Shown here: positions 1-64,000 of the stretch, in pieces | Layout: the number at the start of each line of letters is the position of its first letter | Numbering within the stretch: position 1 is the first letter of the stretch | Virus record (IMG/VR): IMGVR_UViG_3300029913_000001 | Length of the DNA stretch: 64,000 bases | Direction: 5' to 3' (one strand) | Source: a virus | Taxonomy: Duplodnaviria > Caudoviricetes | The notes under the pieces: model-generated | The model's database searches: none | Told to the model about the DNA's origin: nothing | Seen by the model: only the letters and a program-made list of their open reading frames with translations | Position numbers and translations under genes: made by a program

Positions 1-1687
1 TCATGGCGGCAACAATTTCATTATTATATTTCATCACGAATGCGCTATTTCCACTAACCCACCCCTGGAGATGATTATTATCAAGGAACTCCTTTAAATC
101 AATGTTATCAATTTTTTCAATACTGCATTTTCTTGCATAAATTCTGGTCCCATAACCCAATGAATTTTTAATAATCGATTTGCAAATGTCCGGTTTTTTG
201 CACCATTCATCTTCGAAAATTGAAAGCAGTTGAATATTCTGTTCGGCACATTTCTTGAATTTATCGTAATGGTATGAGTGTGATTTATTGCCGGCATATT
301 CACTATGCCAATAATTCCCGTTAAATTCAATTGCAAAATTTTTCGAAGGAATTAAAATATCTATTTCTTTCGGAGCGCATATTGTCCGATCGTGCATCTT
401 AATTTCTGCTTCAATAAATGTAGAAAGCCAATTATTAATTTCGTGCTCATAGCAACTTGATTTCGAAGAAATATAATTTAAACCGTATTTATTGTGTGTT
501 ACATATATAGTTGTTTCGGATACTCCCAATTTATTAATAATTTCTGGAAGACTATAAATTTTGAATAAATCCGAGAATTTTTCTTTATCATTTAAAATTT
601 CTAAGGCATACGCAGAGTAATGTTTTTGCAGTGCAAAAGGAACACCATATTTTCGAAGCATCGTATCTTTCATCTTTTGCCGAACAGTAGCAGAAGACGC
701 GGGCGATATTCCCCCATATTTTTCTACATTGGTTGCGTGAATTCGATTTTGAATTTCTATCGATAATAAAGGATTATCCACGCCATATTTTTCGAGATTT
801 GTTTTCTTACTTTTATCTCGAAATTCTTTTACTTGGCCAACATTTTCAACACCGTATTTTTTAATATTAGTTTCTTTTGTTTTATTTTTTATTTCTTCCG
901 ATTGAGCTGCATATTCTTCGCCGTATTTTTCGAAATTTGTTTCTTTAATTTTTTCTTTTATTTCCGTTGATTTAAACGGGTTATCCACGCCATATCTTTC
1001 TATATTTGTTTTCTTAATTTTATTAAGTATTTGTGGTGATTGTGTAGGATATTCTACTCCAAAACGAAATAAATTAGTATCACAAATTTTTTTCTTAATT
1101 TCCGGCCGTTGTGTAGGAAATTCAAACCCAAATTTTTCAAGATTTGACTGGCGAACCATATTCCGGTATTCTTCATTCTGCATCGGATGCTCGACGCCGA
1201 ATCTTTCTAAATTGGTTTCTTTAATTTTATCTTTAATGGCCGAGGCTTGCGTGATAAATTCAACGCCATATTTTTCGAGATTTGTTTCTTTAATTTTTTC
1301 TTTTATTTCCGCTGATTTAAACGGATTATCCACTCCGTATCTTTGAATAGTAGTTCGGCGCCTCTTCTCGGTTGTGCTAGATAGTTTGCTAGGATGTGCA
1401 ACTCCATATTTTTTCAAGTTAGTTTCTGTTTTACTTGCCTGAGCGGCTCTACAGCCCTTATCACAAAAGAATATATGATTCCACCCAGAAATATAACGAT
1501 GCTTACCGGAGCCGCAAGGGCAAAGAATTTGTTCTTTAGTAATTGCAGTATAAATTTTTTCTTTATTTGTTATAGCATTTTCATCACAATTAAGCAACAC
1601 CCATTCCCATGCAGCTACATTTTTAGAAATCAATGCAACCGCATGGTTAGCATGTTGTTTAATTGTTTGTATTATCCACGATTTCAT
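1..1687 (-). CDS. Putative homing endonuclease (PD-(D/E)xK/Hef-like, YGVxNP repeats), 3'-truncated by the window edge; absent from the ORF track
   Basis: Hand translation from ATG 1687 (overlaps uvsX end, GAGGGA upstream) stays open to base 2: MKSWIIQTIKQ...CPCGSGK...about 12 x 23-aa TNLEKYGVDNP-type repeats...EIDILIPSKNFAIEFNGNYWHSE...ARKC...HLQG. Paralog of 33841..35589. Confidence 0.85.
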   Translation of the reverse strand, partial: MKSWIIQTIKQHANHAVALISKNVAAWEWVLLNCDENAITNKEKIYTAITKEQILCPCGSGKHRYISGWNHIFFCDKGCRAAQASKTETNLKKYGVAHPSKLSSTTEKRRRTTIQRYGVDNPFKSAEIKEKIKETNLEKYGVEFITQASAIKDKIKETNLERFGVEHPMQNEEYRNMVRQSNLEKFGFEFPTQRPEIKKKICDTNLFRFGVEYPTQSPQILNKIKKTNIERYGVDNPFKSTEIKEKIKETNFEKYGEEYAAQSEEIKNKTKETNIKKYGVENVGQVKEFRDKSKKTNLEKYGVDNPLLSIEIQNRIHATNVEKYGGISPASSATVRQKMKDTMLRKYGVPFALQKHYSAYALEILNDKEKFSDLFKIYSLPEIINKLGVSETTIYVTHNKYGLNYISSKSSCYEHEINNWLSTFIEAEIKMHDRTICAPKEIDILIPSKNFAIEFNGNYWHSEYAGNKSHSYHYDKFKKCAEQNIQLLSIFEDEWCKKPDICKSIIKNSLGYGTRIYARKCSIEKIDNIDLKEFLDNNHLQGWVSGNSAFVMKYNNEIVAAM

Positions 1688-2738
1688 TATCTTCGGTTCC
1701 CTCTAATAATAGGTTAGTAGTACGATCAGAATCGAATTCTTTCATAATGAGATCCAAAATACCATCCGAGTTAGTTAGATATTCCTTACGCCAATGCTTA
1801 TGTTCAATGCCAGATAAATCGGCATACACATATCTATTTCCTTCCTTAGCAATCAACTTTTGCTTTTCAAATAAATCAAACAATCCCGAATAGGGATCTA
1901 TTCCAGTTGTCCAAGGGATTACCACTTCTACGGCTTCGAACGGCTTATTATAACGAGTTTTCAAAATTTTACATTTTGATCGAATACCCAATACGTCGGA
2001 CCCTTTTACACCGTCTTCATTTTCTTTTAATTTAAGAGGATTCATTGAAACAACAATACTTGCGGCGAAAAGGGGGCCGCTTCCGCCGGAAATAATATCG
2101 TCTGTATATTTATCTTGCGAAGAATAAGTATGATTGGTTGCTATCATGCCAATTTCTAAATCCCCGAACATGTTAACACAATTAATAATAAGTGCCTTTA
2201 ACTGTTTTGCCTTAATACCCATATCGCCTTTTAACTCGCCAGCGGCAAACTGGTCAATCATTGTAGGTGTTAAAAGCATACCAAGACTGTCGATAACGAA
2301 CAATACTTTTGGACGATCCTCAATTGGAATATCCCGATATTGCTGAACAAAATCATTAATCATTTTGGCAACATCATTAATCATTGCCATGTTAAGTTTT
2401 AATAGTTTCTCGTCACTGGTATCTACACCAATAGCTTGTAGCCACGCCTCATCGAGCGCATTTTCCGAATCTACTAAAATTACATAAATTCCTTGGGCCT
2501 GCGCATTTTTAATGATACTTCCGGATGCTACTAAAGATTTTCCCGCACCCGGTGAACCAGCCAAAATAGAAACCTTACCTAAAGGTACCCCGGCAGTAAA
2601 ACTTCCGGAAATTAAATAATTAAGACAATAGTTACCGGTTGAAATCCAAGTTTTTGGATCGCGAAATCCTACAGACATTCCAGGAATTGATTTAGTGATT
2701 CCACGTCTAAATTTTGCTACATCGAAAGGCTTACCCAT
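1659..2738 (-). CDS. uvsX: UvsX/RecA-like recombinase
   Basis: Walker A GSPGAGKS, Walker B VIDSLG, TGNY motif; adjacent to gp32. Confidence 0.95.
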   Translation of the reverse strand: MGKPFDVAKFRRGITKSIPGMSVGFRDPKTWISTGNYCLNYLISGSFTAGVPLGKVSILAGSPGAGKSLVASGSIIKNAQAQGIYVILVDSENALDEAWLQAIGVDTSDEKLLKLNMAMINDVAKMINDFVQQYRDIPIEDRPKVLFVIDSLGMLLTPTMIDQFAAGELKGDMGIKAKQLKALIINCVNMFGDLEIGMIATNHTYSSQDKYTDDIISGGSGPLFAASIVVSMNPLKLKENEDGVKGSDVLGIRSKCKILKTRYNKPFEAVEVVIPWTTGIDPYSGLFDLFEKQKLIAKEGNRYVYADLSGIEHKHWRKEYLTNSDGILDLIMKEFDSDRTTNLLLEGTEDNEIVDNTNN

Positions 2739-2774
2739 AAGTAATACTCCTTTTATTTTAAATTGTTAATGGGG

Positions 2775-2802
2775 ATGAGGCCAAGTATTAAACTGGCCTC
2801 AT
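2775..2802 (-). terminator. Hairpin downstream of gene 32
   Basis: ATGAGGCCA-agtattaaac-TGGCCTCAT inverted repeat in the intergenic gap. Confidence 0.45.
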
Positions 2803-2816
2803 GTTAGAAAGGATTA

Positions 2817-3800
2817 TTACTTTGCCTGGCCGCGAGCCTTAATCTTTGCTAAAATATCTTCAGCAGATGGACGATTGCTAGCCGGAGCAGGAACCGTTTT
2901 AACCGGTGAAGAACTTGTCGCTTCTTCGTGTGTTACTTCTGAAACCTTGGCAGCAGGAAGCTGCTCGGTAAGAGAAGTAGATACGGTTGACTCGTCGCCC
3001 TTATCAAACTTCATGCCTGATGGACGATAAAACTTACCCCAACGTTCAGGATCATATTCTTCTCCATCAACTGATGCTTCGAACATCTCAACAATAACCT
3101 TAAGGTCAATGTCGGTGGGCTTCTTGCCAAGTAACTCAGACAAGTTACTCAACTTATATTGCTCAATTGCATCTAATTCAGTCTGTGTAAGTGCAGATTC
3201 ACGTCGTGCATAAGAACTTGTACCATAATCTGCATATTGGCTCTTTTGCGTCTTAGCGATACGGAAATCAGTTCCCTTTTCATAATCACTGGGAATATTT
3301 TCCATATCGACATCCCTAAGGCCAGCCTTTACTAAATTGATAAGTTGCTTGTTAAGTGAAAACTTACGGATTGGATTCTCCGGAGCCTTATCATCTGGAA
3401 CGGCATTCTCTCGAACAAATCCCTGCATAAGATAAGATGGCTTCTTCCAATACTTATTGGCTGTTTCCTTCATGCTAGGATCCTTATACCATGCTCGAAC
3501 TTGGGCTAGTATAGGGCAGCCTTGCGGATATTCGGACTTCGGGAACATTTCAACGCAAGGTACACTTACTGTAACTGGCTTTGAATCTCCACCTTTAATA
3601 CCCAAAAATGGGAGCTTAATCTGAAGTTTTTCTACCCAAAAGAAGGGATTAGTGGTATCACCATCAGGAAGAAATCGTACGGTTGAGGTGCTATCAGGTT
3701 TTCCATTCCAAAACGGAAAAAATGCATTATCACTTGTAAATGTTTTGGTTTTTTCAGCGGCTGCTAGACGAGCCCTGATTTCAGCGAGTGCGTTACCCAT
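2817..3800 (-). CDS. gp32: Single-stranded DNA-binding protein, T4 gp32-like
   Basis: VRFLPDGD, CPIL, YWKK motifs; located next to uvsX. Confidence 0.9.
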   Translation of the reverse strand: MGNALAEIRARLAAAEKTKTFTSDNAFFPFWNGKPDSTSTVRFLPDGDTTNPFFWVEKLQIKLPFLGIKGGDSKPVTVSVPCVEMFPKSEYPQGCPILAQVRAWYKDPSMKETANKYWKKPSYLMQGFVRENAVPDDKAPENPIRKFSLNKQLINLVKAGLRDVDMENIPSDYEKGTDFRIAKTQKSQYADYGTSSYARRESALTQTELDAIEQYKLSNLSELLGKKPTDIDLKVIVEMFEASVDGEEYDPERWGKFYRPSGMKFDKGDESTVSTSLTEQLPAAKVSEVTHEEATSSSPVKTVPAPASNRPSAEDILAKIKARGQAK

Positions 3801-3816
3801 GTTAGTTCTCCTTGTA

Positions 3817-3863
3817 TTCCATGTTTAATATTACAGTTCCATGTTTAATAGTACAGTTACCAT
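3817..3863 (-). repeat. 20-bp tandem repeat (about 2.3 copies) in the gene 32 leader
   Basis: ttccatgtttaatattacag / ttccatgtttaatagtacag / ttaccat, directly upstream of the AGGAG Shine-Dalgarno. Confidence 0.9.
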
Positions 3864-3917
3864 TTGTGTTACTCTTTATATGATACACAACTATTTATCA
3901 TAAAGCAAGAAAAATCT

Positions 3918-4136
3918 TCAATTATTATTTTTATTATTAATAACATCTTGTATCAGAGCATCTATATGATTCATTGCTTTTTCTTTATTAGGATATGAGG
4001 CATGCCGCATATAATGATCTAAATAGTTTATTTTCTTCTGGAGTGAGGCTCTATTTTTTACGACCTCGGTTATCATTTGTTGTAATCGAGGCCGCATTGT
4101 TTTCCAATATTGTTGAACATCGTCAGCGAGTTCCAT
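3918..4136 (-). CDS. Hypothetical protein (72 aa)
   Basis: ATG at 4136 overlaps the upstream stop; fills the gap to the gene 32 promoter. Confidence 0.55.
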   Translation of the reverse strand: MELADDVQQYWKTMRPRLQQMITEVVKNRASLQKKINYLDHYMRHASYPNKEKAMNHIDALIQDVINNKNNN

Positions 4137-5544
4137 GTGCCGAGCCCGAAAGTCGTACGATATCTCGCATTTCACTTTCAACTAAATTTTCATCATCTAA
4201 TTCTTCTGATTTTGATAACAATGAAAAAGGACTCGCTTCACCATTAGTTGTCTTTAATTTATCTAATTCTTTTTTACTGTGAAATTCCTTAACTCTTTTT
4301 AAATCCGGCGTGGTAAACGGACTAGCACAGCCAGCCGCGGCTGGCTCATCTGCTTCTGTTAAGGTCATTGCTTTTAAAATCTCTTTTTTCTTTTCATGCA
4401 CTAAATTTGAAGTGGCACGGCCAGTTCGCAGTCGCTGCAACTCTGTATATAACTTTGGCTGTTTTACCTGAATAATCGCCTGCTCTAAGTTAGGGAAAAT
4501 TTTATTTGATTCGGCCCATTTAATCAATTTACTATGAAAAGGAACAGATTCCGCGATCTGTTTATTATTTGCCCATTGCTCAAACTCGCCTTCTTCCGGG
4601 AGTTTAGATTTATTATGATAAGCTCTCATAACATACGGCAGCGCAGATTTATTTTTGTCGTCTAACTCTTCACCAAAAAAATCTGTATCAGTATCATCGT
4701 CAAAATCTACAGATGCAGACTCGAGTTCTGGTGTAATCTTTGTATATCCACCTTGCGAGCTAAGTCTGCCCAACTGATGCTTAATTTCTGTGCATCGTTC
4801 TTTTGCAGAATTAAGAGCATTAATTGCTTCCGGCGTGTCAATTCTTGAACTCATATGTCGTACAAAAGAAGCTAATGCGGCCATTTCCGCTACCATATGA
4901 CAAATATTGGATCCAATCGTATCATACGGTGTGCCACCATTAAAAATATGCCGAGCCATTGCTCTTGCAGCCATTAAGCTCTTAAAAGGTAGCAAAAATT
5001 TTTCACCGGCTGCACTCGAAAGATAAATTTTCTGGATTTTACGTGAACGACTATTCTTAACCTTTGGATCAACTCTATCGGTATGCTTAATAATAATCTG
5101 CATATTTTCTAATGGTTGTTTGCTAGTTCTAACCGTGCCATCGATTGGTCCAAATGTGCTCTCAAACATTGGCGCTATATCTCTTCGAGTAATAGTTGAC
5201 TTATTAATATTTCTAACATCAAATCCTAGCATGTGCATTTTTGCAAATAATCGAATCTCACCAAGAAATTTCATCCATTCCTTCTGGGTTTCTGATTCAA
5301 CATTTGCAAGTTCGTCGCCAAAATAAATTTTGATAGAATTAGCACTATCTTGATCTTCTAAGAGCGAAATTACCACACATCCAACATCCTCTCCGTGCTT
5401 ATCTACATAATCAAAGGTAAAACACATCATCTTTGATGGATCTAAAGTAGATACACCATTCTCATCTACACTTTCTCCTAGCTCAAATCGCGACTTTAAA
5501 AAGTCATACAAATTGGTTGATACATTATCTATAACTTTTGGCAT
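4123..5544 (-). CDS. Probable virion/head-associated protein
   Basis: 473-aa ORF with its own TATAAATA promoter and Shine-Dalgarno; several hydrophobic-x-E-S sites; C-terminal MRDIVRLSG. Confidence 0.6.
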   Translation of the reverse strand: MPKVIDNVSTNLYDFLKSRFELGESVDENGVSTLDPSKMMCFTFDYVDKHGEDVGCVVISLLEDQDSANSIKIYFGDELANVESETQKEWMKFLGEIRLFAKMHMLGFDVRNINKSTITRRDIAPMFESTFGPIDGTVRTSKQPLENMQIIIKHTDRVDPKVKNSRSRKIQKIYLSSAAGEKFLLPFKSLMAARAMARHIFNGGTPYDTIGSNICHMVAEMAALASFVRHMSSRIDTPEAINALNSAKERCTEIKHQLGRLSSQGGYTKITPELESASVDFDDDTDTDFFGEELDDKNKSALPYVMRAYHNKSKLPEEGEFEQWANNKQIAESVPFHSKLIKWAESNKIFPNLEQAIIQVKQPKLYTELQRLRTGRATSNLVHEKKKEILKAMTLTEADEPAAAGCASPFTTPDLKRVKEFHSKKELDKLKTTNGEASPFSLLSKSEELDDENLVESEMRDIVRLSGSAHGTR

Positions 5545-5559
5545 GGTAACCCTCTGTTA

Positions 5560-5567
5560 TATTTATA
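5560..5567 (-). promoter_or_regulatory. T4-type late promoter TATAAATA
   Basis: Exact T4 gp55 late consensus upstream of 5544. Confidence 0.75.
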
Positions 5568-5576
5568 CGAAAACTA

Positions 5577-7253
5577 TTAATATAGATCAACAAAAAATGG
5601 TAGAGGCATTTCAATCTCTCTAAGATCATCATCCAATCCAGGAATATAATTTTTTATAGAATCTAACATACGAACAATAGTCAACATTGCGGTAACTAAA
5701 TCATCTGTTTCGCCTATTTTTGCCTCATATGAATTACCCATACTAATAAATGTTTTTAGTTCTGAAAGCAATTTTTTACTTTTTACCGTTAATTTATCTG
5801 ATTCGATTAGTTGTTTTAATTTTGAGCAAGCTGTTCTTTTACTTGAGCCGGTTGTACAGAATCCTTTCCTAAATTTTGCTGCTTGCCCCAATTTCATTGG
5901 CTCGGATAAAAATATGCCTGGAATATTTTCCTCTCCAATATCACGGATAGTCACTAATGTCGCTTCACCCACAGAATTATTTTCAACAGAATAAAATACA
6001 TTATTAATTCCAGCTATCTCGGTGAGATAGGTTGTAATTTCTGTCAAAATTTTTACTTGGCCTTCAATGGGAGTTTTATTATGACACCATTCTCCGCATT
6101 GTATCTTTGAAATTGCATCTAATATTTGAATAGCCGCCGGATCTCCTCCAGTGCCAAAACTCGGATCCAATGCAACAAGATATGTTCTATTTTTTTCTGG
6201 AGTCGTATACCATCTAATTTGCCCCATATGTTCGATTGGATCTACACCAGTCAATTCACTTAATTTAATTGGTGAAACTAGTGTTTCTTCATAGGTAACG
6301 AAGCGGCACAGAATTTCGCGTTCAAATCGTTCATTGCCGATTTTCTCTCGCCACATTGCTGCCCAGGCATCATCCCTCTCAGGATGCTCATACCAATATG
6401 CCCTGAATGCTTTGAATCCATTTATTCCTACTCCATTAGGTAAAGTATTACCCAATTCATCTTCAGTTTTATTTGCCGCATTCCATGTTTCCGCAAATAA
6501 ATCATCAGAGTTATTCGGTGTTGAAGTAATAATAGCCTTACCACCAGTAGCCGCTAAGGTAAGACTGCAAGATGTCCACATTTCTCTAGCAACTTGCTGT
6601 CTTTTAACAAACGCGAGCTCATCAAGGTATAAGATGTTTATGCTCATACCTCGACCAGTTGTTTCAGTTGTTGTTTGTGAAGCAATTTTTGAGCCATTAT
6701 CAAATACAATACTCTGCTTATTATATTCCGTTATTCCGGCACGTATAAAATCGGGCATATTTTCATATCCAAATTTTATACGTGACATAATTTCTGAAGC
6801 GCCGGTAAATTTATGGGCTGCAATAAGAATTGTCTGGTCACTTATAAACATTGCGCACCACAATAAATATCCAGCAGCAGTGACTGTATTATGACTAAGA
6901 ATATCGTTGGAATAAAATCTATGATTTTGACTATCCACAGTAATATCAAACATATTTTCGGATTCATTGCATGAAAATATGTTTTTAGTTTTTTGCAGGC
7001 CAAATTTTGTTTGAATTAATTGATTATTTTGTATATCTTTTAAAAATATTTCATTCATATTTTCATCGAAAACAATATGTGTATCGGCAGCATCCAATGC
7101 GGTATTTTCTAATTCAAGATGCCATTTTTCATAAGGAACAGTTTTATTAATAACAGATATAGGTTCCCACCCGGAATCCGTTTCAATCTCCCATTCATCG
7201 GATTCGATGGTATCAACGAATTTTCGTTCTATTTGTTCAGAAAAGTTAGACAT
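5577..7253 (-). CDS. terL: Terminase large subunit, C-terminal part, preceded by a 122-aa split-intein C fragment (6888..7253)
   Basis: Intein features: block B DTH, block F MFDITV, terminal SHN followed by Thr. Then Walker B YLDELAF and nuclease motifs ALDPSFG and DDLV. Confidence 0.95.
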   Translation of the reverse strand: MSNFSEQIERKFVDTIESDEWEIETDSGWEPISVINKTVPYEKWHLELENTALDAADTHIVFDENMNEIFLKDIQNNQLIQTKFGLQKTKNIFSCNESENMFDITVDSQNHRFYSNDILSHNTVTAAGYLLWCAMFISDQTILIAAHKFTGASEIMSRIKFGYENMPDFIRAGITEYNKQSIVFDNGSKIASQTTTETTGRGMSINILYLDELAFVKRQQVAREMWTSCSLTLAATGGKAIITSTPNNSDDLFAETWNAANKTEDELGNTLPNGVGINGFKAFRAYWYEHPERDDAWAAMWREKIGNERFEREILCRFVTYEETLVSPIKLSELTGVDPIEHMGQIRWYTTPEKNRTYLVALDPSFGTGGDPAAIQILDAISKIQCGEWCHNKTPIEGQVKILTEITTYLTEIAGINNVFYSVENNSVGEATLVTIRDIGEENIPGIFLSEPMKLGQAAKFRKGFCTTGSSKRTACSKLKQLIESDKLTVKSKKLLSELKTFISMGNSYEAKIGETDDLVTAMLTIVRMLDSIKNYIPGLDDDLREIEMPLPFFVDLY

Positions 7254-7609
7254 TGTCGAAGCACCATATCTTTATTAGTTTTAAAATCATGTTCGGCTAC
7301 ATGTAACACTTCAAATCCCATATCGTTAATTGCTCTATCCCGAGCTAATTCTCTAATAACACTTGTTTTTGCATCAGAATGCCAATAAGAATCATCATAT
7401 TCTATTTTTCTAGAAAAATATTGGTCATCATTATACGCCTTACTACAAGATATATTACAAAATCGTTTAATAATCCTACCTTCAATTTCTTTATTACAAT
7501 ATTCGCAATTCTTTTTATATTTTCTTTGTGAGTGTTCTTTCCCCAGGCTGTCTATACTCACTGATATCTGGTAAGTCTGTTCCGGCCCGCTTTGCAAATT
7601 CATATTCAT
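7229..7609 (-). CDS. Free-standing Vsr/DUF559-like endonuclease between the terL halves, probably degenerate
   Basis: AGGAG Shine-Dalgarno and ATG inside the IntN coding region; CxxC..FCxxxC; IEYDDSYWHS and RD....MGFEVLHVAE motifs; only 126 aa. Confidence 0.7.
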   Translation of the reverse strand: MNMNLQSGPEQTYQISVSIDSLGKEHSQRKYKKNCEYCNKEIEGRIIKRFCNISCSKAYNDDQYFSRKIEYDDSYWHSDAKTSVIRELARDRAINDMGFEVLHVAEHDFKTNKDMVLRQCLTFLNK

Positions 7610-7937
7610 AAAATACTCCTATAGGAATAATATATACTTCTTTCTTTTTATTCCTTATAGTTACATTTATGCTAGCCGTCAAACATTTGCCTGATTGCCG
7701 AGGAAGTAACGAAATCGACCACCTGTTATTGTGGTATACATCAATTAACTTGTCTTGATAAGAATATGGTTTATATTTAATTTTTCCTTTGCACTGAACA
7801 TAAAAATAATTAGACAAAAAATAATGTGGGCCCGTTACAGGATCTGCGCATTTTGCAAATTCTTGCAGTTGCTCGGGAGTATAAGACATTTTTTGATGAG
7901 GTTTTTTAATTACAGCGGATTCCAAATAACTACTCAT
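7515..7937 (-). CDS. terL: Terminase large subunit N-terminal part (84 aa) fused to a 56-aa split-intein N fragment (7518..7685)
   Basis: YSYQ Q-motif, LLPRQSGK then CLTASINV (intein block A starting with Cys1), then stop. Confidence 0.92.
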   Translation of the reverse strand: MSSYLESAVIKKPHQKMSYTPEQLQEFAKCADPVTGPHYFLSNYFYVQCKGKIKYKPYSYQDKLIDVYHNNRWSISLLPRQSGKCLTASINVTIRNKKKEVYIIPIGVFYEYEFAKRAGTDLPDISEYRQPGERTLTKKI

Positions 7938-9073
7938 TTTATACCTGCTATTACTTTAGCTTCTTCGCATGGATTATCTATATGGGCAATAATACTAGGG
8001 CTGGCCGTCACAGCAGCTATTTGTACTTCTTTCGACGGATGGTTAATATAACGAATTACGTCTGGATGGGTTTCTACTGCCATTAATTTTACCTTTTCCG
8101 AGGCTACACCTTGTTGAAGCAGTTGTAAAATAATTTCAGGCTGTCGGCTAACCGCGATTAACTGTAATTTTTCCGACGGGTTTTTAATCATCATAATTGT
8201 AAACGCATCGTATTTAATAGCGAATTCTTTTATTTCTTCTGAAGGATTTTCCATATATCTTAAAACATAGGGATTTAAACGCAGTGCAATAAATTTCATT
8301 TCATCTGTCGGATTATTATAAAATCTATATGCGGCCGGATATGTTTTAATTGCCAACTTTATCATTAAATCGGACGGATTTTTAACGTGCTCTATATAAT
8401 CTCCGTGAGTCGTTAATCGAGTTAATATAATCGCATCTACTGGCATTAACTTTTTAAATACTTCTAAAAATAGTGAACTATCGGCATATATCGCAATATA
8501 TGTTCCTCGAATATAAACCTCGTTGCCATTAAGAAGTGCGCGTTCTAGTTCAGAGCTATTTTTAAAATCATATGTTTCTACAAAGGCATAGGCATTAAGA
8601 GTTTGTAAATCGGTTGCAAATCTAGAATTCGAGTAATCATATAGACCTAAATCCGACGTAAGATCTTGCGCGATCGGAGTCCACGTATATTTAAACCCGT
8701 CTAATGGAAAGATTACATATTTACGTCCATAAGAGTTAGCTCTATCTTCTGCCGAGGTGACAAATAAACTATTTCCTCGTCGTGCCAAAAATCCCGCGGC
8801 TTTTAACTTTTTATCGAGGGCGTGATGTATTGCTGGGAAGGTATCTTTTGGCATTCTATCCATGCGTGGCTTGCCAATAAAAATTTCTTTATTAACATCA
8901 TCACGTAGACCTTGACCGCGATATAAAATTCGATGGGTGTCGTTATACATTGATAAAATAATTTTACATTTACGTTGAATAAACTCAGCGATTTCCGTGG
9001 CTCTATTTTTATCTACGTAGGTCGTTTGGCCAGATATTATTCGCCCGGGTTTAAAAATTTCATTAATTAGCAC
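7934..9073 (-). CDS. ADP-ribosyltransferase-like domain plus NPSE-type helical repeats; MLINEI leader
   Basis: YRG...RRGNSLFVTS...YG..YVIFP...EVY; C-terminal about 22-aa repeats. Confidence 0.55.
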   Translation of the reverse strand: MLINEIFKPGRIISGQTTYVDKNRATEIAEFIQRKCKIILSMYNDTHRILYRGQGLRDDVNKEIFIGKPRMDRMPKDTFPAIHHALDKKLKAAGFLARRGNSLFVTSAEDRANSYGRKYVIFPLDGFKYTWTPIAQDLTSDLGLYDYSNSRFATDLQTLNAYAFVETYDFKNSSELERALLNGNEVYIRGTYIAIYADSSLFLEVFKKLMPVDAIILTRLTTHGDYIEHVKNPSDLMIKLAIKTYPAAYRFYNNPTDEMKFIALRLNPYVLRYMENPSEEIKEFAIKYDAFTIMMIKNPSEKLQLIAVSRQPEIILQLLQQGVASEKVKLMAVETHPDVIRYINHPSKEVQIAAVTASPSIIAHIDNPCEEAKVIAGIK

Positions 9074-10436
9074 GATACTTCACCCCGTTCGCTTGCGCTA
9101 TTTTAATTGCGGCAGCGCAAGCATGAGGAATATCATACACCACAAATGGAGCAGCAGTAACCGCGGCAATTTGAATTTCCTCTGAAGGATTTTGTATATA
9201 CATAATCGCACTTGGATTTTGAGTAACCGCGGCTAATTGAACTTCAGGTGACGCCTGGTTTTTAAAAAAACGTAAAACTAACCCCTCACGGGATACAGCC
9301 GCCATTTGCATTTCTTTTGTCGGAAATTTAATAAATTCAATAACATCGGGAGTACTTTTTATCGCTATTGATATAAGTTTGTCACTCACAGATACTTGCT
9401 GTAATAAATTACAGAGAACCCATGGATCTTTGGCATTTTGCAAAGCAATTTTTTTTAATTTTTCACTAGGATTTTTAATTGAATTTATTAAACGAGGCTC
9501 ATGAGATACCGCAATTTCTTTAACCTTTTCACTAGGATTTTTCAGATATCTGAATAACCATGCATTGTGTCTAGCTATAAAAAGTTGCATTTCTTCATCT
9601 TGATCCGTAACAAATTCAATTGCAGCAGGTTTATGTTTTAAGGCATATAGAATTAGTTTTCTAGAGGGATTTTTAACATATTTTAATGCTACTCCCGACG
9701 ACGCGCAGGCGGTCAAAATCATTTTTTCCGTTGGATTTATAATATATTTTAAAAAATTCCCAGTTGCACGTAATACGGAAAGTATAATTTTTTCAGCCGT
9801 GGCATCACCAAATAATTCATACATAATAATAGGAAAAGATAATTCGTCTGCCCGTATAGCGATATATGCTCCATGAATGCAAACTTCACTACTCGATCGC
9901 AAGGCATTGTATATACCTACATTATTTTTAAATTTATATTTGTCAACGAACTCTTTTGCCGTTAGATTATGTAAATCTTCCTGAAAAGAATTACTATCCT
10001 CATAGTAATTTGATAAAGAATACTCGGCTGTTAAATCATTGGCTGCCGGAGTCCACATATACGAAAACCCATCAATAGGAAAAATAACAAATCGATCTCC
10101 ATAATGTGCAATATCCATACCCGAAGCAGTTACAAAAATACTATTTTTTCGGAGAGCCGTAAATCCCATCTTAGATAGTTTATCATCAATTAATTTCTGA
10201 TTACGCCGGTCGGTATCTCTAGGGCGTCGATCGTTAAACGGTTTTCCTATAAAAATATTTGACCCATTTTCATAGGTACCTCGATAAAAAATTCGATTTG
10301 TTTTACGATAGTCCTCTAGAATTTTTTTGCACCTACGTTTAATAAACGCAATTGCATCATTAAGCTGCTCCGGAGTCAATAATAATTTACCTCCGGGCTT
10401 TATTTCTCCATACTTAATAATTTCATTTATGTGCAT
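9063..10436 (-). CDS. Tandem paralog: ART-like domain plus about 10 NPSE-type repeats; MHINEI leader
   Basis: YRG...RKNSIFVT...YG..FVIFP...EVC; clear similarity to 7934..9073. Confidence 0.55.
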   Translation of the reverse strand: MHINEIIKYGEIKPGGKLLLTPEQLNDAIAFIKRRCKKILEDYRKTNRIFYRGTYENGSNIFIGKPFNDRRPRDTDRRNQKLIDDKLSKMGFTALRKNSIFVTASGMDIAHYGDRFVIFPIDGFSYMWTPAANDLTAEYSLSNYYEDSNSFQEDLHNLTAKEFVDKYKFKNNVGIYNALRSSSEVCIHGAYIAIRADELSFPIIMYELFGDATAEKIILSVLRATGNFLKYIINPTEKMILTACASSGVALKYVKNPSRKLILYALKHKPAAIEFVTDQDEEMQLFIARHNAWLFRYLKNPSEKVKEIAVSHEPRLINSIKNPSEKLKKIALQNAKDPWVLCNLLQQVSVSDKLISIAIKSTPDVIEFIKFPTKEMQMAAVSREGLVLRFFKNQASPEVQLAAVTQNPSAIMYIQNPSEEIQIAAVTAAPFVVYDIPHACAAAIKIAQANGVKYRAN

Positions 10437-10524
10437 TATGAATTCTTCCCTGAGTTATAGTTATGATATTTTCCTGGTATTGCTATAGTTCCAATTAACT
10501 CTGTAAATTCTTCGCAATAATACA

Positions 10525-10902
10525 TTATTTTGGATGCGCACCAGAATTATGATTGTTAGGGGAGTGTTTATGAATTTCAGGAGTCTCTGCGCTATTTCTA
10601 TTTCCCAATTTTTTACCTGGATGCCCGCATAAGGCCGACGCTTTATCAATCATATCTTGTTCTTGTTGGGTATAAGCTGCACTAAAGGCTTGATCTTCAT
10701 ATGGACCATAAGGAGCAATTTTTGGCTCATCAGGATAACTTGCAGCCATTATCATAGATCTCATGTGAAAATATTGGTCCCCGTTTGGGTACCAAGTAGG
10801 ATTCGGTATCGCCGCCGATTGCTCAGGATGAATAGAACCGTGTGCTGTTTCGGCAAGCATCCCTAATCTTCTAGCACGTATTGGACTAATAGATCTTTCC
10901 AT
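10525..10902 (-). CDS. Hypothetical protein, probably virion-associated
   Basis: Co-oriented ORF with TAATG coupling in the late cluster. Confidence 0.55.
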   Translation of the reverse strand: MERSISPIRARRLGMLAETAHGSIHPEQSAAIPNPTWYPNGDQYFHMRSMIMAASYPDEPKIAPYGPYEDQAFSAAYTQQEQDMIDKASALCGHPGKKLGNRNSAETPEIHKHSPNNHNSGAHPK

Positions 10903-11189
10903 TATACATTACCAATTAGATTTTCTAATCCTCGAGTCGGAACTATTTCATAATTTTTATCTTTTAAAAATTGCTGAATAAGCTGGGTAAAATCATCTTC
11001 TTCATTAGCCTCTTCTAAATAGTCTGCTAACTGCCCAACAGGATCGTCGTCAGTAGCCGCAGGCTGGCTAAAATCAAATTGATGATCTTGCGCTGCAGGT
11101 TCAGTTGACGGCTCTACATCATTTTCGGCTTCCATTATTAGATCAGAATATGATCTAAGTAACTCAACACTATTTTTAACATTAGTCAT
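10902..11189 (-). CDS. Small acidic protein, probable head/core component
   Basis: GGAG Shine-Dalgarno before ATG 11189; LLRSYSDLIMEAE N-terminus. Confidence 0.6.
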   Translation of the reverse strand: MTNVKNSVELLRSYSDLIMEAENDVEPSTEPAAQDHQFDFSQPAATDDDPVGQLADYLEEANEEDDFTQLIQQFLKDKNYEIVPTRGLENLIGNV

Positions 11190-14097
11190 AATATTCATCT
11201 CCCCACTTACCGGTTCCCTCACCAAAACATTCTGAACATGTTAGCCCTGCAACTTTACCTGTTCCGCTGCATCTAGAGCAAGCATTAAATTTCTTTTTTG
11301 CTGGCACATCAAGTAAATCATCCAAATCCTCATGCGATAATTCTGTTGAATCTACCTCGGGAAATGTATCTAATGAATCCATTGGATTACCTTTTTGAAA
11401 GGTTAAAGTTTGTAATAATGCTGTCCTGCCGGTACCTTCTTTTGAAAAGCCAAACTCATCATTTATTGCCCAATCAAACTTGCCATCTTTTGATACCGTG
11501 ATAAAATCACCATCACCACGAGTAAAAACATGAGAAGAATGATTACCGGATTCTTCCTCTTCCGGACTATGCGTATATCCAAAATTAGCTAACTTACTTT
11601 CTAAATGTTTAAAATTTAATTGATTGGCCGTATATTTTGCATCATTTTCCGTTAATGATTCGCTAGGTACAGAATCAGCAAGTTTATTTTTAACTCGCTC
11701 TATTTCGGCTTTAATGGCATGCCTATTAGGAGCTTTTGCTGATACCGCCATATTATATCTTTTTTTCAATGCCGATAATTTTTCCCTAAGAGTTTGCTCT
11801 TCGTTTTCATTAATAACCGTTTCATTTACTCCTCGACGTTTTAATTCTTGTCGAATTGCTTTCTGCTGAAGTCCTGCAGGAGAATGCTTTGCAGTAGTAT
11901 CTGGGTTTGCTAGCATCTTCTTTAATTCTGGGATTGTCATTTTTCTAACTCTAGATATAACGGATTTTGGTGTTGCATCCAATTCAGGATCCCATCCAGC
12001 AAGACCACGTTTAATTTCCTTGCCCAAGCCCTCATCCAGAGTTTTAAATTTACCTGCTAAATTTTCAGCAATTGCATTAACCTTTGCGTTCTCATGCAAC
12101 GGTTTATCAATTTTATTAACCGCAACCTTCAATGGGTTATCACCAATACGATTTGGGAACATATCGTGCGACTGGCTCAATCCCTGAGTATCATCACACA
12201 CCGCCCTCCAATGAGCAATTTGCTCATTTGGTTCATTCGCCCATGCTTTCGGCGCACCATTAAGCCCGGTTGATTTTCTAGAGGGCGTTAATGATTCATC
12301 AACCTTTTTATCGTTTGCTGTCTTGCAATTATCACACATCATTTTACCATCCTTCATTCTCCATCGAGCGGTTTTTTTGCAATCTGCTGCGCTGCACCTA
12401 ACCCCGGGATGTTTAATTCTTTTTGGCTCCGCTGATTCATCAAGATAGGAATAAGAATCACCTTGATCAATTTTGCCACTTTTTAATTGAGCTCTAATTT
12501 GAGCTTCGGGAGTTTCCCCACCATGATTGTATTTAAACCCACAAGATCCGCATTTATAACTCCACTTTCCGGAAGCAATATAATCATCTTGGGATAATGG
12601 GTTACCGCAAAAATCACATTCGTGTCCCCGTGCATGAAATTCATTTAACTTCGATTCATTAAGATTTGGTACAACCTTAACATCCACAACTTCATTCTTT
12701 CCCTTAATAGCCGTGGCCTTAGTTACAGCAGATTCACGATCATCAAACTTAAACGCCTTCTCTTTTGAAGTAACCCATTTAGTAGGAGTTAAACTTAGAT
12801 AAGTTACAGGAGAAGTTTTAGTCTTACGAGCCTGAATTGAGTAACTCTTTGCTTCATCTAACGTATGTTTTTTATCATAACATTTACTACATAATCCATT
12901 ATATCTATCATTATGAATTACTTTGCCGCAATTTTGACAAACATCTTCGAAATCTTCATTGCTATCAAATTTTGATTCACTCATATTCATTTCAGTATCT
13001 GGTTCCATCAAAATTTCTTTTGGCTCTGCTTGAGAAATAGGAGCAGAAGAATTTAACCCAGATAATTCAATAATTCTAGCTAACTCTTCGGCTTTATCAT
13101 TATCGGCTGTTATGGTAATAGACTTTCTACTGGTCTTGCTATCATAACTTGTGGTAATATTAACGCTAGATTCTTCCGGTTCACAATATTGGCATTCATC
13201 TAGAGGATCTCGATCACCATATATATCATGATAGCAGACATCACAAAGTAATCCTTCGTCACATTCATGATTAGCTACTCGTTTGAAACAACCCTCGCAA
13301 TAATCATCCGCACCTTCTTCAAATTCGTCGTCTTCCCGATAGGCTTCTTTAATCTTTTTCATTTTTTTATCTGTAATATATCCTTGCCCATTACATTCTG
13401 GACAATTCATTTCACCGGTTCCCTTGCATTCTGAACACTTATCGTTTCCGGCATGGCCATTACATACCTGGCAAGGAATTACACCATCAGCCGTACAATT
13501 ATTGCAAACGGATTCGGTTACTTTTTTCTTTCGAGAAATACTTTCTGATACAAAGGGCTTAAGAGCTGAATTACAATTACGACACTCAGTTTTACTCGAG
13601 TCGAATACTTCACCACAATTAGGACAATATTGCGCTTCGTCGTTTGACTCAGGCATACGAGCGGCATTTTCATCATCCTGCTGTGCTGCCCGGGTGTCAA
13701 TATCCTCCTCTGATTCGTAATTGTCATTAAATGTAACTTCGTCTTCAAAATCATAAGAATTATCTGCGGCCATCGGCTGAGCAGCTTCGACTTCGTCATC
13801 GCTAAGATAAGTTCGAAGTAATTCCTCCCTGGTAGAATGCGTCAGATTTCTCCAGGAATCGCCATATTCATCATATAAACGATCACTTACCGCCTCCCTC
13901 GCACCTTCTCCATCAATTCCACGAACCGACATTAAATCGGGAGCAATTCCAGACCATACATCAAAAATACGATCACCCCAATTAGATGGGGTAAAATTTC
14001 CGGCTTCCTTAACTACAGAAGTGGGCGGCGTTGCACTCATAGTATTTGACTGTAATGAATTAAAAGTAGCTAATATACGACTGAAGTCGAAATTCAT
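11182..14097 (-). CDS. 971-aa mosaic head/core-like protein with 7 Cys-rich zinc-finger modules
   Basis: Seven CxxC clusters (two DnaJ-like CxxCxGxG); recurrent hydrophobic-x-E-[SANG] linkers; ELARIIELSGL and WANEP...GDNPL segments. Confidence 0.7.
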   Translation of the reverse strand: MNFDFSRILATFNSLQSNTMSATPPTSVVKEAGNFTPSNWGDRIFDVWSGIAPDLMSVRGIDGEGAREAVSDRLYDEYGDSWRNLTHSTREELLRTYLSDDEVEAAQPMAADNSYDFEDEVTFNDNYESEEDIDTRAAQQDDENAARMPESNDEAQYCPNCGEVFDSSKTECRNCNSALKPFVSESISRKKKVTESVCNNCTADGVIPCQVCNGHAGNDKCSECKGTGEMNCPECNGQGYITDKKMKKIKEAYREDDEFEEGADDYCEGCFKRVANHECDEGLLCDVCYHDIYGDRDPLDECQYCEPEESSVNITTSYDSKTSRKSITITADNDKAEELARIIELSGLNSSAPISQAEPKEILMEPDTEMNMSESKFDSNEDFEDVCQNCGKVIHNDRYNGLCSKCYDKKHTLDEAKSYSIQARKTKTSPVTYLSLTPTKWVTSKEKAFKFDDRESAVTKATAIKGKNEVVDVKVVPNLNESKLNEFHARGHECDFCGNPLSQDDYIASGKWSYKCGSCGFKYNHGGETPEAQIRAQLKSGKIDQGDSYSYLDESAEPKRIKHPGVRCSAADCKKTARWRMKDGKMMCDNCKTANDKKVDESLTPSRKSTGLNGAPKAWANEPNEQIAHWRAVCDDTQGLSQSHDMFPNRIGDNPLKVAVNKIDKPLHENAKVNAIAENLAGKFKTLDEGLGKEIKRGLAGWDPELDATPKSVISRVRKMTIPELKKMLANPDTTAKHSPAGLQQKAIRQELKRRGVNETVINENEEQTLREKLSALKKRYNMAVSAKAPNRHAIKAEIERVKNKLADSVPSESLTENDAKYTANQLNFKHLESKLANFGYTHSPEEEESGNHSSHVFTRGDGDFITVSKDGKFDWAINDEFGFSKEGTGRTALLQTLTFQKGNPMDSLDTFPEVDSTELSHEDLDDLLDVPAKKKFNACSRCSGTGKVAGLTCSECFGEGTGKWGDEYYD

Positions 14098-14106
14098 GAT
14101 TACTCC

Positions 14107-14718
14107 CTATCGAGCAAAGCTCGTAACTTTAGGTAATTTATTTTTTGAGCTACCCATTGCAGATTTCTCACCTATCTTAAATTCAGGATCATTCAATGTC
14201 TTGCCTTTTTCTTTTCGTAATTCTTTTGGTATAATTTGATCTGTGCTTCCAGCGGCATTCTTAACCAATCTAGAATTATATTCGTCCCCGTAATTAGCAT
14301 CGGCAATTACTTTATTATCTTGTTTTGGATAATCTTGATCCAATAATGCCTTATCGCTCGTATTAGCGGCAATTTCGAAATCTTCTTTATCCACACTAGC
14401 TTCGTGGTCGGAAGTCACAACCGAAACTGTTTCTAATTCGAGGCCAATGTTAGCGATTGTATGCCGAATAAATTCTGCCGGAGCAGGATAAGCAACCGAA
14501 ACATTAAAAATATAAGTTTCCGGATTACTAATGCCTGGAAAATCTTTATCAACCCGCTTAATGGGTTGGCTACGAACGGCCGTAATATCAACTAATTCAT
14601 ACCTAGAAAGAGCCCGCTCGATTTTAGTTAATATATCGTCCGTTGGTTTAAACAAGAGCTTCACGGTATATTCGTAATTTCTAACACTTTCAAAAAGATA
14701 TTCGCTAAATTTTTTCAT
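14107..14718 (-). CDS. Probable virion structural protein; MKKFSEYLFE leader
   Basis: ATAAATA at 14735-14741 and GAGG Shine-Dalgarno; T4 internal-protein-like N-terminus. Confidence 0.6.
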   Translation of the reverse strand: MKKFSEYLFESVRNYEYTVKLLFKPTDDILTKIERALSRYELVDITAVRSQPIKRVDKDFPGISNPETYIFNVSVAYPAPAEFIRHTIANIGLELETVSVVTSDHEASVDKEDFEIAANTSDKALLDQDYPKQDNKVIADANYGDEYNSRLVKNAAGSTDQIIPKELRKEKGKTLNDPEFKIGEKSAMGSSKNKLPKVTSFAR

Positions 14719-14733
14719 TATAAACCTCTATAT

Positions 14734-15222
14734 CTATTTATCAGGTTCTATTGGTTTCTTCAACAATTGAGCCAACAACTCATTACGGGTGAACGTAGTA
14801 GAATTGCCGTCTATGGGCTCTTCTGCTGATTTTGTTTTCCCATCAGCAACTTGCTTCTTAATCTGAAGAGCAATCATATCCAATTTTTTCTTAATTTTAT
14901 TCGTACGAGCCGTAACGGCATGGCCTAACATATTTGCGGCAGCCCCCGCTATTTCTCCGGCAAATCGTTGTTCTATGTTCATCGAAAGATCCATTAAGTC
15001 TTTATGTGCTGTAATTGCATAATTAGCTAATTCATCAAGCTCTAAATCGGTCGCATCTAATCCACATACCTGAGGCAATGCAGCTTCAATTTTATCTAAT
15101 TCCTTATATCGATCTAATGTCGCTGGTTGAACAACTTCAATCGCCATTTCTTTTACGGTATCATCGGCTAAACTCATAGGAGCAAGATTGAATTCTTCTT
15201 CTAGATTTGTATTAATTTTCAT
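14734..15222 (-). CDS. terS: Terminase small subunit (gp16-like)
   Basis: Helical 162-aa protein with C-terminal TRNELL; position in the packaging/neck cluster. Confidence 0.6.
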   Translation of the reverse strand: MKINTNLEEEFNLAPMSLADDTVKEMAIEVVQPATLDRYKELDKIEAALPQVCGLDATDLELDELANYAITAHKDLMDLSMNIEQRFAGEIAGAAANMLGHAVTARTNKIKKKLDMIALQIKKQVADGKTKSAEEPIDGNSTTFTRNELLAQLLKKPIEPDK

Positions 15223-16656
15223 TTAGATTATTAAACTCCAATTAGCGGCAGTATAAGGACCGTCAACCGCTTGAATCCATGTGTTTCCGTTCCATTGGTA
15301 CTGAACCCCATTACCGATATCCTCCACAAATTGAATATTACCAACATTATTATTTGCTGAAAATGTTGTTATCCATGCATTACTATTGCTATTATATGTG
15401 ATAATATCGTTAATGTTAGCTGATGCCGTACCTACATATAAGGGCCATTCTGATATCAGATCAATATCTGTTTCAGTTTCTAAATCTGAACCAGATTCTA
15501 TTATCAAATTAACATTTGCATAATTATCATATGGAAATTGACTTCCGATATTTCCCGTTAATAAATAACTCTGGCCAGATGTTGGAAACGGTAATCCAAA
15601 GCCAGGCGCGACTTCCATCGGATTTACAATGCCTGTTATCGGTGGGATTGTATTAATGGGTAAAGAAGTTTCATCAATATTATATAACATATTAGTTGAA
15701 TCCGAAGGATCAATAGTAATAGTTCCGATAACTTCATTTGCATTATCAGCATAACTAAGAGATATCTGTGAAACTCCTGGTCGTAAATTTCCATAACTAG
15801 ATAAAATAGCGCCCCAATCTTGAGGTTGACCATATACGCCCACAATATTAGGCGACGTTAATCCTTGTTTCAGTATTTTAATTATACCATTTTGCACAAA
15901 AATTCCATAGTTATTAAATGTTACTACTGATCGCGTGCCGAACATTAAATCATTGCAATCTGATAATTCAATAATATCTGTTATTACTTTAAAAATAACA
16001 TTCATCTTACTAACACTAGCTGATAATGTCATCCAAATTGGAGATTCAAACTGTAGCGTCGTTATGTCATAGGTAGTATCGGTTCCTTGACCAACCGGTA
16101 TTGTTCTACTAGACCAGATAGTATCTGTTAATTCAAGATAACTTAAACTGTCCCATGCCAAAAAATTATCGCTTTTCTGAATTTCCATCGCAGGATTAAA
16201 CAGCGGCAAAATTTGTTCAAGAATTTGCATTTTTTGCTGCGTGTTACTAGTGACAATATCTAACCGCATTTCCATTTTATATGGCGCGGGCATAGGTCGT
16301 TTAATAGTATATGCATTTCCTTGTAGAGGTAAAAACGTATTTGATATAGGATCATACTGCCGCGTTCTTAAATTTTTTGAATCAACATACGTTGGATCCT
16401 GCGATCTACTTCTATCATATTTTAAATTATTAATATAGATGCTCATCATCGGAATAGTCGGCATCATATTTTCTGAGTTTAGTCGTTGAATTGTAGCAGC
16501 TTGCATTGACCCGTCACCCCAAATAATAGGTACGGTCATATACAATTGATTTCCCGATGCATCGACATTATATTGAACTTGCAATCCCGAGAAAACTCGA
16601 ATCACCTGCAATATCCAATTTCTTAACTGCGCCGAATAATGAAAATTCTCTGGCAT
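15223..16656 (-). CDS. gp15: Tail terminator/sheath stabilizer (gp15-like) with C-terminal extension
   Basis: VPIIWG, PMMS, MPAPY, QILEQILPLFNP motifs. Confidence 0.8.
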   Translation of the reverse strand: MPENFHYSAQLRNWILQVIRVFSGLQVQYNVDASGNQLYMTVPIIWGDGSMQAATIQRLNSENMMPTIPMMSIYINNLKYDRSRSQDPTYVDSKNLRTRQYDPISNTFLPLQGNAYTIKRPMPAPYKMEMRLDIVTSNTQQKMQILEQILPLFNPAMEIQKSDNFLAWDSLSYLELTDTIWSSRTIPVGQGTDTTYDITTLQFESPIWMTLSASVSKMNVIFKVITDIIELSDCNDLMFGTRSVVTFNNYGIFVQNGIIKILKQGLTSPNIVGVYGQPQDWGAILSSYGNLRPGVSQISLSYADNANEVIGTITIDPSDSTNMLYNIDETSLPINTIPPITGIVNPMEVAPGFGLPFPTSGQSYLLTGNIGSQFPYDNYANVNLIIESGSDLETETDIDLISEWPLYVGTASANINDIITYNSNSNAWITTFSANNNVGNIQFVEDIGNGVQYQWNGNTWIQAVDGPYTAANWSLII

Positions 16657-17090
16657 TATTTTTTACCTGGATTCTTAAAGAGTTCTAATTCCGTTAAAAT
16701 TCGAAACGAGCATCCATTTTTAGCGGCATATGCTAATGCCGCATTCCATTTTGCATGATTCTTTAAAATCTGAGCCTGATTAATTTTGCTCTTTGTCTTT
16801 ACTTGCCCTGTTTGATTAGTAGGCTTAATTTCGATAATTTCAGCATGTTTAACACCGTCTGCGTCAAGATAGATAATGAAAAAATCAGGAAAGTATCGTT
16901 TATTTTTTCCTGTTAATGGGTCTCTATATCCGATAGCTATCGATTCGCTTGCCCACTGAAGGATACTCGGATGGTTATCGAGAAATAGCATAAACGTAGA
17001 CTCCCACGACGATCGGTATGTTGGAATTCGTTGGCCGATATATTTCTCTTTATTCTTTACCTGATATAAACCTTTTGCCCATTTTCCCAT
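16656..17090 (-). CDS. gp4: Head completion nuclease (gp4-like, TnsA fold)
   Basis: YRSSWE, WASE, RYFPDF, EIKP motifs. Confidence 0.9.
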   Translation of the reverse strand: MGKWAKGLYQVKNKEKYIGQRIPTYRSSWESTFMLFLDNHPSILQWASESIAIGYRDPLTGKNKRYFPDFFIIYLDADGVKHAEIIEIKPTNQTGQVKTKSKINQAQILKNHAKWNAALAYAAKNGCSFRILTELELFKNPGKK

Positions 17091-17392
17091 TATGCTGCGA
17101 TCTCCCTTGCAATAAAAACAGGTGTTCCTTGATTTGATGCAACACCTATCAACGCATTCCGTGTTCTAACTGAATTTAATTGTGCAGCTAACATTATCGG
17201 GGAAATAGTTCCACTCTTAATTTGCTGAATTAGGGCCGCAGGAGTTATGCTCATGTTTTGGGCTATCAAAACATACATTTGAACTAATTCTGAGACTACC
17301 ACCGCATTCGAGCTCTGGCTTTCAGCATAGGCCTGAACATAGTCGAAGTTATTACGTTCAATATAGGAATTTTTTGTTTTAATAATAGCCAT
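17090..17392 (-). CDS. Hypothetical protein
   Basis: Coupled by TAATG to both neighbours. Confidence 0.6.
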   Translation of the reverse strand: MAIIKTKNSYIERNNFDYVQAYAESQSSNAVVVSELVQMYVLIAQNMSITPAALIQQIKSGTISPIMLAAQLNSVRTRNALIGVASNQGTPVFIAREIAA

Positions 17393-18135
17393 TAATATTC
17401 CTCCTCAACAAAATAGGCGGGCCCAGAAAACCATAGTTCATGAGAATCAGTGAGTGTAGGCAAAACTGATAATTTATAAAGCCCGAAAAAATTTTTCCCT
17501 GGATTTAGCGCGTGACTAAGCGCTTGGGAAAAAGATGTAAATTTGCTTAACGTTTCAAAACTTATTGAAAAATTGTCGCATATGTGCTCTACAAAATCTT
17601 CTGATTTTAATAGTACATGCCAATTCTTATTTAAAGCGTCAATAATCTTTGAGACTGTTTGTATATTGTCTATGGGTATCATATCACAATAAGACGCGAA
17701 CGATTTAAAGTAGTACGAAAAACTGCCAAGGTTTAAATTTTCAAATGCATTCCAAAAATCAGAAGTGGGGCAGACTCCCACTAGTGGGTTATTTAAAGGG
17801 TATACTTGATAAACAGTCCCATAACACGATGCGTCATCTAAATCAGATGTGCAAATAAAACTTTTTGATCTTTTAGGATATCGATTCCATTCAGGTAAAA
17901 AATTATCTATAATTAATGTATAATAATTTTCAGTATTTGCCGATACACGTTCTATAGTTCTGCTGTCTCCATATATCAGTTTATTGACATGTACGGTATT
18001 TATTCCTCGATAAATGTTTATAGGAGATGAAACCGCAATTGGACATTTTTCCGATAGAAAATTATATATATCGGATGCCTCGATATTAATTAATGTTGCT
18101 TGAGGACTATTTTCTTGTATTTCAAAGATTCTCAT
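17392..18135 (-). CDS. ART-like protein, subfamily B; MRIFEI leader
   Basis: YRG...NYYTLIID..W..YPKRSKSFICTS...YG...ELW; paralog of 27457..28221. Confidence 0.5.
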   Translation of the reverse strand: MRIFEIQENSPQATLINIEASDIYNFLSEKCPIAVSSPINIYRGINTVHVNKLIYGDSRTIERVSANTENYYTLIIDNFLPEWNRYPKRSKSFICTSDLDDASCYGTVYQVYPLNNPLVGVCPTSDFWNAFENLNLGSFSYYFKSFASYCDMIPIDNIQTVSKIIDALNKNWHVLLKSEDFVEHICDNFSISFETLSKFTSFSQALSHALNPGKNFFGLYKLSVLPTLTDSHELWFSGPAYFVEEEY

Positions 18136-19289
18136 TATACGCCAACCGATAATGGTGGATTACCACTTGTTCCAAATCCCTTAGCCGCTGTCGGTACTCC
18201 AATAATTGAACTTCCGGATGCGACTTCGACTGCCGAATTCAATAAATTAACACCGCCACTAGCTTCTGCCATAACTGTTGCAACCGAAGTTATTCCGCCT
18301 TTATTACTACCTACAGTAGAAGCTAATCCGATAGCACCCTCGGTTGTATTAATAATAGATGAAATTGCTGATCCTATACCAGGCTGTCCTAGCGGGCTTT
18401 TAGTATTATCGAATAATGTTGCAGTAACCGAATCCCAGCTTGCAACTTCATCGTTATTTAGATGCCCAGAATTATACAATACAGTTTCATATTCTATTGA
18501 CATTTTATTTGTCATGTATTCAGACGTGCCAAAATCTAAGGTATCATGCTCAAAACTGGTAATAACAGGATTTACAAGTACAAACTCATTATATTCAGGC
18601 CCAATGGTTTTATTAACCGATCTATTAAATTGATAAATTCTAATACTTTCAAAAAATGAATTTGTTCTGTTAAAACTAGATCCTGGGGCGGCTTGTAATT
18701 GGACTCCGGTAGACGTTGTTTTAGAAGTATCTAATCCAAAACTGCCAAATGTCGGGCTATAAACTGAACTAATATTTCCGGTTGATTGATCCCATTGAGA
18801 TGGTATATTCATTCCTTGTGTTTGGGAAGAACTCCAATTAACATAATTGGGGTCGGCATTCATATATTGATAATATGCATAAAGAAAATGATCGATTACA
18901 TTGATAGTATCGTCCCACATTGTAATTGATATTGGCTCATAATTTGTCTTAACTGTATTTAAAGACCATCTATTATATTGATTATTTTTCTTAACCTCAA
19001 ATTTAATATTTGGTAATGAAACTGTTCTCGCTAGCACACCTAACACCGGAAGGTTTGCTGATTTCCAATTAATTCTATCGCTGGAGGTAGCGGATGATAA
19101 ACTTTGATTTACTTGCGTTACAACCGCAGGATTCAGTTGAAAATAAATATGAAACCAATTTTTGGATTTAGGCAATAAGCTACTATTATTTGGTCCAAAA
19201 ATTTTAGCCGCGTGTCGATAATCACGCAAATTAATATCTGGTTGCGATGCATATTGCAAGGTTGAAAGGACAGATTGAAGAGTTCCCAT
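18135..19289 (-). CDS. Tail-tube-like baseplate protein (gp48/gp54-like)
   Basis: VSLP...YEPISITMWDD tube-fold motif; adjacent to the tube gene. Confidence 0.65.
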   Translation of the reverse strand: MGTLQSVLSTLQYASQPDINLRDYRHAAKIFGPNNSSLLPKSKNWFHIYFQLNPAVVTQVNQSLSSATSSDRINWKSANLPVLGVLARTVSLPNIKFEVKKNNQYNRWSLNTVKTNYEPISITMWDDTINVIDHFLYAYYQYMNADPNYVNWSSSQTQGMNIPSQWDQSTGNISSVYSPTFGSFGLDTSKTTSTGVQLQAAPGSSFNRTNSFFESIRIYQFNRSVNKTIGPEYNEFVLVNPVITSFEHDTLDFGTSEYMTNKMSIEYETVLYNSGHLNNDEVASWDSVTATLFDNTKSPLGQPGIGSAISSIINTTEGAIGLASTVGSNKGGITSVATVMAEASGGVNLLNSAVEVASGSSIIGVPTAAKGFGTSGNPPLSVGV

Positions 19290-19318
19290 GTAAGTATTTA
19301 TGCGATAGCAGACAAAGA

Positions 19319-19345
19319 GAATGGGCTGAAAAATTCAGCCCATTC
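19319..19345 (-). terminator. Terminator after the tail tube gene
   Basis: GAATGGGCTGAA-aaa-TTCAGCCCATTC 12-bp stem. Confidence 0.75.
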
Positions 19346-19359
19346 AAACAAAATATAAT

Positions 19360-19971
19360 TTAAATTGCGATTGTGCCTAATGTCCGACTGATTGCACTAC
19401 CGATACCGAGGGGAGATTGTAGCGCGTTATCGAATCTAACTGTCATTTTAATAGTCAATGGGTCAGATTTCGAATAATCATTGTCGCCGTAATCTACATT
19501 TGTTAGCCAGCATCCAACTAGATCATATGTTTCGAGAATTACTGGCTCGTTAGTACCATTTCCGCCATCCAATACTTCATATAACATTTCGAACTTATAA
19601 TCAGTGGCAGATGAAGCGGAACTCTGATTCTGGAAATCAAATTGCTTCTGAATTTGCTGCCCAACCAATGCCGATACTTCACCTAGCATATCATCACGCA
19701 GCGTAATATCTGTGGGATCCCAAGCCGGCTTGCCAGCGTAATGAACTTTACTACCATAGATATCTATTGTTTGTTCATCAAATTTCAATGAAGGGCGTTT
19801 TACATTCATTACCTGTTTTGTTAATTCGGTTGTCTGATTTGCAACGCCGAAGCCGATAAATAATGCCCGAAAACGATATGATAATTTAGGCATTAGCAGG
19901 CCTTGGCCCGATGCCGGAATTCCGATATCAGATAGTGGAACTGTAAAATTTAGAAGGCTCGCGGTTCCCAT
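19360..19971 (-). CDS. gp19: Tail tube protein
   Basis: PKLSYRFR, WDPTDITLRDD, LVGCW..NVDYG motifs; late promoter at 20007-20014. Confidence 0.88.
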   Translation of the reverse strand: MGTASLLNFTVPLSDIGIPASGQGLLMPKLSYRFRALFIGFGVANQTTELTKQVMNVKRPSLKFDEQTIDIYGSKVHYAGKPAWDPTDITLRDDMLGEVSALVGQQIQKQFDFQNQSSASSATDYKFEMLYEVLDGGNGTNEPVILETYDLVGCWLTNVDYGDNDYSKSDPLTIKMTVRFDNALQSPLGIGSAISRTLGTIAI

Positions 19972-20006
19972 AATTTTAATCTCCTATTACATAAATCTGT
20001 TACTTG

Positions 20007-20014
20007 TATTTATA
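20007..20014 (-). promoter_or_regulatory. Late promoter TATAAATA
   Basis: Exact consensus within cttgta-ttta-tacaag. Confidence 0.75.
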
Positions 20015-20081
20015 CAAGATTCAATTTTTTCTAAAACACAGTTCCAAAAGCAAAAATAAATAGTGACAATAGGAGAATTTA

Positions 20082-20606
20082 ATGACAGAACTCTGTAAAA
20101 TTGCAATAAAATATGGATGTGATAAAGAACCATCAAATTATCATCACTACACTCCCTTCTATTACGAGTTATTCAAAAACAAACCAGTTAAAAAATTACT
20201 CGAAATAGGAATTTTTCGAGGATCAAGCCTTAGAATGTGGAGAGATTTTTTTCCCGAAGCTGAAATTTTTGGTCTGGATATTAATACTTCATGTCTAATA
20301 TCTGAAGACAGAATTCATTCTTATTACTGCGATGCCGGAAATGAAGATTCATTAAATGCTATCTCCACCAAATTAGAGGGAAATTTCGATATTATTATCG
20401 ACGACGGATCACATTTTATTGAGCATCAAATTTTAGCCGCAAATACTATGCCAAAATATCTAGCAGCAAGTGGAATTTTTATTATTGAGGATGTATTACA
20501 TATAAAAGAGGTATCGGCCAGTATTATTTTACCGCACGAAATTAAAACATTTGGGCCGCATCCGCCAGACGATAATTTAATTATCATCGATAATAAAACG
20601 GACTGA
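20082..20606 (+). CDS. Class I SAM-dependent methyltransferase
   Basis: LLEIGIFRGSS, IFGLDI, FDIIIDDGSH motifs; opposite strand to the flanking sheath and tube genes. Confidence 0.85.
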   Translation: MTELCKIAIKYGCDKEPSNYHHYTPFYYELFKNKPVKKLLEIGIFRGSSLRMWRDFFPEAEIFGLDINTSCLISEDRIHSYYCDAGNEDSLNAISTKLEGNFDIIIDDGSHFIEHQILAANTMPKYLAASGIFIIEDVLHIKEVSASIILPHEIKTFGPHPPDDNLIIIDNKTD

Positions 20607-20647
20607 AATTATATAATTTCAATCCGTTTTATTATTCTTTTAACTAA

Positions 20648-23600
20648 TTAATATTGAATTGCTCCGCCGCCCAAATCTGTGCCAGCAGCAGAAACTGTTA
20701 CAGGAATATAAATAAATTCGGCTACGGTGATCGGTGCAATTGCAACCGCCGCCCAAAGTTGATTATTCTCTATAGCTGACTGAGTATTGATATCTGTAGA
20801 AACATCCACCGCCCAATCAGAAATTGCTCTCTGAGATTGTAATGACTTTAATAACTTTCCGATATCGAAACCAAAATTATGGCGTGTTATTGAATCATTT
20901 TGCTCAAAAGTAAATGAATTAGCAAGACTATTCAACATATTTCTCAAATAGATTACTAATCGAGCAACATTGATTCTATTTAATGCTGTTGGCTCACCGT
21001 TAATTAGTGCTGCTCGTGTTTTCTGTCCATAAAGTTCTAGGCCAGTTCCAGGAACATTACTAATTGGATTTACACTAGCTGGGTATAGAATGTCACGCAA
21101 ATTCTGCGCTACGGAATTAACTACAAAATTACCGGTTTGCCCATCTACATATCCAATAGAAGTTGCATTAGTCACTAATCCTCGTTGCGGGCCTGCTGGA
21201 GCAAACCAGGGATATGATTTGGCATCGGATTGAATAATTGTTGGCACCGCCATGAAACTAGCAGGAACAACAATTTTATTTCCACTAAGATCAGTCGTTA
21301 ATCCTGATGGATAATATGTTGCTGCGTAATCATAGAATGTAACTAATCCGTCTACTCCATCCGCAGGAGCAGCATTAAGATTATTGGCCCAAGTGTTAAT
21401 AGCATTTGCATTCGCGGCTAGTGTCATTGGGCTATCAGCCACAATAAATGCCGTTTCTCCCCTATTAATATTCAGCGTAACTAATGTTGAAAGTAATTCT
21501 GGATACCCGGGACAAGATATTAATCCAAAATTATAAAGTTCCTCTAATATCTGATCACTATTCTCAATGGCGGCAACCAATGTTTGTACAACTACATTTC
21601 TCTGAGCCGCGCTTCCTAGATATGCCACACCACTTTCATTATTACCGCTAGCAGTTACCCATGCGGCAGTTTCTGAAGCATTAATCAAATGATTAGTTGT
21701 AAATTGTTTAACATTCATACCGCTTCGTCGTGTATTAAACAATAAGGTTCCACGCGGATACAATGCATAACTAGGTGCATCTGAATCTAAATAATTGCTA
21801 GTTAACAATGTACTAATCGGTGTAAACGTGCTCGTTGCTGGATCGACATTACCGGTTGTTGCCCAACGGGCATCCGCAAAAACAACGCCGTTGCTGCTTG
21901 TATGATCGACGTTATTAATTTTAATCCATGCGCCACTTTGATATCTGTTAATATTCGGAAGATTAGTTATATCGGAAGTGTTAATCCAGATATCACCATT
22001 AACTACAACATTACCGGTAGACTGATACACCGGAACAGTTGCACTTACAATAGGACCGCTAGGATCTGTTAACGTTAAATTATATCCTCGTGCTTCTAGA
22101 TTAGCGGTTACATTTCTATATCCTAGCCATGCTGTACCAGTATTAATCATGATATCGGCAACCGTAGGGTCGTCATAAAACCATAATGTACCATTGGCAG
22201 GATCTGACGTTGGCGCTGTTAAACTTTCAACATAGGAAGGAGTTACCCAATTACTTACCGTTGCGAAAGTAACACCGGTTGTTAGAAGACCAACCTGCTC
22301 TAATGGTGTATTTGCTCCGTCATATAAGCAAAAAGAACCACCGTTCGTATTCTGAATTTCAATAGTATTGAAATGAGTAAAGCCAGCCGAAATCCCGGTT
22401 AAACCGGCTGCGTTAACTGCATTAATTAACGCATTTGCTGTCGATCCGGCAAATGAAATTACTACATTACCTGTGTATTGATTACTTCCTGGAACCGTTG
22501 TGTTAATGGTAAAGGTAAACGGTGCTGATCCAGTTAGATTAACATTTGAATTTGTACCAGACAGCGTGGTTGCGCCTGCCTGGCGTTCTAGCAAGGTAGT
22601 AGTAAATGCTAGTGTTCCAGCATTTGCAGCAAATGTACCCGCTGGAATATTAATACCGCCACCGATAGGATCTAAGATATAATTAAGAATTGCATCGGAT
22701 GATCCAATTGTAACAACCTGCGGTGTCCAAGAATTGCTAGCAGAATTATACACCTGAACGGAGATATTTGCACCGCTTTCTGGTATAGAAGTATTATACC
22801 ATACACTTCCGGTTGGTTCTGGGGTTGCATCTGTTGCATTCCATTTCGGCACATTTGTGTATGGACTAACCTGATATGCAGCCGCATAAATGTTTGCACT
22901 AGCAATTCCGAGTTGTAACCCAACATTACCCGATAATGATAATACACTATTAGGGGCAGCGCTGGTAACAGACAGTGCTAGGCGGTTTCCAATAGAAAAA
23001 GCATTCACGCCTGGTACATTGGCCGCTGTAATTTCAGAAATTGTAGTTATAAGATTTGCGCCAGATAATACAACGTTAGTTCCGTTTAAATCTAGTACAC
23101 CAGAAATATTTGACGGATTTACAACGGCGCCAATGACTGCCGGAGTAACGGCTTGCCATGAAGCTGTTCCTACTTCGACCCAATTTCCTAAATAATCCTG
23201 CTTCCAAACTGGGTTGCTGGTGTTAGTCAAAACTACAGAATAATCCCCCGGTTTTCCAATCGTATTAACGGGTACACTGGTATTTGCATCGGAAGTTTGT
23301 GAGGGATCGGTAACAATCCAAAGTTTTCCCTGTCCAGATGTATTTGTTGTAGATATTGCTGCAAAACTCTGACTTGCCGCATTATATTCTAAAATACCCC
23401 ATTTTGTGCCTGCGGCATTAAGCCAAATTGTTCCGTTGGCTGGAGTGCCGACCGGAGGTGCTAACGTACCAGTTAATGCATTTAAATCTACAGGAGCACG
23501 TAAAATATAGGCGGCATCGGAAACACCAAGAGCAGAATAAGCGGCCATTAAGCCATACTCATTTTGTTCTGATGCATTTACCGGGGTCCCTTGTACATTT

Positions 23601-23830
23601 TGAAAAATAGGAGCGCCAAAGTCATTAATTAATGATCGTTGGCTCGTTTCAAGAGTAAGAAGACCGGCAGTGTTAGCCGTTGTATAAGGTGCAGTAACTC
23701 CACTAGGATTTGTTTTATTCTGCGCTGTTGCAACTACAAAAAGAGGAGCGGTGCCAGCCGGAGCACTTAGATACTGGCTCTCATCTATTACGGTGACCTG
23801 CGCACCTGGGCTTTGAAGAGTTGAACTCAT
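20648..23830 (-). CDS. gp18: Tail sheath protein with a large insertion (about 1060 aa)
   Basis: SPGAQVTVIDES N-terminus; WFAPAG..RG, GQKT, RINVARL, AEFIYI C-terminus; start refined to 23830 by Shine-Dalgarno. Confidence 0.95.
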   Translation of the reverse strand: MSSTLQSPGAQVTVIDESQYLSAPAGTAPLFVVATAQNKTNPSGVTAPYTTANTAGLLTLETSQRSLINDFGAPIFQNVQGTPVNASEQNEYGLMAAYSALGVSDAAYILRAPVDLNALTGTLAPPVGTPANGTIWLNAAGTKWGILEYNAASQSFAAISTTNTSGQGKLWIVTDPSQTSDANTSVPVNTIGKPGDYSVVLTNTSNPVWKQDYLGNWVEVGTASWQAVTPAVIGAVVNPSNISGVLDLNGTNVVLSGANLITTISEITAANVPGVNAFSIGNRLALSVTSAAPNSVLSLSGNVGLQLGIASANIYAAAYQVSPYTNVPKWNATDATPEPTGSVWYNTSIPESGANISVQVYNSASNSWTPQVVTIGSSDAILNYILDPIGGGINIPAGTFAANAGTLAFTTTLLERQAGATTLSGTNSNVNLTGSAPFTFTINTTVPGSNQYTGNVVISFAGSTANALINAVNAAGLTGISAGFTHFNTIEIQNTNGGSFCLYDGANTPLEQVGLLTTGVTFATVSNWVTPSYVESLTAPTSDPANGTLWFYDDPTVADIMINTGTAWLGYRNVTANLEARGYNLTLTDPSGPIVSATVPVYQSTGNVVVNGDIWINTSDITNLPNINRYQSGAWIKINNVDHTSSNGVVFADARWATTGNVDPATSTFTPISTLLTSNYLDSDAPSYALYPRGTLLFNTRRSGMNVKQFTTNHLINASETAAWVTASGNNESGVAYLGSAAQRNVVVQTLVAAIENSDQILEELYNFGLISCPGYPELLSTLVTLNINRGETAFIVADSPMTLAANANAINTWANNLNAAPADGVDGLVTFYDYAATYYPSGLTTDLSGNKIVVPASFMAVPTIIQSDAKSYPWFAPAGPQRGLVTNATSIGYVDGQTGNFVVNSVAQNLRDILYPASVNPISNVPGTGLELYGQKTRAALINGEPTALNRINVARLVIYLRNMLNSLANSFTFEQNDSITRHNFGFDIGKLLKSLQSQRAISDWAVDVSTDINTQSAIENNQLWAAVAIAPITVAEFIYIPVTVSAAGTDLGGGAIQY

Positions 23831-23902
23831 TTGATTTTCCCTCACTTGTAAATCTAATAAACTTATATTGGTATTTAGCAACCTGACCTCAAAATAGCCG
23901 TT

Positions 23903-24541
23903 TTAGACGTCTCTAATAATTTCGCCGATTCGTTCTTTCAAATAAGGTAAATCGAAATTATTGTCGATTACATAGTCAACCTTTGTATTAATCCAACCCC
24001 ATTCAGAAATATGAACACCCGGATAGTCAATGCTCATACGATTATCTGTTGCAATATTTTCTCCCGACTTAATTACGGCTACCGCCGTATCGTGCCATTC
24101 GGGTAATGGTCCGCGATCAACTCTACACAAGGTAGCATTTACGTTAGTTAATACCTTAAGTTCATTTATAAATCGGCAATCACTAATAACAAAATCTAAT
24201 TTTGAATCAACTAATTTTCTTTCTAACGAGGCAACCCATATATCTTGATGAAACATATTTCTATTAACATCGGTTCCCCAATTTTGTAATACCCATCGAG
24301 GAGTTAATTCAGGAATACCAAGGCGATTGGACCACCAATCATCTATTTGCTCCCGCCAAACACGACTCGCTTTTGTTTTTCCATCTAACATTTTTAACGG
24401 CCAGCCAAAAATAATAGACACGGCTTCTTTTAATGAATCTGCAAATGCAACCTGATGGAATCCATAATCGTTTACTAAAATATTACTTACTGTGTCTTTA
24501 CCTGATCCAATTAAACCAAGTAAGCCAATAATTCTACCCAT
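23903..24541 (-). CDS. Deoxynucleoside monophosphate kinase (T4 gp1-like)
   Basis: GLIGSGKDT P-loop, FADSLKE, PRWVLQ, ISDCRF motifs. Confidence 0.92.
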   Translation of the reverse strand: MGRIIGLLGLIGSGKDTVSNILVNDYGFHQVAFADSLKEAVSIIFGWPLKMLDGKTKASRVWREQIDDWWSNRLGIPELTPRWVLQNWGTDVNRNMFHQDIWVASLERKLVDSKLDFVISDCRFINELKVLTNVNATLCRVDRGPLPEWHDTAVAVIKSGENIATDNRMSIDYPGVHISEWGWINTKVDYVIDNNFDLPYLKERIGEIIRDV

Positions 24542-24553
24542 AATACGATCCTT

Positions 24554-24835
24554 TTATGCGTTTGCTAACTTATCTATATAATCTAATAATGCCAGAATAA
24601 CATCTGGCGACGCGGCGGTAATAAAATTAAGATTATTCTTGCCATTCCAATCTGGTTCAAGTCGGCCTAATAAGTTAAGGCCATGAAAGCCAATTTCACA
24701 TCCCAAATTATGGTCTGCATATTGGCCTCTTCCAGCATACAATGTAGGCGGATCATCCTCCCAAGTCCAGGTTCCGCCCGTTGCTAATTTTGATTTTTCT
24801 CTTAAGTCGGTTAGTAATTCAGTTGTAATTTCCAT
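24554..24835 (-). CDS. Ead/Ea22-like protein
   Basis: AT.G.W and N..FI.AA.P..ILALLD motifs; start refined to 24835. Confidence 0.65.
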   Translation of the reverse strand: MEITTELLTDLREKSKLATGGTWTWEDDPPTLYAGRGQYADHNLGCEIGFHGLNLLGRLEPDWNGKNNLNFITAASPDVILALLDYIDKLANA

Positions 24836-24841
24836 ATTAAT

Positions 24842-24870
24842 ATTATATAACATGTAAAGTAAAAATACAA
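24842..24870 (-). promoter_or_regulatory. Sigma70-type early promoter
   Basis: TTGTAT-17-TATAAT, 6 nt before ATG 24835. Confidence 0.7.
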
Positions 24871-24873
24871 GTC

Positions 24874-25653
24874 TTATTGTATCAGCAGACCCAATGGTTG
24901 CTCACCAAAATGATACAGTGTTATCTGTTCCATTAACTTATCGATCATAGCTTGCCCTTCAGTCTTTAATTCTGCGCCGTTAAGACTCGTACCACCGGAA
25001 GGCCCAGGAATTTGGGAAAACTTTGCTCTTGCTTCGCCTAATGTTATTTTAGCAACAGCTAGAACATACTCCTTAATAAAAGTTAAAGTTCTAGGATCAC
25101 TTAATAACTGAACTTCGGGTTTATAATTATAAATTTGAAGAAGCAAACTTTCACCCGTTCCCCTAGGTTGGCGAACTAATGTAAGTTTTTTAGTCATTGA
25201 ATTGTAATTAAAATCAATTTCTCCGCCAAACTGTCTTGATACCATCGCTTGATAATCAGTGAATAATTCGAAAGATAATAGTCCACCAGCGGAATCTAAA
25301 GTGTTAAGTAGATATGTGTTCAGCCATCCGCCATAAAAGGGATCAAATTGAGACCCGGCATTACCTAAATCGCCAATTGACCGTCTCCAAATCTTAACAA
25401 CAAATTGAACCTCATCCGGTAGTGTATAAACCTGAACATTTGTTTGGGTTGTCAAGAATGCGTATGATTCTTCTACTGCGGCGGAACTACGTGTTTGAAA
25501 AACTTCAATTGCTCGAGTTAATGCATTCTGTAAATGCTCGGCATCTAATTCAACTTCGATCATGCCCTCACCTAATCGTTGAGTTACATAATCAAAGACT
25601 CGCTGTCGAAGTTTCGCTAGTGAAACTGAATTTTCATCATTTTTATTTTCCAT
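24874..25653 (-). CDS. gp13: Neck/head-tail adaptor (gp13-like)
   Basis: RLG...IEVEL, LA.AK..LG.AR.KF...PGP.GG..LNG motifs. Confidence 0.9.
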   Translation of the reverse strand: MENKNDENSVSLAKLRQRVFDYVTQRLGEGMIEVELDAEHLQNALTRAIEVFQTRSSAAVEESYAFLTTQTNVQVYTLPDEVQFVVKIWRRSIGDLGNAGSQFDPFYGGWLNTYLLNTLDSAGGLLSFELFTDYQAMVSRQFGGEIDFNYNSMTKKLTLVRQPRGTGESLLLQIYNYKPEVQLLSDPRTLTFIKEYVLAVAKITLGEARAKFSQIPGPSGGTSLNGAELKTEGQAMIDKLMEQITLYHFGEQPLGLLIQ

Positions 25654-25658
25654 AATAA

Positions 25659-26273
25659 TTACTCCAAGCCCAAGGCAGTTAATATATCTTTTATACTATG
25701 ACCATGATGATTATAATCGAGCGCAACATAAGATCCGGAAATTAATATTTCACACCCCATTCTTATGGCATCCGCTAATCCGACACTATTTTTATATTTG
25801 TACTGTTCGGCAAAATTAAAAATTGGCTTGTTAATGTCAAACAACGAAACCTCATTGAATAAATCACGAACTTTCGGAGACCATGTATACGAAAACCCAT
25901 TAACAGGAAAAATTACAAAAGTATCACCATAGTTTTCTGCTGCAAAGAGATTACCCGTGCAAAAAATACTATTTGACCTCAACGCCTTAAATCCAGACGC
26001 CGCGAGGCTGCTATCCACTATTTTTTGAACCTCCATCGAAGTATCCATTGGCTTTCGATCGTCTCGGCTTTTACCCAATAAAATATATGATTTAGCGTCT
26101 CTTATGCCGCGAAATAGAAAGTCGCCATTTTTGCAATCGTTGTTATAAACTTTAATTATATCTGAACAATGCGTCTGCATAAAAGAAACTAATGCTTTCG
26201 CTCGAGTCGAAAGCATCCATTGTTCTTCGCCGTGTTTTAATTTTGTATGATCTAATACTTCAGATAAGCGCAT
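25659..26273 (-). CDS. ART-like protein, subfamily A; MRLSEV leader
   Basis: FRG...RKPMDT...RSNSIFCTG...YG..FVIFP...EIL; start refined to 26273. Confidence 0.55.
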   Translation of the reverse strand: MRLSEVLDHTKLKHGEEQWMLSTRAKALVSFMQTHCSDIIKVYNNDCKNGDFLFRGIRDAKSYILLGKSRDDRKPMDTSMEVQKIVDSSLAASGFKALRSNSIFCTGNLFAAENYGDTFVIFPVNGFSYTWSPKVRDLFNEVSLFDINKPIFNFAEQYKYKNSVGLADAIRMGCEILISGSYVALDYNHHGHSIKDILTALGLE

Positions 26274-26278
26274 GTTTG

Positions 26279-26300
26279 TATTTATGTGTACATATAAATA
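26279..26300. promoter_or_regulatory. Divergent pair of late promoters
   Basis: ATAAATA on the - strand (26279-26285) and TATAAATA on the + strand (26293-26300). Confidence 0.7.
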
Positions 26301-26317
26301 TAAGAGAGGATTTAATA

Positions 26318-27457
26318 ATGCCAAGAATTTCTTTATGGTCTAACGAAAAATACGGTCAAGACGCCATGTGGTTTGATAAGCATATATATGAGCAATTCAC
26401 GATGGGCGGGGTGGACTTATATGTCCATAAATATCTCGGCGCAGAAAATCCAAATACCACAAACGACGCTACCCAACCAAATTATCCAAATTTGTCGGCG
26501 CAGAATATACAAGATATTCTCTTACTTGAAAATAGGGATCGAAAATATTCGCAGGATATATATCGAGTTAGAGGTTACTATTCTCCGGCAGATTTGGATC
26601 TTGATCTAAGTCAATGGGGATTGATGATCTCGAGCGGAACATTATTCATAACCGTACACCTTAATAGTATGGTAGATACTATTGGTAGGAAACTAATGTC
26701 AGGGGATGTTCTAGAATTACCGAACTTGAAAGAATTTTATAGTTTGGACGAAACTGTGCCCGTTGCCCTAAAAAGATTTTATGTAATTCAGGAGGGAACT
26801 AGACCGGCAAATGGTTTTTCCCCCACCTGGTGGAATCACATTTGGCGATTGAAATGCACGCCAATGACAGATGCGCAAGAATATGCAGATATTTTGAATC
26901 AAGTCGTCGTTGGTGTTAATGGAAATCCGGTGTTAATAAATGGCAACACTACTACCTACGGAAATATCACAAGCTCGATTGGTCAATATCAGAGTATAGA
27001 TTCCGCAATTATTGAACAGGCCGAATATGAAGTACCGGAATCCGGCTATAATACAGATCCATTATGGGCTCCACTATTTGTTGGTGGGAAGCCTAAGAAT
27101 GGACCATTGCCGGCAAATGCTAGTCCTCAGCAAAAATTCAGTGGATATCTTGTGGGCAACGGGGAAGCTATTGACGGGTATTCAGTGACAACAGCTACCG
27201 AATTTCCAAATAATCCAATTATTGGACAATATATTTTAAGACAAGATTACTTTCCAGCAAGGCTTTATAGATGGTCTGGTATAAAATGGAAATATGTAAA
27301 TTCCAAAGTCAGAACCCCACTAACACCAGGAAAAGGTCAAACGCAGAGAGACCAATTCATTAACAATTCAAATACTATTGTTAATAGCTCCAATATTTCT
27401 ATGCCAGTATTACAAGATTTATCGACCCTGCTCCGACCAGATAAAGGTGGTAATTAA
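26318..27457 (+). CDS. gp14: Neck/head-closure protein (gp14-like)
   Basis: DILLLENRDRKY, FITVH, GRKLMSGDVLELP, W..HIWR motifs; start refined by GAGGA Shine-Dalgarno. Confidence 0.8.
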   Translation: MPRISLWSNEKYGQDAMWFDKHIYEQFTMGGVDLYVHKYLGAENPNTTNDATQPNYPNLSAQNIQDILLLENRDRKYSQDIYRVRGYYSPADLDLDLSQWGLMISSGTLFITVHLNSMVDTIGRKLMSGDVLELPNLKEFYSLDETVPVALKRFYVIQEGTRPANGFSPTWWNHIWRLKCTPMTDAQEYADILNQVVVGVNGNPVLINGNTTTYGNITSSIGQYQSIDSAIIEQAEYEVPESGYNTDPLWAPLFVGGKPKNGPLPANASPQQKFSGYLVGNGEAIDGYSVTTATEFPNNPIIGQYILRQDYFPARLYRWSGIKWKYVNSKVRTPLTPGKGQTQRDQFINNSNTIVNSSNISMPVLQDLSTLLRPDKGGN

Positions 27458-28221
27458 TGAAATCTGCAGAATTTTTAATTGAGTTTAACGGAACGAAAAA
27501 AATAGCAAACACTAATAATCTACTCAAAATACTCGAGAATGATTGTTCAGAAGCGTTATCGGCGAGTAAACACGGAAACAAAATTTTTAAAGGCTTACGC
27601 AATTTAAATGGAAATTTTTTTCTAGCGGATCCGACTAAAAAAATAAGACATAGCCGTAATACTAATAACTATTATACTTTATTACTGGATAATTTGCCGA
27701 GTTGGGCAAATTATCCAAAAAGAAGTAATAGTTTAATTTGTACGAATTCTAAGTGGAAAGCAGATTTATACGGAGCAGGTTATGCGGTTATACCGGTTAA
27801 TGGTACCGAAATTGCCGTGTGCCCGGCTGATGATATATGGTTTAGTTTTAAAGCGAATAATATATATAGTTTAGGAAGTTTTAATAAACTATTTAATAAT
27901 CACCAAATATCGGAAAAAAATTACGTTGATTTTCTAAAATCTTGTTTGCGTGAAAAAAATTATTTATTAAGAGATTTTAATAGTTTTAATTTTCGCGAAC
28001 TCGCAATAGCCTTTAAAGATGCACAATCAATAAGTGACTTTGAAAATATTTTTAATAAAATATTTGACCCGACCACCAACGGATTTAAAAAATATAACCT
28101 CTCAAACATGAATATTGGCGATGAAAGTCGAGAAATTTGGACTTCAGGTAAATCGTATTTAATTAATACAGAGTCAATGTTCTATAAAACTAATCTAGAG
28201 ACCTATAATGGAGATTACTAA
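27457..28221 (+). CDS. ART-like protein, subfamily B; MKSAEFLIE leader
   Basis: FKG...NYYTLLLD..W.NYPKRSNSLICT...YG...EIW. Confidence 0.5.
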   Translation: MKSAEFLIEFNGTKKIANTNNLLKILENDCSEALSASKHGNKIFKGLRNLNGNFFLADPTKKIRHSRNTNNYYTLLLDNLPSWANYPKRSNSLICTNSKWKADLYGAGYAVIPVNGTEIAVCPADDIWFSFKANNIYSLGSFNKLFNNHQISEKNYVDFLKSCLREKNYLLRDFNSFNFRELAIAFKDAQSISDFENIFNKIFDPTTNGFKKYNLSNMNIGDESREIWTSGKSYLINTESMFYKTNLETYNGDY

Positions 28222-28296
28222 ATTAACTAAATTAATAAAATTGGGAACAAAATATGTTGTCTATTTGTCAAAGTTTACGATTACGTTAGGTGTATT

Positions 28297-28713
28297 ATGA
28301 TTATTGGGGCTGGCGCACTGGTTTATGCTAAAGAAACACATCGAGCTCTTTTTTTACTTCGTAATAATACGAAAACAAGAGGAACCTGGGGAATACCGGG
28401 CGGAAAAATAGTTGAATCGGAATCTATTATTACAGGATTACATAGAGAATTATTCGAAGAATTAGGAGTTAATTTATCCTTTACTAAATATTATCCATTG
28501 GACGTATACACTTCGCCTGACGATAAATTTAAGTATTATTCTTTTTTGCTGCAAATAGAAAATGAATTCTTACCAATTCTTAACAATGAACATAGCGGAT
28601 ATTGCTGGACTAAACTAGATAAATTTCCAAAACCCTTACATCCCGGTCTTTTTTCAACCTTAAATATTTCTGTTATTCAAGAGAAAATTAAAATCATAGA
28701 AGAAACGCTATGA
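28297..28713 (+). CDS. Nudix hydrolase
   Basis: Nudix box PGGK...E....GLHRELFEELG. Confidence 0.9.
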   Translation: MIIGAGALVYAKETHRALFLLRNNTKTRGTWGIPGGKIVESESIITGLHRELFEELGVNLSFTKYYPLDVYTSPDDKFKYYSFLLQIENEFLPILNNEHSGYCWTKLDKFPKPLHPGLFSTLNISVIQEKIKIIEETL

Positions 28714-29103
28714 TTTTTTTCCTAAATATGATTTCAATATACCAGTAATTTTTGCCGGTGAATATACAACACATATCATTAAAATTGAAAAATAACACAG
28801 AGACATAATATTTGGTGGTATATTTTTAGTAACAACTATTAGATACACCAAAATAGCTAATGATGTCCAAATAATAGATAACGTGCCTAATCTCGCAGTA
28901 CTGCCTGAGCCATTCTCGGCGGATAATACCGACCGCATAAAGGGCTTATCCCAATTTGACATATTAGGATTATAAGTTTCCGCTCCGGTATCATCTTCTT
29001 CGGATAGTTCAACATTCTGCACATTTTGAACATTCTGTACATTTTGCGCATTTTGCACATTTAAAGTTGATGACGTTGCTATCGCTTGCTCAGGTAATAT
29101 CAT
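28708..29103 (-). CDS. Small two-TM membrane protein with (QNV)n N-terminal repeats
   Basis: Two hydrophobic segments and a basic C-terminus; ATAAATA at 29121-29127. Confidence 0.6.
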   Translation of the reverse strand: MILPEQAIATSSTLNVQNAQNVQNVQNVQNVELSEEDDTGAETYNPNMSNWDKPFMRSVLSAENGSGSTARLGTLSIIWTSLAILVYLIVVTKNIPPNIMSLCYFSILMICVVYSPAKITGILKSYLGKKS

Positions 29104-29228
29104 ATCTTTCACCCCAATAATATTTATGCGATTATTATGATATTACCGAAGTCATTAATTAATCGCTGCTCGTTATATTCCAATAATAATTCAATTATTT
29201 TCATATTAGTATTTATATAAATAGCTAT

Positions 29229-29657
29229 ATGAAAATAGCCGAGATAAGTAGAACTTCGAACAATGTTATAGAACGAGAAATGATTGGCTCACAATTAAGA
29301 GATATATTAATGTCCGATCAATCATTGGCAAAAGAAATTAAATATTTGCCTATATCTCGGTTACGCGACGAAATTCATTTAACGTTATGGGCTGATAAAA
29401 AATTAATTGGCGATCTAGAATTGCAGCAAAATCCATATAAAGAGAATCAACTATGGTTAATGCACGTCGCGGTTAGACAGGGCTACGAAGGTAAGGGCTA
29501 TGCAAAAAAATTAATTATTTGGGCAGTTAATAAAGCGCAAAAGAATAACAAAGAATTAAAATTATCCTCGTATAGTGAAGACGGACGAAATAAATTAGTT
29601 CCGTTGATTAATCGATTGTCAAACAATAATAAAACAATTATTCCCGCAACGGAGTAG
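29229..29657 (+). CDS. GNAT-family acetyltransferase; MKIAEI leader
   Basis: HVAVRQGYEGKGYAKKL acetyl-CoA-binding motif. Confidence 0.8.
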   Translation: MKIAEISRTSNNVIEREMIGSQLRDILMSDQSLAKEIKYLPISRLRDEIHLTLWADKKLIGDLELQQNPYKENQLWLMHVAVRQGYEGKGYAKKLIIWAVNKAQKNNKELKLSSYSEDGRNKLVPLINRLSNNNKTIIPATE

Positions 29658-29665
29658 GAGAATAT

Positions 29666-30403
29666 ATGCTAAACCGAAAATTAGGCCGTAAGGCAATTAT
29701 CAAAGACTCACGCACTCTTCGCCTCGCAAATTACCTAGTGGAAGCATTACCCCCACCACCTGTTAGTTGCGATTGGACAAACGGCGTAACAGAATGGGGA
29801 ATGATGGCCAACGATCGATTAGGTTGTTGTACAATTGCCGCTTGTGGGCACGGATTGCAAACATGGTCTGCTAATGCCGCAACTGAAATAACGGTAACGG
29901 ATGATGATGTGTTATCATATTATGAACAGTGGGATGGATATAATCCGCAAGATCCTTCATCTGATAATGGTGGTATTGAAATTAATGTACTTACTAACTG
30001 GCGAAATTCTGGGTTTGCTAATCATAAATTGATTGGTTTTATGTCAGCCAATGTTAAGAATCAGACCGAAATTAAGACCGCTATTTCTATGTTTGGTGGA
30101 GTTTATATTGGCGTAAGTTTACCTATGTCTGCTCAGTCTCAAATGGTATGGGATATTAGCACGGGTGACGCTGCTATTCCTGGAAGTTGGGGCGGCCATG
30201 CTGTTTTTGCAGTAGCGTATGATGATAAGACAGTAACTTGCATTACCTGGGGAATGCTGAAAAAAATGACCTGGGCGTTTTGGAATACCTATTGCGATGA
30301 GGCATATGCATTATTAGGCCAAGATTGGTTTAATACAACCGGAGTTGCACCCAGTGGGCTAAAATCTGATCAATTGCTTGCTGATTTAGCTCTAATAAGA
30401 TAA
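29666..30403 (+). CDS. Papain-like (C1-type) cysteine peptidase
   Basis: ND.LGCCT.A (Cys), GGHAV (His), ITWG. Confidence 0.7.
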   Translation: MLNRKLGRKAIIKDSRTLRLANYLVEALPPPPVSCDWTNGVTEWGMMANDRLGCCTIAACGHGLQTWSANAATEITVTDDDVLSYYEQWDGYNPQDPSSDNGGIEINVLTNWRNSGFANHKLIGFMSANVKNQTEIKTAISMFGGVYIGVSLPMSAQSQMVWDISTGDAAIPGSWGGHAVFAVAYDDKTVTCITWGMLKKMTWAFWNTYCDEAYALLGQDWFNTTGVAPSGLKSDQLLADLALIR

Positions 30404-30491
30404 ACGGATAAATAAGTATGCTTATTAGTTAATAAGTTTATGAAGTAAATAATCTTCGTAGGTGAGTAAAACTCACGCAGGTAGAAATATC

Positions 30492-31367
30492 ATGGGCAGA
30501 CCAATCAAACGTCAAGAATTTTTAGGAACTCAAGGTGGAGTAAATGTTACCCATCAAATTCAAAGTCTTACCTGGGGTGCCGCTGATTCAGCCGCTGTTC
30601 CCGGGTATTTAGCAAAACAGAATAGCCCAAGTAGGTTTGTTGCGCATACTAATAACGGAAGAAGTTTAACAACGCTTAGTAATGGTGCGCCAACCAGCGC
30701 CGGTTTTTCGGCAGTTAAGGTATTTCCTGTTGGCTCAGATCCAATTATTTACGCATCTGCCACCGCTAATCTTAAAGTGGTTTCCGCTTCTATAGTTTCG
30801 GGTGGTAATTTATATTCTGTCGGTAATGTTTTGACTCTTTCAGGCGGAGTTTTTGGTAACGCGGCTACCATTACGGTTAATAGTGTTTTTGCAAATAATG
30901 CCGTTAATGCGTTTACACTTAATGCTGTTGCAAATGAAGGGTATAAAGCACTACCAGCCAATATTGCGGCAGTCGCAACAACAACTGCCGGAAACGGAGC
31001 GGGCGCAATTTTTAATGTTAATTTTGGTCTTGAGTCGGTTGCTGTTGTATCAGGCGGTAGTAACTATACTTCGGCTAACATTACATTCCCGCAGGCGACA
31101 ACCGCGCCCGTTACCACTAACTCAGTTATTGGTGGAGTTTTGCAGAACAACGTAGCCGTAACATCGGCAGGCGTAATTAATATTGGAAATCCAACGGTAG
31201 TTGTTGAAGGAACCTCGGGCAATGTCGAATATGTTAAGCAAATTCGCTCTGCTGAAAAACTTTTAACATTCAGCGGTAACGAATATTTTTGGCTTCCAAA
31301 AGGTGTTCAACCACCCGCTAATTGGGCAAATCTTTCGGTTAAATTTGCATACTTAGATACCCTGTAA
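30492..31367 (+). CDS. Beta-rich virion structural/fibre-like protein
   Basis: Gly/Ala/Val/Thr-rich with GG..Y repeats; start refined to MGRPIK. Confidence 0.6.
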   Translation: MGRPIKRQEFLGTQGGVNVTHQIQSLTWGAADSAAVPGYLAKQNSPSRFVAHTNNGRSLTTLSNGAPTSAGFSAVKVFPVGSDPIIYASATANLKVVSASIVSGGNLYSVGNVLTLSGGVFGNAATITVNSVFANNAVNAFTLNAVANEGYKALPANIAAVATTTAGNGAGAIFNVNFGLESVAVVSGGSNYTSANITFPQATTAPVTTNSVIGGVLQNNVAVTSAGVINIGNPTVVVEGTSGNVEYVKQIRSAEKLLTFSGNEYFWLPKGVQPPANWANLSVKFAYLDTL

Positions 31368-31400
31368 GAATTGGTATTTTAAATAATAATCGTCTAAAGC

Positions 31401-31433
31401 ATTTTCGAGTGGTATTTAATACCACTCGAAAAT
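31401..31433 (+). terminator. 16-bp perfect-stem hairpin
   Basis: ATTTTCGAGTGGTATT-t-AATACCACTCGAAAAT. Confidence 0.75.
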
Positions 31434-31458
31434 CTATTTATATATTATAAATACTAAT

Positions 31459-32775
31459 ATGAAAATAATTGAATTATTACTGGAATATAACGAGCAGCGA
31501 TTAATTAATGACTTCGGTAATAAATTAATTACTCGAATTAAGTCAGATGCCTCCGCGCCAAAAACATCGGATATTAAAATAGCGATTGATAATATTGCAA
31601 ATTTAGATCCCACAGGAAATAAAGAACTCACCTTTTGGTTAGTTCTTAATTACGCAAATGGCCGAATAAGTAGATATGAAGATATTGCGAGCAGAGCCAT
31701 TCCGGCTTTAATAAAATTTAAAGCATTACTTAAAAAGCCAAATCTAGAACCAAAATTAACTATTCGAGACATAAATCAGATTAAAGGCCTAACTGGGATC
31801 AAATCAACTACCCCTGAAGTCCCTGATTCTCTAGGGCTAGAAGATATTATTGACCAATACCAAGAAAAAGATGTTACTTCTACTAGCGAATTATCATCAA
31901 GTGAAGAACAAAATTTTTATAAAACCGGACAAGCCAAATTAATTTATAATGATGCTCAGGTAAAAGTTGTTGTACCAAAGACGAAAGCGGCGAGTTGTTT
32001 CTTTGGAATTAATACCCGATGGTGTACTGCGGCAAAAGAAAATAATATGTTTGCAGATTATAATAAGCAAGGCCCATTATATATTGTTTTGTTCAAAAAA
32101 GAAAATGAAAGATATCAATTTCATTTTGAAACACAACAATTTATGAATGAACGCGATAAAAAAATAAAGCCAAATGAATTAGCCGATAAATACCCAATTT
32201 TATGGAAAATATTTACACCAATTGCCGAACACAGCGGTTCAATTATATTAAATGCACATCCAAGTGAAGCAATTCAATTAGTTGCAGTTAAACAATACGG
32301 GTATGCAATTCAATATATCAAAAATCCAAGTGAAGCAATTCAATTAGCCGCAGTTAAACAAAATGGAATTGCGATTAAATTTATAAAAAATCCAAGTGAA
32401 GCCATGCAATTAGCCGCAGTTAAACAACACGGGTATGAGATTAAATTTATCAAAAATCCAAGTGAAGCAATTCAATTAGTTGCGGTTAAACAAGATGGAA
32501 CTTCGATTAAATTTATCAAAAATCCAAGTGAAGCAATTCAATTAGTTGCGGTTAAACAAGATGGAACTTCGATTAAATTTATCAAAAATCCAAGTGAAGC
32601 AATTCAATTAGTTGCGGTTAAACAAGATGGTTATGCAATTCAATATATCAAAAATCCAAGTGAAGCAATTCAATTAGTTGCAGTTAAACAATACGGGTAT
32701 GCAATTCAATATATCAAAAATCCAAGTGAAGCAATTCAATTAGCCGCAGTTAAACAAATAAAAAGTATGAGGTAG
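31459..32775 (+). CDS. Protein with WC...YNKQGPLY...YQFH domain and C-terminal 22-aa repeats; MKIIEL leader
   Basis: TATAAATA at 31446-31453; 7.5 copies of PSEAIQLxAVKQxGxxIxxIKN. Confidence 0.7.
   Translation: MKIIELLLEYNEQRLINDFGNKLITRIKSDASAPKTSDIKIAIDNIANLDPTGNKELTFWLVLNYANGRISRYEDIASRAIPALIKFKALLKKPNLEPKLTIRDINQIKGLTGIKSTTPEVPDSLGLEDIIDQYQEKDVTSTSELSSSEEQNFYKTGQAKLIYNDAQVKVVVPKTKAASCFFGINTRWCTAAKENNMFADYNKQGPLYIVLFKKENERYQFHFETQQFMNERDKKIKPNELADKYPILWKIFTPIAEHSGSIILNAHPSEAIQLVAVKQYGYAIQYIKNPSEAIQLAAVKQNGIAIKFIKNPSEAMQLAAVKQHGYEIKFIKNPSEAIQLVAVKQDGTSIKFIKNPSEAIQLVAVKQDGTSIKFIKNPSEAIQLVAVKQDGYAIQYIKNPSEAIQLVAVKQYGYAIQYIKNPSEAIQLAAVKQIKSMR
32260..32757 (+). repeat. 66-bp in-frame tandem repeat, 7.5 copies
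   Basis: ccaagtgaagc recurs with period 66 from 32260 to 32722. Confidence 0.95.
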
Positions 32776-32781
32776 AAAAAC

Positions 32782-33165
32782 GTGCGATTTAAAGAACTTA
32801 TATTCGAATCTTATTCTGCATATGTTCTAACTAAAAAGAGCCGATCCTTATTATTAAATAAATTTCCCCCGAAATTTTCAAAAGTCGATGCCGATCATAT
32901 AACAGTCAAATTCGGTCTTAATAAGACAGATAGAATACCACATGAGGCTAAAATTCAGGTCGTTGGGTATGCTTCTGATGCAAGTCTCGAATGTTGTGTA
33001 ATAGCAGTTAATGGTAAAACTGTTCGGCCTGACGGTAGCACCTATCATATAACTTTATCGTATGACAGCGGCAGAAAACCAGTTGAATCAAATCATCTTC
33101 TAAAACATGGTTGGACCTCAGTAACTCCGTTAGATATATCTGCGAAACCAACTATTTTAAAATAA
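32782..33165 (+). CDS. 2H phosphoesterase; MRFKELIFE leader
   Basis: Two HxT motifs (HITV, HITL). Confidence 0.8.
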   Translation: MRFKELIFESYSAYVLTKKSRSLLLNKFPPKFSKVDADHITVKFGLNKTDRIPHEAKIQVVGYASDASLECCVIAVNGKTVRPDGSTYHITLSYDSGRKPVESNHLLKHGWTSVTPLDISAKPTILK

Positions 33166-33192
33166 TATGAGAGGATCTGAATAAATATAATT

Positions 33193-33648
33193 ATGAGAGC
33201 ATCTGAATTTTTACGCCAAGCAAAAGCAATGAATCAAGTCTTTACTAAAAAGTTTCCGTTGACCGTGTATCACGGAACCAATGAAAATTATATTACCGCT
33301 ATTAAAGAAAATGGGTTAAAAGCAAGATCTTATGTCGCAACGAGTTTTCACGCCGCGCAATCATACGCTTTCGAAAAAGTTTTCAACGGCCATCACTATA
33401 AAAGAGATAAAGAAGAATTCAAAAATGTAGACATGGCATCTATGCCTAAACTGTTTGTTTTAACAATTATTATACCAGATAATTCATATTTAGATTGGTC
33501 GGGAGCAAATGCGTTTGATGTAACTCAAAAAATTATCTTACCCGAATATTTTGAAAAAATTACAGAAATTGATTATGCTACTGTGTTTAATAACATATAT
33601 AAAATTGCTCCGTGGGATATGAGGGCGAAACCTAAAAAACATAGATAA
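33193..33648 (+). CDS. Putative ADP-ribosyltransferase-fold protein (YHGT type); MRASEF leader
   Basis: VYHGT...YVATS...A.SYA. Confidence 0.55.
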   Translation: MRASEFLRQAKAMNQVFTKKFPLTVYHGTNENYITAIKENGLKARSYVATSFHAAQSYAFEKVFNGHHYKRDKEEFKNVDMASMPKLFVLTIIIPDNSYLDWSGANAFDVTQKIILPEYFEKITEIDYATVFNNIYKIAPWDMRAKPKKHR

Positions 33649-33802
33649 TCCATATTCTCTAGCACATAATAATTATATACTAACTTTTAATAGCCAGCAA
33701 GATAATTAGACCAATATACTTTTGATCCTGCTGCTAAAATAAAGCTATAACTAAAAAATATCATTATATAAGCCAAAGTATAATTACTACTTGCATTACT
33801 TT

Positions 33803-33831
33803 TGAGAAAGCATTACTACATACTTATAGTG
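33803..33831 (+). promoter_or_regulatory. Sigma70-type promoter for the endonuclease gene
   Basis: TTGAGA-17-TATAGT, then GAGG Shine-Dalgarno and GTG 33841. Confidence 0.6.
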
Positions 33832-33840
33832 AGGCGATCT

Positions 33841-35589
33841 GTGATAGATATATTACAAAACATTATTAATACAAGACCGTTCTATGCATCCCGAATTATT
33901 GCTAATAATACCGAAATGTGGAAATGGGTAATGCAACATTGCGATCCTTTATGCATTGATGACAAAACTCGAATTTATACCGCAATATCAGGCGAAAAAA
34001 TTCAATGCCCATGCGGCTCCGGAAAACTTAGAAAATTGTCTAAATGGTATTCGGGATTATCTTTTTGTGGAAGAGCAGGAAAGTGTTCTGCTGCAAAAGA
34101 AGCGGTGATTAAAAAATGTACCGCCGCTGCCAAAGGATGGGATAAAAAAGCGGCCGCTGCAAAAAGAAAAACAACGAATCTTAAGAAATATGGCATAACT
34201 AATACCGGCCAGCTTGAAAAATCAAAACTTGCTAGAAAAGCAGTGTACGACGATCCCACTAAAGTCAAAGAAATTCTTCAAAAAATGCAGGCCACTAACC
34301 GGGAACGATATGGTGTTGATAACCCATCTCAAAATCCAGAAATTCATAAACGTCAGACGAATACAATGTATGAGAGGTACGGCGCGGCTAACGCCATTAA
34401 AATTGCAGATTTTAAAAATCAAATGCAGCAAACTAATATCGAAAGATATGGCGTACCATACGCATCACAAAATGCAGATATTGCAAGAAAAATTGGGCTA
34501 ACTAAAAAACAGACCATGTTGGAGGGAACTGGCAGGCCACACGAAACTCAAATTCATATATCTAACGATGCATGGAATATTCTTCATGATAAAGATAAAT
34601 TTACTGAATTGTTAACCTTACTTGGACGCACAGAATTAGCAAAAATGTTAGGAGTATGTGTAAATACTATTTCCGTATATCATTATAATTTTGGGCTAGA
34701 TATATTAAAAAATTCAGAATCGGCTGTGGAAATTGAAATTACGAACTGGCTCACTGGATTAAATATAAGTTCCCATAAAGATCGAACAATATGTGAGGGA
34801 AAAGAATTAGATTTTTATATTCCTTCATATAATCTAGCAATTGAATATAATGGCCTATTTTGGCATTCTGAAGCACGAGGAAAAGATAAAAATTATCATT
34901 ACAATAAAATGTTACAATGTAATAAAAATAACATCCATCTAATTCATATTTTTGAGGATGAGTGGATTAAAAATCCAAACACATGCAAATCAATTATACA
35001 GCAAAATCTTCATCTAGGAAATAGGATTGCTGCACGAAAATGCAAGATTAAAGAAATCCCCAATAACGACATGCGGGAATTCTTAAACAAAAATCATTTA
35101 CAAGGTTGGGTTAACGGAACGCACGCATATGTGCTGACCTATCAAGATGAAATTGTGGCGGCAATGACATTTGGCAAACCTCGATATAACAAGCAAGCCG
35201 ATTGGGAACTTTTACGACTTACATTTAAAAACAACACAGTTATTATGGGTGGCGCTCAAAAATTATGGAAATTCGCCATTAATGAATTACAGGCAACATC
35301 TATTATCTCTTATTGCGATCGGCGATGGTTCACCGGCGCGGTGTACAATAAACTCGGATTCACTCTTAAAACTCCGGGTGCGCCTACATATTGGTACACA
35401 GATTATGTCTCTAGATGGCACCGTAGTAAATTTACAAAGAAAAATTTATTAAAATTAAGCAAAAATATCGATATAAATCCTACCCAAGAAGATTGGTCTA
35501 TATATAGTGAATCCCAAATAACAAAAGATATTCTCGGATTAGATCGAATTTGGGATTGCGGTCAAGATAGTTGGTTTTGGACAAAATAG
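33841..35589 (+). CDS. Putative homing endonuclease (PD-(D/E)xK/Hef-like, YGVxNP repeats)
   Basis: ELDFYIPSYNLAIEYNGLFWHSE; ARKC..HLQG..ISYCDRRWF..GF C-terminal domain. Confidence 0.85.
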   Translation: MIDILQNIINTRPFYASRIIANNTEMWKWVMQHCDPLCIDDKTRIYTAISGEKIQCPCGSGKLRKLSKWYSGLSFCGRAGKCSAAKEAVIKKCTAAAKGWDKKAAAAKRKTTNLKKYGITNTGQLEKSKLARKAVYDDPTKVKEILQKMQATNRERYGVDNPSQNPEIHKRQTNTMYERYGAANAIKIADFKNQMQQTNIERYGVPYASQNADIARKIGLTKKQTMLEGTGRPHETQIHISNDAWNILHDKDKFTELLTLLGRTELAKMLGVCVNTISVYHYNFGLDILKNSESAVEIEITNWLTGLNISSHKDRTICEGKELDFYIPSYNLAIEYNGLFWHSEARGKDKNYHYNKMLQCNKNNIHLIHIFEDEWIKNPNTCKSIIQQNLHLGNRIAARKCKIKEIPNNDMREFLNKNHLQGWVNGTHAYVLTYQDEIVAAMTFGKPRYNKQADWELLRLTFKNNTVIMGGAQKLWKFAINELQATSIISYCDRRWFTGAVYNKLGFTLKTPGAPTYWYTDYVSRWHRSKFTKKNLLKLSKNIDINPTQEDWSIYSESQITKDILGLDRIWDCGQDSWFWTK

Positions 35590-35590
35590 T

Positions 35591-35620
35591 AAAAAGCCTA
35601 TCTAGATTGATAGGCTTTTT
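35591..35620. terminator. Bidirectional terminator between convergent endonuclease genes
   Basis: AAAAAGCCTATC-tagatt-GATAGGCTTTTT. Confidence 0.85.
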
Positions 35621-35623
35621 AGT

Positions 35624-37162
35624 TTAAATATGTTTCCAAGTTTTTCTAGAAATAATATAATAGATAATTACATCTGACACTCCAAATTCATTCGCGAATG
35701 ATTTATATGTGGTAACTCCTTTTATATATCTAGATCGAATTTCTAATACTTGAGATTCAGTAAGTTTGGCTTTTGCACAACGTTCACCTTTTGGACCGGT
35801 GCCGGGATGTAACTTGCCTTTTTGCGCAAGACTCATGTTAGCGCGGGCTTCGTCTGATTTTGGTTTATTTTTTAACGCTTCTCTAATTTTTTGTTTTGTT
35901 ACTTCGGATCGGCATCTTCCTCGATTTGGATTATTTTCGCTAGATAAAGCCGTTGATATTTTTTGAATTGTCTCCGGAGATTTATTTTTACCTGGGTTAG
36001 CATCACTTTTCATGCGATTCGATAATCTCTGCCGAGCCTCTGCCGATATATTCGATGAACGACCTTTCATTTTTAGACTCTGTGCTAATTTTTGTTCGGG
36101 TGTTTTGTGTGTTCCAAAATTCGGATTATCTGCGCCGCATCTAGGATTTTTAGCGTGCGCAATACTCATATTTTCTTTTGCTTTTTCTGATTTCGGTACT
36201 CCTTTCTGCGCGGCGCTCATTTTCTTTTTAGTCTCTTCTGATTTGGGTTTACTATTCGCTTTGCGAATTCGTTCTAGCCCACCTGGCCCAGGTGATTTTC
36301 TTCCAGCCGCATTAAGATTAATCCACCTAGAATCGTTAACTACGTGGCATCGGCGTAATACCGATTGTTCCCAATAATCTGCTTGTGGAATTGTATCAAA
36401 AGTTCGTCTTATTTCATATTCAAATGATTCGATTCCATATTCTTTAATTAATTTATTAATTTGCTTGGAACTAGTAGTATAATTAAACATAAAATCTTGC
36501 AACGGAGTTAGACCTAATTTAATATTTTTAGTTCTAACTCCATAATAAACTTGGCCGGTCGGCTTAAATTTAAGTAGATATGTATATGGTCGAATTTCAT
36601 TTATTTCTCTTTGATATTTCGAACTATATTGTCTACGGGTTTTAATCCGATTATCGATTACTTTTTGGATTTTCTCTTGTTTTAGTCGTTCTTTTCCTCT
36701 CTTATATTTTTCCGAGCAAGCTCGTCTAATTAATTCTCGTTCAGTTTTACGACGTTCGAATTCTTCAACTCGTTCTGGGATTTGTGCTGCATTAGTAACG
36801 CCTTCACCATAGGTCTCTTCCATATTTTCCATTCGATGTTCAACCATTTGCTGAACTGCTTCTGGATGAGTTTTCCAAAAATTCGATAAATTTTCTGCCT
36901 GACTTGCAGATTTACATTTTTTCGATCCGCATGTATTCCAATATCCTTTTTCAAATGTATTAAACAATAAATTCTCACCGCAATCACATTTCGATGGCTC
37001 AATATTCCTAGTAATGCAATAAAATTGCTCATTAATATTACGACAATTTCTTGTATTATTCCAATTATCCAAAAATTTTCGAAGTTCCGGCCTCGAATGT
37101 ACTAATCTATGAAAACTTTTTGAATTATATTTTTGTACTAGCTCTTGAATTAATGAAATCAT
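35624..37162 (-). CDS. GIY-YIG-like homing endonuclease with NUMOD3 repeats and C-terminal HTH
   Basis: PYTYLL...YYGVR; repeated K.SEETKKKMS; AKLTESQVLEIR. Confidence 0.85.
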   Translation of the reverse strand: MISLIQELVQKYNSKSFHRLVHSRPELRKFLDNWNNTRNCRNINEQFYCITRNIEPSKCDCGENLLFNTFEKGYWNTCGSKKCKSASQAENLSNFWKTHPEAVQQMVEHRMENMEETYGEGVTNAAQIPERVEEFERRKTERELIRRACSEKYKRGKERLKQEKIQKVIDNRIKTRRQYSSKYQREINEIRPYTYLLKFKPTGQVYYGVRTKNIKLGLTPLQDFMFNYTTSSKQINKLIKEYGIESFEYEIRRTFDTIPQADYWEQSVLRRCHVVNDSRWINLNAAGRKSPGPGGLERIRKANSKPKSEETKKKMSAAQKGVPKSEKAKENMSIAHAKNPRCGADNPNFGTHKTPEQKLAQSLKMKGRSSNISAEARQRLSNRMKSDANPGKNKSPETIQKISTALSSENNPNRGRCRSEVTKQKIREALKNKPKSDEARANMSLAQKGKLHPGTGPKGERCAKAKLTESQVLEIRSRYIKGVTTYKSFANEFGVSDVIIYYIISRKTWKHI

Positions 37163-37205
37163 ATTTTCTCCTATATAATATATGTGTATTTATTATATTA
37201 TTCAT

Positions 37206-37234
37206 ATAATACCATATAAGAGATTAAAATGCAA
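37206..37234 (-). promoter_or_regulatory. Sigma70-type extended -10 promoter
   Basis: TTGCAT-17-(TGG)TATTAT upstream of 37162. Confidence 0.6.
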
Positions 37235-37256
37235 GATTTATTTGTGTTCGAGCAAG

Positions 37257-37292
37257 AAAATGTCCGATAAATTTAAATTTATCGGACATTTT
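37257..37292 (-). terminator. 36-bp perfect palindrome after the major capsid gene
   Basis: AAAATGTCCGATAAATTT|AAATTTATCGGACATTTT. Confidence 0.8.
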
Positions 37293-37318
37293 GTTAGTGT
37301 AACGTTTGAAGCTGGTTA

Positions 37319-38503
37319 CTATGAAAAACTCAAATTTGCAACCGAAATCGAACTCAAATAATCGGCAGCATTACCCAAAGAACTAACGGAATTTGTTAGT
37401 TCAACGTATCCATATCTCGTGAGAAATGAGACCACGGGTTCGAAGGTAACTGGGTCAAGAACAACACCAGAACTCATCAAAGGAATATATGGACAGTAGA
37501 AAGCCGCTGCATCTGACTCACTTGCGCCCTTATAACCAACCAATACTGGAATTGCGTCATTTGCATAGCCGTCAACATAAATCTTCATTGAGCTATTCAA
37601 AGTTCCTACAAATTTAGTGTTAGTTGGCGCCTCAAATGTGCCTTCAGTTGTTCTTGCGAACGCTGAAGTAGTTGCTGACTGAAGAACAGTTAGTGCCGTA
37701 GGACTTACAACTGCCCAGTTACCTGCACCTCTACGTGTTCTCTGAGCAATTAAGTTAGCTGCTCGGTTAATCATAACTGCAAGTGCCGCGTGCTCATCGC
37801 CTACATAAGTAGCAGTACCTGAAACCAATGACTGATCAAAAGTCTGATCTGTGCCACTTAATGCGCGTAATGAACCCAAGATTTCCTGATCAATTTCAGC
37901 GGTGATTTCCTGAGCCAATGCAGCCATAATTTCGGCTTCTACATCAATACCGTGCATTGCCTGAGCGTCCTGAGCCGCTTCAAATGTCCAACGTGCAGAT
38001 AGCTTACGTGACTTAGCTTCAACAGTCTGACGTAGAATCTGAACATTGATCTTGTTACCAGCCTGTCCTTCTAGGTTAGCAGTCCAATCAGCCTGTCCAG
38101 TTGTTGCACTACCAGAGTAAGCAGTTGCAATCTTGAATGGGCTTAGGGCTTCGTCGCCTGCTGTCGTGCCAGTATTCCACGGATAAGGAGCAGTAACATT
38201 TTCAGTCTGAGCATATCGTACACGCAAAGTCTGAATCTGACCTACTGGGCCTGTCATCGGCTGTACACCAACTAACTCGTTAGCGATAACGGTTGGCATA
38301 ACACGTCGAATAACCGGTAGAATTACACGATTTAATGTTGCGATATTACCGGCTGCTGTTGAGCCACTAGTTGCACTCTCAAGCAGTGATTTGCGGGTGT
38401 TCTCGAGGATTGTAGCCATAACTGTCTTACGGTTACCTTGAAGTCCTTCGAGCAGGGCATTTTTTGTGTCAGCCCAACGATTTTCCAATAATGGTGTAGC
38501 CAT
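37319..38503 (-). CDS. gp23: Major capsid protein (T4 gp23-like)
   Basis: VGVQPMTGP.G, VEAKSRKL.A.WT.E.AQD, EI.AEID, FYCPY.PL, TRYG motifs. Confidence 0.98.
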   Translation of the reverse strand: MATPLLENRWADTKNALLEGLQGNRKTVMATILENTRKSLLESATSGSTAAGNIATLNRVILPVIRRVMPTVIANELVGVQPMTGPVGQIQTLRVRYAQTENVTAPYPWNTGTTAGDEALSPFKIATAYSGSATTGQADWTANLEGQAGNKINVQILRQTVEAKSRKLSARWTFEAAQDAQAMHGIDVEAEIMAALAQEITAEIDQEILGSLRALSGTDQTFDQSLVSGTATYVGDEHAALAVMINRAANLIAQRTRRGAGNWAVVSPTALTVLQSATTSAFARTTEGTFEAPTNTKFVGTLNSSMKIYVDGYANDAIPVLVGYKGASESDAAAFYCPYIPLMSSGVVLDPVTFEPVVSFLTRYGYVELTNSVSSLGNAADYLSSISVANLSFS

Positions 38504-38514
38504 TGTTCTTCTCC

Positions 38515-39582
38515 TTAAATATTATACCCTGCTAAACGTTTAATTGCCGTGAGGGAATCTTCATCCTGCGGTACTACGGTTTTAACAGCTTTGTCACCAG
38601 TAGATTCACTAATCATCTGTTTTCCAGTAGTAACCTGTTTCTTATTGGTTAATACCGCTGGCAAATATTTGTCGTATGCAGATCGTAATTGCGGAGTCTG
38701 CACAGTTTCTAATAATTGGCTCATTACTGCTTTCTTACTTCTATCTAATGGTGAAAGCAATTCCGAAAGTACGGTTGCCCGCGCCGCTCGGTTATTTAGT
38801 TTAATTAAATTCTGCTCTCTCGACTCAGCTATCTTAGTTGCCTTTGCTAACTTAGTCGTGACTTCATCTAATTTATTCTTAATTTTACGAACTTCTTTAT
38901 TTTCGTTTAAATATGTTCCTGTAAATTCAGTTGCAAAGGCTTCATAGATCTTACGGCCAAAATTATTCTGCCGTGCAATCTTTAGATCACCGTGTAACTG
39001 TGTTAGTTCATGATTTAAAGTTTCGGCAACAATTTTACTTACTGCCTTACTGCTTCTTGCAATGAACTTCTGTTTTAGTGCGGCTAACTGATTCTTTGCT
39101 TCAGAAATTAACTTGACTCTTGTTTCAGCCAAGGTCTTCTTATCTTCTGCAAATTCATTAATCTCTTCTGCTAGTGAACTAAAAACAAACTTTTCTAACT
39201 TTTTCTTATGAGCTTCTGTTAATTTACGCTCTTGCGCAAACTCTGCTAGCTCTTCAGCCAAGGCACGTGTTGCAAATGCATTGAACTTTTTAGCAGCGGA
39301 TTTCATTTCATTAACTGTTTTGAGTTTTAGCTTCGATACCTGATTGCGCTCTTCTTTAACCTGGGATATTTCCTTTGATAAAGTTTCGGCGACCATTTTG
39401 TCAAGTGTCTTGACCATAACTTTTTTATCATGCTCGTAACGCTCGGCGAATTCTTCACGGGTATTAGTCCGAATTTCGGACTTCATCTCCGTTAACTTCG
39501 CCTCCCATGCAGCATTGATGGCAGTTCGAGTCTCTTCATTTATTACTCCACTCTTAAGGAGTGATTCGAGAGCATCCAACAT
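38515..39582 (-). CDS. gp22: Prohead core scaffold (gp22-like)
   Basis: Coiled-coil, directly upstream of the capsid gene; ATAAATA at 39604-39610. Confidence 0.85.
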   Translation of the reverse strand: MLDALESLLKSGVINEETRTAINAAWEAKLTEMKSEIRTNTREEFAERYEHDKKVMVKTLDKMVAETLSKEISQVKEERNQVSKLKLKTVNEMKSAAKKFNAFATRALAEELAEFAQERKLTEAHKKKLEKFVFSSLAEEINEFAEDKKTLAETRVKLISEAKNQLAALKQKFIARSSKAVSKIVAETLNHELTQLHGDLKIARQNNFGRKIYEAFATEFTGTYLNENKEVRKIKNKLDEVTTKLAKATKIAESREQNLIKLNNRAARATVLSELLSPLDRSKKAVMSQLLETVQTPQLRSAYDKYLPAVLTNKKQVTTGKQMISESTGDKAVKTVVPQDEDSLTAIKRLAGYNI

Positions 39583-39655
39583 AATTTAATCTCCTATTGC
39601 TTTTATTTATTACCGGCTTAAAAATATATGTTATTAAGCCGATTTTTCGTGTAAT

Positions 39656-39970
39656 TTACTCGGTATCTTCATCCCCACCTAAGTCTTCTAACTCAGCGAT
39701 TGTATCTTCCATTGTGCATCCAGCTTTTCCCATGTACTCATGCTCATTACTTAAAGCCATTTTAATATTTGCATACCAATATGATTTAGCACGGGAAACA
39801 ATATGATCTCCCCCAGGAATTCGCCGTACTTGATTCAATGCTTGATCAATTCTCTCTACTAGTTCGGACATTTCTTCCCAGCATTCGGATAACTCTGATA
39901 ATGTTTCTCCGCCGTCAAAAGATTCCTTAACCAACTTTTTATATTTTGTTATTTCCTCGATTAAATTCAT
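39656..39970 (-). CDS. MNLIEEITKY-leader protein
   Basis: GGAG Shine-Dalgarno; shared leader. Confidence 0.7.
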   Translation of the reverse strand: MNLIEEITKYKKLVKESFDGGETLSELSECWEEMSELVERIDQALNQVRRIPGGDHIVSRAKSYWYANIKMALSNEHEYMGKAGCTMEDTIAELEDLGGDEDTE

Positions 39971-39972
39971 TA

Positions 39973-40464
39973 TTATCTCCTGTTGCATTCATCAATCTTT
40001 AATTTGCCTTTCTTTGAAAACGGCCCCGGTGTTACTTTTGATTCGTCGATCAATTCCCAATTTTCCTCAAAATTTTGAACTTTGTCCCAATCTTTATTTT
40101 TAACAGCATTGCGATATTCTATTACTTCTTTTTCTGATGGAACTCGAAACTTATCCCCAGAATGACTTGTTATAATTCTTTCGCCACCGTTACCTAAAGG
40201 CATTGATCCTGTAGGTACTGATTCTTTAATCGATCCCCATTTATTTTTCTGTTTTGCACGAATGGCAAATGTAAGTTGATGCTCTTTTTTCTTAAGAACT
40301 TCTGTCTTATTTGGATTTTTCTTGCATTTAGCTAATTCGGCCTTTAACTCAGAAAGAGTATAATTTTTCCATTTACCCTCATCTTTTTTCTTGGTGGCCA
40401 TCTTCTCATTCCAAGACTCGTTTAAAACATTTTGATATTTTGTTATTTCTTCAAGTAAATCCAT
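39973..40464 (-). CDS. MDLLEEITKY-leader protein
   Basis: GAGGAG Shine-Dalgarno; shared leader. Confidence 0.75.
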   Translation of the reverse strand: MDLLEEITKYQNVLNESWNEKMATKKKDEGKWKNYTLSELKAELAKCKKNPNKTEVLKKKEHQLTFAIRAKQKNKWGSIKESVPTGSMPLGNGGERIITSHSGDKFRVPSEKEVIEYRNAVKNKDWDKVQNFEENWELIDESKVTPGPFSKKGKLKIDECNRR

Positions 40465-40480
40465 GTTGGCTCCTCAGTTC

Positions 40481-41041
40481 TTAATCATAATACGATGGTG
40501 TATATTTACGTGTCTTCGGTTTTTTAACCTGTCTAACTCCGTGTTTAACTAACCAATCAGCAAATTCTTTAACATTAGTAAATCCAGTAGATTTTAAATT
40601 ATCTTTTCCATTCATAAACCATGCTTCTGGATTATGAGAGGAAATATCTTGTACTACTAATCTAACTGGGCTAAACAAATAAAATTCTAATTCATCTACA
40701 TCTGCCGGGCCAACCTTACTAATCGTTAAATCTGATATAACTCGAAAGACTTGTTTTTCTTTCGGATCTGTAAAATCTTTTGGATATTTCATACGCGTTT
40801 CAAGCGACGATAATTCAGCCATTTCATAATCATATTTGTTATAATAATGATCAACAGTATTTTCATCTTGAGGACCATTAAGAAATTTAATTATAATTTT
40901 TGCATCACGTAGTGGCAATCGAATACCATACTCTTTTCCAATGGAAATCAATTCTTCCGGAGTTTTTCCTGCTAATGGCCTAGGCACCGATGATTCCAAT
41001 ATAACTCGTTTATAATTTTGAATTTCTTCTATTAGATTCAT
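40481..41041 (-). CDS. MNLIEEIQNY-leader protein
   Basis: AAGGA Shine-Dalgarno; shared leader. Confidence 0.75.
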   Translation of the reverse strand: MNLIEEIQNYKRVILESSVPRPLAGKTPEELISIGKEYGIRLPLRDAKIIIKFLNGPQDENTVDHYYNKYDYEMAELSSLETRMKYPKDFTDPKEKQVFRVISDLTISKVGPADVDELEFYLFSPVRLVVQDISSHNPEAWFMNGKDNLKSTGFTNVKEFADWLVKHGVRQVKKPKTRKYTPSYYD

Positions 41042-41051
41042 AAAAAATTCC

Positions 41052-41456
41052 TTATTTAATATATTCTTTACCTTTATTTAAAATAATATTAAATTTATCT
41101 AAATATTTCTGAGCTCGCTCTGGATTATCAAAATCAAAATAAACAGGTAGATGAGTATTTCCCGTATGAATAATTTCAACTTCATTTGTTAACCGATCAT
41201 ATTTTGTGATAATAAATTCCATTCCGGCGACATCCTTATCAACGCCATTAGAATATCTTGTAAATTCCGAATTGGGTGCAGTTTTACCAGGACCACTGAA
41301 AGCCTTTTCAAATGGGTGCTCTGCAACATTTAATGGAAGATGGGTGGTATGTGTCTTAATATGCTCATTCTCTTCTTTATAGGAACGAGGAGTAAACTCA
41401 TCTTCCGATTCATTTAATATAGATCGATAATTTTGCATTTCTTCTAATAAATTCAT
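41052..41456 (-). CDS. MNLLEEMQNY-leader protein
   Basis: Start refined to 41456 from the shared leader. Confidence 0.75.
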   Translation of the reverse strand: MNLLEEMQNYRSILNESEDEFTPRSYKEENEHIKTHTTHLPLNVAEHPFEKAFSGPGKTAPNSEFTRYSNGVDKDVAGMEFIITKYDRLTNEVEIIHTGNTHLPVYFDFDNPERAQKYLDKFNIILNKGKEYIK

Positions 41457-41457
41457 A

Positions 41458-42189
41458 TTACCATGCCTCACGAGAATTTTCATCGTCAAATTGACGAGCT
41501 GCTTCTTGTTTCCAACCACCGGGATCTCTATCAATCGGCTGTTGAGCTATTTCTTTTTCTAATGTAAGTCGAATAGTTTGAAGTGTGTTTATAAACTCGA
41601 TACCCATATCACTAGAAGCATCGATATGATATAGTTTACCATTAACGAACTTTAATAACTCTGGTAAACCACCATCAAGCGGCTCTTCCCAAGCCTCATT
41701 AGCCAAAGATTCTTTAAGCGTGTGTTTTAAAAATTCTTTTGAAAAACTTATTGACTCGTAATATCTATCACCATAAGCTCTCAACTTATCTGATTTTCTG
41801 CCAAATATTCCAATCTTTGCTAATCCATCATATAACTTATTTTTTTCATATGCTGCTAGAATATCACCATTGACCGCTTTTCTAAGTGCGGGAAGAATTT
41901 TTCCTATTCGTTCATATGCTACATCTGGACCATTATCGGTTATAGTTCTATAAACTACCAATTTTTCTAGCTCTAACTGAGGATTTTTAGCATGACTAAT
42001 ATCTCCCCAATAACCATAGCAATCGGGGTCCTGTTCTTTAGAAATTTTAACAGCTTTCGGATATCTTTTTGTACACAAAAATATACTAGGATATTTTTTT
42101 GCTAACTCGATTGGGGTCAAGTGGGCTTTTTTAACTGCCCCTTCTATTAATATTCCTCGATAATTCTGAATTTCTTCTAATAAATTCAT
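41458..42189 (-). CDS. MNLLEEIQNY-leader protein
   Basis: AGGAG Shine-Dalgarno; shared leader. Confidence 0.75.
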   Translation of the reverse strand: MNLLEEIQNYRGILIEGAVKKAHLTPIELAKKYPSIFLCTKRYPKAVKISKEQDPDCYGYWGDISHAKNPQLELEKLVVYRTITDNGPDVAYERIGKILPALRKAVNGDILAAYEKNKLYDGLAKIGIFGRKSDKLRAYGDRYYESISFSKEFLKHTLKESLANEAWEEPLDGGLPELLKFVNGKLYHIDASSDMGIEFINTLQTIRLTLEKEIAQQPIDRDPGGWKQEAARQFDDENSREAW

Positions 42190-42197
42190 GATTTCTC

Positions 42198-42848
42198 CTA
42201 ATTTAGTTTCAATTCATTAATGAATCGAGTTAATTCTTCTTTAAGGTAGCGTTGAACTTTTGGGTTCGATTTAACTTCAGCCGCCATTTCAAAAACATCA
42301 TCACCATTTTTACGGAAGTTACGCAGGCCTTCATATACAGGGATGGGGAACGCATTCGGAGCCGATGGCTGGGCGACTACATCAACAGTAACAATTTCAA
42401 AGTCGCTAACGTAACCACTACTCTCATTAACATTACCCGAACCGCGAGAACTAACCCCCAATTTACACCCACTCTCAAGAATAGTCTTAATAATATTACC
42501 CATTGGGGTAGGAATAATCTTTAATTTACCGCAGCCATTTGCACCTTCCATCCACATCGAGGAAATAGAGTGACTAATACGATCTATATTAATATTTAGA
42601 CCAGTTGGATGGTCTCCTTCTCCGAAAATTGGAGCCCCCGATTCAATCAAGGTATTCATCGCCGTAACGGCTCTTTTAATTTCTGTTACCGGATAAATTC
42701 TCTGATTATAGTTTCTAACATCGCCTTGAATGAAGATTCCCTTCATATACAGATCTTTTTGCTTCTGCCCAGACGCATTAACTGATTCTGCCACTTCAGT
42801 TATCATTGTTGCGGGATTTTGATATTCAAACAACGGAATCTTATTCAT
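42198..42848 (-). CDS. gp21: Prohead protease (gp21-like)
   Basis: GIFIQ....N.N.RIYP, GE.DHP, GVSSRG.G, D.V..PSAP.A motifs. Confidence 0.97.
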   Translation of the reverse strand: MNKIPLFEYQNPATMITEVAESVNASGQKQKDLYMKGIFIQGDVRNYNQRIYPVTEIKRAVTAMNTLIESGAPIFGEGDHPTGLNINIDRISHSISSMWMEGANGCGKLKIIPTPMGNIIKTILESGCKLGVSSRGSGNVNESSGYVSDFEIVTVDVVAQPSAPNAFPIPVYEGLRNFRKNGDDVFEMAAEVKSNPKVQRYLKEELTRFINELKLN

Positions 42849-42897
42849 AGTATTACCTCTATTATTATTTATAGTATTACCTCTATTATTATTTATA
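42847..42897 (-). repeat. Perfect 24-bp tandem duplication of late promoter plus Shine-Dalgarno
   Basis: Two copies of TATAAATAATAATAGAGGTAATAC immediately before the gp21 start. Confidence 0.92.
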
Positions 42898-42931
42898 CAA
42901 TCTTATTAATTTAACTATCGGCGCAAAAAAT

Positions 42932-42960
42932 AATGGGAAGGTAAAATACCCTTCCCATTT
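42932..42960 (-). terminator. Hairpin after the acidic core gene
   Basis: AATGGGAAGG...CCTTCCCATT. Confidence 0.65.
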
Positions 42961-42983
42961 AAATTACTCGTTATCAATGTTAT

Positions 42984-43856
42984 TTAAAGAACACTTTTTT
43001 TATTTGTTCCTTCGCTATCTCCGGTTTTCTTGACAGATGGACCGGGCTTTAATCGGGCCTTGCCACCGGGTACATTAACTACATCTGGTGTAAACTTGCC
43101 GGACGTTGGTGTTGGACGCCCCTTTTCAGGACTGCCACCCTGAGCAATATTCTTGGCAGAAATGCCCTTAACAATCTCATTCTTACCAGCAACAGGAGAC
43201 TTTTTCTGTGTACTCGGCTCTTCTGTTGAATTGGCAAGACCTTTGGTTACCTTTTCTACATACTCACGGATAACACTTTCGTCTACCGGCTCTTCATCAT
43301 CTTCATCATCCAAGTCGTCTTCCTCATCTTCAGACTCAGTTTCAGTTTCGTCATCGTTATCGTCAGACTCGGTTTCAGTTTCAGTTTCGGTTTCGGTCTC
43401 ATCTGAGAATTCGTCTTCATCTTCGAAGTCATCGTCGAGATCTTCGGTGTCGTCTAGATCTAGATCTTCTGCTTCGGTATCTAATGAAGCATCTTCAGAC
43501 TCATCGTCACCATCCACCTGTAATTCATCAAATTCTGCCTTAAGAGCATCAAACTCGTTCTCAAGATCGGAAAGACGATCATCGACTTCGGGTGTTAGTT
43601 CTTCGTCTTCTAGATCAGAATCAGCAAGAACGTCAGATTTAAGATCATCCTGCTCGTCTCCGCCAAACTCATCTAACTCGTGGGAAGTTTCGTCTGACTC
43701 AACTTCATCAAAGTTTCTAGAAGTATCGCCGTCTAAATCTAGATCCTCATAAATTTTACGACTCTTGTCAACAACGATGCTATGAAAAAGTCGGCGAGCC
43801 TTTTTCTCATCATTTGCAACTACATATTCGATAAGTTTTTCAAACTTAGATGCCAT
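42984..43856 (-). CDS. Highly acidic prohead core protein (gp67/gp22-like)
   Basis: Long Asp/Glu tract then VIREYVEKV; start refined to MASKFEK. Confidence 0.7.
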   Translation of the reverse strand: MASKFEKLIEYVVANDEKKARRLFHSIVVDKSRKIYEDLDLDGDTSRNFDEVESDETSHELDEFGGDEQDDLKSDVLADSDLEDEELTPEVDDRLSDLENEFDALKAEFDELQVDGDDESEDASLDTEAEDLDLDDTEDLDDDFEDEDEFSDETETETETETESDDNDDETETESEDEEDDLDDEDDEEPVDESVIREYVEKVTKGLANSTEEPSTQKKSPVAGKNEIVKGISAKNIAQGGSPEKGRPTPTSGKFTPDVVNVPGGKARLKPGPSVKKTGDSEGTNKKSVL

Positions 43857-44022
43857 TGTATTCTCCTTTAATCTAACAAACTTCTTTGATGTATTTACTT
43901 TCACTTAATATTTTTTAGGCTATAAGCGAGCTAATTTAGTATTTTCCTTAAAAAATCTAAATCCACTATAATTGTATTTACCTTCAATTTTATAAATCCA
44001 TTATATAAAAGCAGATTTGTTA

Positions 44023-44883
44023 TTACTTTTCTTTTATTTCTTTCCATTCATTAACTAACGCTTTTATTTTTTCTACATTTCCAAGAGCTCTAAAATATCT
44101 GTTCGATAAATTACCATTAGATTTATAATTTTCTTGATTATCCCAAATACGACTTATAATCTTCTGGTTATTTTCTACGGTTACAAATGGGTGCCAAATA
44201 TGAGATACAGAACTCGGTAATGTTTTATGTGGGCCGTAAAGTGTGTCCATTACCCGCATTGCGGTAACATCTTCCCCTCCCCAACCACGAAATCTTTCAT
44301 CCCAGCCACCGGTAATTTTAAAAGCCTCCCTTGGCATAATTTGAAATAATGCACCATAACGATGCCCATGGACCGACCCAGACAACCCATTAAAATCTTT
44401 AGTTATTAAAATTTCATCGGTTTCGGGCTCATGATATTTATTATTTGAATTTGTTTGTAACAATTTTTTTGATGCAGATTCATTCAATCGAAAAAATTTT
44501 CTATATGGTATAAACCAGAGCGTATGTTTTTTCTTTCTTGCTTTTCTAATCTCCATAGCACATTTTAACACCGAATCGGTTGATATATATCCATCGGCGT
44601 CCGCAATAACAAAAATATCTCCCAATGCTCTTTTAGCAGCATAATTAACCGCACAGGCTTTTGAAAAGGGTTGGTTATTTATATTAACTTTTTCATCGAT
44701 TCCCATAATAATTTCTGCGCCCGGCAAATGAAATTTCCAATATTCATATAACCAGTTCCAATTTAGAGTTCGTTGATTAGCTGAAGGCGAAGAATAAAAT
44801 GGAACCAGAATGCTAATACCATTGCCTTTCAAGCAAAAAAATTTTGCGATAGTAAATTTAATTAGTTGGTAATTAATTTTCAT
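44023..44883 (-). CDS. Glycosyltransferase (GT-A fold, GT2/GT7-like)
   Basis: ILVPF, FSKA.AVN, IADAD, GGWDE.F.GWGGED motifs. Confidence 0.85.
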   Translation of the reverse strand: MKINYQLIKFTIAKFFCLKGNGISILVPFYSSPSANQRTLNWNWLYEYWKFHLPGAEIIMGIDEKVNINNQPFSKACAVNYAAKRALGDIFVIADADGYISTDSVLKCAMEIRKARKKKHTLWFIPYRKFFRLNESASKKLLQTNSNNKYHEPETDEILITKDFNGLSGSVHGHRYGALFQIMPREAFKITGGWDERFRGWGGEDVTAMRVMDTLYGPHKTLPSSVSHIWHPFVTVENNQKIISRIWDNQENYKSNGNLSNRYFRALGNVEKIKALVNEWKEIKEK

Positions 44884-45644
44884 ATAACTTTTCCTAATTC
44901 TCGAAGTGCATCATAAATTGAAAATTTGACTTCTTCGACAAGAACTCTAGATGGTTCAACCATTTTTCCTAACTCAAATGGCGTTCTAATTGACGCGCTA
45001 TAATCTCGAAATTTAAATAAGCCGCCTTCATTCGCCATTTTTTCGCAAAGTTCTACACGCCGTGGAATTCCGCCAAATGAATCAGCCACAATCATTCCAT
45101 GTAAAGAAGACGTAACTATTCTACGACTAGCACCGATTTCACTAATCACCTGTAACGGCGGATCTAAAGGATTAATTACCTTAATAGAAAATTTATTTGG
45201 AATTAATTTTTTAAATCGACTAACTAATTCTGTATCTCGCCAATGAGGGACAATTCCCAAATCCCATTGTTTTTTAATTGGCTCAATTAATTCATTTGCT
45301 AATATACCAGGATCGCCCAATGTAAAATTACCGCTAAACCCTCTAGCAGATAATGGGCCGCGCAAAGCTAAAATTTTTGCAGTTGAACCAAACGAGCCCA
45401 ATCTCGAATTCTCAAATAATTTTCCCGACCCCACAATGTAACCATCCCAGTCAGGAGGAATATATTCTAAAATTGATCCGCAAACCGTAACCAATGATCT
45501 CGAAATGGTATCTCTTTCCACTTGTTTAATATCGGCAAACCGCGAAAGAATCAACGGAGTTAACGCATCCCCAAAATTAGGCATTTTATTCCACCAAAAC
45601 GCTTTAATTGAAGAGTTTGCTCTAAAAAATTTTGAAAGAATCAT
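44880..45644 (-). CDS. Polysaccharide pyruvyltransferase-like protein
   Basis: NFGD, GSIL, LRGPLS, GDPG, SSLHG.I.ADSFG motifs. Confidence 0.8.
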   Translation of the reverse strand: MILSKFFRANSSIKAFWWNKMPNFGDALTPLILSRFADIKQVERDTISRSLVTVCGSILEYIPPDWDGYIVGSGKLFENSRLGSFGSTAKILALRGPLSARGFSGNFTLGDPGILANELIEPIKKQWDLGIVPHWRDTELVSRFKKLIPNKFSIKVINPLDPPLQVISEIGASRRIVTSSLHGMIVADSFGGIPRRVELCEKMANEGGLFKFRDYSASIRTPFELGKMVEPSRVLVEEVKFSIYDALRELGKVI

Positions 45645-45688
45645 CGAGTATCCACTTTTAATCTATATTTGGGAATTAGACGTGCGTT

Positions 45689-45913
45689 TTACATTACCCC
45701 GGCGCCGGCGGCTGGAGCTCCATATTGTCGTTGAATATCTTCTAGGTTTTGCTGCATTTCAAATTTACGAACATCATCAATTTTACGCAATTGATTAATA
45801 TGGCCGAGAGTTAAACGTACCTTTCTAAGATCGTTAAGACGAGGAATTTCTTGATCATCCTGCGGATTCTCATAGCCCTTATCATATTCGCCGAACATTT
45901 CATCTAGAATCAT
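45689..45913 (-). CDS. Small head-region protein
   Basis: RK.RLTL..INQLRK motif; position next to the portal cluster. Confidence 0.65.
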   Translation of the reverse strand: MILDEMFGEYDKGYENPQDDQEIPRLNDLRKVRLTLGHINQLRKIDDVRKFEMQQNLEDIQRQYGAPAAGAGVM

Positions 45914-45923
45914 AAATTCACCA

Positions 45924-46253
45924 TTAATTATTATCTATTTCTTTTTTAAATCGATCAATTTCATACTGAGCATCAATTAAATTAGTTTCATCTATTATCC
46001 AAGGATTGGAACTCATCGTAGTCCCATCAGATGCACTATTTGCCGCCTCTACTTGTTGAATCGATCCATCTATTGCTTTAAAAATTAATAATGCAGCAGA
46101 GTCTTCATATCCCGACCAATAATCAAAATAAATTATAGAATCTATTAAATCTATATCAGCGTCCGGCCAAATTTCTTTAATAGATTCTATATCGGTTAAT
46201 GAAATATTTTCGGTTATTTTTCGATATTTTTGTATTTCTTCTAATAAATTCAT
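45924..46253 (-). CDS. MNLLEEIQKY-leader protein
   Basis: AAGGA Shine-Dalgarno, ATAAATA upstream; shared leader. Confidence 0.7.
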   Translation of the reverse strand: MNLLEEIQKYRKITENISLTDIESIKEIWPDADIDLIDSIIYFDYWSGYEDSAALLIFKAIDGSIQQVEAANSASDGTTMSSNPWIIDETNLIDAQYEIDRFKKEIDNN

Positions 46254-46287
46254 AATCCTTCCTAAGTTATTTATCAATTAATTACTA

Positions 46288-48045
46288 TTATGCTCCGGGA
46301 GTTGCTGCGGCTGAAGCTTCGGCTGTACCGGCAGTGGGAACATTCCCTCCTCCACCCATAGCGCCGGCTTCTTCCGATCCTCCGGGCATTTCGCTACTCT
46401 CTTCACCCATACCCATATCTTCTCCTCCACCAAAAGTTTCCATGTCGCCTTCTATACCGCCTGGAGTTATACCTATATTCCTGAAATCAGATGGTTCCGA
46501 CGAATATTGCTCTGGTGAAATATTTTCTTCACGCCACATTTCCTGATTTTCTAATAACTCATCTGGTTTCAATCCTAAGAATCGAGTCATTAACCAGCGT
46601 TTTGAAAAATATGGATATGCTTCTAATTGAGTGAATGTGTTAATTTTAGCCGAATCCAATTCTGCTTGACGATAACTTGCAAAATTTTGAGGAGGAGTAA
46701 ATTCTAATTGAAAAATACTCGAATCAATATTAATTCCACAAAATTTTAAATACGCTTTAAACTCTACATCCAATGGGCCGCAAATAAGTTTTTGTAATCT
46801 CTGGCAATATTGATTAAATCTAAATTCTTGAATTAATGCCGTTCCCACCCTACCATCGTTTAATGTTGCGGAACTTTCCTCTGGACCGGTTGGCAAATAA
46901 CTACTAGGAATACGAAGGCCACGCATCATCTTATTGTTAAAATACAAAAGATCGGAAATTTGGCCCAAGTTTTCTCCGCCTGGAAGAATTTCAACAGAAC
47001 TGCCTCGCCCTGCAGCGGTTTGTGGGAAAAAGAAATCTGCATTCGGAGGAAGACCTTGATAAGAACTATCCATGAAATTTTCGTTACCGGCTCTTCCAGG
47101 AATTCTCCGTTGATGCATCTCATTCTTAACTTTTTCCATAAACTGCATAGCCATGTGGCTAGGCATATCACCAACATCGATTTTGAAAACTCTACGTTCA
47201 GGTGCTCGTTGAACACGATAAATCAAAATTGAATCTTCTAATAGTTCTTTTTGTTTAAAAACTTTGAAAATTAATTCAAGAATACTATTACCAAACGGCC
47301 AATTAGGATCTAATCCCTCGGTTAATGATAAATGAAGAATATTAGTTGCGTCGATACAATTCTCGTTTTGCCCATGTACAAACCGGCTACTAGAACTATT
47401 GGGACTATTCGGCATATTATAACCAGAACCTGATGAAGAATATCCTGGCCCAGATGGGACAACATTATATAGATTATTCGAAGCTACCTGTGTTATTGTT
47501 AAATTTTGAAAATTAGGATTAATATTTCTAATTATATATTGCTCTGGCTTTTTCCCGTCACTTTCATTAACAATAACCTTAATAACCTGATCCATTTCAA
47601 CATAAAATAATTTAAACGTTTCGGGATCCCGAATAAATACTTGGTCGCCGTATTTTAAAACATTTCGAAACAATCTAAATGCCCGTTTATTAAATTCATT
47701 AAGATAATACCAAGACTGAAGTTGTTTATCAATTAATTTAGATTCAGTTTCTGTTGGAGTATCTTTATATTTAATAGTAAAGCACATATGATTTTGCTCG
47801 TCTGCTTGCGTACTAAACTCAGCCAAAATATCTAGCGCTGAATTTACCTCACTATCGCAATCCATTCCTTCCCAGCTTTGGTATCGAGAAATGCGATTTG
47901 GGCAGCCTACGTAGGACTCAGGAATCATATTCGGATATGAATTTGTAGCGATTGCATCTTCGCCTGTATTAGACTTTCGGCGATGAGTCAACGGACTATC
48001 AATACCCGATTCATTTCGTGCTAATTTGAAATATTTTTTCCACAT
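46288..48045 (-). CDS. gp20: Portal protein (gp20-like)
   Basis: LLEDSILIYRVQRAPERRVFKIDVG, DFFFP, RG..VE.LPGG.NLG motifs. Confidence 0.98.
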   Translation of the reverse strand: MWKKYFKLARNESGIDSPLTHRRKSNTGEDAIATNSYPNMIPESYVGCPNRISRYQSWEGMDCDSEVNSALDILAEFSTQADEQNHMCFTIKYKDTPTETESKLIDKQLQSWYYLNEFNKRAFRLFRNVLKYGDQVFIRDPETFKLFYVEMDQVIKVIVNESDGKKPEQYIIRNINPNFQNLTITQVASNNLYNVVPSGPGYSSSGSGYNMPNSPNSSSSRFVHGQNENCIDATNILHLSLTEGLDPNWPFGNSILELIFKVFKQKELLEDSILIYRVQRAPERRVFKIDVGDMPSHMAMQFMEKVKNEMHQRRIPGRAGNENFMDSSYQGLPPNADFFFPQTAAGRGSSVEILPGGENLGQISDLLYFNNKMMRGLRIPSSYLPTGPEESSATLNDGRVGTALIQEFRFNQYCQRLQKLICGPLDVEFKAYLKFCGINIDSSIFQLEFTPPQNFASYRQAELDSAKINTFTQLEAYPYFSKRWLMTRFLGLKPDELLENQEMWREENISPEQYSSEPSDFRNIGITPGGIEGDMETFGGGEDMGMGEESSEMPGGSEEAGAMGGGGNVPTAGTAEASAAATPGA

Positions 48046-48151
48046 AATTTTAAATTATTTCCTTAAATTGCCGCGATTTTCGACAACTTCATTAGATTAA
48101 ATTAACTCCAAAATTTTCAGATTTAATCATTTTATCCTTGTATTCTATTTA

Positions 48152-48883
48152 TTAATCCTTCTGCGCGACTAACGTCATATTTTGCTCGACATATGTTCTA
48201 TCTTTGGTCAGTTGCTTCTTTTGCTTCGATAATTTATTATATTGATTCCATAATGCTGTTCTTTTTGGGATGTTTTTAAATTTCATGAACTCTGCCCATA
48301 TTCTTTTTTGTTCAGCTTCTAAAGATTTAAATTTTTTCTCATCGTATTCTACATCTGTATCATATAAATCAGTTTCACCAAATAAATCATGCTTGTCTAG
48401 ACTAATAGCCTCTTTCTTTTTATCATCCCATGCAAAAACTAAAATACCAGGAATCTTTGCTAATTTTTCCCAAATTGTTTTGCCACCTTTTGTCTGGGCA
48501 TCAGTTGACCACAATGTATAATTTTTATTTTTAATAAGATATGCATACACCGTTGTTGCTAAACCAATACCTAGGTAGGGAGTATCAACCGCGGTTTCTA
48601 CAATAGAATATGATTTTCTAAGTTTAATTAATTCAATAAATCCAGCAATTTTTTTATTAACGGTATCAAAAATTTGAATCATTTGAGTTGAATGAATATT
48701 AGAAATGCCTGGCTCTTCTCTAAAATATAAATCGAAACCCGATATATTTCCTAATTTAACTTTAATTTCATTTCCATTATCATCTTCATTAAAATCTGTA
48801 TAATCCCATCGATGCACTAAGGTAGTAAACATAGAGTGTTTTGCTGGCGGCGCGGATGCATATCTCAATTCATTTATTCTCAT
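48152..48883 (-). CDS. GNAT-fold-like protein; MRINEL leader
   Basis: AVDTPYLGIGLA...Y...DAQTKGG..IWEKL. Confidence 0.6.
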   Translation of the reverse strand: MRINELRYASAPPAKHSMFTTLVHRWDYTDFNEDDNGNEIKVKLGNISGFDLYFREEPGISNIHSTQMIQIFDTVNKKIAGFIELIKLRKSYSIVETAVDTPYLGIGLATTVYAYLIKNKNYTLWSTDAQTKGGKTIWEKLAKIPGILVFAWDDKKKEAISLDKHDLFGETDLYDTDVEYDEKKFKSLEAEQKRIWAEFMKFKNIPKRTALWNQYNKLSKQKKQLTKDRTYVEQNMTLVAQKD

Positions 48884-48885
48884 AA

Positions 48886-51171
48886 TTATGCCGTTTGCGA
48901 CGCAATCTGGGTCGTTGCCCGAGAAGTTCTTTCGTTGTGATTATTACCAATTTTAATTTGATCTAAAATATTTGACAATATTTCTGTTTGATCATTACCG
49001 GCTGTTTGTGTTTGATTATTGTCTATGCCAATTTCCTGGGGCTTCGCGCTATTTGATGGCGCTCCCGTGGTTTCAGGCATCATACTTCCAATAGTAGGAG
49101 CCGAAGCTGCTCCTGGCATAGAGGGCATAGCAGGCATGGATGGTTTTGAACCCGGATCCGAAACTCCGGGTAAAAACGAAGACATCTTTTTAGTAATCCA
49201 CCACATAGCTATTGCCAGTCCGGTCAATGCTGCTACTACCGCTATAACAGCAACTACAATTAACCAAAACGGTACGGTTGCTATCATTAATGCCGCAGCT
49301 ATTATACTAGAAGCAACAAAAATAATTCCGGCTATAACTAAAATGGCGGCAAAAATACCGATAATTACCGCAGACAAAATTTTAATTAAGGTTAAATGTT
49401 CAACAACCCAGCTAGCAATTCCCACAATAGCACTAATTACGGTAAACAGTATAGCGAAAAAAACCATTATTGTTACCTTAATTTGCGCCCCATTGGCCAT
49501 AACCCATGCAACAACTTCTCCCAGCGCGGCCGTTATATCCGCCAAAACATGTGTTATCGTATTTTTAAAACCTTCTGTTTGTAATGTTTTAACGATGTCA
49601 TCTATTAATGGAGCGATGACCTTCATTAATGGGTCTAACACTCGTTCAATAAAAACCGCCTCTAATTGCAAAAATTCCGCACTCCAGGAAGCCAATGATG
49701 ATCGCATTTTATCACCGGATTCTTGAGTATCTCTTATTTCCTTCATTTTTTGATCAAACAGAACTTTATTAAAAACTCCATTTTTAATATAAAGATCCTG
49801 GTGTGCGAGTAATTCTCCTTGAATTTTTGCGATCGACCCTGCACTTGCGTCATCTAGCCCAGATGAAACAGCATTTAAAATTTCCTGGAAGCCGGCGCCA
49901 GACTTGATTCCAGATTCCAACATATCTCCAATTCTATTATCAACGTCGGTAGGATCATATTTTCCATTTTTCATTTTATTAGAAATATCATCAAATGACT
50001 TACCGATTCCAGGCACGGTAGCCTGAAGTATTTGCATATCTTTAGTTAATGGCACGATTCCTAGCACATGCATTTTATAAAGTAATGCACTAGTCGGACC
50101 CATTGTAGCATTAACTTCGGCTAATGCCATATTTTGATTTGCCAATTCGGTTGTGCTCATCTGACTCATTTTCAATTTCCAGGCGGCATCTACTTCTAAT
50201 GCCTGTAATTGTTTTGCCTGCTCATCTCTAGACTGGCCTGTTAATTTTGCCATCGCATCAAATTCCGATGTTAATTGCATCGCGCTAGACGCTAATAACT
50301 GATCGCTAGCTCCGTGAGCTTTCATAGATGCGCCAAATAACGAAAGGATACCCGGCAATTCTCTTTGATAGTCGGCTAACGAAATGCCCATATCTGTTAA
50401 CTGGCCGACATATTCTTTCATAGTAATATTAGCGACGCCCGTAAAAACTCTTACGCCGTCCATAACGGTACCAAATTTTGCTAATCCTTGCGCATTGGCT
50501 GTAATAACGGAAGAATAATCTTGCAACGCCATTCCAGCGGATGCGGCACCCACTACCATAGATACCATACTATTATTAAAACTTGCGCCGACCATATTAA
50601 GAGCATACAGCGATTTATTCCAACTATCAATTAGTGTCATTCCGGTACTTAGAATGCTCGTAAGCGTACCTAAAATAGGAATATTCGCTGTGCCATTTGC
50701 AATAGCCGATAAAAAATCACTAAGCGAGGTTTTACCATTTATAAAAGTACCAACTAATAGGCCAGCGGTATTAACAATAGAATGGAAAGCGGAAGTTACA
50801 GTTTCAATTACAGCCATTCCGGCAAATGCTTCAGAAATTCCTGCAACCATCGGGCCAAGAGTATCTAATGCAGCGGTTGTTCCTTCAATTGAATTAACCT
50901 GGCTCTCCGCTGCCTTTTTAACCTTACTGTCATCTGCCTTATTAGTATGAATTCCTAATTTTTCTTTTATTTTATTAAAATATTCATCCATAGATTTAGC
51001 AGGGGGTGTTTTTTCTGAGGATGAGGTTGTACCGGATGGCTTATCATGTAATACATTATCAATAGATTCGAGCCGAGTTAAAATATTTAATAGCGTTTCT
51101 TCCGATGCGATATTCTCGATTTCCGAATCATTAAGAGAATTACCACTTGATTTAATGCGAACTTGCGCCAT
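48886..51171 (-). CDS. Tape measure protein
   Basis: 761 aa, Ala/Ser-rich helical with a hydrophobic C-terminal stretch; divergent from baseplate hub genes. Confidence 0.8.
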   Translation of the reverse strand: MAQVRIKSSGNSLNDSEIENIASEETLLNILTRLESIDNVLHDKPSGTTSSSEKTPPAKSMDEYFNKIKEKLGIHTNKADDSKVKKAAESQVNSIEGTTAALDTLGPMVAGISEAFAGMAVIETVTSAFHSIVNTAGLLVGTFINGKTSLSDFLSAIANGTANIPILGTLTSILSTGMTLIDSWNKSLYALNMVGASFNNSMVSMVVGAASAGMALQDYSSVITANAQGLAKFGTVMDGVRVFTGVANITMKEYVGQLTDMGISLADYQRELPGILSLFGASMKAHGASDQLLASSAMQLTSEFDAMAKLTGQSRDEQAKQLQALEVDAAWKLKMSQMSTTELANQNMALAEVNATMGPTSALLYKMHVLGIVPLTKDMQILQATVPGIGKSFDDISNKMKNGKYDPTDVDNRIGDMLESGIKSGAGFQEILNAVSSGLDDASAGSIAKIQGELLAHQDLYIKNGVFNKVLFDQKMKEIRDTQESGDKMRSSLASWSAEFLQLEAVFIERVLDPLMKVIAPLIDDIVKTLQTEGFKNTITHVLADITAALGEVVAWVMANGAQIKVTIMVFFAILFTVISAIVGIASWVVEHLTLIKILSAVIIGIFAAILVIAGIIFVASSIIAAALMIATVPFWLIVVAVIAVVAALTGLAIAMWWITKKMSSFLPGVSDPGSKPSMPAMPSMPGAASAPTIGSMMPETTGAPSNSAKPQEIGIDNNQTQTAGNDQTEILSNILDQIKIGNNHNERTSRATTQIASQTA

Positions 51172-51186
51172 TTTTTCCTCTATTTG

Positions 51187-51215
51187 TATTTATACAAAAC
51201 TTTTGAAGATAAATA
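51187..51215. promoter_or_regulatory. Divergent late promoters
   Basis: TATAAATA on the - strand (51187-51194) and GATAAATA on the + strand (51208-51215). Confidence 0.7.
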
Positions 51216-51230
51216 CAAGAGAGGAAACAT

Positions 51231-52187
51231 ATGGCTCAACAAATTAAAAATATTTCTGCAACTCCGCAAATTAATCCATTAGCAGCATTTTTTAGAAAAC
51301 ATAAACTATCATTACATCTGCCTAGTAAAGGTAAATGGTATCCCACGGGTAGTCTAACACTCGATGAGTCGGGAGGGCTTCCTATTTTTGCAATGACAGC
51401 CGAAGATGATATTAAATTTAAAACCGGTGATGTCGCATTGTCCGGCCGTTCAACATATGATCTAATTCGTAGCTGTGCTCCGGGAATAACACAACCCGAG
51501 CTAATACCCACAATAGATGTTGATGCAATTTTACTCGCTATAAGATTTGCAAGTTACGGAGATGATTTTGATATTGAAATTTCAGTACCGAAAACTACGT
51601 TAACTCGGAAGGTTAACGTTTCACTTTTATCATTACTTGATCAGTTACCACAACGAACAGCGACATGGGATGAAGAAATTACAATAGAGGACGAAACTGG
51701 GCAGTCATTAAATCTTGTACTCAACCCAGTGCAATTAAAATATTTGTTTAGTACTTCCAAAAATATTCAAAATCAGAAACGAATTTTGACTAAGAATTTT
51801 GATTCAGAAGAAAATGTTAAGGACGAAGCGGCATTTTCCAATAGCATTACTAACCTAACAGATACTGCCATTGATCTTATTTGCAGTTGTATCAATTCAG
51901 TGAAAATTATCGATGCGCAATCTAAGATACTTCTTGAAATAAATAATTCTTCGCCACAAGATAAAGCACAAATTTCGCAACTAATTAAAAATATGGATGT
52001 TGAATATTTTAATGCTATTAAAAACCATTTAGAAGAGCAAAGAAAGAAATATGCATTTGAAATTCCTATACAAAATAGTACTGCAAATGAATTACGGGCA
52101 GGTGCGCCAAAAGAATGGACCAGTGAATTAACTTTCCAAGGCAGCAATTTCTTTCCCGAGCAGCAAAAAGGCACCGTACTTAAATGA
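51231..52187 (+). CDS. gp26: Baseplate hub subunit (gp26-like)
   Basis: LPS.GKWY, MTA.D.I, D.DAILLAIR.ASYG motifs. Confidence 0.8.
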   Translation: MAQQIKNISATPQINPLAAFFRKHKLSLHLPSKGKWYPTGSLTLDESGGLPIFAMTAEDDIKFKTGDVALSGRSTYDLIRSCAPGITQPELIPTIDVDAILLAIRFASYGDDFDIEISVPKTTLTRKVNVSLLSLLDQLPQRTATWDEEITIEDETGQSLNLVLNPVQLKYLFSTSKNIQNQKRILTKNFDSEENVKDEAAFSNSITNLTDTAIDLICSCINSVKIIDAQSKILLEINNSSPQDKAQISQLIKNMDVEYFNAIKNHLEEQRKKYAFEIPIQNSTANELRAGAPKEWTSELTFQGSNFFPEQQKGTVLK

Positions 52188-53200
52188 GACCACCATTTAA
52201 TCAACCAAAACTTTATACCACCCTATTGAGCGAACCGCATGGTACAAACTATGCGGTTTATTCAATGGTTGCGTTAGATGAAATCACCCGTCGAACTCCC
52301 GACGCATTATTAACCGGGGAAGCAACAAAAAAAATAATTACCCATTGCTGCCCAGACATTATCGAACCCGATAATTTATTAAGTTGCGATATTCAGCATC
52401 TATTGGCGACTATACAAATTGCTTCAACCGGCCCTAAGATAGAATTCATTGTCGCGTGCCCTAAATGCGCTAATAAAGATACGTACGAAATTAATTTATC
52501 TTTAATGATAAACTCACTAACTGCAAAATTATGGAATGAATCATTCGAAATTCCATATGAAGACCAGAGTCTCAAAATTTTTATTCATCCGCATTCTTAC
52601 AAAGAATTTAACGAGTTTTCTAAAAATGATTTTCGTTTAAAAAAGCAAATTTATCAAATTACCCAATTAGAATCTATCGACGGGTATGAAGAAATGCTAT
52701 CTTCATTGAGCACAGCCCAAAAGAATAATGTTTTAACCTATCAGTTTAATACGCTCGAAAAAATTGTTATCGACAACAATATTGTCGTTAATGAAAAACA
52801 ATATTTAGAGGAATGGTTTACCCACATTGATAGACAACTTCAAAAAAAGATAACCGATTATATTGTTTCGGCTGAAAAGCAAGCATATTTACCTGATATG
52901 AATATATCATGTCCTGCCTGCGGTAACAACTATTATTTGCCTATTGATTTAGATTTCGGAACACAATTTCGTAATAAGTTAATCGTTATGACCGAAAATG
53001 AGATTATAAGTGAAATAGAGCACATGAGTAAAGACAATAAAAAATTGTCAGATGATCTGCTTAAAATAATCTGGTATATGAGAGGATCAATTTCATATTC
53101 AGAATCCGTCTATTTAACAATAGACGATAGAACAACAATAATGGAAATCATAAAAGAGAATATTGAAACCTCAAAAAAGTGTGGTTTTCCGGTTATCTAA
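52184..53200 (+). CDS. Second gp26-like hub protein with gp51-like C-terminus
   Basis: CPKC and CPAC zinc motifs; WYMRG.ISY C-terminal motif. Confidence 0.7.
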   Translation: MRPPFNQPKLYTTLLSEPHGTNYAVYSMVALDEITRRTPDALLTGEATKKIITHCCPDIIEPDNLLSCDIQHLLATIQIASTGPKIEFIVACPKCANKDTYEINLSLMINSLTAKLWNESFEIPYEDQSLKIFIHPHSYKEFNEFSKNDFRLKKQIYQITQLESIDGYEEMLSSLSTAQKNNVLTYQFNTLEKIVIDNNIVVNEKQYLEEWFTHIDRQLQKKITDYIVSAEKQAYLPDMNISCPACGNNYYLPIDLDFGTQFRNKLIVMTENEIISEIEHMSKDNKKLSDDLLKIIWYMRGSISYSESVYLTIDDRTTIMEIIKENIETSKKCGFPVI

Positions 53201-53205
53201 AAATA

Positions 53206-53239
53206 AAAAAGCTAGCATAATTAATTATGCTAGCTTTTT
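53206..53239. terminator. Bidirectional terminator (perfect palindrome)
   Basis: AAAAAGCTAGCATAATT|AATTATGCTAGCTTTTT between convergent genes. Confidence 0.85.
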
Positions 53240-53263
53240 AAATCTATTTAAACAAGTTCCATA

Positions 53264-53941
53264 TTACTCCGAAACGTTTTTTGGGGTATTTTTTGCCCCC
53301 TTACGTTTAGCGGGCAGAAATGCAGCGGCCTTTTCTTCCAATGATTTTGCTTCTTCAATGAGAAAATTAGCCGTTTCCATTAATTTCTGACTATTGGTAT
53401 GAAGCTCGGCAATGAGATCGGTATTATTAGTCTGAACCAGCGGGCTAACTATTGGTAAACCACTAGCAGCATCGGCGGAAATTTTTAAATCCGACGCCGA
53501 TTCGAGTTCATTCGGTTTCTTTTGTTCTGCCTTTTTATTAATGCCGCGGCCTGCATCAAACTGCTCAAGTTTTTGCGCCGCAGCTCCACCCTCTTCAATC
53601 TTACTCAACATATCATTTAACTCGCTAAGATAGATCTTATTCCGTGAATCGGGCTGAACGAATACCTGCTTAGTCGGACGCTTCTTAAGATGGCCCTCTG
53701 TATGCAACGTTGTGAGCAAATTTCTGCCGTCAGGTAAAACCATCTTAAAAGCCTCATCCATCAAATTTTTTGCAGCCTGGCCCGCTGCACTATTAAGAAC
53801 TCGAGTGAGATGCTGCAAATAAAGTGGCGGCATCTTATCGGGATATACTACAAGGCACATATGCTCCTCGCCTGGAATTTGATGTGTCATTATGATGATG
53901 TTTTTTGCATTATCTAATCCAACATGTTTTGTAAAACTCAT
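53264..53941 (-). CDS. Hypothetical protein
   Basis: AGGAG Shine-Dalgarno; own sigma70 promoter. Confidence 0.75.
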   Translation of the reverse strand: MSFTKHVGLDNAKNIIIMTHQIPGEEHMCLVVYPDKMPPLYLQHLTRVLNSAAGQAAKNLMDEAFKMVLPDGRNLLTTLHTEGHLKKRPTKQVFVQPDSRNKIYLSELNDMLSKIEEGGAAAQKLEQFDAGRGINKKAEQKKPNELESASDLKISADAASGLPIVSPLVQTNNTDLIAELHTNSQKLMETANFLIEEAKSLEEKAAAFLPAKRKGAKNTPKNVSE

Positions 53942-53987
53942 TTAAATCTCCTAATATTAGTTACTTCTTGTATTCATGAATATATTA

Positions 53988-54016
53988 ATTATATGCGGCT
54001 TGTATCGAAAAGTCAA
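53988..54016 (-). promoter_or_regulatory. Sigma70-type promoter
   Basis: TTGACT-17-TATAAT. Confidence 0.8.
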
Positions 54017-54116
54017 GATTTATTTTTGCATTATATCGAATCACGCTGATTTTAACAACGCCACACCCAGCATGATTATTTACACCGAATATCTTAAATA
54101 TTTTGCGAGCCACACA

Positions 54117-54149
54117 GAAAACCCCACCAATATTGGTGGGGTTTTGTTT
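54117..54149 (-). terminator. Terminator after the VWA gene
   Basis: AAAACCCCACCAAT|ATTGGTGGGGTTTT core. Confidence 0.8.
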
Positions 54150-54158
54150 GGAAAATTT

Positions 54159-55499
54159 TTACATATTCTTTAAGTCGATATATGCGTATTCACCAAAAGG
54201 TGGAACAATGTTGGGAGTAGAAATTATCCAGGTTACATCAGTGTAAAATTCATCTCCCCAGGTATTATTTGGATAGCCATCAGTGAAAACGATTAGCCTG
54301 GTTGGAACTATTCCTTCTTCCTTAAGATAATCAAAAATACTTTCGAAGGAAGTACCGCCACCACCCATAGGTTGATAGTTGCAAATATCTTCACCATTTT
54401 CGGAGGTAAAAGTTTGCGGATTTAATACCACGGTATCGAAGCAAAAAACTGTGATAGCATATTGAGGAAATTGTTGCATCATTCCATTAACTTCGGAAAG
54501 AAATTGTTGAGCTTCCTTCGAATTAATCGAACCGGACTGATCGATTGCAACAACAACGTTAAGCATTTTTTCAGTGGTAAGTCCGGGAAGAATAGCTTCC
54601 AAACCCCAACCCTTACGGCAAATTCGAGTAAAACTGTAATCAGCCGGAATCATACTATCAATCTGGCATTGCAGAAGTTCTCGCCAATCCATCTTCGGGG
54701 CCGTTAAATTCTGAATTAACCGATTGATACCGGCCGGAAGAGAACCGGCTGCGCAAAGTTTTGCCGCATTGACAATATTGTCGCGCATCTCAGCTTTGAT
54801 CTGATTACGCTCTTCATCGCTTAATTTAGCGGGACCGGATTTTGATGGTTTCCCATCCTGCCCGCCATCACCAGAACCGTCGCCCGTCTGGCTCGGATCT
54901 AAATGCTCATCCAACAACTTATCCAGCATTTCGTCTAGTGACATCTGACCAGATCCGCCACCCTGACCGCTGCCATTGTTTTTTTGCTGATTCTTTTGGA
55001 GGTCTTCGTATACGTCCTCACTCAGCCATCCACGATATTTAATATCGTGCAACCCGACATCCTGTTTAACTTTATGCGTGCGTCCGGTAACCGGGTCCTT
55101 TACTTCAACCTCTTCCGTTGGAAATTTTCCAACATTCGCTAGAATCAAATCGTCATTAACGACATAATCAGCGGCGCAATTATACAATTTCCTATTTCGA
55201 CCTTCATTTCGGCCTAAATGGTCAAAAACCAAATGACTGATTTCGTGAGCGAAAACAAACACGAGCTCATCGTTTGTTAAATTATCGACGAATCGATGGT
55301 TATAATACAAATATTTTCCATCTACCGCCATCGTGGGGCACCACTCGTCAGCAGGTTGCATTTGCAGCCGCATTGCCAACGACCCGAAAAACTTCTGCGT
55401 CCAAAGCATCCCTACGCGAGCTTGAATAATCTTCTCGTGTACACGATCTTCAACCTCTTTCGAGATTGGCTCTTTTGAAATGTTTGCCTTCTTATCCAT
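54159..55499 (-). CDS. Metallopeptidase-like (HExxH) plus VWA domain protein (DUF2201 type)
   Basis: AHEISH; MIDAS AIDQSGS; VFTDG; start refined to 55499. Confidence 0.88.
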   Translation of the reverse strand: MDKKANISKEPISKEVEDRVHEKIIQARVGMLWTQKFFGSLAMRLQMQPADEWCPTMAVDGKYLYYNHRFVDNLTNDELVFVFAHEISHLVFDHLGRNEGRNRKLYNCAADYVVNDDLILANVGKFPTEEVEVKDPVTGRTHKVKQDVGLHDIKYRGWLSEDVYEDLQKNQQKNNGSGQGGGSGQMSLDEMLDKLLDEHLDPSQTGDGSGDGGQDGKPSKSGPAKLSDEERNQIKAEMRDNIVNAAKLCAAGSLPAGINRLIQNLTAPKMDWRELLQCQIDSMIPADYSFTRICRKGWGLEAILPGLTTEKMLNVVVAIDQSGSINSKEAQQFLSEVNGMMQQFPQYAITVFCFDTVVLNPQTFTSENGEDICNYQPMGGGGTSFESIFDYLKEEGIVPTRLIVFTDGYPNNTWGDEFYTDVTWIISTPNIVPPFGEYAYIDLKNM

Positions 55500-55505
55500 G
55501 ATTAA

Positions 55506-55534
55506 AGTATATTGCCTTTCCACAAAAAAGTCAA
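55506..55534 (-). promoter_or_regulatory. Sigma70-type promoter, probably giving a leaderless mRNA
   Basis: TTGACT-17-TATACT, 6 nt before ATG 55499, no Shine-Dalgarno. Confidence 0.75.
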
Positions 55535-55696
55535 GAAAATTTAAGTCCTTTAAAATCAACAGACCATTAAAATACCGCCCCACGAGCGTTTATGCCATAC
55601 CCAGCCACGTTCAGACCCCTTAAGGGGCGTCGTGGGGCGTTATTTACAAAATTGCCCCTTTAAAATCAACAAGTTGCAAAGCAACTTTTATCGTTC

Positions 55697-55740
55697 AATC
55701 AACGAGCCAAGCAGGTTTAAACCTGCTTGGCTCGTTGATT
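55697..55740. repeat. 44-bp perfect palindrome (probable terminator)
   Basis: AATCAACGAGCCAAGCAGGTTT|AAACCTGCTTGGCTCGTTGATT. Confidence 0.9.
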
Positions 55741-55748
55741 ATACCATA

Positions 55749-56960
55749 TTACCGAGTGGTTTGCAGTGCATACTTCGCAAACTTCTCAATAAACTGCGGC
55801 CAGCTCTTAAGGTTTACAAACTGATACTTTGTACCCTTAAGGGAAACGCCAAAATTAAAATTGGAAAATTCCATACGAGCCGCCATCATTCCAATTTCCA
55901 ATTCCACCTGAGTGAGAATGAAGCCGTTAAAATTATCTAGCATCTTCATCCAAGTTTTCACATCGTTGTCGTTATTCCACTTCCGATCAGCAACCTTACG
56001 GTTCGAAACCGAAATGGATGTTCCTGTAGTAACACTATTATTCGTCCAAAATTCATTCATTTCGTACAGCATACCCACAATCAACTGATAGTGAGCAGAA
56101 ATCTCTCGAGTATTAATCGTGGTAACCTTGCCGTTAAGAATATCAGACGGCTTCGGCAATCCCTTACCAACCTTCAGGTATGCCATAAAATCGGTGGCAG
56201 TACCCGCGCCCACAGCAGACGTCATGAATTCACGAATTTCCGTATCACTCAGCTTCTCCTCGTCGGGCTCGGTGGTAATCAACTGGCTCGCAAATTCATA
56301 GCTGCGCGGAGTAGGAAACGACTTGTCGGCGCTAGTTGGATCAAATTCATAGAGCTTATGCCGAAAAGTCGAAAGGAAGGAAACGATATCCGGATGAATC
56401 TTGGCAGGAATAGCCCAATCAAGCCATGAATCAAAATCGGCCTTAATTTCAAAATGAAGGAACCGGTTTGACAACGGCGCCGGCATACGGAAGGTAACAC
56501 CGCGATCTGTTTCGCGATTGCCAGCGGCGAGGACGCAAACATTATCGGGCAACGTATATGTTCCAACCTTACGGTCAAGAACAAGTTGATATGCAGCGGC
56601 TTGCACCGACGGCGGAGCGCTGTTCATCTCGTCAAGGAAAAGAATGACGATTGGAAAACCGTCGCAAAATTCCTTGGTTGGTAATTGCTCGGGAGGAGCC
56701 CAGCACATTACATTACGGCCATTTTCATCCTTTGCAGGATACGGAATGCCCTTAATGTCAGTCGGATCCATCTGGCTCAACCGAATATCAATAACAACTC
56801 CGCCGAGTTCCTTGGCGAGCGCATTGATACCGCAGGACTTTCCGAGGCCAGGGCCACCCCAAACAAACGCGGGACGCTTAACCTTAAGGCACCGCTTGAG
56901 CCGGAGAACCAGATCAGTCATGGTAAGAGCATTAGATGTGTCAGTTCGATTTGAAACCAT
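55749..56960 (-). CDS. MoxR-like AAA+ ATPase
   Basis: Walker A GGPGLGKS, Walker B FLDEMN, AAGNR, PLSNRF. Confidence 0.92.
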   Translation of the reverse strand: MVSNRTDTSNALTMTDLVLRLKRCLKVKRPAFVWGGPGLGKSCGINALAKELGGVVIDIRLSQMDPTDIKGIPYPAKDENGRNVMCWAPPEQLPTKEFCDGFPIVILFLDEMNSAPPSVQAAAYQLVLDRKVGTYTLPDNVCVLAAGNRETDRGVTFRMPAPLSNRFLHFEIKADFDSWLDWAIPAKIHPDIVSFLSTFRHKLYEFDPTSADKSFPTPRSYEFASQLITTEPDEEKLSDTEIREFMTSAVGAGTATDFMAYLKVGKGLPKPSDILNGKVTTINTREISAHYQLIVGMLYEMNEFWTNNSVTTGTSISVSNRKVADRKWNNDNDVKTWMKMLDNFNGFILTQVELEIGMMAARMEFSNFNFGVSLKGTKYQFVNLKSWPQFIEKFAKYALQTTR

Positions 56961-56993
56961 TGTTTTTTAATCCCCTTCTTTTTGACTACTATT

Positions 56994-57022
56994 ATAGTAG
57001 CAAACTTGGGTTGATATGTCAA
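56994..57022 (-). promoter_or_regulatory. Sigma70-type extended -10 promoter
   Basis: TTGACA-17-(TGC)TACTAT. Confidence 0.75.
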
Positions 57023-57031
57023 CCGGTAATT

Positions 57032-57142
57032 TTAACGGTTTCGCGCAATTCTTTTCAGCGTACGACGAAACTTGATCTGGTGATACGCAATCGGACTCAT
57101 TAAAATGAGTGTAAACCCGAGCGGTAGCAAGTATTGAAGCAT
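57032..57142 (-). CDS. 36-aa membrane micropeptide, absent from the ORF track
   Basis: MLQYLLPLGFTLILMSPIAYHQIKFRRTLKRIARNR; TTGCAA-17-TATACT promoter and AAGGAG Shine-Dalgarno. Confidence 0.6.
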   Translation of the reverse strand: MLQYLLPLGFTLILMSPIAYHQIKFRRTLKRIARNR

Positions 57143-57151
57143 CTTTTGCGT

Positions 57152-57356
57152 TCTCCTTACCAACAAATATAGTATAACGCATTCAGATCAGGATTGCAAG
57201 CATTTTTAAGTCCTTTATTTTCAACAAATAGTGGTAAATCCTTTGTTTTCAGTGTCAAAAATAATTGTTATCTTCTTTGTTTTCAGCACCCGAAAAAATT
57301 TATTTCGGTTGCGTTCGACATCGAAGTACGTTATACTATATTTGTTGGTAAGGAGA
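57152..57356. promoter_or_regulatory. Divergent early promoter pair sharing an identical 28-bp -10/leader/SD block
   Basis: CGTTATACTATATTTGTTGGTAAGGAGA at 57329-57356 (+) and 57152-57179 (-); -35 boxes TTGCGT and TTGCAA, each with a 17-nt spacer. Confidence 0.85.
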
Positions 57357-57361
57357 GCATA

Positions 57362-57688
57362 ATGACTGATCTCACATCACTAGCCGCTATTCACGCAACC
57401 GCGCTGGTCGCTGCCAAAACCGCTGAAGCCGAATTCCGTTTAAAATACGGAGAACCAGCATATTGCGGATTTGCGTGGGTTCATGTATCAGAAAAAGGTA
57501 GTACCCGACTAGGCAAGGCACTCATTGCTCTTGGCTTTCGTAAAGCCTACGGCGGTGGGTTGAACCTATGGAATCCTGGTGGAAGCGGATCGCAAAGTAT
57601 GGACCTCAAAGAAGAGGGCGCGAACGCGTATGCGGCAGTTTTTCAGCAAGCCGGTATTAAGGCCTACGCAAGTTCCAGAGCCGATTAA
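57362..57688 (+). CDS. Early hypothetical protein
   Basis: CGFAWV motif; start refined by promoter and Shine-Dalgarno. Confidence 0.75.
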   Translation: MTDLTSLAAIHATALVAAKTAEAEFRLKYGEPAYCGFAWVHVSEKGSTRLGKALIALGFRKAYGGGLNLWNPGGSGSQSMDLKEEGANAYAAVFQQAGIKAYASSRAD

Positions 57689-57720
57689 CCTCAACACCGT
57701 TACTGTAAGGGAGTGATAAA

Positions 57721-57924
57721 ATGCAGATCGAAAAAGGACCGCTATTCGCTGGATCTCGGAGGTACGCTAAAAATATATACCGAATCGAAAACGGCCTTTG
57801 CACCGGATGTGGCTACAGGCCATGCCGCTGTAAACTATCAGCAGGACGAAGGCGCAGCAGAGCGCAATGGAAGTTGCTCACCCCTGTAGAAGCTTTCCGT
57901 GCGCTTTGTAAGAGGCTGTCTTAA
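57721..57924 (+). CDS. Small early hypothetical protein with a Cys cluster
   Basis: GGGAG Shine-Dalgarno; CTGC..PCRC. Confidence 0.55.
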   Translation: MQIEKGPLFAGSRRYAKNIYRIENGLCTGCGYRPCRCKLSAGRRRSRAQWKLLTPVEAFRALCKRLS

Positions 57925-57989
57925 TAATTTAATTGCTAGGCGAGATCCTATTTTCACGCCGGTATAACAAACATTTTCGGAGGAAAGCA

Positions 57990-58163
57990 ATGGCATCGAA
58001 AGCAGCAGAAAAACAACCCGATTTAAATGAGATGGTCAATGAATGGGTCGGCAGACTTTGTATCGCAATTGGCAAGGGCAACTTCCGTGACGAGGTTTCT
58101 CTCATGTTGCAATACGGAATGAACATTGGTTATGATCAGGGCCAACGTCACCCAAAAAAGTAA
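57990..58163 (+). CDS. Small early hypothetical protein
   Basis: GGAGG Shine-Dalgarno before ATG 57990. Confidence 0.6.
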   Translation: MASKAAEKQPDLNEMVNEWVGRLCIAIGKGNFRDEVSLMLQYGMNIGYDQGQRHPKK

Positions 58164-58194
58164 TCGGGTTTTCAACCTTTTTTCGGAGAAAAAT

Positions 58195-58353
58195 ATGAAT
58201 TTTTCGGCATGGCTTGTGGTAGCGTCAACGTTGTTTTTTCAGGACCAAAATAAGAAGCCCAGCATTAATTCCGAGCAATATGCGGATGCGCTTCGAAATT
58301 ATTGGGATGGTATTACCGCCGAACATCAATCTCTGTTGTGGAGAAATGCATGA
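58195..58353 (+). CDS. Small early hypothetical protein
   Basis: GGAG Shine-Dalgarno before ATG 58195. Confidence 0.5.
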   Translation: MNFSAWLVVASTLFFQDQNKKPSINSEQYADALRNYWDGITAEHQSLLWRNA

Positions 58354-58529
58354 TTGCAAAGCCGAATACTGTTGTTGGTGAGTTAGCCATTTGCTCCAAT
58401 TGTGGGCGTGGATTGCACTGGATAGAAAAATATCGAATCTGGGTTCATCTGAGCAATGATAGCCATTATTGCACTCGGGAACCGTACAATTTTGAACCCG
58501 AAATATCTAGCAGCGAGGAGGCAGAGTGA
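58350..58529 (+). CDS. Small hypothetical protein (CxxC...H...C)
   Basis: ATGA coupling to the previous gene. Confidence 0.5.
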   Translation: MIAKPNTVVGELAICSNCGRGLHWIEKYRIWVHLSNDSHYCTREPYNFEPEISSSEEAE

Positions 58530-58714
58530 AGGAATTTACAGATACCGAACGGCTTGACTGGGTGATGAACCATACGGGAGCGGAATGGGATTTCACATGG
58601 CAAACTGAAAACCATTGGATTCGATATTTTTCAGAAAGTTATTGGCATGTCGCAGAGGGAAAAAACTATCGAGAATGTATTGATAGTATTTTAAGAGGCG
58701 AAGTAAAAAATTAA
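58526..58714 (+). CDS. Small hypothetical protein
   Basis: GAGGAGG Shine-Dalgarno; GTGA overlap; D.ERLDW motif. Confidence 0.6.
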   Translation: MKEFTDTERLDWVMNHTGAEWDFTWQTENHWIRYFSESYWHVAEGKNYRECIDSILRGEVKN

Positions 58715-58734
58715 ATTTTTAAATATCTTATAGC

Positions 58735-58766
58735 AAAAAGCCCACATTTTAAAATGTGGGCTTTTT
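58735..58766. terminator. Bidirectional terminator (perfect palindrome)
   Basis: AAAAAGCCCACATTTT|AAAATGTGGGCTTTTT between convergent genes. Confidence 0.88.
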
Positions 58767-58768
58767 CG

Positions 58769-59422
58769 TTATGAATGACTGATTCCAGGAATGCATTGCG
58801 CTTTAAAAAATTCTCGTTCGTCATTAGCTATCGAGCTGTCTTCATACCAAGGAAGATGTTCAATTACATAGGGAAAATCTAACCTTACATGCCCGGCAGG
58901 CGGCCACTTTGCCCAGCCTGGCTCATACATTGCAAATGTAGTGTCTATTGCAGCACGCCAACAATCGCCTTCTTTAGTTCGAGTATCCCAATACTTACCT
59001 TCACTAATTAGCATTTCTTGTTTCTTTGCATAATGCGCAGGAAGATTATCGATTCGAATAGCCGGTCCAACTTTAATAGGAGCATATCTATCGGCAACTT
59101 CGTTCATTTTCCTTACTAAATCTTTCGGACAATTTGCATCGGGGACAACATCGGGATCGGTAACAATATAACGAGAAGTTTGAATCGGAGACAACCCTAA
59201 ATGCCAAAATGCATCTTGACCCAAATTTTTCTTTCGATTCAAAACCAATAAATTACTTTCATCATAATATTTCAATAAGGGTTCCCAGGTCGATGCATTG
59301 TCAATCACTGCAATTTGAGTCATTCCCGCCGAATGCAACCAATCAACCAATTTTCGAAACCCACGTTCTAAATTATTAAAATTTGTAATATAAATAGGAG
59401 TTGCTTTCCAATCAGTTATCAT
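58769..59422 (-). CDS. Glycosyltransferase family 2-like protein
   Basis: IDNAST, VTDPD (DxD), IDTTFA motifs. Confidence 0.8.
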   Translation of the reverse strand: MITDWKATPIYITNFNNLERGFRKLVDWLHSAGMTQIAVIDNASTWEPLLKYYDESNLLVLNRKKNLGQDAFWHLGLSPIQTSRYIVTDPDVVPDANCPKDLVRKMNEVADRYAPIKVGPAIRIDNLPAHYAKKQEMLISEGKYWDTRTKEGDCWRAAIDTTFAMYEPGWAKWPPAGHVRLDFPYVIEHLPWYEDSSIANDEREFFKAQCIPGISHS

Positions 59423-59910
59423 TCACTTTCCTCAGTATATTCGAACTCTAAATCAAGCTTTTCTACTACAAAGTCATCTAATTTAATTTTAAAATCAGGT
59501 AACGTTTTAGGAATATCTCCCTCATAATTTTTAGCAACAGAAATATGAGGAATATATTCCGCAAAATCATATGTTGCACCCATATCTTTGGATGCATTAA
59601 AAATAGTTGTCAGCTCCGAATCTTCTAATTTTAGAACTAGCAAATGATCTTTCCCAAAAATTTCCCAACCGATAGGATTAACATTAATAGGAACTTCTGG
59701 ATTAAGATTGGCTAGCTCTGGCACTGGCTTACGAGAATAAACAATAGTTACATGATATTCGCTAGGATCCACCAAATTCTCAAAATTCTTCTCTTTTAAC
59801 CAAGCCGATAATTTATTACGAGACTTATCGGATAATGTCATCTTAGCATAGGTACCCGACGTGGGTTCTTTCTGTTCCTCTTCCATTAAAAAATCACTAA
59901 ACAATTTCAT
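59419..59910 (-). CDS. acb1: 2H phosphoesterase, Acb1/T4 gp57B-like (putative anti-CBASS nuclease)
   Basis: GTYA, HVTIVYS and YIPHISV double HxT/S motifs. Confidence 0.75.
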   Translation of the reverse strand: MKLFSDFLMEEEQKEPTSGTYAKMTLSDKSRNKLSAWLKEKNFENLVDPSEYHVTIVYSRKPVPELANLNPEVPINVNPIGWEIFGKDHLLVLKLEDSELTTIFNASKDMGATYDFAEYIPHISVAKNYEGDIPKTLPDFKIKLDDFVVEKLDLEFEYTEESE

Positions 59911-59915
59911 ATTCG

Positions 59916-60284
59916 TTATACGTATCCTCTTGCAAAATTTTCGATATCATCCTGAAATTTAAAAAGCAAAGCAATCTGTTCATCAGCAATATATAAAATC
60001 GAATCTGTTGATTTTCCGTAAAAATAATGAGGGGAAGGCATTCGAGTTAACCCGATAAGAAGAGCGGCGGTCCATGTAATACCTAGCGGTATACTAAATT
60101 CGTAAAAGGAAATTTTGGCTTCGCGAAAACGTTCAAATCCTTTTTCACTTAATCGCATACTACTATTATTTCCAATACGATGCCACCAAAATTTATCTTC
60201 GCCATATGGCAATTCGATGCCAGTACGGCGCAAATATCCACGATATACTTTAGCAGTCCATTCGTCTTTTGTTAATAAACTCAT
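59916..60284 (-). CDS. Hypothetical protein
   Basis: Intact co-oriented ORF with ATGA coupling. Confidence 0.6.
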   Translation of the reverse strand: MSLLTKDEWTAKVYRGYLRRTGIELPYGEDKFWWHRIGNNSSMRLSEKGFERFREAKISFYEFSIPLGITWTAALLIGLTRMPSPHYFYGKSTDSILYIADEQIALLFKFQDDIENFARGYV

Positions 60285-61312
60285 AGTGATAAAGTTAATC
60301 CTACGTTAGGAGAGTATCCAATATAAGATACTGGTATTCCAAATCTATGCTCTATGTCCCAAATAAAAAATTTAGTTTTATCTGTTAAATCATCAAACCT
60401 TTTTGCATTAATATTCTCACAATCTAAATAATCAACAAAATTAATAGCTAATTTGGTTGGCCGATTAATTTCAATTGCTCTCTTTAATAATTCATAGTCA
60501 AATCGACCGACTCTTCTTAATTTTTTAGTAACCGTTGTATATTCCTTGATTGAATGAGAATACCCACTTTCCTCCTGTAGCGTTTCCCAATCAATTTCAT
60601 TATATAATGGCACAGCCTGCTGACCGGCTACTCTGATTGGAAAGGTTCGAAGTACCATAACTATTTCATTTACCAATAAAGGACTAATTCCGCATTCACT
60701 GATGCATCCCGACGCAGAAGTATCTCTAGAAGTTGCTTTAGGATAAAATCCGCCGTGATAAAGTGAGAGCCCAAATCCTTGGGTGCCTTCTACCAGAATA
60801 TTTTTACCATCATCGATACCTGTATTTATTTCCTTCGATGCATCAACTATAAAAGATTTAATTTCAGGAATATCTTTTGCTAATATAATATCATTACCAC
60901 GAAGAATCTTACGAGATACCGCCGCGCCAACGCCACATAATGTCGAACTAATATTAGTTCGCATATTAAGGTCATTTTCATCTCTAATATCTTGAGGCTG
61001 AATTATCATAGCATTTGCGTCGATACCAACTCGTTCTGGTCCTAATTTTAATAAATTTAATTCGGCTACCAGAACATCGATATCAATTAAACCTCCGGAC
61101 GGAATTAGCAATCTAGAGTTTAACCTAAGAATTCCGCTAGGTATTTGTCGAAGCACATGATTTACTCCATAATTATCGGTAAAACAATGTCCCGAATTTG
61201 GGCCGCCGCACCTAACACATATATCGATATTTTCTTTTTGCGTTATGAAAGAAGAAATTTTACCTTTTCCTTCAGAGCCAAACTGACCGCCAACAACTAC
61301 CCAAACGCCCAT
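60281..61312 (-). CDS. purZ: PurZ0-like 2-amino-deoxyadenylosuccinate synthetase (short PurA-family paralog, 343 aa)
   Basis: GGQFGSEGKGK (Ser at the PurA catalytic Asp), GGPNSGH, EGTQG, TSRD, FPIRVAG, TTVTKKLRR, NFVDYL; start refined by AGGAG Shine-Dalgarno. Confidence 0.8.
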   Translation of the reverse strand: MGVWVVVGGQFGSEGKGKISSFITQKENIDICVRCGGPNSGHCFTDNYGVNHVLRQIPSGILRLNSRLLIPSGGLIDIDVLVAELNLLKLGPERVGIDANAMIIQPQDIRDENDLNMRTNISSTLCGVGAAVSRKILRGNDIILAKDIPEIKSFIVDASKEINTGIDDGKNILVEGTQGFGLSLYHGGFYPKATSRDTSASGCISECGISPLLVNEIVMVLRTFPIRVAGQQAVPLYNEIDWETLQEESGYSHSIKEYTTVTKKLRRVGRFDYELLKRAIEINRPTKLAINFVDYLDCENINAKRFDDLTDKTKFFIWDIEHRFGIPVSYIGYSPNVGLTLSL

Positions 61313-61313
61313 A

Positions 61314-62306
61314 TTAACTCCTAGGAAAAGCCGTTCCAAGCAACTGAGAAAAATAATTTGCCTGGTCACTAATTTTATTTAACTCATACTTCCCACAGAA
61401 TTTTAAAAAGTGAAATCCTAGCTGAGGGACCGACTTTGGTTCACACGCATCGGCTATTGTTTCAGAAATTACCGTACATATTTCATCCGGTTGTTTAGAC
61501 AAATCAACTAATCCCACATTACGGTTGTAATCATCTAACACTCGATGCTCTAGGCCCTCATGATCTGTCCAACGAGTTAACATAAAAGCATTCCAAGAAA
61601 ATCCCTGTCTATTTCGATCATCAAACGCTTCTTGCATACCCACTTTATTCTTTGATCCTTTTTTACGAGCTCCCGGGTAGGCGGCGAATACATTATCTGT
61701 TACGCAACCACGCACCGCTTTCTCAAATACAGACCAGTGTGGGTCATCTGGCATTTTTGGAGAGCCGGTTTTTTTATCTTTTACAGGATTATTTTTATAA
61801 TCAAAAATACCGTTAAGTGTAATAGTTTGATCCATAATACCATCATACATTGTAACATTGTCGGCGAGTAGCTGAACAAAATCTTTATCCGAACTTACAA
61901 CAATATGGGCATCATCAGGATGGGACTGAATAAATCCAGCTACCAAATCATCGGCTTCTAAAATGGGATTATATAAAACAGTGCAATTGGTACGCTCAGT
62001 TATAAACTTTTGAAAATCGGAAAACGCCGAATAAAAAATAGTGTCTAATTCTTGCTGTGCCGGCGTCGCTAGCGCTCTTTTTTCCGCGCGATTTCTTTTA
62101 TATGGAGCGTAAACCGATTTCCTCCACGATTTTCCATCAAATGCAAAAATTATATGGTCGGCTTTCTGCACTCGCCATAACTTTCCCAAACTTGCGAAAA
62201 TAATATGCAGACACATACCGGCAATTTCGTCAGGTGTTCCTTTAACCGTGTACTTGGACCGGTTAAATAAATGGGATGCGTCAACAATTAAAAATGTATT
62301 CTTCAT
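61314..62306 (-). CDS. rnh: RNase H / 5'-3' flap exonuclease (T4 rnh-like)
   Basis: IVDAS, FDG.SWRK, YK.NR, EADD, SSDKDF.QL, TDN motifs. Confidence 0.92.
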   Translation of the reverse strand: MKNTFLIVDASHLFNRSKYTVKGTPDEIAGMCLHIIFASLGKLWRVQKADHIIFAFDGKSWRKSVYAPYKRNRAEKRALATPAQQELDTIFYSAFSDFQKFITERTNCTVLYNPILEADDLVAGFIQSHPDDAHIVVSSDKDFVQLLADNVTMYDGIMDQTITLNGIFDYKNNPVKDKKTGSPKMPDDPHWSVFEKAVRGCVTDNVFAAYPGARKKGSKNKVGMQEAFDDRNRQGFSWNAFMLTRWTDHEGLEHRVLDDYNRNVGLVDLSKQPDEICTVISETIADACEPKSVPQLGFHFLKFCGKYELNKISDQANYFSQLLGTAFPRS

Positions 62307-62309
62307 TAG

Positions 62310-62795
62310 TTAGTCCTTATCTTCATAATCACCATAATACTTTTTTGCAAGACGAGCTAAAATAATAAGGGCTTGATCAAATGTGGCCGCGCCGCAATCA
62401 AGACGAATATCATGAATATGCTGCAAACATGGTTTTTCGCGACAGCCTTGCTCCCAACATTCTGCTGTCGTCCATTCCATCGGACCAAATTCTAACCAAC
62501 ATTCAACATTCTTATTAAGAGATTTATCCTTATTAACAACTCGGGAATCATCTACTTTAGTATAATGAATATCGAAATTTTCTTGAATAGAATGATGGAA
62601 AACTCGATCAAATCGTTCCTGATATAATTTCGTGCCATCTGCTTTTTCAAACGCAACATATCTATTATCGCTACGAAGCCCAAGATCCTTGACTCCAATA
62701 AGAACATCCGAACGGTATTCAACCATAAATTTCGGATGTTTGTGAAGAAACCAATATGCATCGTACGAATTTTTAATGATGTGCTTTTTACTCAT
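62310..62795 (-). CDS. Hypothetical protein
   Basis: Intact co-oriented ORF. Confidence 0.6.
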   Translation of the reverse strand: MSKKHIIKNSYDAYWFLHKHPKFMVEYRSDVLIGVKDLGLRSDNRYVAFEKADGTKLYQERFDRVFHHSIQENFDIHYTKVDDSRVVNKDKSLNKNVECWLEFGPMEWTTAECWEQGCREKPCLQHIHDIRLDCGAATFDQALIILARLAKKYYGDYEDKD

Positions 62796-62826
62796 AAAAT
62801 TATTATATACTTTCTAACTTTAAAAT

Positions 62827-63198
62827 TCAATAATTTTCTGATCTACCATTCTCTATTAATTTCTTTTTTATCATTCGACGTTTATCAGGATCGGCAATTT
62901 CTTGTTCAAATTCATCTGTGAACATGCTGTAACTTATCTGTCGAAACCAAGAATCAACCATTTCTTGATCGTTATGTCCTCGATATCCATATTTAATTAA
63001 TCGAGCGATAAAAATGTCATTCCAATCCAACTCAAAAGACCCCTCAGATAAATTATCCGGGTCTATGTCGAAATGAACAATTCCAACCCAGGGTTCTTTC
63101 GCAGCGGTTGCAGCATTTTTTTCGGCTAATAAATCTTTTGATAATTTCGCAGACCTATGTTTCTTAAATATTTTTCTTAACTTCGCACGTATTGACAT
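62827..63198 (-). CDS. Hypothetical protein
   Basis: EPWV...FELDWN..FI motif; co-oriented. Confidence 0.65.
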   Translation of the reverse strand: MSIRAKLRKIFKKHRSAKLSKDLLAEKNAATAAKEPWVGIVHFDIDPDNLSEGSFELDWNDIFIARLIKYGYRGHNDQEMVDSWFRQISYSMFTDEFEQEIADPDKRRMIKKKLIENGRSENY

Positions 63199-63200
63199 TT

Positions 63201-64000
63201 CTAACTACCCCATACATTTTTCCAGAGTTCAACCTGGAGTCTCGGTGAATATCTATACCCATTTGTGATCGCCAATTCAGCAACTCTTTTATTTGTTAAA
63301 TTATACGTTTCGGTGGTTCCCCCGACTGGCATGACATACACCGAACCGGTAAACCCAGCATCTCGATATTCTTTCACCGCTAATTTTGCATCGTCGAAAT
63401 CTTCTTCGGTCCCGACAACAAACTTCAAATATGTTCTACTACCAGGAATCATTGTATATCCTATAACTACCTTAGGTTTAATAGATGACTCCCAGGTTTC
63501 ACCTGAGCAAGGCAATTTTGCGCTAACCGAAAAAGTAGTTTCTAACTTGCTATTATTAAAGTGCCGACAAAGAGCCATTCTTAGTTCACTAGTAATTTCC
63601 ATCGTACCATTCGTTTCAAAAGTGAGATGTGTTAAGCCCATATCGCGTTTAACAAATTCATCTAACAATTCTGGGTATTGTTTTTGCCAGGCCAATAATG
63701 GTTCTCCACCAGTTAAAATTAAATGGCAATCCTGATTAAATTTCCCGTTATGCAATAATAGCTGAATACGATCTGCAATTTGTGATATCGTTTGTTCTGG
63801 ACTAAAATCCTTAAATCGTGGATCCCACGACATATAGGAATCGCAGCCTGTAGAAACCAATGGAGCATCTTCATATTTTGTCAATTGTTCGGGTAAAATT
63901 GTAAAGCGTTCTACACTTTTTTCGCCGCGCGGCATTGAGAAGCCTTCGCACTTTTTATTGCAGCCAAATACCCTTAGAAAAATTGAAGGAACCCCCTGAT
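63201..64000 (-). CDS. queE: 7-carboxy-7-deazaguanine synthase QueE (radical SAM), 5'-truncated by the window edge
   Basis: Frame stays open upstream of 63935: GVPSIFLRVFGCNKKCEGF...GCDSY; TGGEP, FETNG, SAKL, LKFV, YVMP, SPRLQ motifs. Confidence 0.88.
   Translation of the reverse strand, partial: QGVPSIFLRVFGCNKKCEGFSMPRGEKSVERFTILPEQLTKYEDAPLVSTGCDSYMSWDPRFKDFSPEQTISQIADRIQLLLHNGKFNQDCHLILTGGEPLLAWQKQYPELLDEFVKRDMGLTHLTFETNGTMEITSELRMALCRHFNNSKLETTFSVSAKLPCSGETWESSIKPKVVIGYTMIPGSRTYLKFVVGTEEDFDDAKLAVKEYRDAGFTGSVYVMPVGGTTETYNLTNKRVAELAITNGYRYSPRLQVELWKNVWGS

Follow-up and report, generated by a model that had tools for sequence, protein, structure and literature searches.

A phage large terminase gene broken inside its P-loop by an atypically split intein and a shortened Vsr-like endonuclease gene

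How can a phage make a working large terminase (TerL) from a gene that is broken inside the P-loop? The question arises from a locus on the minus strand of the 64,000-nt stretch of viral DNA analysed here (the window), in which one gene carries the start of TerL followed by a putative intein N part (IntN), another carries a putative intein C part (IntC) followed by the remainder of TerL, and a Vsr-like endonuclease ORF lies between them (Table 1). The locus had been interpreted from its letters alone as a trans-splicing terminase, and every coordinate and residue that this sequence-only reading gave for the split gene was reproduced to the base. The N gene begins at an ATG that shares bases with the stop codon of the preceding gene (ATGA), and the endonuclease ORF shares 95 nt with the N gene and 25 nt with the C gene. 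The terL halves are in one frame with approximately 25 stops in that frame between them, so the gene is truly split, and fusion of the halves by read-through or frameshift is ruled out. The arrangement is that of a fractured gene as defined by Dassa in 2009, with two host pieces bearing intein parts and an endonuclease between them, all on one strand. Scans for sigma-70 promoters and terminators gave results at or below the level of shuffled sequence, and the T4 late-promoter motif TATAAATA matched 13 times in the window against 12.7 expected, with no match inside the locus; we therefore do not propose that the endonuclease or the C gene has a promoter of its own. The Pfam and PHROG terminase matches, the IntC profile matches to solved inteins, and hundreds of homologous loci argue that the locus is not a chance pattern.

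Table 1. Features of the split terL locus, with positions in the window
Feature	Position	Strand	Remark
TerL N gene (N-extein + IntN)	7937..7515	-	140 aa
TerL N-extein	7686..7937	-	84 aa (N-gene residues 1-84)
IntN	7685..7518	-	56 aa, N-gene residues 85-140, starts CLTASINV
IntN core CLTASINVTIRNKKKEVYIIPIGVFYEYE	7599..7685	-	29 aa: Cys1, block A, strand 2, helix alpha1
Conserved IntN tail FAKRAGTDLPDISEYR	7551..7598	-	16 aa, subfamily-specific
Variable IntN end QPGERTLTKKI + TAA stop	7515..7550	-	residues 46-56
AGGAG ahead of endonuclease ORF	7616-7620	-	AGGAG-N6-ATG
Vsr-like endonuclease ORF	7609..7229	-	126 aa; between the terL halves, overlapping both neighbours
CxxC..CxxxC zinc finger (one) of endonuclease ORF	7445-7507	-	
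IEYDDSYWH motif of endonuclease ORF	7379-7408	-	
TerL C gene (IntC + C-extein)	7253..5577	-	558 aa
IntC	6888..7253	-	122 aa (C-gene residues 1-122), ending SHN
IntC leader, MSNFSEQIERKF..		-	18 aa, then strands preceding block B
IntC block B AADTH (His59)	7077-7091	-	
IntC blocks F + G MFDITVDSQNHRFYSNDILSHN	6888-6953	-	end in His-Asn
TerL C-extein	5577..6887	-	436 aa + stop
Walker B ILYLDE in C-extein	6618-6635	-	motif position
ITSTPN in C-extein	6513-6530	-	motif position
Nuclease motif ALDPS in C-extein	6159-6173	-	motif position
Nuclease motif ETDDLV in C-extein	5694-5711	-	motif position

The host protein is a T4-type large terminase, with a Walker A/B ATPase and an RNase H-like nuclease domain recognised through Pfam, PHROG and individual motifs. 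The N-extein matches PHROG terminases at 1.5e-12, aligns to the TerLs of phages PA5oct, GAP32 and Atu_ph07, and ends with the first part of Walker A, LLPRQSGK (7686-7709). The C-extein starts with Thr+1 (T123 of the C gene, followed by VTAAGYLLW), which completes Walker A. It matches Terminase_6N (3e-9) and Terminase_6C (1.2e-4) in Pfam as well as PHROG 36964 (2e-105), and is 46-50 % identical to jumbo-phage TerLs. Walker A is whole only once both exteins are joined, the break lying inside it between RQSGK and T. Intein-less TerLs run uninterrupted across the site (PA5oct, GRQLGKSTVAGSYLLW; GAP32, ARQMGKTTVVAAYLLW), and alignment with them puts the insertion exactly between GK and S/T, which bears out the earlier proposal of a terminase fractured at the GK-T of Walker A. 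The predicted joined TerL has the length then suggested, 520 aa (84 + 436).

IntC carries the residues of a class 1 intein. Across 44 sequences, H59, D103..H111, H121 and N122 vary little or not at all, and A56, D57, H59, M101, L119, S120, H121 and N122 never change. Block B does lie inside the C fragment, and IntC does end in HN before a Thr, as had been read from the sequence; in all of the relatives, position +1 is occupied by Thr or Ser. Thr at this position is a poorer nucleophile than Cys. The canonical Thr of block B is replaced by an Ala that is invariant in the family and present in VidaL also. Against solved structures the IntC profile matched VidaL (5e-11), gp41-1 (9e-10) and CatC (7e-7); CatC residues 12-113 align to profile positions 16-124, the two starting at a matching position. 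A contiguous natural relative (locus L058) is predicted to form a complete HINT domain (pLDDT 91.3), and Foldseek matched this model to more than 50 solved inteins, among them VidaL with TM 0.78/0.87. The part of the model that matches IntN is strand-strand-helix, and its helix 28-36 is followed by a linker that holds the start of IntC. With block B in IntC, the break thus falls after helix alpha1, the S2 position (PMC13014065), which sharpens the original placement just after block A to one after strand 2 and the first helix. In complex modelling, the window's IntN-IntC pair scored 0.82 compared with 0.00 for the best control, by a mark that 51 of 78 solved complexes and 2 of 108 mismatched pairs reached, although solved split inteins already familiar to the predictor may account for part of this score, which speaks to association, not to chemistry. 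We know of no member of this Walker A lineage with measured splicing.

IntN opens with Cys85 of the N gene directly after RQSGK, the residue already proposed as Cys1; every IMG/VR relative has Cys at this position, whereas Atu_ph07 has Ser. A single-sequence search of solved structures with IntN gave no match. Its core follows a pattern found in approximately 50 loci (C-x4-T-x-I-x-I-R-N-K-K-T-G-E..I-x-I-G-E-F-Y-E), and its tail is common to loci L004, L007, L009, L019, L021, L026, L030, L038, L042, L079 and L084. Codon-position entropies of 0.74/0.84/1.30 in the tail and 0.78/0.69/1.22 in the core point to purifying selection on the tail in the N-gene frame, and the idea that residues 30-45 are mere read-through into the endonuclease cassette was rejected on this ground. 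Residues 46-56, which have neither conservation among relatives nor predicted contacts, probably are such read-through. All confident predicted contacts between IntN and IntC lie within residues 83-117 of the N-gene product (P0001), so an IntN shortened to about 33 aa, as advised earlier, is in keeping with the predicted interface; that advice ignores residues 30-45, which are under purifying selection in this subfamily. Encoded IntN lengths range from 33 to 77 aa in the relatives. At 56 aa (29 core, 16 tail and 11 variable), the window IntN is not short but longer than any characterised atypical IntN, which span 15-37 aa (PMC13014065).

The arrangement recurs widely. IntC is shared by more than 500 IMG/VR stretches and approximately 1300 metagenome proteins, and the three-gene layout with its 25-nt overlap is found in dozens of IMG/VR loci. 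A near-identity search of deposited phages gave no match to the window. The cultured phage Atu_ph07 (NC_042013) has a single TerL match, which is interrupted at this site too: gp110 and gp109, annotated as two ‘terminase large subunit’ genes, have the window's split position and insertion site (after GRQLGK and, downstream, between SHN and TT), and IntC is homologous, with 36 % identity over the intein and 49 % in the extein. Atu_ph07 differs in having Ser1 in place of Cys1, a 42-aa IntN and an 11-nt spacer, and in lacking the endonuclease. We found no mention of its split TerL intein in the literature searched. In a tree of IntC labelled by host gene, the host groups cluster and the backbone is unresolved; as the automatic label for TerL was overly strict, we read no direction of transfer from this tree.

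From these observations we consider it very probable that the terL of an uncultured large myovirus from peat has been fractured in its P-loop by an S2 split class 1 intein with an endonuclease, and that the protein is restored by trans-splicing. After translation, the IntN core of approximately 30 residues would dock into the near-complete 122-residue IntC and complete the HINT fold; Cys1 would make the thioester, Thr+1 would then take the N-extein, and cyclisation of Asn122 would free the 520-aa TerL with an intact Walker A. Since only spliced TerL should bind ATP, packaging of DNA should depend on trans-splicing, a dependence that we infer from the catalytic residues invariant in the 44 relatives, the complex model that passes its control and the plaque-forming Atu_ph07. 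The fractured arrangement is almost certainly functional. The gene appears to be split because a Vsr-like homing endonuclease gene occupies that point of the intein.

It could be argued that the intein halves only hold the TerL fragments together non-covalently, or cleave without ligating, and that the terminase is a two-chain enzyme. The complex model gives association and not chemistry, and splicing could be slowed by Thr+1 and by the Ala that stands in for the block B Thr; however, an intein of more than 150 aa wedged between the P-loop Lys and Thr is hard to square with ATP binding, and the family-wide conservation of Cys1, His59, His121, Asn122 and Thr/Ser+1 would be purposeless without splicing, which makes a two-chain enzyme highly improbable. 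The gene might also be dead, a terL that a mobile element has interrupted in a defective phage or that another terL backs up, with its intein motifs as relics. While the endonuclease shows clear decay and a second, intact terL could lie outside the 64,000-nt window, a dead gene is barely credible when exteins and intein parts have their full length and no motif is damaged, the sequence is unchanged in several peat samples at normal depth, substitutions in the IntN core and tail are biased to third positions, and Atu_ph07 is viable with the same split in its only TerL. To an assembly or sequencing artefact hiding a contiguous terL we give practically no weight: the metagenomic origin of the DNA is all that speaks for it, against the in-frame stops between the halves, the contigs from other peat runs, X9 and X12, which were assembled separately and show no difference over the N-gene stop, the endonuclease ORF or the start of IntC, and the recurrence of the layout in dozens of unrelated assemblies and one finished phage genome.

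A trans-splicing terminase being the preferred reading, there is the further matter of the endonuclease between its halves. The ATG of this ORF lies within the Tyr26-Glu27 codons of IntN in the +1 frame, and the IntC start codon lies within the codon for its last conserved Cys, an invariant C-terminal residue. Its Pfam matches, MTES_1575 (1.3e-4) and DUF559 (5e-3), are under their cut-offs; the family profile has its best solved match in 3R3P (I-Bth0305I, 1.8e-5), followed by Vsr enzymes. I-Bth0305I is the founding member of the Vsr-like or EDxHD homing endonucleases (PMC3239194) and shares with the window's family the motif I-E-x-D/N-G-x-x-W-H; it resides in a group I intron and not between intein halves. 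Homologues of the ORF occupy the same place in 27 of 55 loci, the full-length ones having 312-431 aa. Relative to these, the window endonuclease lacks approximately 200-300 N-terminal residues with the DNA-binding region; compared with I-Bth0305I, too, most of the N-terminal DNA-binding part is missing. The C-terminal helix region, IEYDDSYWH and the downstream R-D and E-x-D motifs are kept, whereas the Gly of EYDG has become Asp, a PDF-type first strand with its Asp is not recognisable, and the model shows a confident fold in residues 62-126 only. The ORF is thus probably a decaying remnant, reduced from more than 300 to 126 aa, and the split would persist without active homing. Comparison with a freshwater relative that is ~97 % identical and has no endonuclease (X15) indicates recent gain or loss of the gene, and this, the retained motifs, the zinc finger, the good ribosome-binding site and two full-length family members elsewhere in the window that could act in trans would suit a minimal homing enzyme that is still active in a currently mobile locus. 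Given the extent of the truncation and the altered EYDG, we think such activity unlikely; X15, moreover, keeps the last ~19 codons of the ORF, as if a resident gene had been deleted.

Fractured genes, including a ‘Terminase’ locus from Lake Gatun, were described by Dassa, London, Stoddard, Schueler-Furman and Pietrokovski in 2009 (PMC2677866). Those genes and the window have in common the order of host N part with IntN, free-standing endonuclease, and IntC with host C part on one strand, the Vsr-like family of the endonuclease, and the extension of its 3' end over the IntC gene, by 6-69 bp there and 25 bp here. They differ in that the window endonuclease is shortened and starts inside IntN, whereas the 2009 endonucleases follow a spacer of 27-51 bases. 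The gp17-like terminase of Lake Gatun was ‘fractured at an unusual point’ (PMC2677866), with a C part of 122 residues, like the window IntC, that holds all N motifs except N1; compared by description, this locus may be an allele of the Walker A site or of the downstream Cys+1 site (later GOS-TerL).

AceL-TerL, GOS-TerL and the consensus Cat (PDB 6DSL) are likewise naturally atypically split class 1 inteins of TerL, with the same S2 split after helix alpha1 (PMC13014065) and a short IntN core paired with a long IntC of 104-122 aa; their IntN have 25-37 aa, compared with the 56 of the window. The +1 residue, Thr in the window, is Cys in Cat and AceL (PMC11766414), and CatC continues into Cys-Glu. 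CatC matches the IntC of a second, downstream TerL intein of locus L084 (junction SSN-CQF) at 1.2e-10, and CatN is the best though weak match (0.066) to the IntN of that intein; the window IntC reaches CatC by profile only, and its IntN has no detectable similarity to CatN. With the AceL/GOS/Cat insertion site inferred from the Cat chains and L084, the window intein, at the Walker A GK-T with Thr+1 and not Cys+1, is not allelic with theirs. VidaL (PDB 6VGV), the best match of the window family in both sequence profile and structure, is atypically split too and shares the Ala of block B, but its break is at S1, directly behind strand 2, and leaves an IntN of 16 aa (PMC13014065); it has just 23 % identity and resides in another host gene.

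Fractured, atypically split TerL inteins are of a kind already described, and they abound in phage metagenomes. The finding is an ordinary one for phage biology, fractured terminases having been known since 2009, and its novelty is modest, consisting of the Walker A site with Thr+1, the long IntN with a conserved tail and the shortened endonuclease. The practical value lies in a natural S2-type split intein with Cys1 and Thr+1, far in sequence from Cat, AceL and VidaL, that comes from a cool peat habitat and whose hundreds of natural variants could feed a consensus design; inteins of this type, with their short N piece, are in demand for orthogonal protein ligation. The earlier suggestion that IntN and IntC form a new orthogonal pair is plausible, because IntN shows no detectable similarity to CatN and IntC is related to CatC at profile level only.

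More tentatively, the Walker A intein and the Vsr-like endonuclease may make up an undescribed, interlocked three-gene mobile module, in which the IntN tail (..AKRDGTxLPDISxY) would have a function of its own. We regard this as possible, though somewhat doubtful, on the basis of the endonuclease start codon, which falls in the conserved Phe-Tyr-Glu codons of the IntN helix with an 80-nt offset in approximately 20 loci, of the IntC start in the endonuclease Cys codon, the 25-nt overlap being present almost everywhere among the loci, and of the several P-loop hosts, since the module is also found at the GK-S/T of a DnaB/gp41-like helicase and an SbcC/gp46-like ATPase besides TerL. The family also displays how the endonuclease is gained, decays and is lost at a point of the intein fold that is not the canonical one, which bears on why inteins break where they do. 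Within the family the endonuclease is found full-length, shortened or absent, and contiguous inteins occur as well.

The large terminase gene (terL) in the window is a genuine split gene and was read correctly in the sequence-only reading. Three overlapping ORFs occupy minus strand 5577-7937 (table). The terminase part of the N gene terminates in LLPRQSGK; the frame then runs on for 56 residues beginning CLTASINVTIRN (IntN). The C gene opens with IntC, which contains AADTH and ends with MFDITVDSQNHRFYSNDILSHN, and then carries the rest of TerL from TVTAAGYLLW onward, including Walker B (ILYLDE), ITSTPN and the nuclease motifs. N and C genes lie in one frame, with ~25 intervening stops. Terminase_6N and Terminase_6C of Pfam both fall in the C gene, and each gene matches PHROG terminase families. 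A single 890-position PHROG profile aligns its positions 18-99 with the N gene and 406-859 with the C gene, a gap implying that this family has an insert at the same site. TerLs without the intein, those of PA5oct and GAP32, read GRQLGKSTVAGSYLLW and ARQMGKTTVVAAYLLW across the site uninterrupted, which places the break exactly between the Walker A Lys and Ser/Thr. The proposed fracture at Walker A is thus borne out, and all figures given with it are right, among them the coordinates and residues proposed for the RQSGK-IntN junction and for the IntC start with its block B and Thr+1.

Coordinates of the split terL locus and other features of the window
Feature	Coordinates	Strand	Description
N gene	7937..7515	-	140 aa: N-terminal 84 residues of T4-type large terminase, then 56 residues
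Middle ORF	7609..7229	-	126 aa; AGGAG at 7616-7620, six bases upstream of ATG
C gene	7253..5577	-	558 aa: 122 residues, then TerL remainder
Free-standing ORF	33802-35589	+	595 aa; DUF7487 (3e-15) and Vsr/MTES_1575-like nuclease domain
Free-standing ORF running off the window	2-1702	-	at least 567 aa; DUF7487 (4e-60) and Vsr/MTES_1575-like nuclease domain
Paralogous genes upstream of terL	7934-9073; 9063-10436	-	MxINEI starts; C-terminal NPSE(K/E) repeat array
TATAAATA (T4 late-promoter consensus)	5560-5567 (-); 20007; 42866; 42890; 51187 (-)

An assembly artefact is contradicted by recurrence of the break in other assemblies. The whole stretch is present in eight peat-metagenome runs, and partially in others. 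In one run, possibly the window's own source, it lies in a 23.5-kb contig with zero differences. Separate short contigs from two other peat runs (X9 and X12) are identical from the N-gene stop through the middle ORF to the IntC start. A ~97 % identical phage comes from a freshwater run (X15), on a 9.2-kb contig. Most of the endonuclease ORF is gone there, 112 other bases taking the place of 7287-7590, so that close relatives are polymorphic for the endonuclease. The same contig has a 579-base insertion at 6593-6643, the Walker B codons. The insertion is probably a second, contiguous intein, like that found at the Walker B position of two related proteins (P0011 and P0016); inteins have thus targeted TerL repeatedly.

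In an alignment of 44 IntC relatives, A56, D57 and H59 (block B), M101, L119, S120, H121 and N122 are invariant and the +1 residue is Thr or Ser. Among solved inteins, the profile of this alignment matches VidaL (5e-11), gp41-1 (9e-10) and CatC (7e-7), the C part of Cat, the AceL-TerL/GOS-TerL consensus. We used the alignment to predict the fold of L058, a natural relative with both intein parts in one ORF. The model is a complete, confident HINT domain (pLDDT 91.3, pTM 0.84) whose top structural match is VidaL (TM 0.78/0.87), followed by ~50 other inteins. Its N part forms strand, strand and helix (residues 28-36), and the equivalent of the IntC start (MS.NKKF) falls in the lower-confidence linker that follows, which places the break after helix alpha1. 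Alignment of CatC chain residues 12-113 with IntC profile positions 16-124 agrees with this placement. The early split with block B in the C fragment, already recognised from DTH, can thus be sharpened to the predicted S2 position, the break after helix alpha1 naturally exemplified by AceL-TerL and GOS-TerL (PMC13014065). VidaL is the top profile and structure match for this family but, like PolB16, is split one element earlier, at S1 (PMC13014065).

The window's N and C chains were also modelled as a complex, which scored 0.82 in 3 runs (best control 0.00), a mark reached by 51/78 solved complexes and 2/108 mismatched pairs. Since solved split inteins exist, the pass may partly be memory, and we read it as likeness rather than binding. 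Confident N-chain contacts comprise residues 83-97 and 106-117, that is, IntN residues -2 to 33. IntN residues 30-45 (FAKRAGTDLPDISEYR) make no confident contact in this model and are conserved in a subfamily with the endonuclease present or absent. Their variation by codon position (0.74/0.84/1.30) is third-position-biased like that of the core (0.78/0.69/1.22), which rules out simple read-through. In three relative loci (L038, L041 and L042) the N-gene frame extends beyond the LPDIS tail and there encodes zinc-finger-like sequence (KKCKHCSVEF.., ..YCSSICKNAAKN) resembling the endonuclease finger, thus an endonuclease remnant in frame with IntN. The frame continuity in L038 and L042 hints that tail and endonuclease were formerly one polypeptide.

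The P-loop needs Ser or Thr at the position of the +1 residue. In one relative locus (L084, 2645-7158 of a 139.6-kb ENA contig), three genes encode TerL, interrupted by two atypically split inteins and accompanied by a 338-aa endonuclease and a 339-aa one with DUF7487. The first break is at Walker A and the second reads ..REHLC|C.. / ..SSN|CQF... Queried as a single sequence, the second IntC matches CatC at 1.2e-10, CatC itself continuing as Cys-Glu, and the second IntN has CatN as its best, weak match (0.066); of the two inteins, the second is the Cat/AceL-like one. The window IntN matched no solved structure. The +1 residue is Cys in AceL-TerL, GOS-TerL and Cat (PMC11766414). From the Cat-like second intein and this Cys+1 we deduce that the TerL split inteins already characterised would belong to the downstream site, and that the window intein is probably a different lineage with the same host and split position. 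It differs from them in its Walker A insertion site and Thr+1, in IntN length and conserved tail, and in the state of its endonuclease. Dassa et al. 2009 (PMC2677866) describe a gp17-like 'Terminase' broken at an unusual place, whose C part includes every N motif but N1. That C part, compared by description only, has 122 residues, the length of the window IntC.

Searching with C gene residues 1-200 returned 1332 proteins. In the best 120 of these the match spans IntC, and lengths are mostly 550-570 aa, a size indicating the same IntC + TerL architecture; 503 IMG/VR stretches encode an IntC relative. In Atu_ph07, a cultured Agrobacterium phage, gp110 ends in GRQLGK plus a 42-aa IntN with Ser as first residue; after an 11-nt gap lacking the endonuclease comes gp109, in which IntC terminates SHN|TT before TerL. 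This pair is the only TerL match in its genome, so a viable phage lives with the split, the strongest indirect evidence for a working terminase arising from the two halves. No mention of a split TerL intein in Atu_ph07 was found in the literature searched. In L057 (3093-3995 and 4001-4369), an IntC + TerL ORF directly after the N gene stops after 300 aa and a second, more distant IntC copy lies downstream, which suggests that terL is duplicated or rearranged in this region.

Relatives of IntC (50-56 % identity) also precede ..SHN|SMWLHNIA.., in a DnaB_C protein (5e-17), and ..SHN|STILDALTFGLFGK.., in an SbcC/Rad50-like protein (AAA_23 below cut-off). DnaB-like genes follow this IntC family in L035, L051, L052, L055 and L059, and SbcC/Rad50-like genes follow it in two groups of loci (L031, L046, L050, L066, L080; L039, L054-L056, L065, L067). 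Insertion is again at P-loop GK|S/T, often with the same Vsr-like endonuclease directly upstream. The IntC tree groups by host, with a backbone lacking resolution.

The middle ORF starts within the IntN Tyr26-Glu27 codons in the +1 frame and ends 25 nt into the C gene. Alone it gave only sub-threshold Pfam matches (MTES_1575 1.3e-4, DUF559 5e-3). Endonuclease homologues hold the same position in 27/55 IMG/VR relative loci, almost always with the same 25-nt overlap and in ~20 with the first ATG 80 nt from the IntN start. They have 312-431 aa and carry several zinc-finger-like modules N-terminal to the nuclease domain; 15/21 family members match MTES_1575 and 14/21 DUF559. With a profile built from their last 130 residues, the best solved match is I-Bth0305I (3R3P; 1.8e-5), then Vsr enzymes. 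By sequence, the family appears to be the 'Vsr-like' one found in half of the fractured genes of Dassa et al. 2009 (PMC2677866). In the window copy, one zinc finger and IEYDDSYWH remain, but the long N-terminal region is missing and no first strand can be recognised; it folds confidently only at residues 62-126, and we interpret it as a copy in decay. Further stages are seen at other loci, namely 72-145-aa remnants, 6-56 nt spacers with no ORF, and contiguous inteins. The two DUF7487 ORFs of the window match the terL endonuclease profile through their nuclease domains (33802-35589, 3e-7; 2-1702, 1.6e-6) and represent full-length relatives of the decayed enzyme.

With the parts, their conservation, predicted fold and insertion site in hand, a route to working TerL can be proposed. 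Scans of the terL locus found no internal promoter or terminator signal above shuffle level, so the three ORFs would be co-transcribed. The IntN core would dock onto IntC, and class-1 splicing via Cys1, Thr+1 and Asn122 would restore GKT, ATP binding becoming possible only then. Non-covalent complementation of the halves, with splicing dispensed with, is unlikely because >150 residues would stay within the P-loop. The split TerL is almost certainly functional.

The total of TATAAATA in the window shows no excess above chance (13 vs 12.7 expected); the tabulated sites precede several minus-strand gene starts by 16-42 nt, among them that of the structural gene directly after terL. Neither paralogous product encoded upstream of terL has a Pfam match; the unit of their repeat array is ~18 residues.

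Follow-up and report, generated by a model that had tools for sequence, protein, structure and literature searches.

A candidate internal head cargo polyprotein with prohead-protease-like motifs between its modules in an uncultured giant T4-type phage

The stretch of viral DNA analyzed here (64,000 nucleotides of IMG/VR record IMGVR_UViG_3300029913_000001; called the window), from an uncultured giant T4-type phage, contains an ORF, P0001, predicted to encode a string of small modules, some of them zinc-binding. The cutting motif of the head protease that the phage itself encodes precedes every module, an arrangement which suggests that the product probably enters the capsid and is divided into about 14 pieces. 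Computation established the anatomy of P0001, its motif statistics, and the pattern of its conservation, and showed that the phage encodes the protease and has the same motif at propeptide junctions. P0001 was read, with a probability of roughly 55%, as a cargo polyprotein that is packaged in the head and processed by the prohead protease. The first-pass annotation had called it a candidate capsid polyprotein; the polyprotein part of that label is compatible with several lines of evidence, but P0001 is not a shell protein, and "candidate internal head cargo polyprotein" is the better name. No published description of such a cargo polyprotein was found in the literature.

The ORF bounds, strand, and length given by the first-pass annotation were exact (Table 1). 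The public gene call begins at Met20; Met1, at position 14097, is taken as the real start because residues 1 to 19 are conserved. All 14 protease-like tetrapeptides listed in that annotation were found, with the P1 Glu at residues 31, 150, 185, 195, 251, 374, 415, 481, 554, 601, 669, 689, 764, and 817. Further matches at residues 261, 678, and 960 (FEE↓G, IAE↓N, and FGE↓G), which bring the total to 17, probably mark no boundaries. The predicted protein has 36 Cys residues and seven CxxC clusters (residues 158 to 175, 198 to 235, 267 to 288, 387 to 406, 494 to 519, 568 to 591, and 940 to 957), with a CQYC pair (302 to 305) and a single Cys (634) outside them. The seven clusters were as first described, but the modules are not all zinc fingers, since at least 6 of the approximately 14 fragments carry no Cys cluster. 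Neither internal repeats (self-BLASTP) nor direct DNA repeats of ≥14 nt were detected in P0001 and its gene, and the modules thus differ from one another, as had been claimed. The whole-protein AF2 model, built from 4 sequences, was poor (mean pLDDT, 47).

Table 1. P0001, its parts from N to C terminus, and other window features (arrows mark candidate cuts)
Feature	Coordinates	Strand	Remarks
Polyprotein ORF (P0001)	11182..14097	-	971 aa
Residues 1-31, conserved N-terminal leader, ends VKE↓A	14005..14097	-	Candidate propeptide/targeting signal
Residues 32-150, acidic helical module, pI 4.1, ends MPE↓S	13648..14004	-	
Residues 151-185, zinc ribbon 1 (CPNC/CRNC), MPE↓S to VSE↓S	13543..13647	-	
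Residues 186-251, spacer and four-CxxC module, ends IKE↓A	13345..13542	-	
Residues 252-374, acidic segment, zinc module CEGC/CDVC, ends MSE↓S	12976..13344	-	
Residues 375-415, zinc ribbon CQNC/CSKC, MSE↓S to LDE↓A	12853..12975	-	
Residues 416-481, basic alpha/beta module without Cys, pI 9.8, LDE↓A to LNE↓S	12655..12852	-	
Residues 482-554, zinc ribbon CDFC/CGSC and helical tail, LNE↓S to LDE↓S	12436..12654	-	
Residues 555-601, basic zinc module CSAADC/CDNC, pI 9.5, LDE↓S to VDE↓S	12295..12435	-	
Residues 602-689, hallmark core module of the family	12031..12294	-	Alignment A3
Residues 690-764, basic helical module (G-L-G-K-x-I-K-R ...), LDE↓G to INE↓N	11806..12030	-	
Residues 765-817, basic helical module, ends LTE↓N	11647..11805	-	AF2 helices, pLDDT 63-77
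Residues 818-971, beta-rich domain, acidic linker, C-terminal CxxCxGxG zinc finger (CSRC/CSEC)	11185..11646	-	
Upstream neighbour, 203 aa	14107..14718	-	phrog_14802, "virion structural protein"
Downstream neighbour, small acidic protein	10902..11225	-	Overlaps polyprotein stop codon
Prohead protease, T4 gp21 family	42198..42848	-	Proposed processing enzyme
Major capsid protein	37319..38503	-	phrog_138, E 3e-98
Five small ORFs with common leader	39656..42189	-	Between scaffold homolog and protease

The pattern [LIVMF]-x-E-[SAGN] occurs 17 times in P0001, compared to 4.75 ± 2.1 expected (20,000 shuffles, p ~5e-5), and the narrower [LIVM]xE[SA] occurs 10 times, compared to 2.2 expected in shuffles. 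A comparison with other proteins, as the first-pass annotation had proposed, revealed no such excess in the non-head ORFs of the rest of the window (59 motifs versus 67.0 expected; ratio, 0.88), while the head-module and leader-bearing ORFs of the window contained 35 motifs (19.5 expected). Across 22 family members, 238 motifs were counted versus 91 expected, and almost every member was enriched individually. The hydrophobic residues V and M are commoner at P3 in P0001 than the T4 rule has; V at P3 is also present in one of the phage's own leaders.

The motifs sit at module boundaries, as had been claimed, judging from low-pLDDT linkers, the starts of similarity matches, and whole-module indels bracketed by sites. 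Sixteen of the 17 sites fall in AF2 segments of pLDDT < 50, which make up 61% of residues; the label "linker" for these sites partly reflects the shallow alignment, because the AF2 model of 4 sequences is poor. BLASTP HSPs to proteins of unrelated architecture started ≤5 residues from a site in 55% of 190 cases, compared to 19% under the null (maximum of 28% in 2000 permutations). In the four-ortholog alignment, indel boundaries lay within 5 residues of a site more often than expected (25% versus 16%, p ~0.01), in a test that is noisy because P0005 aligns poorly. The ortholog alignment proposed by the first-pass annotation showed modules gained or lost at motif sites, with indel edges within 4 to 6 residues of them. 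One counted motif, LHE↓N, falls within the conserved core module and is replaced by LHE↓D in many relatives; its standing as a cleavage motif is doubtful.

At the sites, ortholog identity was 85% for the P1 Glu and 76% for P1', compared to 39 to 58% for flanking linker residues; P3 was hydrophobic in 88% across orthologs, P2 was free, and the site codons in P0001 were heterogeneous. This pattern suggests selection at the protein level on positions read by a gp21-type protease, and it bears on the best-surviving alternative, namely, that P0001 is an uncut multi-zinc-finger protein of the "beads on a string" kind, virion or non-virion (for instance, a DNA- or protein-binding organizer in packaging or head completion), whose linkers are merely alike in composition. 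Multi-zinc-ribbon proteins are common, the gene lies between head-completion and terminase genes, the leader is unlike known capsid-targeting sequences, and cleavage is read from sequence, all of which suit an uncut protein. Were the linkers plain, however, P3, P1, and P1' would not be retained amid drift at P2, in the flanks, and in the codons, the sites would not resemble the junctions at which propeptides end in the phage's capsid and leader proteins, and the motif would not accompany single modules into unrelated architectures (18 of 18 contexts; see below). An uncut P0001 was accordingly judged unlikely.

The protease and junctions needed for the preferred reading, a cleaved cargo polyprotein, are encoded in the same window. 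The prohead protease matched Pfam Peptidase_S77 (PF03420; 81.6 bits versus a cut-off of 27) and phrog_207 (E 3.8e-54). The T4 member of Peptidase_S77 cuts on the C-terminal side of L/I-x-E, makes several cuts in core proteins, and also removes capsid-targeting leaders (PMC9026906). The major capsid protein was used to calibrate the protease motif internally. Its h-x-E motifs number four (Glu 7, 19, 34, and 42, the next residue being N, G, N, or S) and are confined to residues 1 to 42, the other 352 residues having none. The five small ORFs share a 16-residue leader, M-N-L-L-E-E-I-Q-N-Y-R-x-I-L-x-E↓S/G, also found in a sixth ORF (45924-46277); these small ORFs matched no PHROG family.

Approximately 22 metagenomic family members share a conserved leader of about 30 residues and one core module, and the other modules are shuffled. 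Several modules of P0001 were also found as separate proteins in their own right, and in some of these the leader resembles the capsid-targeting leaders of T4 (for example, M-K-T-L-R-D-Y-I-N-L-I-E↓S). Searches of 50,697 phage records (tblastn/megablast) returned no cultured-phage homologs of whole P0001, the core module, or P0037; P0114 gave one 60-residue match, in a Variovorax phage. Pfam, PHROGs, NCBIfam, and PDB sequence searches yielded no informative family for P0001, its modules, or 21 relatives: the Pfam scan of the 22 members found only zinc-finger families, in 1 to 2 members each, and the NCBIfam scan of the family found nothing.

The leader follows the pattern M-D/N-x-x-x-I-L-x-x-F-N-S-L-Q-N-N-N-x-S-A-T-P ... 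h-x-E and is kept in at least 17 family members, with h-x-E at about residue 25 to 31 in nearly all. No clear resemblance was seen to either the T4 capsid-targeting sequence or the phage's own MNLLEE leader. A complex prediction for residues 1 to 45 with the scaffold homolog, run without controls, scored 0.00, and no conclusion was drawn from it. In the acidic module that follows, residues 40 to 105 had AF2 pLDDT values of 70 to 78; this module also forms the C terminus of P0018, a homolog of the window ORF at 4123-5544. Zinc ribbon 1 is missing entirely from the ortholog P0005, the indel edges lying ≤4 residues from both sites. Residues 186 to 251, whose bounding sites are conserved in 4 of 4 orthologs, open with a basic spacer of 10 residues (VSE↓S to VTE↓S), followed by a four-CxxC module (196 to 251) of the DnaJ-like CxxCxGxG type with repeats visible in the sequence. 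That module matched phrog_28723 (E 6e-5), its sole PDB match was weak (BSD2 zinc finger, E 0.39), and neither it nor the C-terminal finger had a Pfam hit to the DnaJ zinc-finger family at E ≤ 1. Residues 252 to 374 contain the CEGC/CDVC module (approximately 261 to 300), the CQYC pair, and a small beta-alpha domain (313 to 345); the CEGC/CDVC unit was found as stand-alone proteins of 51 to 100 aa (P0088, P0090, P0103, and P0108), and LDE↓C at residue 301, conserved in orthologs, may be a further cleavage site.

The CQNC/CSKC ribbon is absent from P0003, P0004, and P0005, with indel edges no more than 4 to 5 residues from both sites, and by this alignment is a lineage-specific insertion. The basic module without Cys had AF2 pLDDT values of 70 to 76 over exactly residues 416 to 481, and both flanking sites are conserved among orthologs. 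The CDFC/CGSC module is widespread as stand-alone proteins of 47 to 90 aa (P0028, P0045, P0053, and others) and weakly matched the L37ae ribbon in PDB (E 0.56). The unit at residues 555 to 601 is wholly absent from P0005, with indel edges 6 residues off both sites. The core module (W-A-N-E-P-N-E-Q ... G-D-N-x-L-K-V-A ... L-H-E ... K-F) lies between [MVL]-x-E↓[SAG]-L and L-[DN]-E↓[NSGA]; among 22 aligned members, 10 of its columns are invariant and the sites at either end are conserved, and its AF2 model (22 sequences; pLDDT, 62) is mostly extended with two helices. It matched no Pfam or PHROG family, and an ESM Atlas look-up returned only sub-threshold rows. The GLGK module at residues 690 to 764 recurs in >30 other proteins, with [VMA]-x-E directly before it in 18 of 18 other contexts that have the GLGK anchor, and its stand-alone versions with T4-like leaders include P0037, P0048, and P0030. 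The LTE↓N site after residue 817 is conserved in P0003 and P0004, and no conserved site was found inside the last fragment.

The P0001 gene runs in the same direction as the tube, head-completion, and terminase genes and is closely spaced with them, in a neck/terminase block away from the protease and scaffold; terminase and portal genes are both present in the window. Its syntenic neighbours carry cleavable-looking leaders in three lineages. The upstream neighbour, which begins M-K-K-F-S-E-Y-L-F-E↓S, is syntenic with the polyprotein in lineages L001, L010, and L011, and its homolog in PA5oct, EST35_0202, bears the annotation of a virion protein seen by ESI-MS/MS. The leader of the downstream neighbour ends L-I-M-E↓A-E, and equivalent leaders ending h-x-E↓AE are present in L010 and L011. 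In PA5oct, the gene at the position of the polyprotein (EST35_0203) encodes an MS-detected virion protein (PMC7318152); its homology to P0001 was not supported (hhalign probability, 0.4%; BLASTP E ~1), and it had no significant motif excess (5 versus 2.8 expected). The Phosso gene at this position was rejected as a counterpart, being an unrelated repeat protein. The T4 late-promoter consensus TATAAATA matched 13 times in the window (12.7 expected), with no match directly upstream of P0001 and a terminator-like hairpin (19345-19319) between the gene and the nearest match; with the scan at chance level, late transcription is suggested only by co-orientation and tight packing.

Under the preferred reading, P0001 would be produced alongside the structural genes and would enter the prohead core by means of its conserved leader and possibly also the extended, invariant core module. 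The T4 gp21-type serine protease of the phage would then cut after Glu at about 13 to 14 [LIVM]-x-E↓[S/A/G/N] sites, releasing approximately 14 fragments of 1 to 17 kDa: seven zinc-stabilized microdomains of 4 to 8 kDa, 3 to 4 small basic domains, and several acidic segments. The folded fragments would be retained in the head alongside the DNA, at least some of them perhaps being injected with it at infection. One targeting signal would thus bring in an entire set of small binding modules, open to evolutionary change, at fixed ratios. The modules may act as DNA binders or as inhibitors of host defence.

A second alternative accepts cleavage and treats P0001 as a sacrificial core or scaffold accessory, cut in the prohead and removed to make room for DNA, with modules that act only in assembly; T4 core proteins undergo such multisite cleavage and expulsion (PMC9026906), and the core module, extended and invariant, could serve as a contact during assembly. 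This is improbable, since the phage encodes a scaffold homolog as a separate gene (38515-39582), P0001 itself shows no similarity to a prohead scaffold (gp22-like), and both the lineage-specific gain and loss of folded zinc modules and the occurrence of such modules as free-standing phage proteins fit variable cargo better. The folded fragments of 4 to 8 kDa also match in size T4 IPI*, which is retained in the head. That the motifs are fusion scars or exchange-prone junctions, left by the leaders of once separate genes and uncut today, would suit the stand-alone homologs whose leaders end in the motif and is highly improbable, because functionless scars would not keep P1 and P1' across relatives about 50% identical, and the heterogeneous site DNA, together with the lack of direct repeats, does not support DNA-level recombination at the junctions.

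If the cargo polyprotein reading is correct, the T4 scheme of one leader, one cargo, and one cut would be extended to a polyprotein logic otherwise known from RNA viruses, in which one label loads a dozen small effectors in fixed proportions and the protease makes them small enough for exit through the tail. Several widespread orphan modules of phages, among them the GLGK module and the zinc ribbons found as stand-alone proteins, would gain a first functional context. The reading would also account for the diversification of an injected arsenal in jumbo phages (by module swaps at cleavage sites) and would offer a design idea for multicargo delivery with T4-based vectors.

One of the closest comparisons among known systems is with the T4 internal proteins IPI, IPII, IPIII, and Alt, which likewise belong to a T4-core head module with a Peptidase_S77 protease, have hydrophobic-x-Glu before each unit, vary in content among related phages, and are released as small units (4 to 17 kDa; in P0001, proposed only). 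Each T4 cargo is encoded by a separate gene with its own 10-residue leader and undergoes one N-terminal cut, with an additional C-terminal cut in Alt. P0001, in contrast, would have about 14 units in one polypeptide behind one unrelated leader of about 30 residues, and its candidate cargo is mostly zinc ribbons. On balance, P0001 appears somewhat more apt to extend T4 internal-protein processing, as a variant form, than not to.

Multiple cuts after Glu are made in T4 gp22, gp67, and gp68, as well as in propeptides of head proteins in phiKZ, 201phi2-1, and SPN3US (PMC9026906; PMC10052503), and P0001 resembles them in having several prohead-protease Glu sites, predicted in its case, in one polypeptide. 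In those systems, cleavage breaks down a scaffold or propeptide, which is subsequently eliminated, whereas the P0001 sites separate folded, independently occurring modules, and the phiKZ-type motif is S/A/G-x-E rather than hydrophobic-x-E. Polyvalent proteins (Iyer et al. 2017, PMC5512222) also join many unrelated domains in one polypeptide and are predicted to be packaged and delivered, with proteolytic domain release proposed; P0001 has approximately 14 distinct modules in a phage with portal and terminase. Their domains are enzymes (MPTase, ART, kinases, and nucleases), often with a peptidase of their own (PMC5512222), but none of those Pfam enzyme domains was found in P0001 and its 21 relatives, and the P0001 family carries predicted sites for a trans-acting head protease.

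The remaining comparison is with QGVAE↓G-linked strings in uncultured aquatic T4-like phages (P0046, P0114, and P0055), which have leader-like N termini and unrelated modules joined at V-A-E↓G and have the GLGK module in common with P0001, with the junction at the same place. These strings use one stereotyped hexapeptide linker (8 copies in P0114 versus 0.04 expected), whereas in P0001 the motif is degenerate, the codons are heterogeneous, the leader is different, and the gene lies in a structural operon. Tentatively, T4-core phages, and jumbo phages especially, may arm the capsid by a general mechanism not described to date, in which one leader loads a string of unrelated small modules, the head protease cuts it into independent proteins that are delivered with the DNA, and single modules are exchanged at the cleavage sites; P0001 would then be the zinc-ribbon-rich, structural-operon version, to which the QGVAE-linker version would be tied by the shared module and its identical junction.

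All 14 hydrophobic-x-Glu tetrapeptides (h-x-E↓; the arrow marks a putative cut after Glu, P1) and all seven Cys clusters named in the first-pass annotation were found in P0001, the candidate head cargo polyprotein; its 36 Cys otherwise comprised one CQYC pair and one lone Cys, and its modules were not duplicates of one another. Residues 1 to 19 (window 14040-14097, -) were conserved in at least 17 relatives; therefore, Met1 was taken as the start and the public gene call, P0002 (952 aa, beginning at Met20), as truncated.

P0001 contained 17 [LIVMF]-x-E-[SAGN] motifs, compared to a mean of 4.75 ± 2.1 for shuffled sequences (p about 5e-5), and 10 [LIVM]-x-E-[SA] motifs, compared to 2.2 expected. 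The proposed enrichment held against other proteins, with 59 motifs observed and 67.0 expected in the remaining window ORFs versus 17 and 4.7 in P0001. Head-module and leader-bearing ORFs of the window together had 35 motifs (19.5 expected), and motif density ranked P0001 beside the protease, a small head-module protein, and the scaffold homolog.

The capsid protein carried four h-x-E motifs, all within residues 1 to 42 (LLE↓N, LLE↓G, ILE↓N, and LLE↓S), and none in its other 352 residues, a pattern that predicts a propeptide of 42 residues, possibly processed by more than one cut. Six small ORFs without a PHROG family shared the 16-residue leader M-N-L-L-E-E-I-Q-N-Y-R-x-I-L-x-E↓S/G/N; three of these were listed with 5' overextensions that leave the leader Met internal (e.g., 41052-41534 and 45924-46277). 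This arrangement is the same as that known for T-even internal-protein genes, and the six ORFs look like the internal-protein locus of this phage. With capsid protein motifs confined to residues 1 to 42 and leaders ending in the motif, the polyprotein sites therefore resemble the junctions in the phage's most credible protease substrates.

The sites also coincided with module boundaries. P0001 was compared by BLASTP with ~150 proteins from an exhaustive phmmer search, with three close orthologs left out; 55% of 190 HSPs started within 5 residues of a site, versus 19% in position-shuffled controls (maximum, 28%), and HSPs crossing a site were rarer than expected (48% versus 66%). Orthologs differed by the gain or loss of whole modules, both edges of which fell on sites. 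For example, residues 375 to 415 occurred in P0001 only, residues 151 to 185 and 555 to 601 were missing from ortholog P0005, P0003 had a 41-residue insert flanked by VDE↓A and VNE↓S, and P0004 had large inserts that ended on IKE↓S or started on LDE↓S. In an AF2 model that was poor overall and supportive only, 16 of 17 sites fell in segments with pLDDT <50, and sites bracketed the confident blocks (40-105, 155-180, 196-242, 416-479, 770-810, and 828-900).

Orthologs were 62% identical overall, with 85% identity at P1 Glu, 76% at P1', and 39 to 58% at surrounding linker positions; a hydrophobic residue occupied P3 in 88% of cases, and P2 was free. The 14 sites were encoded by different codons, with four in use for Ser, four for Leu, and both for Glu, and no direct DNA repeat ≥14 nt was found at P0001. 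The conserved P1 and P1', mixed codons, and lack of repeats therefore indicate selection on the peptide. In the T4 capsid-targeting sequence, residues 8 and 10, corresponding to P3 and P1, govern processing by the prohead protease gp21, which follows an L/I-x-E rule (PMC9026906); these are positions kept under selection here.

The family comprised ~22 representative proteins (426 to 1249 aa), all metagenomic and described by no Pfam or PHROG family, with a motif excess of 238 observed versus 91 expected. A conserved leader (M-D-M-x-x-I-L-A-V-F-N-S-L-Q-N-N-N-L-S-A-T-P, then h-x-E) and a core module (P0001 residues 602 to 689; 10 invariant columns, with h-x-E sites on both sides in every case) were common to the family; the rest was variable, with 5 to 52 Cys. 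Modules also occurred elsewhere. The CDFC/CGSC ribbon (47 to 90 aa) and CEGC/CDVC finger (51 to 100 aa) were found free-standing, and the GLGK module (residues 690 to 764) occurred alone behind leaders such as M-K-T-L-R-D-Y-I-N-L-I-E↓S, resembling the T4 leader M-K-T-Y-Q-E-F-I-A-E↓A. [VMA]-x-E directly preceded this module in 18 of 18 other contexts. The other proteins containing it were chains of unrelated modules linked by Q-G-V-A-E↓G (in P0114, 8 copies versus 0.04 expected), with leader-like N termini (e.g., M-K-S-F-A-E-F-A-E↓S) and the junction at the same place as in P0001. Separately, the acidic helical module of P0001 (residues 38 to 183) recurred as the C terminus of P0018, whose N terminus matched window ORF 4123-5544 (-; phrog_13484, "virion structural protein"), suggesting module exchange between two late proteins.

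No near relative of the window was found among 50,697 phage records; its capsid protein was 67 to 72% identical to those of Vibrio phage 2.275.O, GAP32, CBB, and Phosso, jumbo myoviruses with a T4-type core. The P0001 gene was tightly packed with the tube-to-terminase block in the same orientation. Three lineages shared the order head-completion gene, 161-aa gene, ~205-aa gene (M-K-K-F-S-E-Y-L-x-E↓S), polyprotein, small acidic protein, ~120-aa gene, and terminase. The small protein was very acidic, and each of the three lineages had a version whose leader ended in h-x-E↓A-E; the start of the window version overlapped the P0001 stop codon, suggesting translational coupling. Two PA5oct genes, the homolog of the ~205-aa gene and a 498-aa gene at the position of the polyprotein, carry annotations as virion proteins detected by MS (PMC7318152); the 498-aa protein had no detectable homology to P0001.

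Coordinates of features in the window and related loci
Feature	Position	Strand	Remarks
Terminase	5577-7253		
Small acidic protein	10902-11225	-	lineage L010, 10317-10631; lineage L011, 5708-5956
P0001	11182-14097	-	971 residues
Tail-completion gene	15223-16656		
Head-completion gene	16656-17090		
Tube	18135-19289		
Sheath	20648-23881		
Capsid protein	37319-38503	-	
Scaffold homolog	38515-39582		
Five leader-bearing small ORFs	39656-42189	-	between scaffold homolog and protease
Peptidase_S77 (T4 gp21 family) protease	42198-42848		
Sixth leader-bearing small ORF	45924-46277	-	upstream of portal
Portal	46288-48045		
Q-G-V-A-E↓G strings	loci L014-L016		P0046, P0114, P0055, P0061, P0036, P0051; T4-like aquatic phage contigs

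Other features were observed in the window. T4 late-promoter-like TATAAATA boxes at 5560, 20007, 42866, 42890, and 51187 (-) preceded the starts of structural genes (4123-5544, 19360-19971, the protease, and 48886-51171) by 15 to 40 nt, with a whole-window count not above chance (13 versus 12.7). A strong terminator-like hairpin (12 pairs, 6 GC; 19345-19319, -) separated ORF 19360-19971 from the tube gene. A homing-endonuclease-like gene (35624-37162, -; phrog_314, HNH C terminus) directly adjoined the capsid gene, and PA5oct has a Hef-like homing endonuclease at the matching place. Three paralogous proteins (7934-10436 and 17392-18135, -) began M-x-I-x-E-I, two with long arrays of N-P-S-E-type repeats.

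Collectively, these sequence comparisons partly supported the earlier interpretation of P0001, which is read here, at a probability of roughly 0.55, as a cargo polyprotein that is packaged in the head and that the prohead protease cleaves into about 14 pieces. The predicted pieces would be seven zinc microdomains (4 to 8 kDa), basic domains (pI 9.5 to 10.1), acidic segments, and an invariant, largely unstructured core piece. As small, zinc-stabilized units that turn over in a lineage-specific manner and also exist independently in phages, the modules would be compatible with a role as stoichiometric binders of host or DNA targets. Prohead entry is one weak link, because the leader does not resemble known targeting sequences and the gene lies outside the protease-scaffold cluster; actual cleavage is the other. 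An uncut multi-finger protein is an unlikely alternative, and a sacrificial core component is slightly less likely still. The least probable alternative is that the sites are fusion scars or junctions of module shuffling that are not cleaved today. The cargo reading is testable by simple experiments.

Related matter found in literature searches was limited to the T4 internal-protein paradigm, phiKZ-like multisite propeptide cleavage, and the polyvalent-protein concept, and P0001 is seemingly one face of a wider, unpublished pattern. On balance, P0001 would extend T4-type capsid targeting and gp21 processing to a multimodule precursor, a reading held somewhat more readily than not.

What the first reader, a model, noticed from the sequence alone, without database searches (positions are those of the whole stretch)
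39656..42189. Array of five unrelated genes sharing an MNLLEEIQNY leader, between protease and scaffold genes
Seen: starts at 42189, 41456, 41041, 40464 and 39970 (plus a sixth copy at 46253, beside the portal gene) all encode M[ND]L[LI]EE[IM][QT][NK]Y and end in LIEG, LNES, ILES, LNES, VKES or ITEN. The first 33 nt or so are similar at DNA level (atgaatttattagaagaaat...). Everything after the leader is unrelated. Known: T4 internal proteins share a capsid-targeting leader removed by gp21, and the IPI locus is hypervariable. Inference: this is a second leader class defining a swappable cassette array of packaged, possibly anti-defence, proteins, with the leader DNA as a possible recombination handle.
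Basis: partly seen in the sequence, partly recalled or inferred. Interest (0 to 1): 0.75.

Follow-up and report, generated by a model that had tools for sequence, protein, structure and literature searches.

The report
Head-targeting leader on swappable phage genes
Six unrelated small genes inside the head-assembly operon of an uncultured giant T4-related phage begin with the same 16-residue tag, which ends in the cutting site of the neighbouring head protease. They are most likely cargo proteins loaded into the capsid, as with phage T4's internal proteins, and close relatives carry different sets of them.

Summary
Exactly six ORFs in the window, all on the minus strand, start with M[ND]L[LI]EE[IM][QT][NK]Y. 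None is expected by chance. Five lie between a gp21-type prohead protease (Peptidase_S77, catalytic His and Ser present) and the scaffold gene. The sixth follows the portal gene. The parts after the leader show no detectable similarity to each other.

The leader ends in hydrophobic-x-E followed by S, G or N. This is the same motif as the predicted capsid-protein maturation site, which aligns with T4 gp23's known cut. Aligned at the cut, the leader keeps the four positions mapped as functional in T4's capsid-targeting sequence (Y-x-x-hydrophobic-hydrophobic-x-E).

The closest uncultured relatives found (capsid protein 92-94% identical in the three where it could be measured) keep the leader but carry different cargo. 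Numbers, sizes (87-778 aa) and positions differ. One cassette sits on opposite sides of the protease in two relatives. Three payload domains occur elsewhere behind other leaders.

Best reading (0.7): a long-form T4-type capsid-targeting propeptide on a fast-changing set of packaged proteins. Packaging, ejection and any anti-defence role are inferred, not shown. The recombination-handle idea has only weak support. The same genome also carries a shorter T4-like leader, and this scan has reported similar leader arrays on other DNA. I rate it a new member of a known kind.

The parts
41458..42189 (-). Cargo gene w1 (243 aa). Leader MNLLEEIQNYRGILIE|G. Residues 39-144 are a ~105-aa all-helical domain of unknown function that ends ...DRYY, followed by a ~100-aa extension.
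   Evidence: The domain family has 44 cluster representatives. AF2 pLDDT is 92-98 over residues 30-140, with no fold match.
41052..41456 (-). Cargo gene w2 (134 aa). Leader MNLLEEMQNYRSILNE|S. Its start lies 1 nt after the w1 stop.
   Evidence: The payload is 48% identical (E 9e-29) to a 115-aa ORF in L005 that starts MKIFEIAARS instead.
40481..41041 (-). Cargo gene w3 (186 aa). Leader MNLIEEIQNYKRVILE|S.
   Evidence: Homologue P0003 (52%) sits in a leader array in L171. The C-terminal half matches the end of the 760-aa cargo in L093 and Phosso XYS97807.
39973..40464 (-). Cargo gene w4 (163 aa). Leader MDLLEEITKYQNVLNE|S. Basic (mature pI 9.7) and lysine-rich, with a PGPFSKKGK motif.
   Evidence: It is the only payload module recurring in most relatives (L005, L090, L093).
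39656..39970 (-). Cargo gene w5 (104 aa). Leader MNLIEEITKYKKLVKE|S. Acidic (mature pI 4.3).
45924..46253 (-). Cargo gene w6 (109 aa). Leader MNLLEEIQKYRKITE|N. Acidic (pI 4.1). It lies between the portal gene and the small core gene.
   Evidence: L005 carries a different leader-tagged gene at this position. Vibrio phage 2.275.O and CBB have no gene there.
42198..42848 (-). Prohead maturation protease of the T4 gp21 family. H80 and S133 align with T4 H85 and S140.
   Evidence: Pfam Peptidase_S77, E 7e-23. PDB 5JBL, E 2e-12. Residue check.
38515..39582 (-). Scaffold (T4 gp22 position). The [LIV]xE[SAGN] motif is about 4 times enriched relative to the window's other ORFs.
   Evidence: phrog_10922, E 4e-75. 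Synteny. Motif count 1.69 against 0.44 per 100 aa.
37319..38503 (-). Major capsid protein (gp23 family). All four [LIV]xE[SAGN] motifs lie in residues 5-43. The predicted cut LLE42|S43 aligns with T4 gp23 LTE65|A66.
   Evidence: Pfam Gp23, E 3e-96. BLASTP alignment to T4 gp23. Motif positions.
46288..48045 (-). Portal protein (T4 gp20 family).
   Evidence: Pfam Portal_T4, E 1e-91.
42984..43856 (-). Acidic prohead-core protein. By position and by eye it resembles T4 gp67 (LIExxxxNDxxxARxLF followed by an acidic tail).
   Evidence: Conserved across the clade. The similarity to gp67 is not significant by BLASTP.
45689..45913 (-). Small conserved core-region gene (74 aa).
   Evidence: phrog_13986. 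Present in nearly all related loci.
42866..42897 (-). Two copies of TATAAATA (the T4 late-promoter consensus), 18-49 nt upstream of the protease start codon.
   Evidence: The motif count over the whole window is not above chance, so the position is only suggestive.
42932..42959 (-). Terminator-like hairpin (10 pairs plus a T run) between the acidic gene and the late-promoter motifs.
35624..37162 (-). GIY-YIG/NUMOD3 homing-endonuclease-like gene just downstream of the capsid gene. Relatives carry such genes directly after the protease.
   Evidence: Pfam NUMOD3 and SegE_GIY-YIG. Relatives L005, L009, L010, L017 and L021.

Best explanation
The six genes encode head-internal cargo proteins.

- Their first 16 residues (consensus M-N-L-x-E-E-[ILM]-x-[KN]-Y-[RK]-x-[IVL]-[LIV]-x-E) form a short amphipathic helix with a hydrophobic stripe at positions 3, 7, 10 and 13/14.
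- By analogy with T4's capsid-targeting sequence, this helix docks the protein onto the scaffold/protease core while the prohead assembles.
- The adjacent gp21-type serine protease then cuts after the final Glu (hydrophobic-x-E, then S, G or N). It would cut the capsid-protein propeptide and the scaffold in the same way.
- The mature proteins (10-26 kDa, acidic, neutral or basic) stay in the head with the DNA and probably enter the host with it.
- The five-gene array is transcribed late, in one unit with protease, scaffold and capsid genes.
- The sites between protease and scaffold and after the portal gene are hot spots where relatives gain, lose, move and rebuild leader-tagged cargo genes.

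Shown here: the leader, its peptide-level conservation, the cleavage-type motif, the protease family, the operon layout and the turnover. Inferred: targeting, cleavage, retention, ejection and host-directed function.
For: 1. Six of six leaders sit at ORF starts, and none is expected by chance.
2. Selection acts on the peptide. 40% of differing codon pairs in codons 1-10 are synonymous, against 7% in codons 17-32. The leader persists in relatives whose conserved genes are only about 70-77% identical in DNA.
3. The protease is Peptidase_S77 with the catalytic His and Ser.
4. The leader ends in [LIV]-x-E. The same motif occurs four times in the capsid protein's first 43 residues and nowhere in its mature part. 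LLE42|S43 aligns with the known T4 gp23 cut at E65|A66. The motif is about 4 times enriched in the scaffold.
5. T4 IPII and IPIII leaders read MKTYQEFIAE|A. Aligned at the cut, Y at P7, hydrophobic residues at P4 and P3, and E at P1 match five of the six window leaders (w6 is one residue shorter, so its Y falls at P6). These are the positions reported as targeting (4, 7) and processing (8, 10) determinants (PMC9026906).
6. Gene order matches T4's 20-67-68-21-22-23. Gaps within the array are 1-16 nt, and late-promoter motifs lie upstream of the protease.
7. Turnover is extensive. Protease-to-scaffold content is 5 genes in the window, an endonuclease plus 1 in L005, an endonuclease plus 3 in L009, 5 tagged genes plus a 1113-aa untagged gene in L090, and three genes of 760, 424 and 778 aa in L093. 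One cassette lies downstream of the protease in L090 and upstream of it in L093.
8. Payloads are portable between leaders. The w2 payload follows MKIFEI... in L005. The w1 domain follows MKITRTQLRSIIKE|A in a marine array of at least six genes sharing that leader (L176). The w3 domain follows MTSRQNDIRNIMNLME|S in the cultured phage Phosso.
9. The literature records T-even internal proteins as diverse proteins sharing only the leader, and T4's three as inhibitors of type IV restriction enzymes (PMC3012670; PMC12373910).
Against: - There are no virion data for this phage or for any carrier of this leader. No deposited phage genome has a near-identical leader.
- Three of 20 leaders in relatives lack Glu at position 16. 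One (L5b) has it one residue later, so two (L90d, L93c) may be cut elsewhere or not at all.
- Position 4, hydrophobic in T4 and in the window, is T, R or N in many relatives, so the N-terminal alignment to T4 is not exact.
- The more distant relatives, more than 150 loci with capsid protein 65-81% identical, show no such leader near the head genes, so this is not a general trait of the group.
- No payload has a recognisable function. There were no Pfam or PHROG hits and no fold match for w1.
Confidence: 0.7

Rival explanations
1. The tagged proteins are auxiliary assembly (core or scaffold) components needed to build the large head, like T4 gp67, gp68 and partly IPIII. They would be degraded or remain as structural filler and would not act on the host.
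For: They lie inside the morphogenesis operon between protease and scaffold. The basic w4-type module recurs in most relatives. T4 IPIII mutants assemble heads more slowly (PMC9026906).
Against: Number, size and sequence differ sharply between phages whose capsid proteins are 92-94% identical. The wider clade builds heads with no genes in this slot. A GNAT enzyme domain is among the tagged cargo in L005.
Confidence: 0.12
2. The shared 5' end is a nucleic-acid element (a translation-initiation or operator module, or a recombination junction) carried by tandemly duplicated genes. The encoded peptide would have no function of its own.
For: The first 20 nt are identical in three copies and each has an AGGAG-like site. 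The leader is the only DNA shared by non-orthologous cassettes.
Against: Synonymous changes are enriched in the leader. Upstream DNA is not conserved (3-15 of 25 nt). Relatives keep the peptide pattern with different codons. The motif ends exactly in a protease-type site.
Confidence: 0.06
3. The leader sends the proteins somewhere other than the capsid, for example to a host membrane, a secretion route or a degradation pathway.
For: No direct evidence. It is an N-terminal amphipathic helix.
Against: It is acidic and has no hydrophobic core or twin-arginine motif. It occurs only next to head genes or in arrays with capsid-leader-type genes, and it ends in the head-protease motif.
Confidence: 0.04

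Closest known systems
[quoted passage not shown] 1994, as cited in PMC9026906, PMC3012670 and PMC12373910)
   Same: - A short N-terminal leader is shared by otherwise unrelated small proteins.
- The leader ends in hydrophobic-x-E next to a gp21-family protease.
- Aligned at the cut, the leader keeps Y-x-x-hydrophobic-hydrophobic-x-E.
- Long and short leader forms coexist in one genome (T4 IPI 19 aa against IPII and IPIII 10 aa).
- The loci vary between close relatives.
- The head-gene order is the same: 20-67-68-21-22-23.
   Different: - The leader sequence is different (MNLLEEIQNY... against MKTYQEF...), 16 aa long.
- The genes sit inside the head operon, between the gp21 and gp22 homologues and after the portal gene, not in distant early/late accessory regions.
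- Cargo in relatives reaches 760-778 aa, and domains shuffle inside cargo proteins.
- The host and the phage lineage are different (an uncultured jumbo phage).
- There are no virion or functional data.
Ejection and inner-body proteins of phiKZ-like giant phages (phiKZ, 201phi2-1, SPN3US), processed by a gp21-like protease (PMC5694885, PMC7411985)
   Same: Giant phages that load many proteins into the head. A gp21-related protease removes N-terminal propeptides that probably act in targeting.
   Different: Their propeptides are mostly longer than 100 residues and the cleavage motif is S/A/G-x-E (AQE, AVE, ALE). Here the leaders are 16 aa with L, I or V at P3. The head genes here are T4-type and include a recognisable scaffold.
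Rak2-like and related jumbo phages (Vibrio phage 2.275.O, Cronobacter GAP32, Pectobacterium CBB, Sinorhizobium phage Phosso)
   Same: These are the nearest deposited genomes by capsid protein (67-72% identity) and have the same head-gene order. Phosso has two leader-bearing genes right after its protease: MRASELFE... and MSGPDLRKFMNILNE|S.
   Different: 2.275.O and CBB have protease and scaffold genes adjacent with nothing between them, and no match to the leader pattern anywhere in their genomes.

Membership tests
T4-type capsid-targeting-sequence / internal-protein system | A gp21-family (Peptidase S77) prohead protease with catalytic His and Ser is encoded by the phage | tested here: met
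   Pfam PF03420, E 7e-23. PDB 5JBL, E 2e-12. H80 and S133 align with T4 H85 and S140.
T4-type capsid-targeting-sequence / internal-protein system | A short (10-20 aa) N-terminal leader is shared by proteins that are otherwise unrelated | tested here: met
   Six leaders of 15-16 aa. Best BLASTP E between payloads is 0.36.
T4-type capsid-targeting-sequence / internal-protein system | The leader ends in the protease consensus (L/I/V)-x-E | tested here: met
   Six of six in the window, and 17 of 20 at position 16 across relatives. The same motif marks the predicted capsid maturation site, which aligns with the T4 gp23 E65|A66 cut.
T4-type capsid-targeting-sequence / internal-protein system | Residues equivalent to T4 positions 4 and 7 (targeting) and 8 and 10 (processing) | tested here: inconclusive
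   Aligned at the cut, Y10, hydrophobic 13 and 14, and E16 match T4 Y4, F7, I8 and E10 in five of six window leaders (PMC9026906). An N-terminal alignment is also possible. Function of these residues was not tested.
T4-type capsid-targeting-sequence / internal-protein system | The loci are polymorphic between close relatives, with only the leader conserved | tested here: met
   Five different array contents in the window, L005, L009, L090 and L093.
T4-type capsid-targeting-sequence / internal-protein system | The proteins are present in proheads and virions with the leader removed | not testable with these tools
   The phage is uncultured and no proteome is available.
T4-type capsid-targeting-sequence / internal-protein system | The proteins are ejected into the host and act there (for example as inhibitors of type IV restriction enzymes) | not testable with these tools
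   No payload has a recognisable family or fold.
phiKZ-type inner-body / ejection proteins | Long (>100 aa) propeptides and an S/A/G-x-E cleavage motif | tested here: not met
   Leaders are 16 aa with L, I or V at P3. Compared with PMC5694885.

The most novel reading that the evidence does not exclude
The two coexisting leader forms in this genome act as two different addresses: the short T4-like M[KR]xxE[FIL]..E and the 16-aa MNLLEEIQNY...LxE. They would direct cargo to different partners, copy numbers or layers of the prohead core, and perhaps to different release times on infection. The long form would be used for cargo encoded within the head operon itself. A phage could then sort its injected proteins by tag.
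Probability: 0.12. Interest if true: 0.7.

Novelty: new member of a known kind. Interest (0 to 1): 0.45.

Why it matters
If the leader does load proteins into the head, the set of proteins this phage packages and probably injects can be read directly from its sequence. The protease-to-scaffold slot would then mark a fast-evolving pool of candidate host-takeover or anti-defence proteins in a lineage with no cultured member.

Earlier notes of this scan report a DNA-hypermodification gene cluster in the same genome. In T4 that setting goes with internal proteins that block modification-dependent restriction enzymes.

The tag could also serve as a protein-packaging handle for engineering in this phage group. 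Finally, the recurrent ~105-aa '...DRYY' cargo domain, seen behind unrelated leaders in distant phages, is a concrete target for functional study.

Tried and rejected
- **Complex prediction.** Scaffold (27-row alignment) with the first 45 residues of the leader proteins (17 rows) gave no verdict: score 0.00, controls not run. It is not used for or against binding.
- **Payload function.** Pfam and PHROGs gave nothing for any window payload. The ESM Atlas gave no usable hit for w1 or w3. tblastn against 50,697 phage genomes found no match for w1, w2 or w4, and only Phosso for w3. The confident AF2 model of w1 matched nothing in PDB, AlphaFold DB clusters or BFVD.
- **Leader in cultured phages.** A degenerate DNA pattern and a leader profile found nothing in 2.275.O or CBB, and only the Phosso sequence already in the profile. 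tblastn with 21 leader residues found nothing. A tblastn with the Phosso leader-like protein found only Phosso itself, so no homologue with virion data turned up.
- **Own genome.** No whole genome is held for this window, so I could not count this leader elsewhere in the genome.
- **Repoila et al. 1994.** The paper could not be read. I cite it only through reviews.
- **gp67 homology.** The acidic protein's similarity to T4 gp67 is visible by eye but not significant by BLASTP.
- **Payloads as diverged paralogues.** Set aside: no similarity between them, very different lengths and charge, and homologues behind other leaders.
Full report
**What is there.** The region lies in the head-assembly module of a large T4-related phage.
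- Read on the minus strand, the genes are: portal (Pfam Portal_T4), a leader gene (w6), a small conserved gene, two inserted sugar-transferase-like genes, an acidic core protein, a Peptidase_S77 protease, five leader genes (w1-w5), the scaffold, and a Gp23-family capsid protein.
- Apart from the inserts, this is the T4 order 20-67-68-21-22-23.
- The nearest deposited genomes are jumbo phages: Vibrio phage 2.275.O (capsid protein 72% identical), Sinorhizobium phage Phosso (68%), and GAP32 and CBB (67%).
- The protease keeps the catalytic His and Ser of T4 gp21 (H80 and S133 against H85 and S140).

- A six-frame search finds exactly six matches to the leader, all at ORF starts on the minus strand. 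200 shuffles gave none.
- An all-against-all comparison of candidate N-termini found no other family with at least 8 of 16 identical residues in the window. The shorter leader described below falls under that cut-off.
- The proposed ATGs are the sensible starts. Each follows an AGGAG-like site or is coupled to the previous stop, and gaps within the array are 1-16 nt.
- With the leader removed, the six proteins show no similarity to each other (best E 0.36). They differ widely in size and charge (mature 88-227 aa, pI 4.1-9.7).

**The leader is a peptide signal.**
- In codons 1-10, 23 of 58 differing codon pairs are synonymous, against 16 of 231 in codons 17-32.
- The 25 nt upstream are not conserved beyond the ribosome-binding site.
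- Across 20 leaders from the window and relatives, the profile is M1, N/E2, L3, x4, E5, E6, I/L/M7, x8, K/N9, Y/F10, R/K11, x12, I/V13, L/I/V14, x15, E16, then S/G/D/E/A.
- The conserved hydrophobic residues at 3, 7, 10 and 13/14 follow the 3-4 spacing of an amphipathic helix. The AF2 model of w1 places a helix at residues 3-11, at modest confidence.

**The leader ends in a head-protease site.**
- The capsid protein has four [LIV]xE[SAGN] motifs, all within residues 5-43.
- BLASTP aligns LLE42|S43 with T4 gp23 LTE65|A66, the known gp21 cut.
- The motif is about 4 times enriched in the scaffold.
- The window leaders end LIE|G, LNE|S, ILE|S, LNE|S, VKE|S and ITE|N.

**Comparison with T4's capsid-targeting sequence.**
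- T4 IPII and IPIII start MKTYQEFIAE|A, and IPI starts MKTFKEFTSTTTPVSTITE|A.
- Aligned at the cut, T4's Y4, F7, I8 and E10 correspond to Y10, hydrophobic 13, hydrophobic 14 and E16 in five of the six window leaders (w6 is one residue shorter). A review reports positions 4 and 7 as the targeting determinants and 8 and 10 as the processing determinants (PMC9026906).
- The first ten residues (M-x-hydrophobic-hydrophobic-E-x-hydrophobic-x-x-Y) also resemble a shorter leader present in this window, for example MKIIELLLEY at 31459 and MKKFSEYLFE|S at 14718. Earlier notes of this scan reported that shorter leader on enzyme families of the same genome.
- I therefore read the present leader as a long form of the T4-type signal, comparable to T4 IPI against IPII and IPIII.

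**Expression.** Two TATAAATA motifs lie 18-49 nt upstream of the protease start, after a strong hairpin that follows the acidic gene. No terminator-like site lies between the protease and the scaffold. This fits late co-transcription with the head genes. However, the motif count over the whole window is at chance level, so this point is only suggestive.

**Relatives.** I scanned 168 related loci from IMG/VR and JGI/ENA metagenomes with a leader profile.
- Scores of 16 bits or more occur only in the window and in its closest relatives L005, L006, L007, L009, L090 and L093. Capsid protein identity is 93%, 92% and 94% for L005, L009 and L090; the other loci do not reach the capsid gene.
- The more distant relatives, more than 150 loci with capsid protein 65-81% identical, have protease and scaffold genes 12-20 nt apart or separated only by a homing endonuclease, and show no such leader.

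| Genome | Content between protease and scaffold |
|---|---|
| Window | 5 tagged genes |
| L005 | split GIY-YIG endonuclease plus 1 tagged gene; 2 more tagged genes between portal and acidic gene, one with a borderline GNAT domain |
| L009 | endonuclease plus 3 tagged genes |
| L090 | 5 tagged genes plus an untagged 1113-aa signal-peptide protein |
| L093 | 3 tagged genes of 760, 424 and 778 aa, plus 1 tagged gene upstream of the protease |

- The tagged gene upstream of the protease in L093 is 50% identical (E 1e-18) to the first gene downstream of the protease in L090.
- At DNA level, homology between these genomes stops at the end of the protease and resumes about 30 nt before the scaffold. 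In between, only leader segments and two payload patches match.

**Payloads move between leaders and contexts.**
- The w2 payload has a 48%-identical homologue in L005 that begins MKIFEIAARS, which resembles the short leader.
- The w3 homologue P0003 lies in a three-gene array with this leader (MNINEDLRKYRTILAE|A, MNLFEELARFKAIVTE|E, MNLTEELARFKAIVNE|G). That array is outside any head module, next to a homologue of window gene 31459.
- The C-terminal half of w3 also ends the 760-aa cargo of L093. It also matches Phosso XYS97807, which starts MTSRQNDIRNIMNLME|S.
- Residues 39-144 of w1 form a confidently modelled all-helical domain with no known fold relative. The domain has 44 cluster representatives, and many are small proteins with other leader-like N-termini. 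One sits in a marine array of at least six genes that all start MK[IV]T[KR]xQL[RQ]xII[KN]E.
- Phosso, which is cultured, has two leader-bearing genes directly after its protease: MRASELFE... and MSGPDLRKFMNILNE|S.

**What is not shown.** Nothing here demonstrates packaging, cleavage, ejection or an anti-defence role. The complex prediction gave no verdict.
- The analogy to T4 is close. T4's three internal proteins each inhibit a different GmrSD-type restriction enzyme and share only the leader (PMC12373910). T-even internal proteins are described as diverse proteins with only the targeting sequence conserved (PMC3012670).
- The recombination-handle idea has limited support. The longest exact runs between leaders are 20-21 nt, in three pairs.
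- Homing endonucleases at the same junction in L005, L009, L010, L017 and L021, and after the capsid gene here, are an alternative driver of turnover.

**Verdict.** This is a real and well-delimited feature. It is best explained as a long-form T4-type capsid-targeting propeptide on a fast-changing cargo set embedded in the head operon. The mechanism is known from T4. The same genome carries the short form, and the scan has noted comparable leader arrays in at least eight other genomes. I rate it a new member of a known kind, with moderate interest.

Noticed in passing
window 44023-45644 (-): Two genes lie between the small core gene and the acidic core gene of the head module: one is polysaccharide pyruvyl-transferase-like and the other glycosyltransferase family 2-like. 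L010 and L090 also have them, but the wider clade and T4 do not.
   Followed up: partly
window 35624-37162 (-); L005 3059-3910; L009 9645-10310; L010 7548-8096; L017 2165-2761: GIY-YIG/NUMOD3 homing-endonuclease genes sit at the edges of the head genes. Here one follows the capsid gene, as segD does in T4. In relatives one directly follows the protease, at the edge of the cargo array. They may drive the local gene turnover.
   Followed up: partly
window 41758-42075 (w1 residues 39-144); P0005-P0048; L176: An unnamed ~105-aa all-helical domain (…YPK…GPDV…SDxLRxxxDRYY) has 44 cluster representatives and no Pfam or fold match. It often follows capsid-leader-like N-termini. One member sits in a marine array of at least six genes that all start MKITRTQLRSIIKE.
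   Followed up: partly
window 14107-14718 (-), 59419-59910 (-), 27457-28221 (+), 31459-32775 (+), 17392-18135 (-), 48152-48883 (-): Other genes in the window start with a shorter T4-like leader (MKKFSEYLFE|S, MKLFSDFLME|E, MKSAEFLIE|F, MKIIELLLE|Y, MRIFEIQE|N, MRINEL…). This is the 'first class' that other reports of this scan cover.
   Followed up: no
L090 6245-9586: A 1113-aa protein with a signal-peptide-like N-terminus and three CHB_HEX_C/Fn3-associated domains, but no leader, is inserted in the middle of the cargo array of a close relative.
   Followed up: no
w4 (window 39973-40464), L005 2317-3033, L009 11034-11783, L093 3481-4755: The basic, lysine-rich cargo proteins share a short PGPF(S/T)K(K/H)G motif, sometimes twice, and two of them have C-terminal CxxC zinc-ribbon-like ends. 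This may be a DNA-binding internal protein conserved across relatives.
   Followed up: no
L005 5644-6378 and 6964-7515: Two different tagged cargo proteins share a 31-residue internal segment (ESF(E/D)SVR(D/N)EKDEHFY…, 77% identical). This may be a linker or a second processing module.
   Followed up: no
window 33916-35589 (+): A 557-aa protein has internal repeats of an …ERYGV… unit. A similar segment occurs at window 673 (-).
   Followed up: no
L178 (Phosso) 1365-3659: Phosso has two tandem acidic core proteins with the same N-terminal motif (KVLDLLIAEDREEA…) where this window and T4 have one gp67-like protein.
   Followed up: no

Follow-up and report, generated by a model that had tools for sequence, protein, structure and literature searches.

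A solitary Ser-type, PurZ-like synthetase gene of a cellular cassette lineage in a T4-related jumbo phage from peat

Results

The synthetase gene and its neighbours

The DNA analysed here (hereafter the window) is a stretch of 64,000 nt from the roughly 293-kb genome of a jumbo phage from peat, which recurs in at least 15 peat metagenomes. The initial annotation had called this phage T4-related, and we indeed found a Gp23 capsid protein (3e-96), a tail sheath, a portal, T4 baseplate proteins and a gp1-type dNMP kinase in the window. Translation of the minus strand revealed an ORF at 60281–61312 that encodes 343 aa without internal stops. Based on family, active-site residues and phylogeny, it is a Ser-type (PurZ-like) short gene of the adenylosuccinate synthetase family with its catalytic set intact. 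The family assignment lies far beyond chance, since the protein matched Pfam Adenylsucc_synt at 3e-49 and PHROG 1211 at 8e-70 in profile searches.

The ATG at 61312 is located directly behind the TAA (61316–61314) of the upstream gene, with 1 nt between them, and an AGGAG ribosome-binding site (61318–61322, minus strand) can be read from the sequence 5 nt upstream of this ATG. A GTG opening a longer ORF (to 61369) was rejected as the start because the homologues begin at the same MxVWVVVGGQ as the ATG-initiated protein. Residue 13 is a Ser (codon tct, 61276–61274) inside GGQFGSEGKG, and the motifs FPIRVAG, TTVTKKLRR and NFVDYL occupy residues 224–230, 258–266 and 291–296, respectively. Translation thus bears out the GSEGKG loop with its Ser codon, the length of 343 aa and the PIRVAG, TTVTKKLRR and NFVDYL motifs reported in the initial annotation.

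The upstream gene (61314–62306, minus strand) encodes a 5'-3' exonuclease of the T4 RNase H/FEN type (Pfam 5_3_exonuc_N 5.6e-20, PHROG 107), which is 53% identical to its orthologue in two near-complete relatives. The single nucleotide between its stop and the synthetase ATG argues that the synthetase is co-transcribed with this replication exonuclease. On the other side, the ATG of a 122-aa orphan ORF (orf122; 59916–60284, minus strand) overlaps the synthetase stop (ATGA), which places the synthetase in a tightly packed minus-strand unit; orf122 gave no family or atlas match in Pfam, PHROG or Atlas, and its Atlas model is poor. It is followed by a gene for the anti-CBASS phosphodiesterase Acb1 (59419–59910, minus strand; Pfam Acb1 1.1e-25) and by a family-2 glycosyltransferase-like gene (GT2; 58769–59422, minus strand; Pfam Glycos_transf_2 1.5e-4, under the gathering score). 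Two further minus-strand genes should be mentioned: a QueE-like radical-SAM gene (63201–64000; PHROG 2076 2.5e-41), which runs off the window, and the T4 gp1-type dNMP kinase (23903–24541; PHROG 139 1.6e-47, Pfam DNMK 2.9e-13), by inference a candidate for phosphorylating the product downstream of the synthetase.

A promoter and terminator scan of the locus gave counts not above shuffled expectation. A lone promoter candidate, TTGAAT-17-TATAAT at 62830–62802, is a lead at best. Peat RNA libraries yielded only sparse contigs over this locus, on acb1, on orf122 and on the final 160 nt (3' end) of the synthetase gene; they are no proof of transcription.

A PF00709 gene was absent from ten phages with a 75–82% identical Gp23, two of which are near complete (374 and 318 kb). 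These two keep the queE / 123-aa gene / rnh synteny without the synthetase, orf122, Acb1 and GT2. These four genes form an accessory block, with GT2 at its end, and since ten capsid-level relatives do without the synthetase, it is not a lineage trait.

Active-site states

We aligned the window synthetase with PurZ of phiVC8, S-2L and JeffCo, with PurZ0 of Ghobes and Wayne, and with Asp-type archaeal PurA. Its site residues are S13, N39, H42, T124, R138, Q178, R227-V228 followed by an insertion, T259, T262, K263, R266 and N291-F292-x-D294, so that the general catalytic residues N39, H42, T124, R138, Q178 and R266 are all kept. S13 occupies the site of the catalytic Asp13 of PurA, a residue that is 99% conserved in the PurA group containing E. 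coli PurA (PMC12884076). Ser at this site is a PurZ-type state, as is the short insertion past the conserved Arg-Val of the RV loop. T259 aligns with T273 of S-2L, where PurA has Gly. K263 stands at the site of E. coli PurA R303, which contacts the ribose 2'-OH, and the surrounding loop is nearly identical to that of phiVC8. Moreover, D294 aligns with the PurZ0 Asp, with N297 of phiVC8 and with Q308 of S-2L, which makes the donor motif one of the GTP type; the initial annotation was right to read the Asp of NFVDYL as that of GTP-using PurZ0.

These are the positions used in structural work to tell PurZ and PurZ0 from PurA, and the residue states match the determinants described there (PMC8342488), in agreement with the earlier reading that the motifs resemble PurZ/PurZ0 rather than PurA. 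The alignment shows PurZ-type states at the positions involved in accommodating the 2-amino group of guanine and in disfavouring a 2'-OH. Given these states and the retained D294, it is reasonable to infer PurZ-like chemistry with GTP as donor, and the use of dGMP, aspartate and GTP by this enzyme is plausible.

Lineage, scores and fold

A search of 5.8 billion proteins with the window synthetase returned 6433 matches at E<1e-10. The best 120 of these 6433 were 55–65% identical, with Ser (105/120) or Gly (15/120) at the Asp13 site, and several lay on contigs of 1–5.5 Mb labelled Terriglobales or Sulfotelmatobacter. When matches were clustered at 50% identity, Ser was found at this site in 115 of the 150 best clusters, and Asp-type archaeal PurA was first seen only at ~207 bits. 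Identity was 57–65% to Acidobacterial genes lying in a four-gene cassette (see below), 34–38% to Asp-type archaeal PurA and 30–34% to PurZ0/PurZ. Among deposited phages, only small Z-type sipho- and podoviruses were related (≤36% identity), and megablast of the locus against deposited phages gave no match.

In a FastTree phylogeny of 159 sequences, the window synthetase fell inside the cassette clade with a support of 0.993. A second tree (PMSF, LG+C20; 51 sequences) recovered the Ser-type radiation at 99/92 and a superclade of 29 sequences at 99/98, consisting of 21 cellular genes, seven solitary viral copies and the window synthetase, which formed a 95/99 group with one viral contig and eight genes of Acidobacteria. 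The clades of PurZ0 (98/94, with IMG/VR Z-clusters included) and PurZ (100/99) lay outside this superclade, and a forced grouping of the window with PurZ0 was rejected (delta lnL 87, AU p=0.0004). The score with the NCBIfam PurZ model NF038379 was 219 bits, below its cut-off of 300. The PurZ0-type identity put forward in the initial annotation was therefore rejected on the low identity, the separate clade, the AU test and the PurZ score. The PurZ0-like motifs are common to the whole Ser-type branch and are therefore not markers of PurZ0. We are confident that the synthetase belongs to the cassette-type Ser lineage and not to PurZ0. It should be noted that the Ser/Gly archaeal sequences reported as basal to PurZ number only four (PMC12884076).

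The top-scoring NCBIfam model was archaeal PurA (NF003295), with 309 bits under a cut-off of 368. Pyrococcus PurA was also the best solved match (211 bits), compared to 126 bits for PurZ0 7VF6 and 122 and 91 bits for PurZ 6FM1 and 7ODX. The predicted structure (pLDDT 84) superposed about equally on Pyrococcus PurA (TM 0.87), PurZ0 (0.83) and PurZ (0.82), so the fold cannot separate PurA from PurZ.

The protein has all 90 columns that are invariant across itself and 14 cassette-clade proteins, a set that it shares by definition as part of the alignment. The GC3 of the gene is 0.23, against 0.48–0.67 in Acidobacterial homologues, and its composition is fully phage-like. The gene is fully ameliorated and solitary in the phage.

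The cellular four-gene cassette

At all Acidobacterial loci examined, the synthetase is the third of four co-oriented genes, with a divergent small HTH gene ahead of them. The order is an RNase_H_2 (+ DUF429-like) protein of ~515 aa, an AAA_18 P-loop kinase, the synthetase and a DCD/dUTPase-fold protein. When one genome per species was scanned with a profile, Ser-type relatives turned up in at least 563 species-level genomes, including those of Acidobacteriota, Chloroflexota, Nitrospirota, WOR-3, Verrucomicrobiota and cyanobacteria as well as Asgard and Methanosarcinales archaea. Over the best 80 cellular loci, the DCD-fold partner was present in 74, the RNase_H_2 protein in 56 and the kinase, sometimes fused to RNase_H_2, in 48; DatZ, MazZ or DpoZ was found in none of the 80. 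Fusions were seen between kinase and synthetase, between a double kinase and synthetase, and between synthetase and DCD protein.

In structural models, the DCD partner is a dUTPase barrel (closest to Thermococcus dUTPase) with three long helices behind it, and transmembrane segments were predicted in this helical part for all 25 partners examined. As the partner in 74 of the 80 loci is a membrane-anchored dUTPase-fold protein and not a soluble pool editor, the native product of the clade may be a signal or effector ligand, not a DNA precursor. The cassette kinase resembles the kinase part of defensive dCTP deaminase (PADLOC 'dCTPase' match); it was the sole cassette match in PADLOC, whose models cover neither the synthetase nor the DCD partner. 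Several cassettes are flanked by defence or mobility genes: Type I restriction-modification (R-M) genes at locus L006; GmrSD, a NERD-kinase and an MmeI-type methyltransferase in a TrwC/TraG conjugative element at L259; an integrase, RepB and TraG at L001; and IS110 copies on both sides at L258. This context reads as the defence-like signature of a mobile system. In the literature searched, no paper tied a PurA-like enzyme to defence or described the four-gene cassette.

Z-pathway partners and viral relatives

No DatZ, MazZ, DutZ, DmtZ, DUF5664, DpoZ or PolA was detected by phmmer among the 521 six-frame ORFs of the 64-kb window, and the initial annotation had likewise recognised no DatZ or MazZ there. 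The HD_3 positive control detected DatZ in phiVC8, S-2L and JeffCo. The cassette partners (dUTPase-fold membrane protein, kinase and RNase_H_2 protein) were not found among these 521 ORFs either, bar a weak match (E=0.003) of the cassette kinase to the gp1-type dNMP kinase.

In previously described genomes, DutZ is present in 98/98 PurZ0 genomes, usually with DmtZ adjoining, and every PurZ cluster has DatZ and MazZ/DUF550 adjoining purZ (PMC12884076). We found the Z partners within 3 kb of purZ in genuine clusters. IMG/VR loci with a synthetase ≤40% identical to that of the window are mostly classic PurZ0 clusters, in which PolA lies upstream of the synthetase and DutZ and DmtZ follow it directly; DutZ lies directly downstream in most of the PurZ0-type loci L037–L093. 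In closer viral relatives (38–50% identical, on contigs of up to 312 kb), the synthetase is solitary, and these copies have no neighbour common to one another or to the window. Five other large phages in which the synthetase stands alone (CheckV completeness 73–100%, four of them ≥93%) had neither DatZ (HD_3), DUF550 and DCD nor FolE and TGT/DpdA. The label 'solitary viral' needs 9 changes on the tree, from which large phages appear to have captured the synthetase alone on separate occasions.

Discussion

Proposed explanation: a solitary accessory enzyme with at most partial Z

We propose that the gene encodes an active Ser-type (PurZ-like) enzyme of the cassette lineage, known from Acidobacteria and many other prokaryotes, which has long been resident in an AT-rich phage lineage as a solitary accessory gene, and which would use dGMP, feed a route to dZTP and lead to at most partial substitution by 2-aminoadenine (Z). 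In our judgement, this explanation is evenly balanced between right and wrong. The putative enzyme would condense dGMP and aspartate, using GTP, into N6-succino-2-amino-dAMP, to be turned into dZTP by PurB of the host, a (d)NMP kinase and Ndk; surplus dGMP of a putative GC-rich host would in this way be diverted towards an A-like nucleotide. A putative T4-type family B polymerase would probably tolerate dZTP. With dATP still in the pool, the outcome would be at most a partial A-to-Z replacement and not a ZTGC genome. Host enzymes have been reported to finish dZTP synthesis and most polymerases to accept Z, and in E. coli less A was replaced by Z with incomplete Z clusters, a purZ-alone construct included, than with the complete one (PMC8342488). 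Should dGMP prove to be the substrate, partial Z incorporation would follow unless the product is consumed elsewhere.

The initial annotation had gone further and suggested that the phage may replace A with Z in its genome. PurZ-like chemistry is plausible from the residues, but the inference of a Z genome is unsupported, with no DutZ, DatZ or MazZ in the window and the gene absent from ten relatives. A full Z genome is unlikely for this phage, given its AT-rich DNA, a synthetase gene that is accessory and no pool editor close to it; the Z phages known so far range from GC-rich to average and invariably encode pool editors (PMC12884076; 10.1101/2025.10.22.683976).

Alternative explanations

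A genome fully or near fully substituted with Z through a PurZ0-type pathway would account for the PurZ0-like motif states, and its partners could lie in the remaining 230 kb outside the window. We nevertheless regard it as very improbable, given that the protein falls outside the PurZ0 clade and under the PurZ cut-off, that DutZ, DmtZ, DatZ, MazZ and DpoZ are missing from the window when genuine clusters hold such partners at ≤3 kb, that ten capsid-level relatives do without the gene, and that DatZ, DUF550 and DCD are missing too from the five large phages in which the gene is solitary. Ordinary adenylate supply, in which an adenylosuccinate synthetase acting on IMP or dIMP would boost A nucleotides for an AT-rich genome, fares a little better and is still quite improbable. 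It draws on the closeness to Pyrococcus PurA, on the archaeal PurA model as the top NCBIfam match and on the GTP-type motif that is kept; it has to contend with the replacement of the catalytic base Asp13 by Ser (Ser or Gly in all 121 close relatives), with Lys at the R303 site, with a model score under the cut-off and with cellular copies that sit in a variable cassette associated with mobile elements and not in a housekeeping context. That the enzyme belongs to a neighbouring 7-deazaguanine modification pathway is barely credible. queE does lie 2 kb upstream of the synthetase, with which it shares the strand, but two near-complete relatives hold the queE-rnh synteny without the synthetase, and the link was rejected for want of co-occurrence in the five other large phages, which have neither FolE nor TGT/DpdA. 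Moreover, DpdA-type modification acts on DNA, not on nucleotides.

A counter-defence role has to be considered alongside our proposal. Here, the cellular cassette would be an anti-phage system, in which a modified purine nucleotide, made by kinase and Ser-type synthetase, governs the dUTPase-fold effector in the membrane, and the phage would have taken the synthetase alone to keep the ligand at an effector-off level or to perturb the host enzyme, e.g., through mixed dimers. Such a role is a serious possibility, given that the cellular partner is membrane-anchored and that Acb1 is a neighbour in the phage, and with the synthetase beside Acb1 (two genes away) in a block missing from close relatives, it fits equally well. 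The conservation of the cassette across phyla, the fusions of the synthetase to the kinase or to the DCD protein, the R-M, GmrSD, NERD, MmeI-type, conjugative and IS flanks, the likeness of the kinase to that of a defensive dCTP deaminase, the transmembrane helices of the partners and the repeated capture of the synthetase alone all point the same way. Against it, PADLOC holds no model of the cassette, the literature searched yielded no defence paper, and a phage that makes the alarm product should trigger the effector, so that a speculative 'guard' logic is needed. As formulated, we consider this explanation doubtful; the solitary enzyme may bring partial Z incorporation or may serve in counter-defence.

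A broader hypothesis would link both possibilities. PurZ-type chemistry may be central to a prokaryotic conflict system, widespread but so far undescribed, whose kinase and Ser-type synthetase produce a 2-aminoadenine-type (or succinylated) deoxynucleotide that a membrane-anchored effector of the dUTPase fold senses. This chemistry would then be no phage invention, and large phages, this T4-like one included, would repeatedly have taken the synthetase alone to disarm the system or to put some Z into a genome replicated by a family B polymerase. We offer this tentatively, as unlikely in its entirety.

Significance

To our knowledge, the only documented natural cases of Z-DNA are small sipho- and podoviruses with a dedicated gene cluster. 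That a T4-type jumbo phage has an intact PurZ-like enzyme as a solitary gene raises the question of whether low-level or partial Z exists outside this small-phage paradigm. [quoted passage not shown] Moreover, the mostly cellular Ser-type branch, spread over bacteria and archaea in mobile and defence islands, is a concrete candidate for the source from which the phage Z pathway arose, and the four-gene cassette can be tested as a candidate nucleotide-based immune system of a new kind.

Comparison with known systems

The window protein resembles PurZ0, the GTP-dependent succino-amino-deoxyadenylate synthase found in actinophages (Gordonia phage Archimedes/Ghobes, Arthrobacter phage Wayne; PDB 7VF6), in its short archaeal-type fold (TM 0.83), in the GSE[GA]KG P-loop with Ser, in FPIRVAG with a short insertion, in the TTVTxKxRR aspartate loop with Lys at the R303 site and in the Asp of the donor motif. 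It differs from PurZ0 in its 30–34% identity, its separate clade, its T4-like jumbo phage and a gene without adjoining DutZ, DmtZ and DpoZ.

With the ATP/dATP-dependent PurZ of phiVC8 (6FM1) and cyanophage S-2L (7ODX), it shares Ser13, the Asn-Phe that opens the donor motif and an aspartate loop near-identical to the TTVTKKVRR of phiVC8. PurZ is set apart by GSTGKG and by Asn or Gln in place of Asp294, identity is 30–31%, and the S-2L and JeffCo enzymes have a longer RV-loop insertion. In these phages, DatZ lies within ~1.5 kb of PurZ (at most two genes away), whereas MazZ was located here only in S-2L.

Pyrococcus horikoshii PurA (2D7U/5K7X) is the best solved match (211 bits, TM 0.87) and is of the same length class with the same GTP-type motif, but its RV loop has no insertion, and it has Asp13 as well as Gly and Arg at the T259 and R303 sites, respectively. 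The cellular cassette of Acidobacteriota, Chloroflexota, Nitrospirota, Asgard and methanogenic archaea and others is the window gene's own clade, with up to 65% identity, from which the phage copy is distinguished by being solitary and fully phage-like in composition.

A solitary synthetase in a second jumbo phage

A solitary Ser-type synthetase was also found at locus L020, on the 312-kb IMG/VR contig G002, which carries terminal repeats and represents a Gp23-positive jumbo phage unrelated to the window phage. This relative of the window synthetase is 41% identical, and no DatZ, DUF550 or DCD gene was found in the 312-kb contig, in which the dUTPase gene lies ~150 kb away from the synthetase. 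Among T4-like jumbo phages, the solitary pattern is thus a recurrent one.

Other genes of the window phage

Two genes downstream of the window synthetase lies a homologue of the anti-CBASS phosphodiesterase Acb1 (59419-59910, minus strand; Pfam, 1.1e-25), and in peat RNA libraries the Acb1 gene is the best-covered part of the synthetase locus. Flanked by structural genes, a cluster on the minus strand (42984-45644) encodes a polysaccharide pyruvyl transferase together with a glycosyltransferase of family 2 (Glyco_tranf_2_2); the cluster may act in sugar modification on the virion or DNA. Several large homing/HNH endonuclease-like ORFs (33802-37162 and 54162-55583) are located within and around the structural module, adjoining the Gp23 gene.

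A pair unusual for a phage was observed at 54159-56960 (minus strand), where the gene after that of a MoxR-type AAA_3 ATPase (403 aa) encodes a protein of 474 aa. The labels of this second protein are in conflict: precomputed Pfam matches assign it to DUF2201 (VWA-like MoxR partner), whereas it belongs to family phrog_1314, labelled HNH endonuclease in PHROG.

The synthetase in cellular genomes

In the phiVC8 record (L012), the PurZ entry bears the annotation 'similar to Solibacter usitatus', which names an acidobacterium. Early annotations thus already pointed to cellular Ser-type homologues, a lead that was left unexplored.

Across the cellular loci L001, L002, L006, L094-L173 and L258-L260, a cassette is kept in which a small divergent HTH gene stands alongside genes for an RNase_H_2/DUF429 protein, a kinase of the AAA_18 family, the PurA-like synthetase of Ser/Gly type and a dUTPase-fold protein bearing 1-4 TM helices at its C-terminus. 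It is carried by at least 563 species-level genomes of bacteria and archaea, frequently in ICEs or beside R-M or GmrSD neighbours. The cassette, apparently without earlier description, is a candidate nucleotide-based defence system.
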